From: Syntrophaceticus sp.
GTDB taxonomy: Bacteria > Bacillota > DSM-12270 > Thermacetogeniales > Thermacetogeniaceae
Direction: 5' to 3'
Assembly: GCA_050949745.1 (NCBI GenBank)
Contig: JBMNGF010000001.1
Coordinates: 18,649 to 58,648 of the forward strand
Length of the DNA: 40,000 nucleotides
In this document: one piece after another, positions 1 through 40,000 of the stretch
Numbering within the stretch: the stretch's first letter is position 1
Layout: the number at the start of each line of letters is the position of its first letter
Translations under genes and position numbers: made by a program
The notes under the pieces: model-generated
Databases searched by the model: none
Told to the model about the DNA's origin: nothing
Seen by the model: only the letters and a program-made list of their open reading frames with translations

Positions 1-1031
1 CGTTCTGTCTCGATATGGATGCCCTGATCTGCCGGAGCATCCTGTATGGCGCTGCCGTGATGCATATCCGTAGCATCGACCAGGATCTCTTCTCTGCCCC
101 GGCGTCCAAACTGATTGGTAACCCTGGCCATCCCCGATGCTCCTGGGCCGGTTTCAGCTGTACCCCCTGCTCCGGGCTGTGATCCTCCACTAGTAGGAGA
201 TATGGGCGTTCCACCCGCAGGCGGGATTGAACCTCCACCGCCCAGGCCGCCTAAAGCTCCCAGGGCTGTTGCAATAAGGCCTGGCACTACAACCCCAGTC
301 ACCGCTTCTGTGGTGTTGGAAGGTCCGGGTATATTGCCAACTGAGCCGACTCCTGCCGGGCTGTGGCTGTGTCCTGACCGATGAGTTCCCGGCGTAATCC
401 CTGTTTCTCCGATGATATCTTCTTCTTGATCCTTATCTTTTTGTGGCTCCTCTTGAACTATATCAGGAGCATCCTGACTTAAAAGTCCCGCCTTTTCCAT
501 GCTATCGATAGCCTGCTGGGCGATACTTTTAGCAGAAGCCAGGTCCGCGCTATGACTCTGGCTGTTATCCACTATTTCCACCGTGATAAAATAATCAGGC
601 AGTATGACTCCAATGCCTGCCCCATTATCGGCAGTATATTCCCTTACTTCACAGCCCTTCAGTTGGGTGGTTTGCATATAAGTAATCTGGGATATGCTGT
701 CCACATAATCGACCATGATCTGTATTTCATCCGGCTGGGCCGGACCCAGAACACTGAGCGCACACACGCCGTCACCATATTCACCCTCCCCGGCATGAAT
801 GGCAAAGTCATAGCCGGTTACCGATTCCTCCCCGAATTGAAACTCTGGTGAGCCAAAGTTGGCGTTGGATACCTGGGTAACAACATCAGCGACACTTCCT
901 GCTATAGCTTTCCCACCGAAAAAATTGGCTATCACCAATGCGAATAACAGACTCAGGGCTAAAACCAACAGGAAATGGCGATGTAATCTCCTTTTATTTC
1001 GCGCAATTGCTAAAATCGACAAGCCTTTCAC
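1..1031 (-). CDS. hypothetical membrane-anchored protein, N-terminal 343 codons only (runs off left edge)
   Basis: Manual translation of the minus strand shows no stop from 1031 to 1. It is absent from the ORF track because no stop lies inside the window. Start is GTG 1031 (alt TTG 1022) behind GGAG/AGGAGG, 11 nt after the upstream stop. The N-terminus VKGLSILAIARNKRRLHRHFLLVLALSLLFALVIANFF is a basic stretch plus one hydrophobic helix. It is followed by a ~150 aa globular part, an acidic linker (QEEPQKDKDQEEDI) and a Gly/Pro/Ser-rich segment. Plus-strand ORFs 115-384, 552-851 and 859-1179 look like antisense shadows. Confidence 0.55.
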   Translation of the reverse strand, partial: MKGLSILAIARNKRRLHRHFLLVLALSLLFALVIANFFGGKAIAGSVADVVTQVSNANFGSPEFQFGEESVTGYDFAIHAGEGEYGDGVCALSVLGPAQPDEIQIMVDYVDSISQITYMQTTQLKGCEVREYTADNGAGIGVILPDYFITVEIVDNSQSHSADLASAKSIAQQAIDSMEKAGLLSQDAPDIVQEEPQKDKDQEEDIIGETGITPGTHRSGHSHSPAGVGSVGNIPGPSNTTEAVTGVVVPGLIATALGALGGLGGGGSIPPAGGTPISPTSGGSQPGAGGTAETGPGASGMARVTNQFGRRGREEILVDATDMHHGSAIQDAPADQGIHIETE

Positions 1032-1042
1032 CTCCTGTTCTC

Positions 1043-1534
1043 CTATGGCAGGATGCCGATCAGCATCATCCATACCGTCGAAAGCACCATCGCTACTAAG
1101 GTCGGGATCATTACATTTCTCGTCCCTTGAGCGCCCCTTTTCATGGCTTCCGTTCCTGCCGTTGCAGATGCTGTTGTGATGGCAGTCGAAGCAAAAGGCA
1201 TTACCACATTCCACTCCAGAATGACCAAAGCCAGTATGGCTAAAACAGTAAAAGGGATCATAAACAACATGCCGGTACCAACGGCTTCCCGGGCAAAACC
1301 TCCGTCAGTCTGCCGCAAAGCAGTGTTACCGCTGTTAAATGCCAGGATCAGCAGATTTACCGCTAATAAACCCACTACAATGGCAATAACAAGGGAATAT
1401 AGTACAGTAGTGAATTTGTATTCCGGTCTGCTGAAGGGTACCAAGACCCCGAATATAATGAAACACAGATAAGCCGGCCAAATTTTTACCCCATCAGACC
1501 CAGCTCCTCCGGCATATCCCAGTTTAGTATCCAC
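1043..1534 (-). CDS. hypothetical polytopic membrane protein (163 aa)
   Basis: ORF track. It has several long hydrophobic segments (AYLCFIIFGVLVPF, VLYSLVIAIVVGLLAVNLLILAF, GMLFMIPFTVLAILALVILEW, MIPTLVAMVLSTVWMMLIGIL). It is tightly packed with flanking same-strand genes. No family recognised. Confidence 0.6.
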   Translation of the reverse strand: MDTKLGYAGGAGSDGVKIWPAYLCFIIFGVLVPFSRPEYKFTTVLYSLVIAIVVGLLAVNLLILAFNSGNTALRQTDGGFAREAVGTGMLFMIPFTVLAILALVILEWNVVMPFASTAITTASATAGTEAMKRGAQGTRNVMIPTLVAMVLSTVWMMLIGILP

Positions 1535-1572
1535 CTTATCCTCCTCCTGTTCGTTGATTGTTATTTGCTCTG

Positions 1573-2166
1573 CTAAGCGCCGAATCTCCCCAGCAAGGCC
1601 CAGCCGATCAAGAGGATCGCTCCACAGAGAGTGGTCATGGCAATGCTGAATGCGACCCTTTCCCCTGACATCTGTTTAATGGTGTACAGGGTGGGTCTTA
1701 ATGCCCACAAGACGCCGGTCACGCCAAAGGCGACTGCAGTCTTCCAGCCAAATGCGAGAGAAAAAATCAGCCCGCTCAAAGCATAAACGAAGGTAGCTGA
1801 ATAGCCCAGGGCAAAGGTGGATATAGCCCAATCCACAGTGATCTTTCGTTCCCCCGCCTGGGCCAGGGCCCAGACCATAACCGCCAACAAGGCCACGCCG
1901 GCCGTACCGTAGAGCAATCCCAGCATAGTGATGAGAACCACGCCAGACGCTTCGATTTGTCCGTTCCGCATCAAGTCCAGCCCAGTCTGCAGGAAAAAGA
2001 GCATGAATGACAAACCTGATATGGCCAAGGAATAAGGCCAGGGGATTTTTATCATCTGATTTTTAACTATTTCGCCTGGATTCGTTATTATACTGAGTGC
2101 CGTCTTCCAGCGGAGTTGTGCTGGTGCTGCCATAGTGTTCATAGGCTTATTGATCCCTCCTGTCAA
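1573..2166 (-). CDS. integral membrane protein, Yip1-domain-like (tentative)
   Basis: ORF track. It has about 5 TM helices after a short cytoplasmic N-terminus, an architecture and length typical of bacterial Yip1/DUF1282-type proteins. Codon 1 in the track is TTG. A more likely start is ATG 2142 (MNTMAAPAQ) downstream of AGGAGGG. Confidence 0.55.
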   Translation of the reverse strand: MTGGINKPMNTMAAPAQLRWKTALSIITNPGEIVKNQMIKIPWPYSLAISGLSFMLFFLQTGLDLMRNGQIEASGVVLITMLGLLYGTAGVALLAVMVWALAQAGERKITVDWAISTFALGYSATFVYALSGLIFSLAFGWKTAVAFGVTGVLWALRPTLYTIKQMSGERVAFSIAMTTLCGAILLIGWALLGRFGA

Positions 2167-2240
2167 AATTTTTGTATAAAGGAACTTTTTCTACCCCGGT
2201 TTGGTTTACCGCAGGGCCATTAATCATTGTAGAACACTGT

Positions 2241-2549
2241 CTATCGCTGCAAAACAAACTTTGCCCCAAATTCCTGGTCCAAATTAACCGCCAGTTTCTT
2301 TAAGTCAGTCTCTGCCGCCAAACTGCCAACATATATGTCAGTTGTAGTGACAATCTCCAGTTCAGCATTAGTCAGATTCCTGCTCATAATGTTGACCGAC
2401 TGCAGTTCATCCCCATTTATGACCACCCTATCGTTGCCATCGTGCTCCTGAGGGATCAAAATTATTTGCCCGGAGCCGACCTTAAGGTAATAAACCTGAG
2501 TTTTAAAGAACCCGGCTTTAAGCCTGATTTCAAAGGTCACCATAATCAC
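2241..2549 (-). CDS. small soluble hypothetical protein (about 100 aa), first gene of the membrane operon
   Basis: ORF track. There is an AGAGG Shine-Dalgarno before ATG 2543 / GTG 2549. No hydrophobic segment and no recognisable motif. Confidence 0.5.
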   Translation of the reverse strand: MIMVTFEIRLKAGFFKTQVYYLKVGSGQIILIPQEHDGNDRVVINGDELQSVNIMSRNLTNAELEIVTTTDIYVGSLAAETDLKKLAVNLDQEFGAKFVLQR

Positions 2550-2601
2550 CTCTGTTTAAAGTTTAGCAAATTTTCTTATAAAAGTTATTGCTCCTAGTGA
2601 T

Positions 2602-2637
2602 TTGGCATTGCCAATTTCGTGGCACAAATCGTGCCAA
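2602..2637. promoter_or_regulatory. nested palindromes in the divergent promoter region (candidate operator)
   Basis: TTGGCATTGCCAA (2602-2614) and GGCACAAATCGTGCC (2621-2635) lie together. The outer arms TTGGCA (2602-2607) and TGCCAA (2632-2637) are also complementary. The site sits between the divergent 2241-2549 operon and the XRE regulator gene. Confidence 0.3.
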
Positions 2638-2750
2638 AATTGCAGTAAATATGTTGTGCAATATGCTAAAATAAACTTGGTAAATAAATAATTTTACCAG
2701 AGATTTTTGCATACCCATATGCCTGAGCAAGCGAAAGGAATGGTCATATA

Positions 2751-4298
2751 ATGACATTTGCTGAAAAGCTTGATTTGCTGATGAACATCACCAATACTTC
2801 CAACAGCCTCCTAGCCCACAGCATTTCCTTGGATGCATCCTTTATCAGCCGTTTACGCCGAGGAGTCCGCGCCCCTGCCAAAAATGCTAACTACATACAA
2901 GCAATGAGCGGTTACTTTGCCCGGTGCTGCCAGGCCGAATACCAAAAGACGGCCCTTTGGAACGCCATTCGCACCAGTTCCCCCATTCAGCCCCAGTCAA
3001 CGGACAGCATGGCCAGCCTTATAGAGCAATGGCTATGGGAACCAGCCCAGGATGATTCCGACCCTATAGATGAATTGTTGGAAAGCATGATTGACTTTAG
3101 GTTTAAAAGAATGGAAACCGCGGCCACGGTTGATCTGCCAATAAATGACAACCAAGCCATTGCGGAAACAGAAGTATTTTATGGAGTGAAAGGCAAGCGT
3201 GCTGCCGTACTGACCTTCTTGTCCCTGGTAATATCCAATAAGCATCCACAAACATTGTTGCTCTTCAGTGATGAGGATTTGAGCTGGCTTACTGAAGATC
3301 CTGAGTTCACTGCTAAATGGTCTGCACTCATGTTACAAGTATTAAAAAACGGCAACCGACTTAAAATGATCCATACTATAAATCGTAATCTTGATGAAAT
3401 GCTGTCCGGTATTAAAGGATGGATACCACTCTATATGACTGGAGCCATAGAGCCCTATTACTATCCCAAAACCCGGGACGGTTTGTTCCGGCGCACATTG
3501 TTTATTGCTCCCGACACCGCAGCAGTAAGTTCTTCATCGGTGCACAGCGGAACCCAAAATACAGCTAATTTTTTTACTACCAATAGAGATGCTATCCGTG
3601 CGCTGGCTAGTGAATATAATAATCTTATCGCCCTATGCCGCCCCCTGATGCGGATTTTCAACCATAATCACCAGGGAAACTATCTGGAAACCCTAGCCGA
3701 ATTCGAAGAAGAGGCCGGCGACACCATCGCCAAGACCGATATGCTGACTAACATAACCATTCCCGAGGAGGCAGCTGCCAGCATACTAGTGCGCCTGAGC
3801 GATGTCATCGCTAACCGGTTGCGCACTTATCAGCAGCGCAGAATAAAGACTTTTTATGATAAACTGGGAACTCACCGTTTTACTGAAATCCTCTCTCTCC
3901 CTGACCTGGAGACAATCCTGGCGGGTAAAGCTGTGGTAAACCTGTCCGCTATTCCCAATGAAACCCAGGTATTCTATACTCCCCGAGAATACTATTTACA
4001 CCTGCAGAATATCTTGCGCCTGCTCAAGACCTATGACAACTACCACATACATTTGACCGGTACCAAGCAGCTGGAGGGAAACATGATCTATGTCAAGGAG
4101 GATGTGGGGGTGTTGGTAGGCAGAACTGCAGTGCCCGCGGTCATATTTGCCATCAATGAGAGTAATATGACAGCCGCCTTCTGGGATTATATGAATGTTC
4201 TGTTACCTAAGGAGTACACCAGTACCAAGAATCGCAGCCATACTATTAAGAAGATCGAGGCGCTGGCTGCCCGGTTGGAAGCTTCATTAGTTCCATAG
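2751..4298 (+). CDS. XRE-family HTH transcriptional regulator with large uncharacterised C-terminal domain (515 aa)
   Basis: ORF track. The N-terminal FAEKLDLLMNITNTSNSLLAHSISLDASFISRLRRGVRAP resembles the HTH_3/Cro-C1 pattern (FxxxLxxL...S...LA....xxSxISRxxxG...P). The remaining ~450 aa carry no motif I recognise. It is divergent from the membrane operon. Confidence 0.7.
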   Translation: MTFAEKLDLLMNITNTSNSLLAHSISLDASFISRLRRGVRAPAKNANYIQAMSGYFARCCQAEYQKTALWNAIRTSSPIQPQSTDSMASLIEQWLWEPAQDDSDPIDELLESMIDFRFKRMETAATVDLPINDNQAIAETEVFYGVKGKRAAVLTFLSLVISNKHPQTLLLFSDEDLSWLTEDPEFTAKWSALMLQVLKNGNRLKMIHTINRNLDEMLSGIKGWIPLYMTGAIEPYYYPKTRDGLFRRTLFIAPDTAAVSSSSVHSGTQNTANFFTTNRDAIRALASEYNNLIALCRPLMRIFNHNHQGNYLETLAEFEEEAGDTIAKTDMLTNITIPEEAAASILVRLSDVIANRLRTYQQRRIKTFYDKLGTHRFTEILSLPDLETILAGKAVVNLSAIPNETQVFYTPREYYLHLQNILRLLKTYDNYHIHLTGTKQLEGNMIYVKEDVGVLVGRTAVPAVIFAINESNMTAAFWDYMNVLLPKEYTSTKNRSHTIKKIEALAARLEASLVP

Positions 4299-4300
4299 AG

Positions 4301-4429
4301 GTGGCAGGGGGACGTTTCGTTTGCCACATGAGTCATGTGACACACATGTGACACGGGGACGGGGTTACTGTCACGTTGGCGTGTGACAGGGGGACGCGTG
4401 TGACAGGGGGACGTGTGACAGGGGGACGT
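4301..4429. repeat. G/C-rich mosaic repeat array, left part (interrupted by the IS)
   Basis: It starts 3 nt after the regulator stop. GACGTTTCGTTTGCCAC lies at 4311-4327. The hairpin-like GTGACACGGGGACGGGGTTACTGTCAC follows. GTGTGACAGGGGGACG occurs head-to-tail at 4381-4396, 4398-4413 and 4414-4428. Confidence 0.85.
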
Positions 4430-6075
4430 CAGACTGTGTGAAAACTCCCCACAGAAAAAGGAATTAAAGGGATAAAGATCGAAATATAGGGTGATAGAGA
4501 GGTGGAGAAAATGCCGTACATAAAAGGAGAAAACCGCAACCAAATCACCCTGTTTCCAGAGGCAGTAGATGACTATATCACCCCGGACAATCCGGTTCGG
4601 GTAATAGAGGCTTTTGTAGATTCCCTTGACATGAAAGAACTGGGCTTCAAAAGAACAACTCCCAATGATGTGGGGAGACCAGCATATGATCCCCGGGACC
4701 TCTTAAAACTTTATCTTTACGGGTACTTGAACCGCATCCGCTCATCGAGAAAATTAGAAGCTGAAGCAGGAAGAAACGTTGAGCTGATGTGGCTCCTTAA
4801 AAAACTGAAACCGGACTTCAAAACAATTGCCGATTTCCGCAAAGACAACAAAAAAGCCATCAAAAACGTTTTCAAACAATTCAACCTGCTGTGCAAAGAA
4901 TGGGATCTGTTCGGATGTGAAGTAATAGCAGTAGACGGCTCCAAGTTCAGAGCATGCAACTCCAAACGCAACAACTACAATGATAAAAAAATAAAACGCC
5001 ACCTGAAATACCTGAACGAGAAAATATCAAACTATCTAAAAGAGCTGGACAGCAACGATCAGGAAGAAGCGGACATCCATATCCCCAATGCAGAAGAAAT
5101 CAAAAAGCGTATTGAAGAACTAAAAAAACGCAAAGCCAAATACCAGGCCATGCAAAAAGAAATGAAAGAAAAAAAGATCGATGAAATCTCCACCACAGAC
5201 CCCGATGCCCGCTTGATGAAGGTTAATAACAACGGGGCAGATGTCTGCTACAATGTACAAACAGCAATAGACCAAAAAAACAAACTGCTCGTAGACTACG
5301 ACGTAATTAACAACGCAGCAGACCAAGGGAATCTTTACGAGATGGCTAAAAAAGCCAAAGAAACATTGGGTGTTGAAGAAATAAAAGCCTTGGCCGATAA
5401 AGGCTATTACTCCACCTTAGACCTCAAAAAATGCGAAAAAAACAAAATTGAAACCTATGTAGCCAAGCCAAAAAATACTGGTGGTGTGGCGAATCCTGAT
5501 TTTCATCAAGATCGTTTCCAATATGACCAAGAACAAAACATTTACATATGCCCTGCCGGGCAGACACTTTACCCCGGCCGTATTAGAAAAGTAAAAGGTG
5601 TTGAATATCAAGACTACAAGAACTTCAGAGCCTGCAAGCAATGTAAGTTTAAAGACCAGTGTACCAGTTCCAAAAAGGGCAGAACCATTTCACGAAATCT
5701 TTGTCAGGAACTTCTTGATGAAATAGACAAACGAACACAGGAAAACAAAGAACTATACGCCCAGAGGCAGAGGCTAGCAGAACACCCCTTTGGCACCATC
5801 AAAAGGATATGGGGTTACAGCCATTTTCTGACCAAGGGGTTAGAGTCGGTAAAAACAGAATCGGCCTTGAGTTTTCTGGCCTACAACCTGCGAAGGGTGA
5901 TAAATATTCTGGGAGTTGAAAAAATGATAAAATTATTGACCCCCGCATAAGCGTGAGTCTTCTTTTCGTCTCTTAAAAACAGGTAGTAATCTCTTAAATT
6001 TTAGCTATCAACACCTGATTTAGCGTTGGTGGATACTAATATTTAGAAAAACCTGCATGTTTGTCACACAGTCTG
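4430..6075 (+). mobile_element. IS1182-family-like insertion sequence (about 1.65 kb)
   Basis: Terminal inverted repeats are CAGACTGTGTGAAAAC (4430-4445) and the reverse complement of 6059-6075, CAGACTGTGTGACAAAC. ACGT flanks both ends (4426-4429 and 6076-6079). This is either a 4-bp palindromic target duplication or an IR extension. The element carries a single transposase gene. Confidence 0.85.
4511..5950 (+). CDS. IS1182/IS5-superfamily DDE transposase
   Basis: ORF track 4502-5950, with ATG 4511 behind GAGAGGTGGAG. The N-terminus MPYIKGENRNQITLFPEAVDDYITPDNPVRVIEAFVDSLD is the typical DUF772/InsH-type N-terminal domain. It also has a lysine-rich coiled middle, a Cys cluster (YICPAGQTL...CKQCKFKDQC) and a C-terminal ERQRLAEHPFGTIKRxWG motif. 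Confidence 0.9.
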   Translation: MPYIKGENRNQITLFPEAVDDYITPDNPVRVIEAFVDSLDMKELGFKRTTPNDVGRPAYDPRDLLKLYLYGYLNRIRSSRKLEAEAGRNVELMWLLKKLKPDFKTIADFRKDNKKAIKNVFKQFNLLCKEWDLFGCEVIAVDGSKFRACNSKRNNYNDKKIKRHLKYLNEKISNYLKELDSNDQEEADIHIPNAEEIKKRIEELKKRKAKYQAMQKEMKEKKIDEISTTDPDARLMKVNNNGADVCYNVQTAIDQKNKLLVDYDVINNAADQGNLYEMAKKAKETLGVEEIKALADKGYYSTLDLKKCEKNKIETYVAKPKNTGGVANPDFHQDRFQYDQEQNIYICPAGQTLYPGRIRKVKGVEYQDYKNFRACKQCKFKDQCTSSKKGRTISRNLCQELLDEIDKRTQENKELYAQRQRLAEHPFGTIKRIWGYSHFLTKGLESVKTESALSFLAYNLRRVINILGVEKMIKLLTPA

Positions 6076-6332
6076 ACGTTTCGTTTGCCACATGAGTCAT
6101 GTGACACGCATGTGACACGGGGACGGGGTTACTGTCACGTTGGCGTGTGACAGGGGGACGTGTGACAGGGGGACGGTGACAGGGGGACGGGGGTCTTGTC
6201 ACGCCGGGTGCCACGGAGACGTTTCGTTTGCCACGGGGTGCCCCGGGGTGCCACGAGGACGGGGGTCTTGTCACGCGAGTCAAAGTCCCCGTCCCCTTGA
6301 CTCACGTCCCCTTGACTCATCCCCTTGACTCA
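6076..6332. repeat. G/C-rich mosaic repeat array, right part
   Basis: It re-starts the same ~90 nt seen at 4311-4396. GACGTTTCGTTTGCCAC lies at 6075-6091 and again at 6218-6234. (GT)GTGACAGGGGGACG lies at 6145-6160, 6161-6175 and 6176-6189. GACGGGGGTCTTGTCACGC lies at 6186-6204 and 6258-6276. GTCCCCTTGACTCA lies at 6291-6304, 6306-6319 and 6320-6332. Confidence 0.85.
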
Positions 6333-6373
6333 GATAAAACGTTGAGCATCCTCAAAAGTCACATTTTGTTTTA

Positions 6374-6886
6374 TCATTTAAGGCCGGAAATCATCAGTTC
6401 AAAATGCTGCTTTGTCTGTGCCTTCAAATCAAAATCAGGATAGCGTACACACCATTCATATGTGATTCCTCTGAATGCTATCATAAAATGTCTGGCTAGA
6501 ATAGTCGCGGGCAGATTTGTCTTCAATTCATTTCGACCTATCTCTGTTTCCAATATATTTTCAAACATTTTATAAAGCAGCCTGTTATATCCCATTATAG
6601 CATCCGGATTAATATCTTTAGCGATCTGTGCTTTGTAAACTGCTTTCATATTGTCACATCCGATCTTATTCGTCAGTACATCAGTCATTTTTTCAATAAA
6701 CGAAAGAGGTATTTCTTCTGTGGACAGATTGGGAGGGATAGATTCCAGATAAGCTCTATAATCCATATCAATCTTGCCTACATAGTCGTTGATTAACTCA
6801 GCAATCAAAGCATCCTTTGATTCAAAATGCACATAGAAGGTACCCTTCTCCGGAGTTTCGGATTTGCAATTAGGGACCTTTACCAT
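6374..6886 (-). pseudogene. TetR/AcrR-family regulator, 5'-truncated remnant
   Basis: The ORF begins MVKVPNCKSETPEKGTFYVHFESKDALIAELI. Only the tail of the TetR HTH (GTFYxHFxSKxxL) is present, so about 40-45 N-terminal residues including helices 1-2 are missing. The rest looks like a TetR C-terminal ligand domain. It abuts another gene fragment 5 nt away. Confidence 0.6.
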
Positions 6887-6891
6887 AGTTA

Positions 6892-7317
6892 ATGCTTCGC
6901 AGACCCGTAGCCATTACATCTGATGGCCAGGTCTATTTCACAGGTTCGAGCCGAGATGTTGTCGCTGCATATGAAATAAGCATAACAGATGGAAATTATA
7001 CCGGTAGATTGAACCTTCTGTTCAATCTTGGCAGCAAATACGATGGAAAAACGTATACTATATATCATGAGAAGAAAAGCGGCGAGATTGAAAAATATAC
7101 AGCAGTCTGCACAGAAGGTAAGGTTGCCATAGCCATTGATGAGCTCTCACCCTTCCTCATCACTATTGCAGTACAGGCAGATAGCGATAATGTTATTCCT
7201 CAGACCGGCGACAACAGTAATCTGTTTTCTTGGGTGATATTAGCAGCCTTATCCGCAATAACACTCATGTTAGTGTTAGTTCATGGCAGGAACAAAAGAA
7301 ATAAATTCTCAAATTAA
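6892..7317 (+). pseudogene. C-terminal fragment of a sortase-anchored (IPQTG) surface protein
   Basis: It ends with IPQTGDNSNLFSWVILAALSAITLMLVLVHGRNKRNK, which is an LPXTG-type motif plus hydrophobic helix plus basic tail. It is only 141 aa with no N-terminal signal peptide, and an in-frame TAG lies directly upstream (6886-6888). Confidence 0.55.
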
Positions 7318-7325
7318 CGCTCCGT

Positions 7326-7400
7326 AAGTCAAGGGGATGAGTCAAAGCCTCCGTCCCCTTGACTCAAAGCCTCCGTCCCCTTGACTCATTGACTCACTCA
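7326..7400. repeat. tandem GTCCCCTTGACTCA-type repeats
   Basis: AAGTCAAGGGGATGAGTCA carries the word in inverted form. Two 22-bp units, AAAGCCTCCGTCCCCTTGACTC, follow, with the core at 7353-7366 and 7375-7388. An extra TTGACTCACTCA follows them. The array overlaps the stop codon of the Crp/Fnr gene (7398-7400). Confidence 0.8.
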
Positions 7401-8090
7401 ATCCTGGGCCCACAGCAGTTCGTCTAAATTAAGAACTTCTATCTTCCTTTGTGGCTTCTGCTTAATATATCCCGCTTGTTCGAAATCGGTTAATTTCCGA
7501 CTGATTGTTTCAGGAGTTGTCCCTAGGAAAGAAGCCAAATCCCTTTTACTCATCGGTAATACAAACTCCATTGCCCCTTCCCCATCGAGACACTCGGCTA
7601 TAAAAAGTGCAAGTCTGGTCTCCACCTTCTCCGTAGAAACTCTTATTGTTTGCTTCTCCGATTTTTCCAGCCTGCTCGATAATTCCTCTAAAATTTTCAA
7701 AGAGATCGAGGGGAATTTCAAAAGCAATCTCTGTAACTCAGCACGAGCAATCAGACAGACTTCAGTGTTTTCCACAGCCTCGGCGTAGGACTCATGAACG
7801 GACTCACTAAACAAGGCAAGTTCACCTGTGAAATCCCCCGGACTCAAAAAACGCACCAATTGTTCCTTACCTGATTCAGACAAACGATAAATCCTGACTC
7901 TCCCACTTCTGACAACATAGAGTGAATCTGATTGCTCTCCAGCCCGATAGATAATCTCGCCCTTTTTATATGATTCTGACTGAATCACTTCTGTGATTTC
8001 AGCCATTTGCCCATCTTCGAGATGATTAAATATCGGCACCTGATAGATACATGACTTGAGCCCCCCAGATTTACACTCATGTTCGCCCAT
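7398..8090 (-). CDS. Crp/Fnr-family transcriptional regulator
   Basis: It has a cNMP-binding-like barrel (GEIIYRAGEQSDSLYVVRSGRVRIYR...GDFTGELALF) and a C-terminal HTH (SKRDLASFLGTTPETISRKLTDFEQAGYI). Cys residues lie at positions 6, 14, 112 and 166. It starts 21 nt downstream of the ATPase gene with a GGGAGGGAG Shine-Dalgarno. Confidence 0.85.
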   Translation of the reverse strand: MGEHECKSGGLKSCIYQVPIFNHLEDGQMAEITEVIQSESYKKGEIIYRAGEQSDSLYVVRSGRVRIYRLSESGKEQLVRFLSPGDFTGELALFSESVHESYAEAVENTEVCLIARAELQRLLLKFPSISLKILEELSSRLEKSEKQTIRVSTEKVETRLALFIAECLDGEGAMEFVLPMSKRDLASFLGTTPETISRKLTDFEQAGYIKQKPQRKIEVLNLDELLWAQD

Positions 8091-8111
8091 TTCAACTCTC
8101 CCTCCCAGTCC

Positions 8112-10013
8112 TTATCCCAATTCGGTCGCTGCGCTTCCCTTTTTACTGTTGAATCCTATCAATCTCATGGCATTGATTATCACGATTAAAATACTGGCTT
8201 CATGGATAAACATTCCTGATGCCAAATGCACATAGCCCAATAATACCCCAGCTAACAGGATAAATACAATTGAAACCGCAATACATGTGTTTTGCTTCAT
8301 ATTCCGAACCGTGGACTTGGCAAGAGCATAGGCATGGGAGAACTGCATTAGCTTATCTGCCATCAGGACCACATCCGCTGTCTCCATGGACACATCTGTG
8401 CCACCTTCACCCATTGCCAAGCCTATATCCGCAGTCGCAATAGCTGGTGCATCATTAATCCCATCCCCTGCCATCGCCACTACATGCCCCGCCTCTTTCA
8501 ATTTTTTGACATATTCCACTTTGTCTTCCGGCAATAATTCCGCCTGAAATTCATCTAATCCGAGCACATTGGCAACTACTTCAGCCGTATGCTTATTGTC
8601 CCCGGTCAGCATAACCATCTTCTTGATACCATTCCTTCTCAGCTCCGCTAAAGCGTTTGAGGCATCTTCACGGATCTGATCAGCAATAGAAATAATGCCG
8701 GCAACCTGACCATCTACAGCAGCGAATATTGCCGTGTTCCCTGCTTTTTCACGCTTGACAGCATAAGCAGCAACCTGATCACTGATCTGGATATTTTCAG
8801 CTTCCATCAACTTGCGGTTACCAATTGCCAAGGCGTAACCATCAACTTGGGCACGAACTCCACTGCCCTTAATCACTTCGCCGTCAAGTGATTCTCCTTC
8901 AAGGCTCAGCTTCCTCTTATCAGCTTCCTTGACAATCGTGCGCCCTAGATGATGCTCCGAAATAGTCTCCGCCTTCGCCACCAACCTGAGCAATGCGTCA
9001 CTCTCCAGATTGCCGAATACCTTGATATCTGTTACTTCTGGTTTTCCTTTAGTTAAGGTACCTGTTTTGTCAAATACAATTGTATCAACCTTAGACAACC
9101 GATCCATAACCTCTCCACCTTTGAGCAGGACACCGTTTCTGGCGCCGTTTCCGATCCCGGCAACAGTAGATACAGGCGCCCCAATGACCAAGGCACCAGG
9201 ACAAGCAACAACTAAAAAAGTAATTGCTAGATGGAGATTATGGGTTATTAGATAAACAATTACCGATAAGATAACAACTGACGGTGTATAGTAAGTTGCG
9301 AACTTATCCAGAAATTTCTGGGTTTTTGATTTTGATTCTTGCGCCTCTTCGACAAGCTCGATTATTTTGGCAAAGGTAGTATCATCCCCAACCTTTTCAG
9401 CAATAATTTCAATATAGCCATTATCGACAATTGTGCCACTATAAACCGTATCACCAACCTCTTTCGATGCCGGCACGGATTCACCTGTAATAGCCGCTTC
9501 ATTTAATATGGCTTTACCGGACACGATGCTGCCATCTACAGGAACCTTGCCGCCAGGCCTGATAATAACCCGATCACCTTTGACAACTTCATCCACAGCT
9601 ATCGTCAGGCTTTCCCCTTCACGAATGACATCCGCTTCCTGTGGTGCCATGTCCACAAGTGCTCTTATTGAAGAGCGGGTTTTTTCCAGTGTACGCGCTT
9701 CTAAGTAGGCACCAAATAAAAATAAGAACGACACAACAGAAGACTCGACAAACTCATTAAGATAAAGTGCGCCTACGACAGCGATGGTCACCAATAATTC
9801 AATACTAAAGACCTTCATGCGCAGCGCTTGGAAAGCCCTGATGGCGATTGGGATAATGCCAATTATCGTTGCCCCGATCAACGCCAAATCCTTATAGCTT
9901 TCATATCCTGTTACTATAAACACAATACCAAGGGCGATCAGTATCCCGGAAATGGCCGTAATCTGATTAACATACTTATTAATATACTTATTAATTGTGT
10001 TAATCATCTCCAT
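8112..10013 (-). CDS. heavy-metal translocating P1B-type ATPase (no fused metal-binding domain; CPG transmembrane motif)
   Basis: Motifs present are ITGESVP (actuator), DKTGTLT (phosphorylation), GDGINDAPA (hinge), ACPGALVIGAP where CPC/SPC normally sits, and HEASILIVIINAMRL in the last TM helix. The start overlaps the upstream HMA gene by 14 nt. Confidence 0.9.
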   Translation of the reverse strand: MEMINTINKYINKYVNQITAISGILIALGIVFIVTGYESYKDLALIGATIIGIIPIAIRAFQALRMKVFSIELLVTIAVVGALYLNEFVESSVVSFLFLFGAYLEARTLEKTRSSIRALVDMAPQEADVIREGESLTIAVDEVVKGDRVIIRPGGKVPVDGSIVSGKAILNEAAITGESVPASKEVGDTVYSGTIVDNGYIEIIAEKVGDDTTFAKIIELVEEAQESKSKTQKFLDKFATYYTPSVVILSVIVYLITHNLHLAITFLVVACPGALVIGAPVSTVAGIGNGARNGVLLKGGEVMDRLSKVDTIVFDKTGTLTKGKPEVTDIKVFGNLESDALLRLVAKAETISEHHLGRTIVKEADKRKLSLEGESLDGEVIKGSGVRAQVDGYALAIGNRKLMEAENIQISDQVAAYAVKREKAGNTAIFAAVDGQVAGIISIADQIREDASNALAELRRNGIKKMVMLTGDNKHTAEVVANVLGLDEFQAELLPEDKVEYVKKLKEAGHVVAMAGDGINDAPAIATADIGLAMGEGGTDVSMETADVVLMADKLMQFSHAYALAKSTVRNMKQNTCIAVSIVFILLAGVLLGYVHLASGMFIHEASILIVIINAMRLIGFNSKKGSAATELG

Positions 10014-10239
10014 ACCCCCTTTTTACCTTTTTAAGTTCCACATCACCAACCAAACTGCCAATCATGCTCTCTAAATCCTCTGCACTTGCCTTTATTTCAT
10101 CGAATTCCATGATGATCCTGCCCAAGCTCGGAAAAACCTTCGCTGAACTGACGCCACTCTGCTTCAGTAATTCAGCTTCGATTTGCTTACCACAGCCTGG
10201 GCAGCCAAGTGGTGTTATCTGAAACAACGCTTTGCCCAT
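10000..10239 (-). CDS. stand-alone heavy-metal-associated (HMA) domain protein, CPGC motif
   Basis: At 79 aa, GCPGCGKQIEAELLKQSGVSSAKV fits the HMA CxxC-loop plus helix pattern. An AGGAGGGAG Shine-Dalgarno lies 5 nt before ATG 10239. Confidence 0.75.
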   Translation of the reverse strand: MGKALFQITPLGCPGCGKQIEAELLKQSGVSSAKVFPSLGRIIMEFDEIKASAEDLESMIGSLVGDVELKKVKRGYGDD

Positions 10240-10299
10240 ATTATCTCCCTCCTATCCTTCTTCCTGCATTATTTATATCTCATACCCGATTTATTCGCC

Positions 10300-10313
10300 T
10301 TGATTAAAATCAA
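10300..10313. promoter_or_regulatory. FNR/CRP-type palindrome TTGATTAAAATCAA
   Basis: This is a perfect TTGAT-N4-ATCAA. On the minus strand it is followed after 23 nt by ATAAAT (TATAAA), so the box centre is ~30 nt upstream of the -10 hexamer, about 10 nt further to the start site (class II geometry). The centre lies ~67 nt upstream of ATG 10239. Confidence 0.5.
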
Positions 10314-10328
10314 TATTTCATTGAAGCA

Positions 10329-10362
10329 AGAAAAAACCATGGCCTGGATGTAGGCCATGGTA
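10329..10362 (-). terminator. intrinsic terminator after the scdA-HMA unit
   Basis: Minus-strand hairpin CCATGGCC-TACATCCA-GGCCATGG (10360-10337) is followed by TTTTTTC. Confidence 0.65.
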
Positions 10363-10392
10363 AAACAGATAAACTTAGGTTGAGCAGACAAA

Positions 10393-10614
10393 TCAGGAAA
10401 CTTTCGAATTCACTACCGTAAAACCTAAGTTTTCAATAAGAAGTTTTAATTTTTCGGCATCTGTTTGAGTGTCATCAAATTCCGTTTTTACCTTGCTTGA
10501 GTTGAATAATACTCTTACCGATTCAACCCCTTTAGCCTTGGCCAGTGTAGCTTCGATTTTCTTAACACAGGTCGGACATGTAATTGTCTCTAAGCGAAAT
10601 TCTGCCTTTGCCAT
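10393..10614 (-). CDS. stand-alone HMA / CopZ-like metallochaperone, CPTC motif
   Basis: MAKAEFRLETITCPTCVKKIEATLAKAKGVESVRVLFNSSKVKTEFDD is a classic HMA fold pattern. GGAGGG lies 8 nt before ATG 10614. The longer track ORF (to 10704) would overlap scdA and is less likely. Confidence 0.75.
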   Translation of the reverse strand: MAKAEFRLETITCPTCVKKIEATLAKAKGVESVRVLFNSSKVKTEFDDTQTDAEKLKLLIENLGFTVVNSKVS

Positions 10615-10636
10615 ATTGATTTTCCCTCCTTCGCAT

Positions 10637-11332
10637 TTAGTAACGCTTGAATAGTACGCTATTCTCCTTCGCAATATGAAGGAAAACATCATCAGCCAAC
10701 TCATGGAGTTTCTGATAAACAGCCTTCACCGTAGGACATGCAAACTCCGGCGGTGTAAAATCGTTGGTCTCCTTGATTAAACGCTTAATAATCTTTCCGG
10801 CGCCATCATGCTCATCTTCTAATTCACTGATCAGTGACCTTATGGCTGCTCGATCTTCAGGAGTTTTATCAACCTTAAGCATAGCAGGAAAAAGTTCCTT
10901 CTCCTCTTTAGCAAAATGCTCCTCCAGTTCCATCTTTAACTCGCTGAAGCTTCTATGGATCTTCAACATTAATTCCTTGTCATGCTCATAATGAACGAGC
11001 ATAATCAAATTTACAAGCTTATCTAGTTCCTTCCATAATGCTCGCTCTGTCAGATGATGGGTATCAAGTATAAGGTCAATGAGTTCTTCATCAGAAAGCT
11101 CAGACACAGGGCGTTCCTTATCTGATCTGGCTAAATAATCACTATAGGCATTCTGAACCTCAGTGATGAAATCTGGGGTAAGGCCTGCTTCATCTATTGC
11201 TGACTCAAGAGAGCGATCCCCTTGGGAGCAGTAATCAATATGCAGCTCATTCAGACGTGAAGTAATGGCAGGAAAATAAGTAACAAGATCGCCAAGCTTT
11301 GTTTGGCCGTTGATAGTTATGGTCTGTCTCAT
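10637..11332 (-). CDS. scdA: iron-sulfur cluster repair di-iron protein (ScdA/YtfE/RIC family)
   Basis: The N-terminal ScdA_N-like segment (LGDLVTYFPAITSRLNELHIDYC) is followed by hemerythrin-type His/Glu motifs (THHLTERALWKEL, EEHFAKEEKELFP, ELEDEHDGAG, DDVFLHIAKEN). Confidence 0.85.
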   Translation of the reverse strand: MRQTITINGQTKLGDLVTYFPAITSRLNELHIDYCSQGDRSLESAIDEAGLTPDFITEVQNAYSDYLARSDKERPVSELSDEELIDLILDTHHLTERALWKELDKLVNLIMLVHYEHDKELMLKIHRSFSELKMELEEHFAKEEKELFPAMLKVDKTPEDRAAIRSLISELEDEHDGAGKIIKRLIKETNDFTPPEFACPTVKAVYQKLHELADDVFLHIAKENSVLFKRY

Positions 11333-11405
11333 TAGATTATCCTCCTTTGCATACTTTTTTCGTCTATCTTTCTTTTTATACTAATTCATTCCAAGAAAAA
11401 AAACC

Positions 11406-11419
11406 TTGACTAAAATCAA
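11406..11419. promoter_or_regulatory. FNR/CRP-type box TTGACTAAAATCAA
   Basis: It has one mismatch to TTGAT-N4-ATCAA. The flanks are almost identical to the 10300 site (CCTTGAYTAAAATCAATWTTTCA). On the minus strand, 23 nt separate it from TAGTAT. The centre lies ~80 nt upstream of the scdA ATG. Confidence 0.45.
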
Positions 11420-11463
11420 TTTTCAGGACAGGAAGTATATTTTATCTTAATGTCTTTGCCAAC

Positions 11464-12981
11464 TCATTCCTGTAGATATTTCCAAACTATAACTTTGTTA
11501 CGGCCATCTTCCTTTGCCTTGTATAATGCTCTGTCTGCTGTGCCAATTAACTCATCAGGCTCCATTCTTTCAGCAGGAACAATAGATGCTACACCTAGGC
11601 TGACTGTTATAACCCCTTTTATTTTTTCGTTTTCTATTCCCAGCTCTTCCACTCTTCTTCGAATTTCCTCGGCAACAACTGCCGCTCCCTCGGCAGTAGT
11701 ATTTGTGAGCATTACCACAAATTCCTCACCACCGTAACGTGCTGCAAGATCACCTGGTCTCTTTATTACACCTTTTATGACCTCTGCGATTCTTATCAAT
11801 GCTTGGTCACCTGCTAGATGACCATATGTATCATTAAAGATCTTGAAACGATCAATATCTATCATGATCAGAGCCAGCGGCATCCCTTCACGCAGACTTA
11901 ATTTCCAGGCTCTATTATATGCAATATCAAAAGCTCTTCTGTTCTCAATTGAGGTTAGGCCATCTATTATTGAAATCTGTTCAAGCTTAATATTAGCTGC
12001 CTTTAACATTTCATTTGCATGATGGAGTTCCCCAGTTCTTTCTTTGACACTAACCTCAAGCTTTTCACTTAATTTTCGGTATTTTCTAACAAAATAAATT
12101 GCGACTAATGCTACCAATAATAGAAAGAGACTAGCAGAGCGCAGAAAAAACGTTTGATAATAATCTTCGGTTAGGTATACCACTCTCTTGCCTTGCCACT
12201 GTTCCATTATTTTATCAACAGTGCCATCCTCAGTAATTTCTGTAAGGCCGGAATTAATCAGAGCCAACGTTTCGGCATCGCCTTTTCTGACGGCAATTCT
12301 GGAATACTGAGTCTCAACAGGTTTCTCCACGATCCCTATACCAGGTATCCTGCTTTGAGCAAGTTCATATTCACCGATCCATCGGTCCACAATAATCGCA
12401 TCTAAATCCCCAGCGCTTAAGTCTCTGAAGGAAGTTTCCCAATCATCGATCTTTTCAATGTCTATTCCTTCATATCCTTGAAGCAAGCTGATCGGATAAC
12501 CGCCTGCCTCTACGCCAACACGCTTGCCTCTTAAGTCATCAATACTCCTTAAGGTAATATTGCCGCTTTGAACGAAAATTGAAAAGTCGGATTTTAGCAG
12601 AGGACTTGAGAAATCATAAAGTTTATTTCTTTCAGGACCAGGATTGATTTGAAGAAGCCCATCAGCATAACCATTAAGCACCATGGTTTGTGCTTGCTCC
12701 CAATTTACTGCCATAACTTTAATATCGCAACCGATCTTATCTCCGATAGCCTTAGCAATATCAACTGCCACACCTTTAGCTGTTCCGTTGTCATCATATA
12801 CGATGGGAGCCAAATTTTCATTTCCGAGGAAAACCAGAGTATCACGACTGTCATCATTCATAGCAAATCCACTGATAGGCAGAAATAGGTTCAACAAAAA
12901 CAAGACAATAATAACAGTTGTAATATGTGTCCTATTCGTTCTATTCTTACTATGACTTCTCATGGAACTCACAAGAACCAC
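11464..12981 (-). CDS. membrane sensor diguanylate cyclase (periplasmic solute-binding-like domain + GGDEF)
   Basis: RYGGEEFVVML is a GGEEF active site, and DRFKxxNDxxGHxxGD is present (DIDRFKIFNDTYGHLAGD). The N-terminal signal/TM is followed by a family-3 SBP-like domain and a second TM (LFLLLVALVAIYFV). The start is uncertain (12981 vs ATG 12963). Confidence 0.85.
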   Translation of the reverse strand: MVLVSSMRSHSKNRTNRTHITTVIIVLFLLNLFLPISGFAMNDDSRDTLVFLGNENLAPIVYDDNGTAKGVAVDIAKAIGDKIGCDIKVMAVNWEQAQTMVLNGYADGLLQINPGPERNKLYDFSSPLLKSDFSIFVQSGNITLRSIDDLRGKRVGVEAGGYPISLLQGYEGIDIEKIDDWETSFRDLSAGDLDAIIVDRWIGEYELAQSRIPGIGIVEKPVETQYSRIAVRKGDAETLALINSGLTEITEDGTVDKIMEQWQGKRVVYLTEDYYQTFFLRSASLFLLLVALVAIYFVRKYRKLSEKLEVSVKERTGELHHANEMLKAANIKLEQISIIDGLTSIENRRAFDIAYNRAWKLSLREGMPLALIMIDIDRFKIFNDTYGHLAGDQALIRIAEVIKGVIKRPGDLAARYGGEEFVVMLTNTTAEGAAVVAEEIRRRVEELGIENEKIKGVITVSLGVASIVPAERMEPDELIGTADRALYKAKEDGRNKVIVWKYLQE

Positions 12982-13235
12982 CTGCTTATATATCTACGTT
13001 TCAAGAATATCATCTAAGCAAAATTCGGTCACATTGATTAAGTCTACCGTAGAGTCTAAATCCGGCAACAAGCTCTTCACCAGTAATGGTGAAGAGTGTA
13101 TAAGCGACTTGTCCATTAATGGAAGTAAGGCCTTTTTCTGGACAGGTGATTTCATCGAGCAGACAACACATAAAAATCCCTTCATTACCTGGAGAGCAAC
13201 CCAAACAAATGGGCTCGGCGGTATTAATTTGGTGA

Positions 13236-13922
13236 CTATATCTCTAAACTGAAGGGATTATACTTTACATCCCAGTCGTATGTATCAACCGCCTCTTTTT
13301 TCTTCACCCATCCCACTGCTAGATAAGTGAGGGGTGTAGCAGCTACTTCAAAGACGACCTTGAAAACATATTGGGCGGCCATCATGCTAAGCAGAGCCGG
13401 TAATGCAACTGTTCCCGCAAAGGCGATGGTGATGAAAATTACAGTGTCTATACCCTCACCAACTATAGTTGAGCCAATGGTGCGGGTAAAGAGCCATTTT
13501 CCCTTAGTCAAGAGCTTCATTTTCGATAAGACAGCGGAATTAACAAATTCCCCTAGGAAATAACCAATAAGAGATGCAGCGACAATCCTCGGTGTCATTC
13601 CCAATACAACCTGATAAGCATTTTGGGACTGCCAGAAATCAGGATGGGGCAAGATCACGACCAACATAAAAACCGCTGCCATCAAGAGATTGCAGGCAAA
13701 CCCGGTCCAGATGATCAACCGTGAGCGTTTAAATCCGTAAACCTCGGTCAGGATGTCTCCGAAGATGTAGGCCACTGGGAAGAGGATCACTGCAGCAGGC
13801 AGCACCATCCCAAAAACTGAGATCAGCTTGCCTGCTATGATATTGGAAATCAACAAGCAGGTGACAAACAGACATCCCAATATGACATAAAGGGATGATA
13901 CTTTTTTTGTTTCCCTCTTCAT
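13236..13922 (-). CDS. yhhQ: queuosine-precursor transporter family protein (YhhQ/DUF165)
   Basis: It is polytopic, and ILFPVAYIFGDILTEVYGFKRSRLIIW matches the conserved FPxxYxxxDxxxExYG core of the family. Length is 228 aa. Confidence 0.75.
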   Translation of the reverse strand: MKRETKKVSSLYVILGCLFVTCLLISNIIAGKLISVFGMVLPAAVILFPVAYIFGDILTEVYGFKRSRLIIWTGFACNLLMAAVFMLVVILPHPDFWQSQNAYQVVLGMTPRIVAASLIGYFLGEFVNSAVLSKMKLLTKGKWLFTRTIGSTIVGEGIDTVIFITIAFAGTVALPALLSMMAAQYVFKVVFEVAATPLTYLAVGWVKKKEAVDTYDWDVKYNPFSLEI

Positions 13923-14179
13923 TTCATAACACCTCGACCATTATTTTATAACATTAAAGCTATTCAGTACATACTGTTTCTTCCCTGATTCTTTTTACCA
14001 TTTCTCTAACCCTTTTTCAAAAGGGCGCAAATATACCGGTTCCCAGTGCTTTTGACTAGAATTGTCATGGCTTAGAGGAACCGGCAGTCTATTAGTTTCT
14101 GAACTTGTACCTGGAGCCATCACCAGAACTATCGTCTTGATTGCTCCCTGATCGGTTATTGGTCATCCCCCAGACTGGA

Positions 14180-14740
14180 TTAACCCTGAATCAAGGCAAA
14201 GGCCTCGGCTCTCGTGGCGCTGTTGTGTTGGAACAATCCGCGCACAGCTGATGTGATAGTTTTAGAACCAGCCTTACGCACACCCCTCATGGTCATGCAC
14301 ATATGTTCAGCCTCGATAACCACCAATACCCCTCTCGGCTTTGCCTTTTCCATGATAGAATTAGCGATCTGTGAAGTCAGCCTTTCCTGGAGTTGCGGCC
14401 TTTTAGCATATTCATCAGCGATCCTGGCCATTTTGGACAGCCCCAGAAGCTTCCCCTCATGAGGAATATAAGCGATATGTGCTTGACCGAAAAAAGGAAC
14501 CAGGTGGTGCTCACATATAGAGTAGATGGGAATATTTTTGACTAGCACCATCTCATCATGTTGTTCTGTGAAAAAAGTTTCTAGATGTCTTGTAGGATCA
14601 CTTTCTAGGCCGCCACAGATTTCTTTAAACATACGGGCAACCCTTGCAGGCGTATCCTTTAAGCCTTCCCGCTCCGGATCCTCTCCTATTCCTTCCAAAA
14701 GCATCCTCACTGCAGCCTCAATCTTTGCTGTATCGATCAC
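14180..14740 (-). CDS. folE: GTP cyclohydrolase I
   Basis: Motifs CEHHLVPF and HMCMxMRG are present. The 186 aa length is typical for FolE type I. Confidence 0.92.
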
Positions 14741-14776
14741 TCAATCCGCTCCTTCAATATAAGTTCAGTACCTTCT

Positions 14777-15136
14777 TTACAAAGTAGCTGTGACGATCCT
14801 GTTATTCCCATCCACATGAACAACCCGTGGTTTATGCTCTTTTGCCTTTCCTTCCTCCACTTGTGCATAGGCGAGGATGATCAGAATATCTCCGGGCTGG
14901 CCGAGACGAGCAGCTGCACCATTTAAACAGATCTCGCCGGAGCCAGCTTCCCCTTCAATAACATAAGTTTCAAACCGCGCCCCATTGTTGTTATTGACCA
15001 CCTGCACTTTTTCGTAGGGGAGGATGTCCGCTGCCTCTAATAGCTCCCGGTCAATAGTGATGCTCCCCACATAATTCAGATCCGCATCGGTCAAAACAGC
15101 ACGGTGTATCTTTGATTTTAACATAAAACGATACAT
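14777..15136 (-). CDS. panD: aspartate 1-decarboxylase
   Basis: [25 protein letters not shown] contains the Gly-Ser self-cleavage site context. Length is 119 aa. Confidence 0.92.
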
Positions 15137-15138
15137 GG

Positions 15139-15987
15139 CTACACCTCCAGGTCGATGTTATCAATAAGCCTGGTTTTTCCCACAAAAACAGCCGCAGCTA
15201 GCAGCACTTTCCCCTCTAAGACAGGCATCTCCTCAAGGGTCAGGCCATCTACTAGCTCTACATAGTCGACTCGGATCCCAGGGGAGGATTCCAGAACCCG
15301 CAGAATCTCCTTTCGCACTGCGGCCGCCTCCCGCTCACCTTTCTCGATCATTTGCTTGCCTGCGTTAAGAGCCTTAGGCAGTGCCAGGGCATTTTTTCTT
15401 TCTGCTGCGGAAAGATAGCTGTTGCGGGAACTCAAAGCCAGGCCGTCCTCTTCACGGACAATGGGACAGCTGACTATCTCTATAGGTAAATTGAGGTCAT
15501 CGACCATCTTCCTGATGACAATGGCCTGCTGAGCATCCTTCTGCCCAAAGTAGGCCCGATCCGGCTGGGTGATGAGGAAAAGTTTGAGAACCACAGTTGT
15601 CACACCCAAGAAATGTCCGGGGCGCGACCTGCCGCACATCTTCTCTGTTGCCTCACCCTTTACCTCCACATAGGTGTTGTAGCCCTCTGGGTACATCCCC
15701 TCACCGGAGGGAGCGAAAACATAGTCAACACCCACATTTTCAGCCAGTCTGCTATCCCGGTCCAGATCCCGCGGATAGGTAGCGAAATCTTCTTTTGGCC
15801 CAAACTGCAGCGGGTTGACAAAGTTACTCATCACTACAACATCATTATCCTGCCGGGCCTTCGCGGCAAGGCTAAGGTGTCCCTGATGGAGATAGCCCAT
15901 TGTAGGCACCAACCCGATCCTCTTCCCCTCACCTTTCAGTTTCAGGGAAATAGCCTGCATCTGTTTAATATTTTTTATAATTTCCAT
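15139..15987 (-). CDS. panC: pantoate-beta-alanine ligase
   Basis: [13 protein letters not shown] is the HxGH nucleotidyl-transferase motif. Length is 282 aa, and the stop lies 2 nt before panD. Confidence 0.92.
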
Positions 15988-16214
15988 CTATTCCAGTCCC
16001 TCATCATTTTATTAAATTCCGTAAGGATTTGCACCATATTTCTCCGGCCCCGCCGGATACACCCGTCTCAGTTACAGCACTACACTGCCAAATACACATC
16101 CTCACATATACGGATAATACCTGAAGTAAGCCCAGTTGGAGTGATACCCCTTCCCTTGTCACCCCTGGAAACCAGTCCGTAGGTGAGACGGGAGAACCGC
16201 CCCCGTGTCTCGCT

Positions 16215-17015
16215 TTAGTAACATTGGTCTGGGCCTGGGAATGTCCCATCTTGAACTTCTTTTTTGAAGGTTTTCAGAGCTTCTATGATAATATCGTGTA
16301 GATTGGCATACTGTTTTACAAACTTAGGCACCTTTTTGCCTGTGCACCCCAGCATATCGTGAATAACCATCACCTGGCCGCTGCAGTGGGGTCCTGCACC
16401 ACAGGAGAGTGTCGGTATCTTCAAATTATTGGTGATATCCTCTGCTACATCAGCAGGTATGCACTCCAGCACTATGGAAAATGCCCCTGCTTCTTCAAGG
16501 ATAACAGCATCCTCCATTAAGCGCCGCGCCGCATCCCCGGTTTTTCCCTGCACTCGAAATCCGCCAAATTGGTTTACTGACTGAGGGGTTAGCCCCAGGT
16601 GACCCATAACAGGAATACCTGTCTCCACCATAGCGCGAACAGCATCTGCGCGCTCCCGGCCCCCTTCCAGTTTCACTGCATGTGCTCCTGACTCTTTGAT
16701 AAAGAGCCCTGCATTCCAAACAGCATCAGCTATTGTTGTCTGGTAGGAAAGAAAGGGCATATCAGCTACTACCATCGCCCGCTCAGCTCCCCGGGATACT
16801 GCAGCGGTATGGTGAAGCATCTCCTCCATGGTTACAGGCAGGGTATTCTCATAGCCTAGCACCGTATTCCCTACCGAATCTCCTATCAGCAGAATATCGA
16901 TCCCTGCTTCATCCAGCAGTCGTGCCGTAGGATAGTCATAAGCTGTAAGAAGAGTGCTTTTGACCCCCTGTTCCTTCATCTCCTGCAGTGTTGCTGTTGT
17001 TACACGAGACATCAC
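16215..17015 (-). CDS. panB: 3-methyl-2-oxobutanoate hydroxymethyltransferase
   Basis: Conserved blocks are TAYDYPTA, GDSVGNTVLGY, VKLEGG and GHLGLTPQS. Length is 266 aa. Confidence 0.92.
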   Translation of the reverse strand: MMSRVTTATLQEMKEQGVKSTLLTAYDYPTARLLDEAGIDILLIGDSVGNTVLGYENTLPVTMEEMLHHTAAVSRGAERAMVVADMPFLSYQTTIADAVWNAGLFIKESGAHAVKLEGGRERADAVRAMVETGIPVMGHLGLTPQSVNQFGGFRVQGKTGDAARRLMEDAVILEEAGAFSIVLECIPADVAEDITNNLKIPTLSCGAGPHCSGQVMVIHDMLGCTGKKVPKFVKQYANLHDIIIEALKTFKKEVQDGTFPGPDQCY

Positions 17016-17208
17016 AAAACCTCCTTAAATTTTAACAGTTATTACAACTCACTTATTTTGCCAAACTCCTGCACTCACCTGATATATACAATGTTTATGC
17101 GGATCCCTTTCATAGACAGGAGATCGCAGCTTCCCTCTTCCACCATACCCAGCTGATATATACACTTTTCTGCAGATAGGCATGACAGCTTCCCCATCCT
17201 ACACATAA

Positions 17209-18084
17209 CTAATGCATACCTTGCCAGTGATCTGCCAAAAGGGAGCGCAAGGCCTTGGCCTGTTCTTCACTTATTGTCCCCTTATTTATGGCTGTATCAA
17301 CAGTTACCAACCCCAAAATTCGATATACGCTCGCCAGCTGCGGCAGCCCCTCCATAGCAGTCAGGTGTTTCTTCACTGTACCGCAATCCCCTCTGGAGAT
17401 TGGCCCTGTCAGGGCTTCGGGTATCCCTAATTTTTTGATATTCTCCAGTGTCCCTGTGACTAAAGGAAGAAAAGCAGGAAGTCGGAGTTCTTCCGGAACA
17501 CCCGCTTCGGCAAGCAGCTTCATGGCAGTATCCAATAGTCCCACCAGATAATTGCTGGCTACACTGGCTGCCCCATGATAGAGAACTTTAGACTCTGATT
17601 CCAGCAGAAAGTGTTTACCACCCAGATCTTCTACCATTTTTATCGCCAAGCCATGTCCACGGACATCCCCCTCAATACTGAAGTAGGTTCCGGGAATGAG
17701 CTCAATGGCCTGCTCTACACTGGCAAAGGACTGAATGGGGTGAAGGGAGAGGGTAATAGCCCCTTGTTTTGCTGCAGGCTCCAAGAGCTGTGCGGTATGA
17801 GCACCGCTCATATGCAGGACAACCTGGCCGGAATAGAAAGCACCATCTGAGGCAACCTCCTCTGCCACGGTGCTGATGGCATCATCTGAAGTTGTCAGAA
17901 AAAGCACCTCAGCGTTCCTGGCTGCCTCCCCTTTAGAAAGGACAGGGCAGTTCAACCGCTTTGCCATAACCTGTGCAGACTCCTGTGACCTGCTAGCTAT
18001 ACCCACCACTTGGTAACCTGCCTTTTGAAGTAAAACTGCCATGGCTGAACCAACTTTTCCGGCACCGATAAAACCGATCTTCAT
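17209..18084 (-). CDS. Rossmann-fold NAD(P)-binding protein, DUF2520-type (candidate ketopantoate reductase)
   Basis: MKIGFIGAGKVGSAMA is a GxGxxG motif. The start is placed at ATG 18084, because the track ORF starts 18 codons earlier at 18138. It sits between the pan and fol genes. Confidence 0.7.
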   Translation of the reverse strand: MKIGFIGAGKVGSAMAVLLQKAGYQVVGIASRSQESAQVMAKRLNCPVLSKGEAARNAEVLFLTTSDDAISTVAEEVASDGAFYSGQVVLHMSGAHTAQLLEPAAKQGAITLSLHPIQSFASVEQAIELIPGTYFSIEGDVRGHGLAIKMVEDLGGKHFLLESESKVLYHGAASVASNYLVGLLDTAMKLLAEAGVPEELRLPAFLPLVTGTLENIKKLGIPEALTGPISRGDCGTVKKHLTAMEGLPQLASVYRILGLVTVDTAINKGTISEEQAKALRSLLADHWQGMH

Positions 18085-18299
18085 AGTTTTCGCCCCCCAA
18101 CTACCTGAAAAATCAAAAACCTTCCCGATCATGATCAAGAAGGCTTAGAAATATCAATTATGAGAATCACCTTCCGTCTCAGTCCTTAACAGGTACAAGC
18201 GGTCAGTCATATTATTGCTTACTATTGTGCTTACTTTTGCGGTATTCACGGTATGGCACAGGTTCCATCCGCAACCACGCCAACATTATATCATAATGT

Positions 18300-18812
18300 C
18301 TAATTTTTAAACAACCTGATTTTTTCCGTATCTCCTTTTTGCTGCAGCATTTCCAGGTGCTCCTGTGTTGAGATACCATCTGGGTGAATAAGATCAGCGG
18401 CTATTTCTCTCAATGGCATTAACACAAAACAGCGTTCATACATCCTGGGATGTGGAACAGTGAGATGGGGAGTTTTTATAATTCTGTCCCCATAGAGCAG
18501 AATATCTATATCGATCACTCGAGGGCCCCAATGAATCAGGCGTTTTCTCCCCAATTTATTCTCGATATCCTGAGTGAAATGAAGCAGTTCCTCTGGCTCT
18601 AGTGTTGTTTCGATCTCTACCACCTGGTTGAGAAACCATCCCTGATCGAGATAACCCACAGGCTCGCTTTCATAAAGTGATGATGATTGAATGATCTGAA
18701 CTGATTGATGAGCAGATAACTCCCGGCAAGCAGCGTCAAGATATGCCTGCCTATCCCCAAGGTTGGAACCCAGCCCCAAAAAGGAGTTTTCTTTCTTTCC
18801 CTTATCGGCCAT
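18300..18812 (-). CDS. folK: 2-amino-4-hydroxy-6-hydroxymethyldihydropteridine diphosphokinase
   Basis: Motifs are LGLGSNLGDR, HWGPRVIDIDILLYG and LTVPHPRMxERxFVLxPL. Confidence 0.92.
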   Translation of the reverse strand: MADKGKKENSFLGLGSNLGDRQAYLDAACRELSAHQSVQIIQSSSLYESEPVGYLDQGWFLNQVVEIETTLEPEELLHFTQDIENKLGRKRLIHWGPRVIDIDILLYGDRIIKTPHLTVPHPRMYERCFVLMPLREIAADLIHPDGISTQEHLEMLQQKGDTEKIRLFKN

Positions 18813-18968
18813 CTATCTGTCTCTCCTTTAGAAGCAAAGGTAAGCAAAAGGACCTTCTATTTGCTTCCTTTTGTTATACGGAAATTTGCCGCTGGTTACC
18901 CCTTGTTTTTCATAATCTCCTGTTCTGCACGGGGATGATTCAAGCAAAGCGGCGTTTCTTTTTGCTGA

Positions 18969-19361
18969 CTAAGTGCAACAGGAACCGTCCCTAGCGCATT
19001 GTCTTCTAATCTCTACAGCTGCATCAGCAAAAAAACCTTTGAGCGGAGCATGGGGCTTCCTTACTCTCACCAACACCTCAACAACAGGAAACTCCCCTAG
19101 AACCGACGCGGCAATGCGCTCCGCAACCGTCTCAATAAGCAGACAGGGTTCCCCGGTAACGATCTGTTGGGTCAGTTCAAAAACCTGGCTATAATCAATG
19201 GTTTTAGTAAGGTCATCCTTCCTGCCAGCCTCCCGAAGATCACAAGATAATTCCAGATCCACAATAAAAGGCTGCCCTAATTCCTGTTCAGCAGGCATCA
19301 CACCATGATATCCATAGAACTGCATCCCATTTAGTATAATTCGATCATATTGTTCACCCAC
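18969..19361 (-). CDS. folB: dihydroneopterin aldolase
   Basis: FYGYHGVMPAEQELGQPFIVDLEL is the FolB signature. The start is placed at GTG 19361, 9 nt after GAAGGAG. The track ORF starting at 19493 would add 44 residues read through a repeat. Confidence 0.85.
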   Translation of the reverse strand: MGEQYDRIILNGMQFYGYHGVMPAEQELGQPFIVDLELSCDLREAGRKDDLTKTIDYSQVFELTQQIVTGEPCLLIETVAERIAASVLGEFPVVEVLVRVRKPHAPLKGFFADAAVEIRRQCARDGSCCT

Positions 19362-19510
19362 TACATACCGCTCCTTCTCGCCCGAACATCCTTTCCAACG
19401 ACTAACCGGAAAAACAGAAGTCAGAGACCAGAGGTCAGAAATCTGAAAGACCAGACTGTCTTGGACAATTTCCCGCCCGAACATCCTTCTCAACGACTGT
19501 AGTGTCTGAT

Positions 19511-19540
19511 CCGTGACAAAAGGACCGTCCCCGCGTCACG
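19511..19540. repeat. isolated copy of the GTGAC...GTCCCC...GTCAC hairpin word
   Basis: CCGTGACAAAAGGACCGTCCCCGCGTCACG has arms CGTGAC/GTCACG around a GTCCCC-containing loop. It follows the same design as 4351-4376 (GTGACACGGGGACGGGGTTACTGTCAC). Confidence 0.4.
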
Positions 19541-19586
19541 CCCATCTTTTCCCACTTCCAACATCCCGCTTCTCACATCTCATTTA

Positions 19587-20804
19587 CTAACCACTAACTA
19601 TGGCATCTATCATGCGCATCGCCCGAACTGATTCTTTCACATCATGGACACGCACGATATCTGCCGCACCCTGAGCAACCCCCCAAACAATCGTGGCTAA
19701 GCTTCCCTCTAAGCGCTGATCTGGAGGGAGATCCAGTGTTTTACCGATGGTCGATTTCCGTGAAGTGCCTAGCAGCACCGGTTTTCCCAGAGAGCGAAAC
19801 TCCCGCAGATGGCGCATAACCCTCAGGTTCTGCTCTGCATCTTTGCCAAAGCCAATACCTGGATCAAGAATAATCTGCTCAGGCTTGACACCAGCATCCT
19901 GGGCGATATCGACACTTCTGCGCAAAAAAGCCAGAATATCACTCATCATATCCTCGTACTCATTACCATCCTGGTTGTGCATGAGAACCACAGGTACATC
20001 ATACTCAGCTGCTACAAGAGCGATTTCAGGATCACGCTGGAATCCCCATATGTCATTGATCATATGTGCCCCAATCTCAAGGGCAGCCCTAGCTGTCTCT
20101 GCTTTATAAGTATCTACAGAAATAGGAAGATCGATCTCCTGTACCAGCCGCTTCAACACCGGTACTAGGCGCTGAATCTCTTCTTCGGCTGAAAGCGGCT
20201 CTTCTGTCCATGTGGAAGGCCTCGTTGACTCTCCGCCAATATCTATGATATCGGCACCATCCTCCACCATTTGATGGGCATGCTCTACAGCCAGCCCTGG
20301 ATCAATATACTTTCCCCCATCAGAAAATGAATCAGGTGTAACATTCAGTATTCCCATGACCAGGGTGCGCTCCCCAAGTGTCAGTGAAAGATCACGGCAG
20401 GACAGTGTCCATGGGTTCTTCCTCTCATAGTTATCGAGGACACATTTAATCTCGTCTGCTAGTTGACGCAGGCCGAAAGGTTGCATTTTAAGCTTTTTAC
20501 AGAGCTCACTATACTGACGCAGAGTCCCCATCAACAGGACATCAGTACCAGCTACAGAGAAGTCCCCAGCTCCCCTGCTGATAGCAGCCTCGCCCCCTTT
20601 GGAGAGCATCTCCTGTTTAAGAATACCAGCAGCCTTGACGCTCAGTTTCTTGACACAAATTACCCTGTGTATGGCTTTAGGTGTCATCCACCTGACACCT
20701 GGAATGTCACAACCCACATCGGTCAGAGCATGCCAGGCATCATCCCTGCCTTCAATCATCACAACTCGTAGATTATGCCCCTCATTCCCCTTCACTTCAA
20801 CCAT
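19587..20804 (-). CDS. folP: dihydropteroate synthase with ~140-aa N-terminal extension
   Basis: The pterin-binding domain starts near residue 146 (VMGILNVTPDSFSDGG, DIGGESTRP, GTSRKS). Residues 1-145 are an extra domain of unknown function. Confidence 0.9.
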   Translation of the reverse strand: MVEVKGNEGHNLRVVMIEGRDDAWHALTDVGCDIPGVRWMTPKAIHRVICVKKLSVKAAGILKQEMLSKGGEAAISRGAGDFSVAGTDVLLMGTLRQYSELCKKLKMQPFGLRQLADEIKCVLDNYERKNPWTLSCRDLSLTLGERTLVMGILNVTPDSFSDGGKYIDPGLAVEHAHQMVEDGADIIDIGGESTRPSTWTEEPLSAEEEIQRLVPVLKRLVQEIDLPISVDTYKAETARAALEIGAHMINDIWGFQRDPEIALVAAEYDVPVVLMHNQDGNEYEDMMSDILAFLRRSVDIAQDAGVKPEQIILDPGIGFGKDAEQNLRVMRHLREFRSLGKPVLLGTSRKSTIGKTLDLPPDQRLEGSLATIVWGVAQGAADIVRVHDVKESVRAMRMIDAIVSG

Positions 20805-20886
20805 CCTTTAACACAGATTTCTTTACATTAAAATGCAACGGTTACAGTTACCAAAGACCAATCACAATAAACATCCCGTGATTAAT

Positions 20887-21411
20887 CTAGTAGATCAGGA
20901 CCAGGTTGCCTGTTTCCATTGCAGAAAACTTGTAGCACTTATCTTTGGCACTGCATTCATGACAGGCTCTGGATAGATTATCTGCACGACTCAGCAGCTC
21001 CCCGAGTAAGGACATTCCCTCAGTATGGGTTCTGTGTTCCCTGATCGCCCGACAAATAACTCCGATCTCTTTTTGAGAAAAACCTGCCCGTTCTGAAATC
21101 TCCTTCGCTATTTCGGCTCCTATCAATGAGTGGTCTTCCCCCGTCTCATACTGGCGCCATCTGCCTACATCATGAAGAATCCCAGCCGCATAGATCACCT
21201 CTTTAGCTGACTGTTGACCAGTCAAATTGCCATCCTCAATTAGATTGGATAAACTGCCTGACTCCAACATCAAAATATAGGTTATCCTGGCTACAGCTAC
21301 AAAATGTTGTAGATCGTGCTTACAAAACTCTCGGTCCTCTTCTGCCTTTTTGTTCTTTTTAAGACACTTTTGAAACAAAGGATCCCGTACAATGGCATCG
21401 ATGCGTTCCAT
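20887..21411 (-). CDS. HD-domain metal-dependent phosphohydrolase
   Basis: It has H...HD residues (CKHDLQHF ... AGILHDVGR ... EHR) and a C-terminal Cys pair (CHECSAKDKC). Length is 174 aa. Confidence 0.7.
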   Translation of the reverse strand: MERIDAIVRDPLFQKCLKKNKKAEEDREFCKHDLQHFVAVARITYILMLESGSLSNLIEDGNLTGQQSAKEVIYAAGILHDVGRWRQYETGEDHSLIGAEIAKEISERAGFSQKEIGVICRAIREHRTHTEGMSLLGELLSRADNLSRACHECSAKDKCYKFSAMETGNLVLIY

Positions 21412-21482
21412 CTACACCTCTCCTTTGCCATATATTTTTTAAATCATTTCTTGGACTATAGTTTATCAAAAACATTAGAAAA

Positions 21483-21512
21483 AAGATATAAAAAGCCCCG
21501 ATTTCTCGAGGC
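21483..21512 (-). terminator. intrinsic terminator after fhs
   Basis: Minus-strand GCCTCGA-GAAA-TCGGGGC (7 bp stem, GAAA loop; 21512-21495) is followed by TTTTTATATCTTTTTT. Confidence 0.75.
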
Positions 21513-21541
21513 TTTTCTTATCCATAGGAAACGTAACCTTT

Positions 21542-23302
21542 TTAGAACAGTCCTGTTACCTCGCCAGTCTTTGTATCCACATCGATTCTTCTGTAAGCAG
21601 GATTGGAGCTCGTACCAGGCATCAGGCTGATAGCACCAGCCATCGGACAGAGGAACTTGGCTCCACCATATACCAAGACGTCACGAATCGGCAGTCTCCA
21701 GCCCTTGGGCACACCCTTCAGGGTTGGATCGTGGGTCAAGCTGAGGTGTGTCTTGACCATCATTGTGGAGAAGTCAGCATAATAAGGATCTGCTTCAAAC
21801 CTCTTGGCCTTTTCTTCGGCCACAGGTGACCAGTCAACACCATCTGCTCCGTAAACTTCTTTGGCAATCATGTCTACACGCTGGCGCAAAGGCATATCCA
21901 GTGAGTAGAGGGGCTTGAAGTCTACTTCTTCTTTACAGGCATCCATAACAGCGTCTGCCAGTTCGAGAGCACCGTCTCCACCGCTTCCCCAATGGTCGGA
22001 AATAGCTGCACGAGCACCGGCCTGCTCAGAGACTCTCTTAACAAGAGCTAATTCAGCATCGGTATCGGTGAAGAACCTGTTGACACAGACAACAGGCTTA
22101 ATCCCTGATTTCTTGACCACATTGATCAAGTGTACCAGGTTCTCGCAGCCCTTCTCTACCAACTCGAGATTTTCCTTAGTGTACTCTTCCGGAATAGGAC
22201 GGCCTGGTACTACGGTCGGTCCACCACCGTGCATCTTCAGGGCACGAACAGTTGCCACGAGGACAGAAACGTTCGGCTTCAGGCCACTCAAGCGGCACTT
22301 CACATTCCAGAACTTTTCAAATCCGATATCAGCAGCAAATCCGGATTCTGTTACATGGTAATCGAAGAGCTTCAGGCCTAAGCGGTCAGCGATAATCGAG
22401 GACTGCCCAATAGCAATATTAGCAAATGGCCCGGCATGAACAAAGCAGGGCTGATGCTCAACAGTGCAGCAGAGTGTCGGGTTAATGGTGTTGCGCATCC
22501 AAGCACACATGGCACCGTCCACTTCTAGGTCTGCAGTTGTTACCGGATCACCCTTCTTGTTGTAGGCTACAATAATTTTACTCAAGCGATCTCTTAAGTC
22601 TGGCAGGTCTTTAGCCACAGCCAGGATCGCCATCAATTCGGAACTAACAGCAATACCGGTCTTGGACTGCATCAAGAAGCCGTCCTTTTTACCGCCGAGT
22701 CCGATAATAATGTTGCGCAAGCCCTGGGCTGCAAAGTCCATAATCCAGCCCATCTCAATGTTCTTGGCATCAATGTCTAATCTCTTTAAGTTTCTTTCAG
22801 CTAGCTGTGCATCATCATAGTTGTATTCGTGCTGCATCCTGGCATTTAGAGCTACCATGGCCAGGTTGTGGGCATTCATGATATCGTTAATGTCACCGGT
22901 GAGACCAAGGGAAAACTCAGTCATCGGGATCAAGAGGGCGTTCCCACCGCCAGCAGCGGAACCTTTGATATTCATTGTCGGACCGCCGGAAGGCTGTCTA
23001 ATGGCACCGCCGACATTCTGCCCACGCTTACCAAGGCCTTCCATAAGACCCATGGTGGCAGTGGTTTTACCTTCACCCAGCGGTGTCGGTGTAATAGCGG
23101 TTACTTCGATATACTTGCCATCTGGTTTATCCTTAGCCCTGTCCATCACCTTGAGAAAATCTACCTTCGGTGTTCTACCGAAAGGAATCAATTCTTCTTT
23201 TTCCAACCCCAATAAATCCATATACCCCTCTGGGGTAGGCATATTCTTTTCTGCTTCTGCAGCAATCTGCCAGTCTTTCATCTTAGTAGCATCAAAAGGC
23301 AT
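21542..23302 (-). CDS. fhs: formate-tetrahydrofolate ligase
   Basis: Motifs are [23 protein letters not shown] and [12 protein letters not shown]. At 586 aa it is a long variant. Confidence 0.92.
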
Positions 23303-23601
23303 ACACTTGCAACTCCTTTCATTCCATCTCTAAAATTGCAAACCCGACCGCTTGGCCATTGGCCATAAACTATTGGCCCCCCATGCTTCGCAAGCAACAC
23401 CTCCTTTTTCCTTTACAAATACTTTACGCTGTCTCTCCGCATTTTAAATAATCTGCCAAAATACGAATCATACCCAGCGGTAGGTATCGCTTATAGATAT
23501 ATTCGCCATTGATTCATTTTTTCCTACTTATAGAATAATATATTTTTTTTGAGATTAAGGGAAACAAAGTCCAAAAAAAGTCCGGTGACTGCAGTTTAGA
23601 A

Positions 23602-24051
23602 TTACTCGTAAATCCATGAGGTGAGACTGAGTTCATAACCACAAAGCTCCTGTTCGTTAAAGAAGAGGGAAATTTCCCTGGAGGCACTGTCCTGAGAATC
23701 AGAACCGTGGATTACATTTCTTCCGATATCGATCCCAAATGCCTCACGGATAGTTCCGGGAGCAGCCTTTTTAGGATCTGTTGCTCCCATCATTCCTCGA
23801 ACTATACTTATACAATCCTTTCCTTCCAGAACCATGGCTACAACAGGAGATGATGTTATATACTTGACGAGACCATCAAAAAATGGCTTGGCCTGGTGTT
23901 CGCCATAGTGTTTTGATGCCAACTCAGCTGAGATCTGAAGCATCTTGAGAGCTATAATCTTCAAGCCTTTCCGTTCAAACCTCTGAATAACCTCTCCTAC
24001 AAGCCCCCGCTGTACTCCGTCCGGCTTAACCATAACAAAGGTACGTTCCAC
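23602..24051 (-). CDS. ndk: nucleoside-diphosphate kinase
   Basis: [16 protein letters not shown] and NVIHGSDS (active-site His) are present. The start is placed at GTG 24051, 8 nt after AAGGGG, giving 149 aa. The track ORF begins at a TTG six codons earlier. Confidence 0.9.
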
Positions 24052-24169
24052 TAGATATGCCCCTTTCAAGAATAGTATGCTTCCTATAATACATTAAAAC
24101 ACATTAAACCAGAAACAAAGGGACAGTTCTTTGCTTCCTGAAGATGCAAAAACCGTCCCACTGCAGGTC

Positions 24170-25984
24170 TTATGCTCCCTGCATTAATGCCTCAAATTCA
24201 TCAGCCTCTATTGTCTCTTTCTCCATCAAGGTTGTGGCAACAAGGTGTAGCTTATCAATGTTATCCTCCAGTATCTTTTTTGCCTTTTGGTAGCAGTGCT
24301 CTATAATCCGTCGTGCCTCTTTATCGATGGAAAAGGCCACCTCTTCACTGTAGTTCCTGTCCCGGGAAATATCCCGGCCTAAAAAGACCTGCTCCTGAGG
24401 ATGCCCAAAGGTCAATGGTCCCAATTCCTCAGACATCCCATACTCTGTGATCATCTTTCTCACCAATGATGTTGCCCGCTCTAAGTCATTTTGGGCCCCG
24501 GTGCTGATATCCTTGAGAACTAGATCCTCAGAGACACGCCCTCCTAGGAGTGTTGCGACCTCGTCCAGAATGTGGGACTTGGTCAAATAGTGGCGGTCCT
24601 CAGTGGGGAGCATCAGTGTATAGCCCCCAGCGCGACCTCTAGGAATAATAGAGATCTTGTGTATCGGATCTGTGTTAGGGAGAAATTGTCCTACTACCGC
24701 ATGTCCTGCCTCATGATAGGATACTAATCTCTTTTCATTTTCACTCATCATGCGCGATTTCTTCTCCGGACCTGCTATTACCCGCTCCACAGCATCCTCT
24801 AAGTCCTTCATGCTTACCCTTTTCCTTTCTTGCCGTGCTGCAAGAAGGGCGCCTTCATTGACCATGTTGGCCAGGTCGGCACCGGTAAATCCAGGTGTAC
24901 GGCGCGCCAGTACATCTATATCAACATCGTCATCCAACTTCTTCCCTCTAATATGCACCTTGATAATCTCTCTACGCCCCTTCAGGTCAGGTTGGCTCAC
25001 TATTATCTGGCGGTCAAAACGTCCCGGCCGCAGGAGTGCCGGATCTAAAATATCCGGGCGGTTGGTGGCAGCCAAAATAATGATCCCTTCATTAGCCTCA
25101 AAACCGTCCATTTCAACCAACAGCTGGTTCAGTGTCTGCTCCCGCTCGTCATGTCCGCCGCCGAGCCCCGCGCCACGGTGTCTCCCTACAGCATCAATCT
25201 CATCCACAAAAACGATACATGGAGCATTCTTTTTAGCCTGGTCAAATAGATCCCGAACTCGTGCAGCACCTACCCCGACAAACATCTCCACAAAATCCGA
25301 TCCGCTGATACTGAAAAAAGGCACACCTGCCTCCCCAGCTACAGCTTTGGCCAGTAACGTTTTCCCGGTACCAGGTGGTCCATAAAGGAGCACACCCTTG
25401 GGTATCTTGGCGCCAATCTCAACATAGCGCTCAGGTTCCTTAAGGAAATCTACAACCTCAGCTAATTCCTCTTTCGCTTCATCTACTCCCGCTACATCAC
25501 TGAATGTAATCTTCTGCTTCTCCGGGTCAAGGGATTTGGCCTTGTTTTTGGCAAACTGCATCACCTTATTGCCACCCCCCTGGGTTTGCTGAAGCATAAA
25601 AAAGAGAAAACCTCCGATCAATAATATCGGCAGCAATGAGGATAACAGACTCACCCACCAGGGCATCCCCTCAACCGGTTCATATGACACTGTCACATTT
25701 TTTTCCTGGAGCTGATTATGAAGTGTCTGGTCTGAAGCAGGAGCAAATAGAGTAAATGCTTTTCCATCTTTCGTTTCGCCTATTACTTCGTAGTTATCAT
25801 TACCTACCGATTTCAGGTTTACATTATCAACCTTTCCGGCATCCAGGTTTTGGATAAAAGTAGAATAAGTCCATTCCGCGGGTTTAGCCTCTTGAGGCAT
25901 ATTCATTCTTAATACCATTGCTGCAACCACCAGTATAATTAGGTAGAGCGATATATTCTTTAACAGCTGGTTCTTCACCCTCAT
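24170..25984 (-). CDS. ftsH: ATP-dependent zinc metalloprotease FtsH
   Basis: It has two N-terminal TM helices, Walker A GPPGTGKT, Walker B IVFVDEID, the second region of homology, and the HEAGH zinc site. Confidence 0.95.
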
Positions 25985-26028
25985 TCCCCTTTCTAAAACT
26001 CCATATATAAATTGTAGTGTTTTTTACG

Positions 26029-27450
26029 TTATCTAAAATGCGCCTGCAACAAGAGAACATGCCTGGTTTCCTCTGTCACCGGAGCCGCTGCCCCCCTTCT
26101 GTACCCCACTACCCAATAGATTTCATCATCTTCATCTGATACCACAAGGGGCACACGGTCACGTTGATGGGGTGGAACTTTTAAATCATTAAACAGTTTC
26201 TTAATTTTTTTCGTTCCTTCCAGACCAAAGGGTCGTATTCTATCTCCGGCTCGGCGCGTACGCACAGATATCGGTAATTTAATTTTATCATAATCAAAGC
26301 CAACCTGGTAGTTTATCGCCAAAAAATTAAGAAAGCGTTGAGAATAACCCTCATATGGCATGACTTCCGCTGAAATAGATAAAGCCAGCTCCGGGATTTC
26401 TGTTTCTCCTGGCACTTTTAAGATACGATGCACCCTCGGCGCAAAGCCCTCCCTGGGGCGAACTTTGTCTAAAGTGAAATATTCACTGCCCTTGATCAAT
26501 CTCCAGCCATGAGGGAGATGGAGTTCACCTCCTGACCTCGACACCTTAAGATATGACAAACAGTCATTGTAGTTCTGGTATCCAAAATCCCTCAGCCTTC
26601 CGCCCTGCCTTCTGATCACCTTACGCAGCAGGCGGCGCTGCAGCGCAATAGGCAGTGATAGGAACTCCTCCAATGAAATCCTCACTTCTCCCTGCTCTTC
26701 AACGGTTATTTCCTTTAATACAAGGGAGGCTAGCTGAGCCATAATTTTATCCTCTTCATAGATGATTTCTGCCATCTGAGTTACAGCACGATCAACCTGG
26801 GGGTTAAAATACTGTCGCAGATAAGGCAGGAGTTCCACCCGAATGCGGTTGCGCTGATAATCTGTTGTCAAATTGGTAGCATCAGTACACCAGGTCAAAC
26901 CACGAGAACTGCAATAATTCTCGATCTCTTCCCTGGTGACCCTGAGCAGAGGGCGTACAACCCCCCGGTTGCACACCGGGATACCCGCAATTCCTGCAGG
27001 CCCTGCTCCTCGCAAAAAATTAAAAATCACTGTTTCCACCTGATCTCCAGAGTGATGCCCTACAGCGATCCGCAAGGCACCGACTCTCTGTGCCACATGC
27101 CTTAAAAACCGGTACCGTGCCCATCTGCCGGCCTCCTCAATGCTCAACCTATTTTTGCGCGCAAGATTGGACACTTGTGCATAGCCTAATGTTACCGGAA
27201 CTCCTAAAGAACGGGCAAGTCTTTGCACAAAAGCAGCATCATCCCCTGCCTCATCCCGCAGCAGATGATTGAGATGAGCCACATGGAGTTCCATAGAATA
27301 GGATGGAGCCAACTCCCTTAAAACAGATAAAAGGGCAACCGAATCCGCCCCTCCTGATACCCCGACAACAACCTTCATTCCGGGGTCAATCAAATTTTCT
27401 TTTTTGATTAATTCTTCCACCTTTTCTATAAAAGCGGACACTAACCTCAC
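26029..27450 (-). CDS. tilS: tRNA(Ile)-lysidine synthetase
   Basis: It has the PP-loop VGVSGGADS. The start is placed at GTG 27450, which overlaps the spoIIE stop (GTGA). GTG 27441 is an alternative, and the track start 27471 would overlap spoIIE by 25 nt. Confidence 0.85.
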   Translation of the reverse strand: MRLVSAFIEKVEELIKKENLIDPGMKVVVGVSGGADSVALLSVLRELAPSYSMELHVAHLNHLLRDEAGDDAAFVQRLARSLGVPVTLGYAQVSNLARKNRLSIEEAGRWARYRFLRHVAQRVGALRIAVGHHSGDQVETVIFNFLRGAGPAGIAGIPVCNRGVVRPLLRVTREEIENYCSSRGLTWCTDATNLTTDYQRNRIRVELLPYLRQYFNPQVDRAVTQMAEIIYEEDKIMAQLASLVLKEITVEEQGEVRISLEEFLSLPIALQRRLLRKVIRRQGGRLRDFGYQNYNDCLSYLKVSRSGGELHLPHGWRLIKGSEYFTLDKVRPREGFAPRVHRILKVPGETEIPELALSISAEVMPYEGYSQRFLNFLAINYQVGFDYDKIKLPISVRTRRAGDRIRPFGLEGTKKIKKLFNDLKVPPHQRDRVPLVVSDEDDEIYWVVGYRRGAAAPVTEETRHVLLLQAHFR

Positions 27451-29054
27451 TCCAATTCCTGTTCCCGGCAAAAACGCGCCACCATAACAGTCATATCATC
27501 CCTATTTTCATACCCCGCTATCTTTAAAGCATGCTTGAGGAGCAAGTCTGCAATTACTTGAGCATCCTCCAAAGGCAGGTCTCGCAGATATGTGTACATC
27601 CAATCATCAGGAACATCTTCTTGCTGACTTGCCTCAGTAACACCATCTGAAGCCATGATCAAGATGTCACCTGGTATTATCTCCCTTACCAAAACCGTTG
27701 TATCTATTTCATCTAATATACCTGCCGGCCAACAGATCGACCTGATCTGCTCTACAGCCTTTCCCCTTTTGAGAAAACTGAGTGGCGCCCCTACCTTTAA
27801 AAATTCCAGGGAACCCGCATTAAGGTCAGCTATGGCGCTGTCTATAGTGGCAGCACTCTCCTCGCCTCCCCGCAGGTATAGTGCGGTGTTAACGATTCCG
27901 GCAGCTAGCTCTGGTTTAACACCACTTCCTAATAATTGTTCAACTAATTTTACTACAATCCTGCTTTCTCGAGCGGCATTTATACCAGAGCCCATGCCAT
28001 CACTGATGGTTAACAAAAGACGCCTCTGTTCCAGGTGTGATATACAGAAGCTATCCCCGCATAAGCTTTCCAGGGGTTTAGAACGCTGAGCAACCCCAAC
28101 CTCTGCATGGAGCGGCAGAACTCTATTAGAACCATTATCTTCTACATCAGAGGCAAATGGCAGCAACCGTCCGAAAGCCAGATAAAGCATAACTGCAGCG
28201 GTGCTGGCCCAGAAGTGACCATGTAGAGCACCCAGCTGACCATAACTGGCTGAAAAGAACAGACTTGACAAAAAGAATCCCAGCACCACCCCTGGCCGCC
28301 CCCAACTCTTCAGGAGCCCCGAAAAAAAACCTGTTGCCGCATAAAAACCTGTCCTCGGCATAGCTGTGAGCAAGTTTCCGGAAAACAACCCTAAAATAAC
28401 ACCGGCCGCTGCCCCCCAGCCCCCTCCCCAACCACCGGCCACAACCAAAAGGACAATCCGTGCCAGTACTTCACGTATATTAGTGGGACCGAGCTGCAGA
28501 TCTCCTAAGCCATAATATACCAATACAAACAATAGCAACATGAAAAGCTTTTTCTGTTTCACCCAGTCACTGAAAATATAATAAAATGGCACAGCAAAGA
28601 CTGCCGCCAGTGCGGATTCACTTAGCAGTAAGGGTAAATAGCCCGGCTGTACTCCCGTAACCGCCATAAAGCCGAATTTGATGGTAAAGTTCAAGCCTCC
28701 GACAAAAAAAGCCACTGCAACCCAGGAATTTATCAGCTGTTTTTGATAGCGCCGTGCAACAATAAAAATAGCAGCTAACAGTAAAAGATCAATAAGGGGA
28801 TGCACCCCCGGATACACAGAAGGCCTTACAGCGAGGCCGATAAGCATCCCTGCTACAAGGGACAAAAAAGAACTGGGTTGAAAAAATAGAGCACCGATAG
28901 CAGCTGTAGGAGCAGCAAAGGGAGCCAGTCCCCCCAACAGCCCTCTTCCGGCAGCCAATCCGAGCACAAAGGTGCTGAGATACCACCATGGGTTAATCTG
29001 CAGCCCCTGCATCACCGCCACCCACTGACGCAACCTGCTGAAAACCATAGCCAT
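27447..29054 (-). CDS. spoIIE: stage II sporulation protein E-like membrane PP2C phosphatase (short form, 535 aa)
   Basis: An N-terminal polytopic region of ~290 aa is followed directly by a PP2C/SpoIIE domain (LLLTISDGMGSGINAARES ... LIMASDGV ... DDMTVMVARF). The tRNA-spoIIE-tilS-ftsH synteny matches Bacillus subtilis. Confidence 0.75.
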   Translation of the reverse strand: MAMVFSRLRQWVAVMQGLQINPWWYLSTFVLGLAAGRGLLGGLAPFAAPTAAIGALFFQPSSFLSLVAGMLIGLAVRPSVYPGVHPLIDLLLLAAIFIVARRYQKQLINSWVAVAFFVGGLNFTIKFGFMAVTGVQPGYLPLLLSESALAAVFAVPFYYIFSDWVKQKKLFMLLLFVLVYYGLGDLQLGPTNIREVLARIVLLVVAGGWGGGWGAAAGVILGLFSGNLLTAMPRTGFYAATGFFSGLLKSWGRPGVVLGFFLSSLFFSASYGQLGALHGHFWASTAAVMLYLAFGRLLPFASDVEDNGSNRVLPLHAEVGVAQRSKPLESLCGDSFCISHLEQRRLLLTISDGMGSGINAARESRIVVKLVEQLLGSGVKPELAAGIVNTALYLRGGEESAATIDSAIADLNAGSLEFLKVGAPLSFLKRGKAVEQIRSICWPAGILDEIDTTVLVREIIPGDILIMASDGVTEASQQEDVPDDWMYTYLRDLPLEDAQVIADLLLKHALKIAGYENRDDMTVMVARFCREQELE

Positions 29055-29300
29055 TGTCGACTCCCCCTAAAAATAGAGGTCTGATGCCATATTCGGAGGT
29101 CAGAAATATGCTAGAGCTGCCTCATGTCCCTTTGCGTCATTCCCCAACTTCTGCACAATTATCGGTACGCCTGGACGGCAGCTGCAACACTCCTGACTTT
29201 TTGCCTCTGCTTCCGATGAACACCAGATTTTCCCATAATGAGACCCATTATACTCTATAGCCCAGGAGAAATTTGGTGATTTAGGCAGGGGGCACTCGAC

Positions 29301-29339
29301 AAATAAAAATGAAATACCCCACCATTTAAGGTGAGGTAT
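29301..29339 (-). terminator. intrinsic terminator after the tRNA operon
   Basis: Minus-strand ATACCTCACC-TTAAAT-GGTGGGGTAT (10 bp stem, 29339-29314) is followed by TTCATTTTTATTT. Confidence 0.75.
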
Positions 29340-29344
29340 TAGTT

Positions 29345-29420
29345 TGGTGACCCGTAGGGGATTCGAACCCCTGTTACCGGCGTGAAAGGCCGGTGTCTTA
29401 AACCACTTGACCAACGGGCC
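29345..29420 (-). tRNA. tRNA-Glu (anticodon UUC)
   Basis: The reverse complement GGCCCGTTGGTCAAGTGGTTTAAGACACCGGCCTTTCACGCCGGTAACAGGGGTTCGAATCCCCTACGGGTCACCA folds as a cloverleaf. The anticodon loop is CTTTCAC, the T-loop is GGTTCGAATCC, and CCA is encoded. Confidence 0.9.
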
Positions 29421-29424
29421 TTAC

Positions 29425-29501
29425 TGGTAGCGGCGGCTGGATTCGAACCAGCGACCTTGCGGGTATGAACCGCACGCTATAACCAACTAAGCTACGCCGC
29501 C
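29425..29501 (-). tRNA. tRNA-Met, elongator type (anticodon CAU)
   Basis: The sequence is GGCGGCGTAGCTTAGTTGGTTATAGCGTGCGGTTCATACCCGCAAGGTCGCTGGTTCGAATCCAGCCGCCGCTACCA. The acceptor (GGCGG...CCGCT) and anticodon stem resemble Bacillus elongator tRNA-Met rather than tRNA-Ile2 or the initiator. Confidence 0.8.
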
Positions 29502-29506
29502 ACATT

Positions 29507-29582
29507 TGGTAGCGGGGGCTGGATTCGAACCAGCGACCTCCGGGTTATGAGCCCGACGAGCTTACCGCTGCTCCACCCCGCA
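29507..29582 (-). tRNA. initiator tRNA-fMet (anticodon CAU)
   Basis: The sequence is TGCGGGGTGGAGCAGCGGTAAGCTCGTCGGGCTCATAACCCGGAGGTCGCTGGTTCGAATCCAGCCCCCGCTACCA. It has three consecutive G-C pairs closing the anticodon stem (GGG/CCC) and an unpaired 1:72 position (U:U here), both initiator hallmarks. Confidence 0.85.
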
Positions 29583-29594
29583 ATGCCAGATATC

Positions 29595-29623
29595 ATTATG
29601 CCTGATTATTCGGCTCCTGTCAA
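29595..29623 (-). promoter_or_regulatory. sigma-A type promoter of the tRNA operon
   Basis: Minus strand reads TTGACA (29623-29618), a 17-nt spacer, then CATAAT (29600-29595), about 13 nt upstream of the tRNA-fMet 5' end. Confidence 0.65.
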
Positions 29624-29657
29624 GAGGTCTACTAATTATTTGTGGTGGCATTTTTTA

Positions 29658-29812
29658 AGATCTAGAGCGCTTGGCACCGCTTGATTTGTTGTCTTTCGTG
29701 TGACATGTGACACGGGGACGGGGGTCTTTGACACACGTCATAGATCTAGGGTGCCTGGCACCGTTTGATTTGTTGTCATTTAATTATTCTGTTACTCACG
29801 GTGCCAGGCACC
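29658..29812. repeat. 84-bp-period direct repeat with embedded GTGACACGGGGACGGGGG word and GGTGCCWGGCACC palindromes
   Basis: AGATCTAGAGCGCTTGGCACCGCTTGATTTGTTGTC (29658-29693) matches AGATCTAGGGTGCCTGGCACCGTTTGATTTGTTGTC (29742-29777). Between them lies TTTCGTGTGACATGTGACACGGGGACGGGGGTCTTTGACACACG, which shares ATGTGACACGGGGACGGGG with 4345-4363. Palindromes lie at 29750-29762 and 29800-29812. Confidence 0.7.
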
Positions 29813-29823
29813 TGCGTTCGCGT

Positions 29824-30486
29824 TTAGCTACTTTTCTTTAAGTCCACCTGTTCCTCAAGCCAGGTGATCCAGGGAGCAAAGCCTTCATCAAGCCGCGCTG
29901 AAAGCTGAAAAATCTCCAAACCGGGGTTGATTTTTTTTAAATCCTCTTCCAAAAGATCCACATCACAATCGGTATAGGGAAGGAGATCGATCTTGTTGAG
30001 CAGCACAACTTTAGATAGGCGAAAAACCAACGGATATTTCGCTGGCTTGTCATTACCCTCTGTGATACTTAAAACTGCTGCCCGAGCATCCTCTCCCAGA
30101 TCAAACTCCGCGGGACAAACCAGGTTACCTACATTCTCCACGATCAGAAGATCCAGTTCATCCAGATCGAAGTCCTCCAGGGTTGGTTTCACCATTCTGG
30201 CATCCAAATGGCATGCACCATCTGTATTGATCTGCACCACCGGTATCCCGAACTTTTCAATGCGCTCAGCATCCCTGCTTGTATATATATCCCCCTCTAT
30301 CACTCCCAACTTCAACCGCTCAGAGAGCTTACCAATGGTTTTTTCCAGTATACTCGTCTTCCCGGAACCGGGAGAGCTCATCAGGTTGAGCACAAAAACC
30401 CTTTTACCATGAAATAATTCCCTGTTCTCCCTGGCCACTTCATCATTTTGCTGCAGCACAGGTGCAGCCATCCGAACTTTAACCAT
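29824..30486 (-). CDS. hypB: hydrogenase nickel-incorporation GTPase HypB
   Basis: It has the P-loop MSSPGSGKTS, ENVGNLVCP and NKIDL. Length is 220 aa. Confidence 0.9.
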   Translation of the reverse strand: MVKVRMAAPVLQQNDEVARENRELFHGKRVFVLNLMSSPGSGKTSILEKTIGKLSERLKLGVIEGDIYTSRDAERIEKFGIPVVQINTDGACHLDARMVKPTLEDFDLDELDLLIVENVGNLVCPAEFDLGEDARAAVLSITEGNDKPAKYPLVFRLSKVVLLNKIDLLPYTDCDVDLLEEDLKKINPGLEIFQLSARLDEGFAPWITWLEEQVDLKKSS

Positions 30487-30489
30487 TTT

Positions 30490-30831
30490 CTAGTCTCCTT
30501 CATAATAATCAATGTATAATCCTCTTCCAGAGGCTACCCGCACATCCGGACTAGAACAGGAGGGGCAGAGGAAATTAAAATCGTCAATACCAAAATTGTG
30601 GTGGCAATCCTTGCACTCTCCACACACCGGCTCTTTCTGTATCTCCAAAAGTGCATCTTGAAACAGCTTTTCATCCCTGAAAGAATCAAAAGCGAACTGT
30701 AGAGCATCAGGTACCGCCATCGTCATATCGCCCACCACCAGCATCACCTTTGTGATCTTGCTGATGTTATTCTCAGCTGCGCTTTTACGCAGCAGATCTA
30801 TGATTCCCAGCATCAGCGACATTTCGTGCAT
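30490..30831 (-). CDS. hypA: hydrogenase maturation nickel metallochaperone HypA
   Basis: MHEMSL is the canonical N-terminus, and the zinc site is CGECxxC...CPSC. The start is placed at ATG 30831, whereas the track ORF starts 13 codons upstream. Confidence 0.88.
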   Translation of the reverse strand: MHEMSLMLGIIDLLRKSAAENNISKITKVMLVVGDMTMAVPDALQFAFDSFRDEKLFQDALLEIQKEPVCGECKDCHHNFGIDDFNFLCPSCSSPDVRVASGRGLYIDYYEGD

Positions 30832-31036
30832 AAGCCCCACCATTTTCCTGTTATTATTATACGCCTTCATTTTATGCTAATTTTCTCTGTTTGACAACTG
30901 AACAGAATAAGTGATAAGTACCTAGGATTAGGATATATAGGCTTCATCAGATGGCTATCGATGTTAGCCTAAAGAGGATGAAACGTTAATAGTGAGGCCC
31001 AAACACTAGAAGATTCTTGTAATTGGGCCTCATGTG

Positions 31037-31480
31037 TCAGTTATTGAGCATCAGTTTGGCTCCTGCAGCAAGGAGCACTACACCGAGCACCTTCCACCAG
31101 GTGAAGGGAACGACTTTAAGTCCGAAAAGCCCGAAATGATCGATGAGGAGCGCTGCGGAAACCTGGCCGACGATAATTGCAGTGGTAGCAATAGAAACCC
31201 CTAACTTGGATATGCTGGCCATTACAGTATAAAGAATAACAATACTCAAAATGCCACCAAGATAGGAATACCAAGGGGCCTCCCCCACATGTGTTAAATT
31301 ACCTTTACCAAGTCCAAATAGCAGCAAAACAATCAGTGCAATTGTTCCTATAACATGAACAACAAAATTTGCCTCCAGCAAACCGATAACCTTGCTTAAA
31401 AGAGTATTTAGTGAACCCTGTACTGCCATGGATATACCAGCTATAGCGCCGATCAAAAGAGGAATAAGAGCAGGCTTCAT
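31037..31480 (-). CDS. DMT-superfamily small membrane protein (YdcZ/DUF606-like)
   Basis: It has about five TM helices, and MKPALIPLLIGAIAGISMAVQGSLNTLL is typical of DUF606. The start is placed at ATG 31480. Confidence 0.65.
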   Translation of the reverse strand: MKPALIPLLIGAIAGISMAVQGSLNTLLSKVIGLLEANFVVHVIGTIALIVLLLFGLGKGNLTHVGEAPWYSYLGGILSIVILYTVMASISKLGVSIATTAIIVGQVSAALLIDHFGLFGLKVVPFTWWKVLGVVLLAAGAKLMLNN

Positions 31481-31549
31481 AAATGTTCTCCTTTTCGTGA
31501 GCAATTTTTAATCATTGCTCCAGCCCTTCCCTCTCCCCATTCAAATCAA

Positions 31550-32467
31550 TCAAATCATTTCCTGAATGATTCCATACAGAAGATCTGCATCACTGACTCT
31601 GACCCCTGGTGCGTTCAAATAAGTAAGTATAGACCAGAGAATAGTGGTGCCAGCCACAATAATATCTGCACGCTCCGGCTGCAACCCAAGGACACTTTTT
31701 CTCTCCTCATTATTTTTCACAGCAAGGGAGAACATTATTCTCTCTACCCCTTTCCTGGTGAGAATGTGCCCCTGAATCCGTTCCGCTTCATAGACCTCCA
31801 GCGCCAGATCCACAGCTGCCAGTGAAGTAATCGTCCCCCCTACCCCGATCAAAACAGGACAGGGAATTTTTTTGATTCGATTTAGAATTTCTTTGGCAGT
31901 ACCCAGTATTTCCGAAAGTAGACATGGTTCTTCTGTCAGGCGAACTGCACCGAGAGGTATGCTGTAGCAGCTCAACTCATCCTGGATAGAATAAGTAAAC
32001 TCAGTGCTCCCACCACCGATATCAATCACAACAGCTGTCCCCTCAGCAGCGATCGACTGACAGGCACCGATGTAAGTCAAGTATGCCTCTTCTCGGCCGC
32101 TGATGATATCTATAGCAAGCCCTGTCTCATTTCTGGCCTGATCAAGAAAAAACGCCGCGTTAGCGGCTTCTCGAACAGCACTGGTAGCAACCACACGCAG
32201 ATGGACCACTTCGAATTCCCTGATTAAAGCAAGGTATTCCTTTAAAGCTGTAATCGTCCGTCCGATAGGTTTTTCTCCCAATAAACCCTCTCTTGCCAAC
32301 CCCTCTCCGATTCTAGTAGTCCTCAGAGTTTTTAACACAGGAATAATAGACTTGCCTTTTTTATCAGCGATCAGCAGCCGACAGGAATTAGTGCCAATAT
32401 CGACCGCCGCCATGCGTTGGCCTGACAAAGAAGCTTCACCCCTTCTAGTGAAGAATTTCTTGTTCAT
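31550..32467 (-). CDS. Ppx/GppA-family phosphatase
   Basis: AAVDIGTNSCRLL is the ASKHA phosphate-1 motif, and IDIGGGSTE is also present. The track start 32467 lies inside divIC. The likely real start is TTG 32428 (7 nt after GAAGGGGTGA) or ATG 32413. Confidence 0.8.
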   Translation of the reverse strand: MNKKFFTRRGEASLSGQRMAAVDIGTNSCRLLIADKKGKSIIPVLKTLRTTRIGEGLAREGLLGEKPIGRTITALKEYLALIREFEVVHLRVVATSAVREAANAAFFLDQARNETGLAIDIISGREEAYLTYIGACQSIAAEGTAVVIDIGGGSTEFTYSIQDELSCYSIPLGAVRLTEEPCLLSEILGTAKEILNRIKKIPCPVLIGVGGTITSLAAVDLALEVYEAERIQGHILTRKGVERIMFSLAVKNNEERKSVLGLQPERADIIVAGTTILWSILTYLNAPGVRVSDADLLYGIIQEMI

Positions 32468-32807
32468 TTACGGAGAACGACTGGACTTGCCCCGGAACCG
32501 CCTCACGGATCGGTAACTCTCCAGGCCTGACTAAACCTAGCTCCTGCCGTGCCATTTCTTCAACATAAGCATCGCTGGAATAATAGTCGATCTCTTTTTG
32601 AATGTCCTCTTTTAGAGCCAACAGTTCCTGTTCCTGCTGCTGATAATCATTCAACTGCCTTTCCATCTGCCATATCTTTAACTGGGTAGGAATAAAGAGA
32701 AGACAAAAGAACCCACATATAATCCCTAGAATGATCAGCCCTCTTTTGCGTTTTTCTTTTTTTCGCTTTATCTCAAATAAGCGATCCTGGCTGCTCTTAT
32801 GAGCCAT
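32445..32807 (-). CDS. divIC: septum formation initiator (DivIC/FtsB family)
   Basis: It has a basic N-terminus, a single TM (LIILGIICGFFCLLFI) and a coiled coil (LNDYQQQEQELLALKEDIQKEI), followed by ARQELGLVRPGE. Confidence 0.78.
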   Translation of the reverse strand: MAHKSSQDRLFEIKRKKEKRKRGLIILGIICGFFCLLFIPTQLKIWQMERQLNDYQQQEQELLALKEDIQKEIDYYSSDAYVEEMARQELGLVRPGELPIREAVPGQVQSFSVNEQEILH

Positions 32808-32813
32808 CTACTA

Positions 32814-33041
32814 CTAAACCTCCTCCTCATTTTCTGCTCCGAACAAGCCCAGGTCTGTTGAGATCACAATAACAACCTCATACCCCTTGCTACGAGCTCT
32901 GCTCAGAAGTGTGGCTACAGTAGCCGCGTTGACGCCCATTCTATTAGCAATTTCTTCATTGCTGTTGCCGGTTTCTTTTAGAATGACCGCTTGTTTCTCC
33001 CTAAAACTTAGTTTTTCCGCTCCGCGTATCTCTAGCTGCAC
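32814..33041 (-). CDS. small HTH protein (LuxR / sigma-70 region-4-like, 75 aa)
   Basis: LSFREKQAVILKETGNSNEEIANRMGVNAATVATLLSRARSKG fits the region-4/LuxR HTH pattern. GTG 33041 lies 5 nt after GGAG. The stop lies 6 nt before the divIC start. Confidence 0.6.
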   Translation of the reverse strand: MQLEIRGAEKLSFREKQAVILKETGNSNEEIANRMGVNAATVATLLSRARSKGYEVVIVISTDLGLFGAENEEEV

Positions 33042-33067
33042 TTTGTCTCCAATCCGCTATTTACAAC

Positions 33068-33099
33068 TTATCCACATTTTGTGGACAATTTGTGGACAA
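33068..33099. promoter_or_regulatory. cluster of three DnaA boxes
   Basis: TTATCCACA (33068-33076) is a perfect consensus. TGTGGACAA at 33080-33088 and 33091-33099 reads TTGTCCACA on the other strand, one mismatch each. The cluster lies 27-58 nt upstream of the small HTH gene start. Confidence 0.6.
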
Positions 33100-33393
33100 C
33101 TTTATTACAAATCATATTTTTAATTCTATATAAAAATAATATTTCCTTCTCCTTTTCGAAACTTTTTCAACAACCCGCCATTCTTTTTCCCCACTTCTCA
33201 TATCCTTTCCAACACTTGCAGTCTTCAAGCAGCAGAACAATATCGATTCTTTTTCCAACGACCACTTTTCCACTAAAAATGCGCTGTGGACAGTTCCTAT
33301 TGCATACAACAGCCAAATCGGGCGGCCCCCTGGCTGTTAAATATCCCTTTTCTATAAGGAAAAACAAAAAAGAGCCCCTTGCTAGCTAAACAG

Positions 33394-33903
33394 CTAATTT
33401 TTCCTCCTCCATTCCCTGAATTTACGCCAGAGCAGACGACAAGAATAGCGGAAGGGAAGAAGCAAGAGACGCAAGAGCCCGCAGAGGAACTGTATGGCAA
33501 AACTGACGACCCAAACCATCAGACGAAAAGGAAAAATAAGAATTTGTAAACAAAATATCAACAGCCTCAGCAATAATTTAAGACCACGGCCAATTTGAAG
33601 AAAACAGTAATACAAAGGTTCCCTGATGTAAGGGCTAGCAAACTTAAGATAGAGAAACATTCCTATAGGCAGGAATAGGATGGTAAAAAAGCGCACACTT
33701 CCCTCTATTATCCAGTAAAAGGTATAGAAAGTCGGTCCTACACAAATAAGCCAAAAGAGCAGGTCGCTTAACTGTGTAGAAAGGTAGCTTGGCCTGAATT
33801 TCCTGCGCAGCAGGCGATAGCAGTCAAAAATAAGGCCGATCCCCATCCCTAGCCCGGTGATCGTCAAGACCAGCAAGAAGTCATGAGCAACCGACTGGGT
33901 CAT
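33394..33903 (-). CDS. yabQ: spore cortex biosynthesis protein YabQ
   Basis: It is a polytopic membrane protein, and GLGMGIGLIFDCYRLLRRKF is the conserved YabQ N-terminal block. It overlaps the yabP stop by 4 nt. Confidence 0.75.
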   Translation of the reverse strand: MTQSVAHDFLLVLTITGLGMGIGLIFDCYRLLRRKFRPSYLSTQLSDLLFWLICVGPTFYTFYWIIEGSVRFFTILFLPIGMFLYLKFASPYIREPLYYCFLQIGRGLKLLLRLLIFCLQILIFPFRLMVWVVSFAIQFLCGLLRLLLLPFRYSCRLLWRKFREWRRKN

Positions 33904-34178
33904 TTGATAAGGCGTTCAAGTATATTTTTACCCTTTGCCTTAATTTTTTTGCCCCGCTCCTCACAAAATTCCAGTGATATAATGAGCCCTTCGACGATCA
34001 GATCTCCTGCCGTCAGGTCCAAGTGGGTGATATGCAACTCTTCCCCATGTAGAACCAGAAGCCCAATACCCGTTTCTAGAATGATCTCATGGTCATCAAA
34101 ACTCACTACTTTCTGCACCCCTGTGGTTTGCAACACTTCCCTGTTGGTCAAGGTCAGTTCCTGGTTTAGCTGTGGCAA
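33900..34178 (-). CDS. yabP: sporulation protein YabP
   Basis: LTLTNREVLQTTGVQKVVSFDDHEIILETGIGLLVLHGEELHITHLDL matches the YabP repeat-barrel pattern. TTG 34178 lies 7 nt after GGAGGG. Confidence 0.85.
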   Translation of the reverse strand: MPQLNQELTLTNREVLQTTGVQKVVSFDDHEIILETGIGLLVLHGEELHITHLDLTAGDLIVEGLIISLEFCEERGKKIKAKGKNILERLIK

Positions 34179-34277
34179 TGCTGGTCCCTCCTTTCATTAA
34201 TGGTCCTCCTTCCATAATATGTTGCATGGTTACTTATTAGACCCTAAAAACTCAGCAACTGCCCAGGACATGCCCAA

Positions 34278-34369
34278 TCAAGGGGGCAGTCAAGGTAACG
34301 GGGGGCTGGTCTGATTCAAAACCCCCGTCCCCTTGACTTACAGTGATTCAATGAGTCAAGGCGAGTCAA
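34278..34369. repeat. copy of the GTCCCCTTGACT repeat family
   Basis: TCAAGGGGGCAGTCAAGG carries inverted-orientation words. CGTCCCCTTGACTTA lies at 34326-34340. Hairpin arms CCTTGACT (34331-34338) and AGTCAAGG (34354-34361) pair, and GCGAGTCAA follows. Confidence 0.6.
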
Positions 34370-34526
34370 AATAAAAAAGCCCTTCCCCCAGCTATGCGGA
34401 AAAGGCACCATGCCTCACTCTTTCAAGAACTGAATAAAACAGATACAGTTAAAATATATTATATCTTTACAGAACGTTCATCATATCCGGGGCTATCCCT
34501 GTTCCTTAAGCCACACAATAAGTAAC

Positions 34527-34775
34527 TCAGGTATTGCTGTACTTCCTGCGTGTCGCTTCCCCCCCGCGTAAATGGCGTTCAGCCTTATTGAGGTCAAGAA
34601 CAAGGCGAACCTTGCGGGCTAACTGCTGATTGATTCTAGGCAAGCGCTCAGTCACATCTTTATGTACAGTACTTTTGCTGACACCAAAAACAGTGGCAGC
34701 TTGGCGAACTGTTGCCGAAGTTTCTATTAAATAGGCGCTAATCTCTAAGACCCGGCGGCGAATGTACTCCTGCAC
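34527..34775 (-). CDS. spoIIID: stage III sporulation protein D (mother-cell transcription factor)
   Basis: FGVSKSTVHKDVTERLP and RHLRGGEATRRKY are near-identical to the B. subtilis SpoIIID motifs. GTG 34775 lies 4 nt after GGGGGGAG. The track ORF adds 24 unlikely codons. Confidence 0.88.
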   Translation of the reverse strand: MQEYIRRRVLEISAYLIETSATVRQAATVFGVSKSTVHKDVTERLPRINQQLARKVRLVLDLNKAERHLRGGEATRRKYSNT

Positions 34776-34994
34776 TTTACTCCCCCCGTCTTCTAGGTAC
34801 ACTACATTTATATCCAACAAAGGGGGTAAAAAGACTAATAGGAGCAAACGGTAACTTGAGGATCAATTTGCATAATTAGCAAGCACAGAAACATAAATAC
34901 AGTTTTTGACCCTATCATCCACCTGTAAAGAACCTTTCAAAAAGGGATGCGTGCTCAAAGGGCAGCTGTAACAGACAGCTAAATTAGATGACAT

Positions 34995-35999
34995 CTATTC
35001 ATCCCTTTCTTTCAGAGTATACTTTCGCAGCTTAGCTCCTTTGTAATAATGAGCAAGGATCTGATCGTATTTTGCACCACTGTCAGCAAGGCCATCAGCC
35101 CCATACTGGCACATTCCTACCGCGTGCCCATACCCTTGAGTGGAGAAAACCACCTCTTCACCGGTACTGGTTACCTTAAAAGCCGTGGAACGCAGTCCCA
35201 GCTCTTTGCGCAGATCGACCCCTTTAAAGACTTGGGAACCCACCTTAACACTCTTCACCCGCCCACTTGCAGTTCTTTCCTGAATCTGCAGCACACTGCC
35301 ACCAGCTGCCACAGGAACAGATCCTTCGCTGATCCCCAACCGAGAATAGAAATCCTGTAGAGATAATTGTGTAACAACCGGTTCCTGTCTGTGGGGAGGG
35401 TCATAACTACAGGAAACACTTTTCAAATAGGGTACTTCATGCCCCCAAACCTCCTGTGCATCCTCAGTAGCTGTCCCCCCACAGCTGGCGTGATAAACCG
35501 GGTCAATCAATTCGCCTTCATAGGTCAAAACCTCATCCCGGGTAGCCTCTACTGCTGCAACAATCTTATTGTAATTGGTGCGGTAATGCCAACCCCAGCG
35601 CTTCCGCATTTCTGTTGTATCGATCCAGGCCTGACAGTGATTTGAATCAGCACAGAGCTGGGCAGTGGGGTGCTCTTCGTCATGGGATTCACCGAGTATC
35701 CGCAGCAGAGTATAGGTACGGGCCACTACCGCCTGTGCCTTTATAGCCTCCTCATTAAAGGAAGCGGGCATCTCTGCTGCCACAACCCCACAGAGATACT
35801 GCTCTAACGGAATATTTATCACCTGTTCTGTTGTAAGCATCAGCTTCACCTGCAGCCCTCCGACCTCTTGCTTCATATGTTGTTCCCCACTCTCCCAACT
35901 ACAGCCCCGCACCAATAAAACAGGCAAGGCTATCACTATCAGGGTCAAGACAATAACCACATAGCCCAGCCAACGATAACCCCTCAATCTATTGTTCAT
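34995..35999 (-). CDS. spoIID: stage II sporulation protein D (lytic transglycosylase)
   Basis: It has an N-terminal anchor plus the SpoIID-family blocks AQAVVARTYTL, HCQAW, VYHASCGGTAT and GHAVGMCQYGA. Confidence 0.88.
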   Translation of the reverse strand: MNNRLRGYRWLGYVVIVLTLIVIALPVLLVRGCSWESGEQHMKQEVGGLQVKLMLTTEQVINIPLEQYLCGVVAAEMPASFNEEAIKAQAVVARTYTLLRILGESHDEEHPTAQLCADSNHCQAWIDTTEMRKRWGWHYRTNYNKIVAAVEATRDEVLTYEGELIDPVYHASCGGTATEDAQEVWGHEVPYLKSVSCSYDPPHRQEPVVTQLSLQDFYSRLGISEGSVPVAAGGSVLQIQERTASGRVKSVKVGSQVFKGVDLRKELGLRSTAFKVTSTGEEVVFSTQGYGHAVGMCQYGADGLADSGAKYDQILAHYYKGAKLRKYTLKERDE

Positions 36000-36344
36000 C
36001 CCTCAACCCCTCTTTCCAGGAACACTTCACTGATAAACTGCCCCGAAAAAGATGTACGTAATAATTTGTTCAGCTAATAACAAAACACTATCCTTCCATA
36101 ATTATGAAATGGAAGAGCCAATTAGAACACACCCTGTGACCTACAGCAAGTCACTTTACCTCCCAGCCATCTGTTGTTATCTACCCTGTGTCTGCTGAAG
36201 AACCTGTCCACGACCTTTACACACCTTGTTCAAGGGTTTTCCCCTATTTATCCACAGAGAGGAGACCGCTAAACTTATAAACAGGAGAGACTTTGCATAG
36301 TTTAGGAAGCTTGCTGAATATACATTAACCAAAGGTGGTGGTAA

Positions 36345-36878
36345 ATGATGAAGAGAAAATTTCATACGGTGCGAGGTTATCAACTGCTGGAACAAAAAAA
36401 GAATACACTCACCCCGGCAATGGAGGACTACCTGGAAATGATCTACCGAGCCAGTCAAAAGGATGGCTATATCCGCATCACTAACCTCTCTGCCCTTCTC
36501 AATGTGCGGGCACCCTCAGCTACAAAGATGGTCCAGAAGCTCAGCCAACTTAAACTGCTCCACTATAAGAGATATGGGATCATCTTTCTCACAGAAAGTG
36601 GAGAGGAAATAGGTAAGTTTTTATTGGAAAGGCATAATTCTGTAGAAAAATTCCTTCGGTTTCTAGGTGTAGGAGAAAACCTTCTGGTGGAAACGGAGTT
36701 GATAGAGCATAATATCAGCCTGCACACCCTGCAGCTCCTGGCATCTTTTAATCAGTTCCTAGAGGATAACCCCTATGTCAGAGAACAGTTTGATTCCTTC
36801 AAAAAGAATCAGAACAAGAAGGTACATAATGAACCAGATACAGCTGAAATAATTAAGCAAGGTAAATCATCTGTTTGA
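36345..36878 (+). CDS. DtxR/MntR-family metal-dependent transcriptional repressor
   Basis: MEDYLEMIY is the hallmark start of the winged HTH, followed by SATKMVQKLSQLKLL and the dimerisation helix HNSVEKFL. AAAGGTGGTGG lies before ATG 36345. The 25-residue N-terminal extension is unusual (alt start ATG 36420). Confidence 0.8.
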   Translation: MMKRKFHTVRGYQLLEQKKNTLTPAMEDYLEMIYRASQKDGYIRITNLSALLNVRAPSATKMVQKLSQLKLLHYKRYGIIFLTESGEEIGKFLLERHNSVEKFLRFLGVGENLLVETELIEHNISLHTLQLLASFNQFLEDNPYVREQFDSFKKNQNKKVHNEPDTAEIIKQGKSSV

Positions 36879-36945
36879 CATACTCCCCATCCCTGTCCGC
36901 GTGCCCGTCCGGCAGGCGGAGAGAACTCCCCTTGGGTCATTTGGC

Positions 36946-37674
36946 CTAGTATTCGCAGGATATTAAGGGTGTGCCTAGCAATATCTGTGTTTCCTGTTCC
37001 TTACGGACTGCTGCAAGATTAAGATTGATCTTCTCTCCGCCGGCGATGGCAGCATCTGAGAGTTGGGGAGCGTATCCAGTGAAGCTTACATATCTATCGG
37101 TACACAAGGTGCCTGTAACATCTGCCCCCAGATGGCTGAACATGGCTTTTCCAAAGCCAAGCAATGCTCCCTCATCCATCGGAAAAGCTATTTTCCCGCA
37201 CACAGTCAGGTAAATGCCACTCTCTCTCCCTAGAGAAGAAAGGGCATCCCTGATTTTTTTTTCCCAGGCCAGGCTATTTCGAAGATCAGGGGAAAGGATG
37301 CATTCGATCAAAATATAGACTTCATTGTTTTTCTCATTATTTATATCCTGAACAGATGCCTTCAGATGAAAATCATCTGCCTTATGCCTTATCTGAAATA
37401 GCTCCCCTTCAGTGGTGACTGTAGTCTCTTTTAACCCATCTTCCAATCCCAATTTCTCCCCCAATATCCCTTTTTCCCAGACCGATCTAGCTGTACCTAT
37501 ATTTCTGACAACTGCCCAACCCTCCAGATGAAAACCTTCCACATCCACCCCGCTTGAGGCCATAACACCGGACAGCATATCAAAAGCATAGTGTTCATCT
37601 TCGATAATATTTCCGGTGAATAACAGAGCCAACGAAATAGCTGTAACCAGCACTAAAAAAAGCGATTTTTTCAC
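36946..37674 (-). CDS. ywmB: YwmB-family protein (DUF1779, secreted or lipid-anchored)
   Basis: It has the signal peptide MKKSLFLVLVTAISLALLF. Size and overall pattern resemble B. subtilis YwmB, which also lies near spoIID. This call is from memory of the family and is not motif-proof. Confidence 0.55.
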   Translation of the reverse strand: MKKSLFLVLVTAISLALLFTGNIIEDEHYAFDMLSGVMASSGVDVEGFHLEGWAVVRNIGTARSVWEKGILGEKLGLEDGLKETTVTTEGELFQIRHKADDFHLKASVQDINNEKNNEVYILIECILSPDLRNSLAWEKKIRDALSSLGRESGIYLTVCGKIAFPMDEGALLGFGKAMFSHLGADVTGTLCTDRYVSFTGYAPQLSDAAIAGGEKINLNLAAVRKEQETQILLGTPLISCEY

Positions 37675-37845
37675 AAATGCCGGACTTCCTCCCTATACCA
37701 CATTTTCCCCGTATTCTTCCCTTCATAAAAATTCTTATTCTGTACGGAGAAATTCATCCACATATGTATCTTTGTTCAATAATTTTATAAAATAAGGCAG
37801 GAATTTTCCCAAGATCGGCGAATTGTCTTAATATAGTTAAATATA

Positions 37846-37944
37846 ATAACTCCGAGTCCGCTGTCCTGTGGCAATTGCTATGGCAGCCGGACCGATAGGG
37901 TGTACCCGGAAACGGATATGCCTCCCAGTGCGGAAAGGAGATTG
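37846..37944 (+). promoter_or_regulatory. molybdenum/tungsten cofactor (Moco-type) riboswitch candidate
   Basis: It contains the conserved words I associate with the Moco RNA motif in the right order: CUCCGAGUC (37850-37858), GCCUCCC (37920-37926) and GGAAAGGAG (37932-37940). Internal hairpins lie between them (GUCCG...CGGAC, GGCAAUUGCU). It sits upstream of a molybdopterin/tungstopterin formate dehydrogenase. Confidence 0.6.
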
Positions 37945-37960
37945 TGGCTAAGACTTACTG

Positions 37961-37996
37961 GCCGGGGTGCTTTTCGTACCCCGGTTTTTATTTTGC
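37961..37996 (+). terminator. intrinsic terminator (expression platform of the riboswitch)
   Basis: GCCGGGGTGC-TTTT-CGTACCCCGG is followed by TTTTTATTTT. Confidence 0.7.
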
Positions 37997-38140
37997 ATAC
38001 TGCCATTATGACACTAAAAGGGGGGGATGTCTGCAGTTAACTTATTTTTGCTGTTATAATTTATTAATGTTTTTAAGATTCGCTATCTTCTCACAAAATG
38101 AACTCTAGGCAAACCGATAATCTTTTTTCACATTCCTTTT

Positions 38141-38201
38141 CCCCATAATTTTAGATTGTCTTTCCCTTCGGGCGGAGGGAAAGACAATCTGGGGCTTTTT
38201 T
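38141..38201 (+). terminator. strong intrinsic terminator inside the fdhA leader
   Basis: A perfect 15-bp stem, AGATTGTCTTTCCCT (38153-38167) / AGGGAAAGACAATCT (38176-38190), has an 8-nt loop. It is extended by CCCC/GGGG and followed by CTTTTTTG. Confidence 0.75.
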
Positions 38202-38456
38202 GCATTACTTAAATTGGAACAAACACAGTCACATTTGCTCTCCTTTTTGATAGAAAATTTTACAACATCCCCATCACGAGATTGTTGCCGGCATTTTATT
38301 GGTGGTCTATACAGTTAGCTGAATTTGACTCATGTGGCTTATTTGTTCAATTGCTATAACAGCTTGCGTTCTACTCAGATAGTATTCTTACCTGTGAATT
38401 ATGGATTTTCTGTATGACCGTTCATTAAGACTAAATCTAAGAAAGGAGTGGTATCT

Positions 38457-40000
38457 GTGGAACTTGTCAAGATAACCATTGATGGAAAGGAGGTCGAAGT
38501 TCCAGCCGGGATTTCAGTTTTGGAAGCAGCAGAAAGGATAGGGATACACATACCGCGGCTCTGCCATGATCCGGATCTGAGTGATGTAGGGGCCTGCCGA
38601 CTCTGTGTTGTGGAAGTGGAAGGAATGCGCAATCTACCGGCATCCTGCGTCACTATAGTGACTGACGGTATGGTAGTGCGTACAAACACAGACCCTGTCA
38701 TGGAGGCACGTAAAACCATTCTGGAACTGCTCGTTGCTAACCACCCGCTGGACTGCCTCACCTGTGAAAAACTAGGTGACTGTGCACTGGCGGAATACTG
38801 CTACCAGTATGGTGTCACAGAAAATACCTTTATCAATCCTGAAAAACACAGCTATGAACTGGAGGACAGCAATCCCTTCTTCGTACGTGATCTCAACAAA
38901 TGCATTGTCTGCGGCAGGTGCATAAGGGCATGCGCTGAAATGACCTGCAAGGACATCATCGATTTCAACTACCGGGGATTTAATACCAAGGTTGGTCCCT
39001 TCGGTGATACCGATATGGCCAGCTCAGACTGTGTCTACTGCGGCAATTGTGTAGCTGTCTGTCCTACCGGTGCTCTGACTGAAAAACAAATGCAGGGCAA
39101 AGGGCGGAGATGGGAGTATGAAAGAGTTACAACCACATGCCCCTTTTGTGGCACAGGATGCAACTTTGACCTGATGGTGAAGGACGGCAAGATCGCCGGT
39201 GTAACCTCTAACCCAAACAGCCCAGTCAACGGAAAACAGCTTTGCATAAAGGGCCGTTTTGGCTGGGATTTCGTACACAATGAAAAGCGCCTGACATCCC
39301 CTCTAGTCAAAAAAAATGGGGAGTTCGTCCCTGTTTCCTGGGATGAAGCTTTTGATACCATTGCAACACGCTTTAATGAGATTAAAGAAAAATACGGAGG
39401 CAACTCTTTTGCAGCTTTAAGTTCAGCCAGGTGTACCAATGAAGAAAACTACCTGGTCCAAAAATTCACAAGGGCGGTGATGGGCACAAACAACGTGGAC
39501 CACTGTGCCCGTACCTGACACGCGCCAACTGTGGCCGGTCTGGCCACATCATTTGGTAGTGGTGCCATGACAAATTCCATCAATGAAATATTAGGGGCCG
39601 AACTTTTATTCCTTATAGGGACAAACACAACTGAAGCTCATCCTGTTATCGGTTACAAGATGAAGCAAGCCAAGCGAGCAGGTACCAAACTAATTGTCAT
39701 AGATCCACGGCGCACCGAGCTTGCTGAAGAGGCAGATTATTGGCTTCAGCTCAACCCAGGCACAGATATCCCGCTGCTTAACGGGATCATGCACATCATC
39801 ATCAAAGAGAATCTCTATGACAAAAAGTTTGTTGAAGAGCGCACTGAGAACTTCGAAGCTCTTAAAGAAACAGTGGAAAAGTATACACCAGAATATGCCT
39901 CAGAAATAAGCGGCGTACCAGTAGAAGACATCTATGCAGTAGCACGCCTCTATGCGAAAACTGATAAAGCCGGGCTTTTCTACACACTAGGGATCACCGA
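38457..40000 (+). CDS. fdhA: selenocysteine-containing formate dehydrogenase catalytic subunit (N-terminal 2Fe-2S/4Fe-4S domains + molybdopterin domain), 3' end outside window
   Basis: GTG 38457 lies 8 nt after AAAGGAG. It has 2Fe-2S ferredoxin-like Cys (CxxxxxxxxxxCRLC), two 4Fe-4S motifs (CIVCGRCIRAC, CVYCGNCVAVCP) and the MopB 4Fe-4S (CPFCGTGC). In-frame TGA at 39516-39518 sits in the context VDHCART-U-HAPTVAGL, and the frame stays open to position 40000. Confidence 0.9.
39525..39556 (+). promoter_or_regulatory. SECIS-like hairpin downstream of the UGA codon
   Basis: CCAA-CT-GTGGCC-GGUCU-GGCCAC-AUCAU-UUGG starts 7 nt after the UGA. The apical GGUCU loop resembles the E. coli fdhF SECIS. 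Confidence 0.6.

Follow-up and report, generated by a model that had tools for sequence, protein, structure and literature searches.

The repeat block at 4301-6332 of the 40-kb window (the whole stretch of DNA analysed here) belongs to a Syntrophaceticus-like genome and separates two convergent genes at their 3′ ends; its first hairpin begins 3 nt past the stop of a 515-aa ORF (2751-4298). A first-pass annotation had placed the block correctly behind this ORF and had taken the ORF for a large XRE regulator, an identity that found no support: a Pfam and NCBIfam domain search of the protein returned no domain, DNA-binding ones included. The repeat words that it listed are real, all of them lying where it had put them or within 1-2 nt, and they are far above chance, with 9 matches to GTGTGACAGGGGGAC at ≤2 mismatches in the 40-kb window against 0.06 expected, and 8 matches to GTCCCCTTGACTCA against 0.32 expected. 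As it had also proposed, the two are variants of one motif, and the two word arrays face each other in inverted orientation (80% complementary over 35 nt). GACGGGGGTCTTGTCACGC occurs at 6186-6204 and 6258-6276, and a longer unit, GACGTTTCGTTTGCCAC, is repeated at 4311, 6075 and 6218. Coordinates are collected in Table 1.

Table 1 Features of the repeat block and of the other hairpin sites in the window
Feature	Position	Strand	Sequence or remarks
REP-like hairpin, GTGGCA-type	4301-4327	+	GTGGCAG-GGGGACG-TTTCGTT-TGCCAC
REP-like hairpin, GTGACA-type	4348-4374	+	GTGACAC-GGGGACG-GGGTTAC-TGTCAC
Three tandem half-units	4381-4428	+	arm + GGGGGACG, period 15-17
IS1182-family insertion sequence, 1,648 bp	4429-6076	+	inverted repeats and transposase match
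Right copy of 4313-4428	6077-6189	+	holds hairpin 6112-6138 and words 6145-6189
Complete GTGACA-type hairpin closing the word array	6176-6202	+	GTGACAG-GGGGACG-GGGGTCT-TGTCAC
Two degenerate hairpins	6208-6274	+	6208-6234 core GGAGACG; 6248-6274 core GAGGACG
GAGTCAA-type hairpin 6278-6302, then half-unit words	6278-6332	- (G-rich strand)	words TGAGTCAAGGGGA(CG)
Second cluster: GAGTCAA-type hairpins and partial units	7323-7396	-	hairpins 7340-7364, 7362-7386
Solitary hairpin of the GGGGACG family	19512-19540	-	intergenic gap 19494-19586
Solitary GTGACA-type hairpin and extra half-arm word	29696-29740	+	hairpin 29707-29734; upstream of tRNA cluster
Composite site: one AGTCAA-type hairpin and partial inverted units	34270-34370	-	hairpin 34314-34338

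Three arm subfamilies, GTGGCA, GTGACA and GAGTCAA, are mixed in the block, and tandem half-units, each an arm plus the heptamer, are stacked ahead of a complete hairpin. Half-arm words of the form CATGTGACAC (4334-4354) stand ahead of the second hairpin, the two degenerate hairpins have one arm mismatch each with GGTGCC words between them, and the GAGTCAA-type arm is inverted relative to the GTGACA array.

The complete unit is a hairpin of 27-29 nt, consisting of a 6-7-nt arm, the invariant heptamer GGGGACG, about 6 nt and the complementary arm. Within the loop, the heptamer lies on the 5′ side and is followed by a pyrimidine-rich stretch of ~6 nt that can pair with its G-run by G-C or G·T. 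The hairpin shape with a GGGGAC-rich loop, already suggested by the first-pass annotation for many pieces, is real. In 683 kb from related genomes, 179 of 308 GGGGACG cores (58%) stand between perfect 6-bp arms at the fixed spacing, as do 1.3% of random positions. There are at least eight arm types, which vary by subfamily and are all self-complementary. When 54 sequences are aligned, each arm pair takes 2-4 pair types and is 89-98% paired, and the covariation score is 0.479, compared with 0.233 in shuffles and at most 0.19 for slid registers; for the two inner G:Y pairs the paired fraction is 85-89%, and G·T is at least as common there as G-C. The whole block without its insertion sequence folds at -68.4 kcal/mol (z = -3.4). 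In some subfamilies (TGAGCC-type) T-runs come after the unit.

What had been described as two separate arrays is a single one, interrupted by an insertion sequence (IS) that the first-pass annotation had overlooked. The element has inverted repeats at 4429-4443 and 6062-6076 (terminal sequence TCAGACTGTGTGA, 13/13 nt matching), a single DDE transposase gene (4511-5950, 479 aa) with matches to Pfam DUF772/DDE_Tnp_1_6 and to NCBIfam NF033551 at 411 bits (cut-off 270), and copies that are 99.9-100% identical in 10 other contexts, all of which place it in the IS1182 family. On its two sides, the segments 4311-4428 and 6075-6189 form a 118-bp direct duplication, which spans one heptamer to another and is 96.6% identical, the right copy differing from the left by one substitution and two indels. 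The array seems doubled because the IS sits in one hairpin loop and is flanked by this duplication; the two segments are therefore one duplicated segment, and the second array is a duplicate of the first. Two metagenome contigs from which the IS is absent (L002, L004) have a single continuous block of about 285 bp with one unbroken four-word array, of which 4381-4428 is the left part, and the number of words is polymorphic between alleles (L006). The core CG of the first hairpin (4313-4314) is the counterpart of the right-hand IS junction.

The loci related to the present block all come from metagenome assemblies, and several IS-bearing contigs (L014, L015, L016, L019) have flanks from different loci, brought together either by recombination or by chimeric assembly, so that part of the 118-bp duplication could be an assembly product. 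Many contigs stop exactly at the block. In syntrophic acetate oxidisers, these repeats and the IS interrupt assembly from short reads, which matters for the quality of metagenome-assembled genomes (MAGs).

The hairpin family occupies five sites in the window, the main block and four other intergenic sites, among them a second cluster with the convergent ORFs 6892-7317(+) and 7398-8090(-) on its two sides. In 19 Syntrophaceticus/Thermacetogenium-like MAGs, a 24-nt pattern for one subfamily recovers 110 stretches; the genome-wide copy number for the present organism is extrapolated. Of 185 units, 162 fall outside predicted genes in sequence that is ~84% coding; convergent intergenic regions are enriched in units and divergent ones are depleted of them. 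The units are dispersed and mostly extragenic, and they often occur in clusters or inverted pairs.

The same hairpins flank genes for Y1 (HUH) transposases. The protein encoded on contig L015 just reaches the NCBIfam model for REP-associated tyrosine transposases (NF047646, 80.9 bits, cut-off 80), has an HVH motif and YIHQNP, and has the E. coli TnpA-REP (4ER8) as its sole solved relative; its gene stands between inverted hairpins of the GTGGCA type, the type found at 4301-4327. Four orthologues from four MAGs (L084, L061, L052, L089), which are 70-84% identical to each other and 40-43% to the L015 protein, have GAGTCAA-type hairpins on both sides, again inverted, and inverted hairpin flanks with half-unit words are also found around homologues in three cultured Clostridia, Desulfocucumis, Desulforamulus and Clostridium aceticum (L131-L134). 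Among 71 metagenomic homologues, a GGGGAC(G/A)G unit is present upstream in 48, downstream in 40 and on both sides in 31, and homologues carrying GGGGACAG exist in this set as well. A strict, register-sensitive count, which undercounts, finds matching arms on the two sides of one gene in 11 of 21 cases, compared with 7% between genes; by eye the arms match in nearly all flanking pairs of the metagenomic homologues. The 40-kb window itself has no RAYT gene, and we located none flanked by GTGACA-type arms; for the present organism, the link to the transposase comes from L015, a metagenome contig with the same IS at 99.9% identity.

We conclude, with a probability of roughly 85%, that REP-like extragenic palindromes of a RAYT-linked family are clustered at this locus, and that an IS1182-family element has inserted among them at the CG of a heptamer. 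Since the hairpins flank Y1 transposase genes in inverted orientation, the cluster adds a new example to a known kind, REP/RAYT-type (TIRtron/TIRYT-like), and not a set of iterons. Of the exclusions made by the first-pass annotation, those of a CRISPR array and a coding repeat stand, whereas that of a REP element is contradicted by these short extragenic palindromes and the cognate Y1/RAYT-type genes that they flank. Judged by what is known of REP/RAYT and IS200/IS605 biochemistry, these hairpins probably serve as single-strand DNA substrates of RAYT/TIRYT-type Y1 transposases, which would cut them, perhaps at the heptamer, and rejoin them, and would so spread them into intergenic DNA. The 1,648-bp element then inserted at the CG of one heptamer. 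The odd mosaic is two ordinary mobile-DNA processes overlaid, repeats of REP type and an IS for which they are the target, a reading that guards against annotating the locus as a regulatory array.

One could also speculate that the hairpins act at the RNA level, as terminators or stabilising 3′-UTR hairpins that are kept by selection and are not mobilised by a transposase. The bias of the units towards the 3′ ends of genes, the G·U-compatible inner pairs by which the G-rich strand folds better, and the T-runs of the TGAGCC-type units all speak for this, and E. coli REPs are known to stabilise mRNA. In tandem gene contexts, however, the G-rich strand runs with transcription 30 times and against it 33 times, an intrinsic terminator scan of 4100-7600 found no match within the block, and Rfam at gathering thresholds returned only tRNAs and a Moco riboswitch for the whole window, with no match at the repeats. 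Neither the inverted pairs around Y1 genes nor the invariant heptamer would be explained, and we regard this as improbable for the origin of the repeats, while an RNA role as a secondary host function is compatible with a transposase-linked REP family.

That the words are iterons or operator arrays, bound by the products of adjacent genes (the 515-aa ORF, a TetR-like ORF, Crp/Fnr) or by a replication initiator, is very unlikely, even though they are tandem, clustered and beside regulator-like genes. Direct repeats specific to one locus at an origin or promoter are not what we see: the block lies at convergent 3′ ends, no replication initiator gene was found near it, no DNA-binding domain is detectable in the 515-aa ORF, an IS-associated duplication accounts for half of the apparent array structure, and GGGGACG units are present at loci with no relation to this one, are shared by 19 genomes and flank Y1 transposase genes across Clostridia. 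The iteron interpretation of the first-pass annotation survives only in its more general form, in that sites of a DNA-processing or recombination protein are plausible, and the regulator-like neighbours that it pointed out are indeed adjacent, without the dispersed units being tied to them. There is equally little to be said for MITEs or footprints of the IS, or for local slippage: the IS is always found inside GGGGACG repeats, the arm GTGACA resembles part of its inverted repeat (TGTGTGACAA) and word number differs between alleles, but the units are merely 27-29 nt long and carry no IS terminal sequence (CAGACTG is at IS ends only) and no flanking duplications, on which grounds we rejected them as MITEs, the IS also sits in GAGTCAA-type units and in a CRISPR spacer without GTGACA, the hairpin-bearing loci of the genome scan, 683 kb in all, contain it just once, as a 124-nt end in L057, RAYT genes of Desulfocucumis, Desulforamulus and Clostridium aceticum have GGGGACG hairpins on their flanks, and arm covariation with dispersal across 19 genomes excludes local junk.

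Clustered arrays of REPs are known in E. coli as BIMEs. As a REP/RAYT-type family, the present one resembles the REP/BIME and RAYT "REPtrons" (Nunvar 2010; Bertels & Rainey 2011; Ton-Hoang 2012; reviewed in PMC3733652 and PMC6006769) in its short, imperfect extragenic palindromes, often clustered and in inverted pairs, in its many copies and several subfamilies per genome, which favour convergent and tandem intergenic contexts, and in a Y1/HUH gene that is flanked by its own repeat type and whose protein reaches the NCBI RAYT model. It differs in that the alignment of units has no GTAG tetranucleotide (GT[AG]G) at the 5′ foot of the hairpin, the invariant columns being the heptamer within the 5′ side of the loop while the stems vary, in that tandem half-units are common, and in that the host belongs to a clostridial lineage rather than to the Proteobacteria. 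The proteins, moreover, have 248-256 aa, with a C-terminal tail that the 165-aa E. coli enzyme (4ER8) lacks; their C-terminal 59 aa give HTH_23 at E = 0.013, below threshold.

In length they recall TIRYT, the transposase of the TIRtrons (Di Nocera et al. 2013, PMC3733652), which equals TnpA-Y1 subclass 2.1 (Quentin et al. 2018, PMC6006769); it is longer than classical RAYTs and has an extra HTH-like C-terminal domain (Bac_DnaA_C, HTH_23 or HTH_28; PMC6006769). TIRtron genes, as outlined there, are likewise flanked at fixed distances by inverted repeats with a GGGG-led motif, GGGGWSAS, and some of these repeats are self-complementary, forming moderately abundant families with dimers or clusters. 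The motif here, GGGGACG(G/T), has G for A at position 7, and the homologues with GGGGACAG fit the consensus. In the same accounts the TIRtron flanks are terminal inverted repeats, whereas each flank here is a hairpin with gene-specific arms; the passages describing TIRtrons (PMC3733652, PMC6006769) do not discuss Clostridia, and Quentin et al. 2018 found no REP-like sequences next to the genes of subclass 2.1 (PMC6006769). The heptamer complement, CGTCCCC, contains CGTC, and like the CGTC-tagged REPs of Di Nocera et al. 2013 the units are small extragenic palindromes that form dimers. We rejected membership in that group because the tag is in the wrong position: CGTC REPs have an unpaired tag at the end of an 8-9-bp stem, a 4-5-nt loop, a CCA tail and no transposase, while here CGTC lies inside a loop of about 13 nt on stems of 6-8 bp and a transposase is associated. 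A literature search for GGGGACG/CGTCCCC with REPs gave nothing relevant, and we found no published description of this family; a match to a catalogued repeat thus exists for the kind (REP/RAYT, TIRtron/TIRYT) and not for the particular family.

A stronger reading, which we put forward tentatively and consider rather less likely than its opposite, is that hairpins with a GGGGAC(G/A)G loop are the long-missing REP-like substrates of the large subclass 2.1 (TIRYT) of Y1 transposases, enzymes with which hairpin repeats had so far not been associated. If so, the heptamer would be a conserved recognition or cleavage site and the stem a specificity code co-varying with the transposase paralogue, the elements would have expanded to hundreds of copies in Thermacetogenium- and Syntrophaceticus-like bacteria, tandem half-unit arrays would result from cutting and rejoining at the heptamer, and the IS1182-family element would have evolved to use the heptamer CG as a safe landing site. 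The form arm-GGGGACG-N6-arm′ in any case offers a concrete, testable candidate substrate for the widespread clostridial RAYT/TIRYT-like transposases, whose DNA partners are poorly described.

Insertion sequences of other families, IS1397, ISKpn1 and ISPpu9/10, are known to target REPs, and the present locus supplies a sequence-defined target for an IS1182-family element. The copy at 4429-6076 interrupts a GGGGACG core at its CG, and in every copy examined the junction falls at a CG flanked by G/C runs, nearly always the heptamer CG of a recognisable hairpin. IS1272, also of the IS1182 family, targets stem-loops, and its model includes pathways that duplicate the loop or the whole stem-loop (PMC5678879). 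The IS described here shares with it an IS1182-family DDE transposase and hairpin-forming targets downstream of genes, and follows the loop-duplication pathway of that model. Unlike IS1272, which replaces the stem-loop and leaves no duplication (PMC5678879), it leaves both halves of the hairpin in place, with the apical CG(N) duplicated, and it recognises a sequence (G/C-run-CG-G/C-run) and not structure alone.

A 3-bp CGN target duplication fits 6 of 11 IS junction pairs. Of the five misfits, one meets another core of the same block at its right junction (L003), one has flanks as in L017 with a different first base (L020), and three have two flanks from different loci (L014, L016, L019). A 4-bp NCGN duplication was rejected because L011 does not fit it, and a long target duplication was rejected as the general mode because it is seen at the present locus alone. 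The junctions represent at least 10 distinct contexts in both orientations, one of which lies inside a CRISPR spacer, GGGGGCGGGGGG.

The locus at window positions 4301-6332 is a cluster of REP-like (RAYT/TIRYT-associated) hairpins, broken by a hairpin-targeting IS1182-family element. The repeat words listed by the first-pass annotation were all found at their claimed positions, exactly or off by 1-2 nt, and their counts lie so far over expectation (9 matches to GTGTGACAGGGGGAC in the window at ≤2 mismatches vs 0.06 expected, and 8 to GTCCCCTTGACTCA vs 0.32) that they are real and chance is excluded. The two word arrays show 80% complementarity across 35 nt. Their interpretation as an iteron array found no support, and the insertion sequence (IS) lying inside the block had been overlooked. 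Its sole ORF scores 411 bits against the NCBIfam IS1182-family model (cut-off 270), and digester metagenomes contain genes for the same protein in at least 10 further genomic contexts, the IS DNA there having 99.9-100% identity across 1,648 bp. The same upstream gene recurs on two contigs that lack the IS, L002 and L004, and window 1-4428 and 6075-12000 each align to them with an overlap of 118 bp. A single segment duplicated either side of the IS therefore accounts for both the long unit (4311, 6075) and the two GTGTGACAGGGGGAC arrays (4381-4428, 6145-6189). In its IS-free form the block is one ~285-bp stretch with a four-word array; ORFs 2751-4298(+) and 6374-6886(-) converge on it.

The first of these ORFs (515 aa), taken earlier for an XRE regulator, yields no domain hit in Pfam or NCBIfam, permissive thresholds included; NCBI names it 'transcriptional regulator', and many short-read contigs stop exactly at the repeat block just 3' of it. 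Contig L001 (384 kb) runs collinear with the window; its IS copy (7679-9403) contains a ~100-bp internal duplication, with a transposase called at 430 aa only, and is probably inactivated.

Features located in the window
Feature	Window position	Strand	Details
IS1182-family insertion sequence	4429-6076		terminal inverted repeats TCAGACTGTGTGA
IS transposase ORF, sole ORF of the IS	4511-5950		479 aa; DUF772 + DDE_Tnp_1_6
Further units of the hairpin family	7323-7396		intergenic
Further unit of the hairpin family	19512-19540		intergenic
Further unit of the hairpin family	29707-29734		intergenic
Further unit of the hairpin family	34314-34338		intergenic
Molybdenum cofactor riboswitch	37838-37956	+	Rfam RF01055, 61.3 bits

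The window belongs to a Syntrophaceticus-like MAG. Aligning all GGGGACG cores yields a common unit, consisting of an arm (6-7 nt), the heptamer GGGGACG, ~6 nt and the complementary arm, with three arm types in the window (GTGGCA/TGCCAC, GTGACA/TGTCAC and GAGTCAA/TTGACTC). A scan of species-representative genomes for the GAGTCAA type alone, using a pattern of 24 specified bases, detected 110 stretches, spread over 19 assemblies (Syntrophaceticus sp., Thermacetogenium sp. UBA5472, and "Syntrophomonadaceae" and "Bacillota" digester MAGs), with at most 21 stretches per assembly, hairpin copy number per genome being an extrapolation. The comparative loci all come from metagenome assemblies. Within 683 kb of those genomes, perfect 6-bp arms at fixed spacing surround 179 of 308 cores, compared to 1.3% of random positions, and the additional arm types TGAGCC, GAAGCA, ATATCA and GGGACAA appear. 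Across an alignment of 54 sequences the heptamer does not vary; each arm pair forms in 89-98% of sequences, in 2-4 pair types, and the covariation score is 0.479, compared with 0.233 when shuffled and ≤0.19 when the register is slid; as these sequences were drawn from hairpin candidates, the unbiased figure is 58% vs 1.3%. Two G-run positions pair with pyrimidines 3' in the loop in 85-89% of sequences, G.T being at least as frequent as G-C. According to a crude ORF map made for this analysis, coding sequence makes up ~84% of the total, yet 162 of 185 units fall outside any predicted gene; they are enriched in convergent gaps and depleted in divergent ones, and their G-rich strand has no preference relative to the direction of transcription (30 vs 33).

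In the predicted fold of the IS-free block (-68.4 kcal/mol, z = -3.4), the two word arrays pair with each other within a single long composite structure. Relatives also have tandem half-units (repeats of arm plus heptamer, then a full hairpin), and these occur next to RAYT genes as well. In the RAYT flanks of Desulfocucumis palustris and Clostridium aceticum (L131/L134), GGCAAGGGGA x3 and CCCCATGGCCA x~4 adjoin complete hairpins. Given such words beside RAYT-flanking hairpins in distant genera, the half-unit arrays appear to be characteristic of the hairpin family; either slippage or cut-and-rejoin at the heptamer could have produced them.

There is no RAYT gene within the 40-kb window. On contig L015, the same IS occurs together with a gene for a 248-aa Y1 transposase, which matches Pfam Y1_Tnp and NCBIfam NF047646 "REP-associated tyrosine transposase" (80.9 bits, cut-off 80), carries the motifs HVH and YIHQNP, and has E. 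coli TnpA-REP (4ER8) as its sole solved relative. Two GTGGCA-type hairpins lie upstream of this gene in G-rich orientation, and three units downstream in the opposite orientation. Four orthologues from four MAGs, with 70-84% mutual identity and 40-43% to the L015 protein, are each flanked by GAGTCAA-type hairpins, one 110-130 nt upstream and the other, inverted, ~10 nt past the stop. Inverted hairpins around a Y1 gene constitute the REPtron arrangement, which identifies the hairpins as REP-type repeats whose family has tyrosine transposases of its own and contradicts the first-pass view that the locus does not look like REP. The transposase family is large (>6,000 clusters at E≤1e-20, mainly Clostridia, several named RayT at source), and homologues in Desulfocucumis palustris, Desulforamulus aquiferis and Clostridium aceticum display the same flanking arrangement, GGGGACGTTT cores and tandem half-unit words. 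Among 71 full-length metagenomic homologues (35-52% identity), an arm-GGGGAC(G/A)G unit is present ≤220 nt upstream in 48, the inverse unit ≤160 nt downstream in 40, and both in 31. Their arms are alike within a gene and unlike between genes; by a strict, register-sensitive count, 11/21 are concordant within genes vs 7% between genes.

At every IS copy the left flank ends in ...GGGGACG, ...GGGGGCG or ...CCCCG, and the right flank starts with CG + GGGG, TCCCC, TTTCG or ATGAC. These junctions represent at least 10 distinct contexts in both orientations, including one in another Syntrophaceticus species (L057) and one CRISPR spacer. For the clean insertions (L011, L013, L017, L018), removing the IS restores an intact hairpin (in L018, the spacer), the duplication being CG(N) only. 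Flanks and clean insertions together establish that the IS targets an apical CG bordered by G or C runs. Since the IS at L018:2100-4400 sits within a spacer (array repeat GTTTAGAGCGTACCTATGAGGAATTGAAAC) at ..AAGGGGG[CG]GGGGGTGAT, the requirement is the G-run-CG-G-run motif, not the REP hairpin as such. Stem-loop targeting is documented for IS1272, also of the IS1182 family, with a proposed model whose pathways duplicate the loop or the entire stem-loop (PMC5678879); the loop-duplication outcome is the one observed here. The terminal bases of the IS vary among copies (window 4429/6076 and the L011-L020 ends: T/G ... A/C/G), for which the 3-bp CGN duplication accounts only in part.

Among the IS copies compared, a long duplication flanks the IS at the window locus only. 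It could stem from unequal recombination between IS copies, from a pre-existing duplication, or from chimeric assembly. The right junction of the window IS lies at another heptamer (4308-4314); contig L003 shares the left junction and has its right one at a third heptamer, and L012 reads IS-49 nt-IS, with a spacer identical to window 6077-6125. The L003 and L012 junctions suggest that the IS hit the cluster repeatedly and that its copies then recombined with one another. L014, L015, L016 and L019 each join flanks of different loci. A fresh long target duplication is not favoured, because the two 118-bp copies (1 substitution and 2 indels apart) differ more than the IS copies do (0-2 nt in 1,648). 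At L012:1100-6200, four or more IS copies, complete or partial, are nested in both orientations, two of them in tandem.

The family resembles classical REP/RAYT systems in architecture and genetics, but their defining GTAG foot is missing. Membership of the CGTC-tagged REPs was ruled out: CGTC (complementary strand) lies here in the loop, and those REPs have no associated transposase. The closest match is the TIRtron/TIRYT class, where RAYT-like genes lie between inverted repeats with a common GGGGWSAS, some families being self-complementary and moderately abundant (Di Nocera et al. 2013, PMC3733652). The motif here departs from GGGGWSAS at one position, and GGGGACAG variants exist among the homologues. 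This class has been equated with TnpA-Y1 subclass 2.1, a subclass with a C-terminal HTH and, in that study, "no REP-like sequences" (Quentin et al. 2018, PMC6006769); in the present proteins a C-terminal HTH is only weakly detectable, as a sub-threshold HTH_23 hit (E = 0.013). Clostridia have Group 1 RAYTs with low-abundance flanking 16-mers (Bertels et al. 2017). Our literature search found no published description of the hairpin family in Syntrophaceticus or Thermacetogenium, and its invariant loop heptamer with paralogue-specific stems, half-unit arrays and sequence-defined IS target may be of interest to specialists.

The hairpins' architecture, their dispersal and their inverted flanking of Y1 transposase genes are direct observations, and every step of the mechanism beyond this sequence architecture is one that we infer. 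By analogy with REP/RAYT and IS200/IS605 biochemistry, the enzyme would recognise the hairpin on single-stranded DNA, the invariant heptamer could be its recognition or cleavage element, and cutting and rejoining of the hairpin would spread copies to non-essential intergenic DNA. The G.T-tolerant inner stem agrees with a strand-specific single-strand substrate.

Downstream of the block, the TetR-like ORF 6374-6886 (-) matches the last 18 positions of TetR_N alone, and a 59-aa ORF (6889-7068, -) lies immediately upstream on the same strand; 6374-7068 (-) could represent a TetR gene interrupted by a stop codon, and shares sequence with an LPXTG-like ORF called on the opposite strand (6892-7317, +). 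Finally, ATTAATATACTT is repeated x2.5 in tandem at 9966-9995, at the 5' end of a P-type ATPase ORF (8112-10013, minus).
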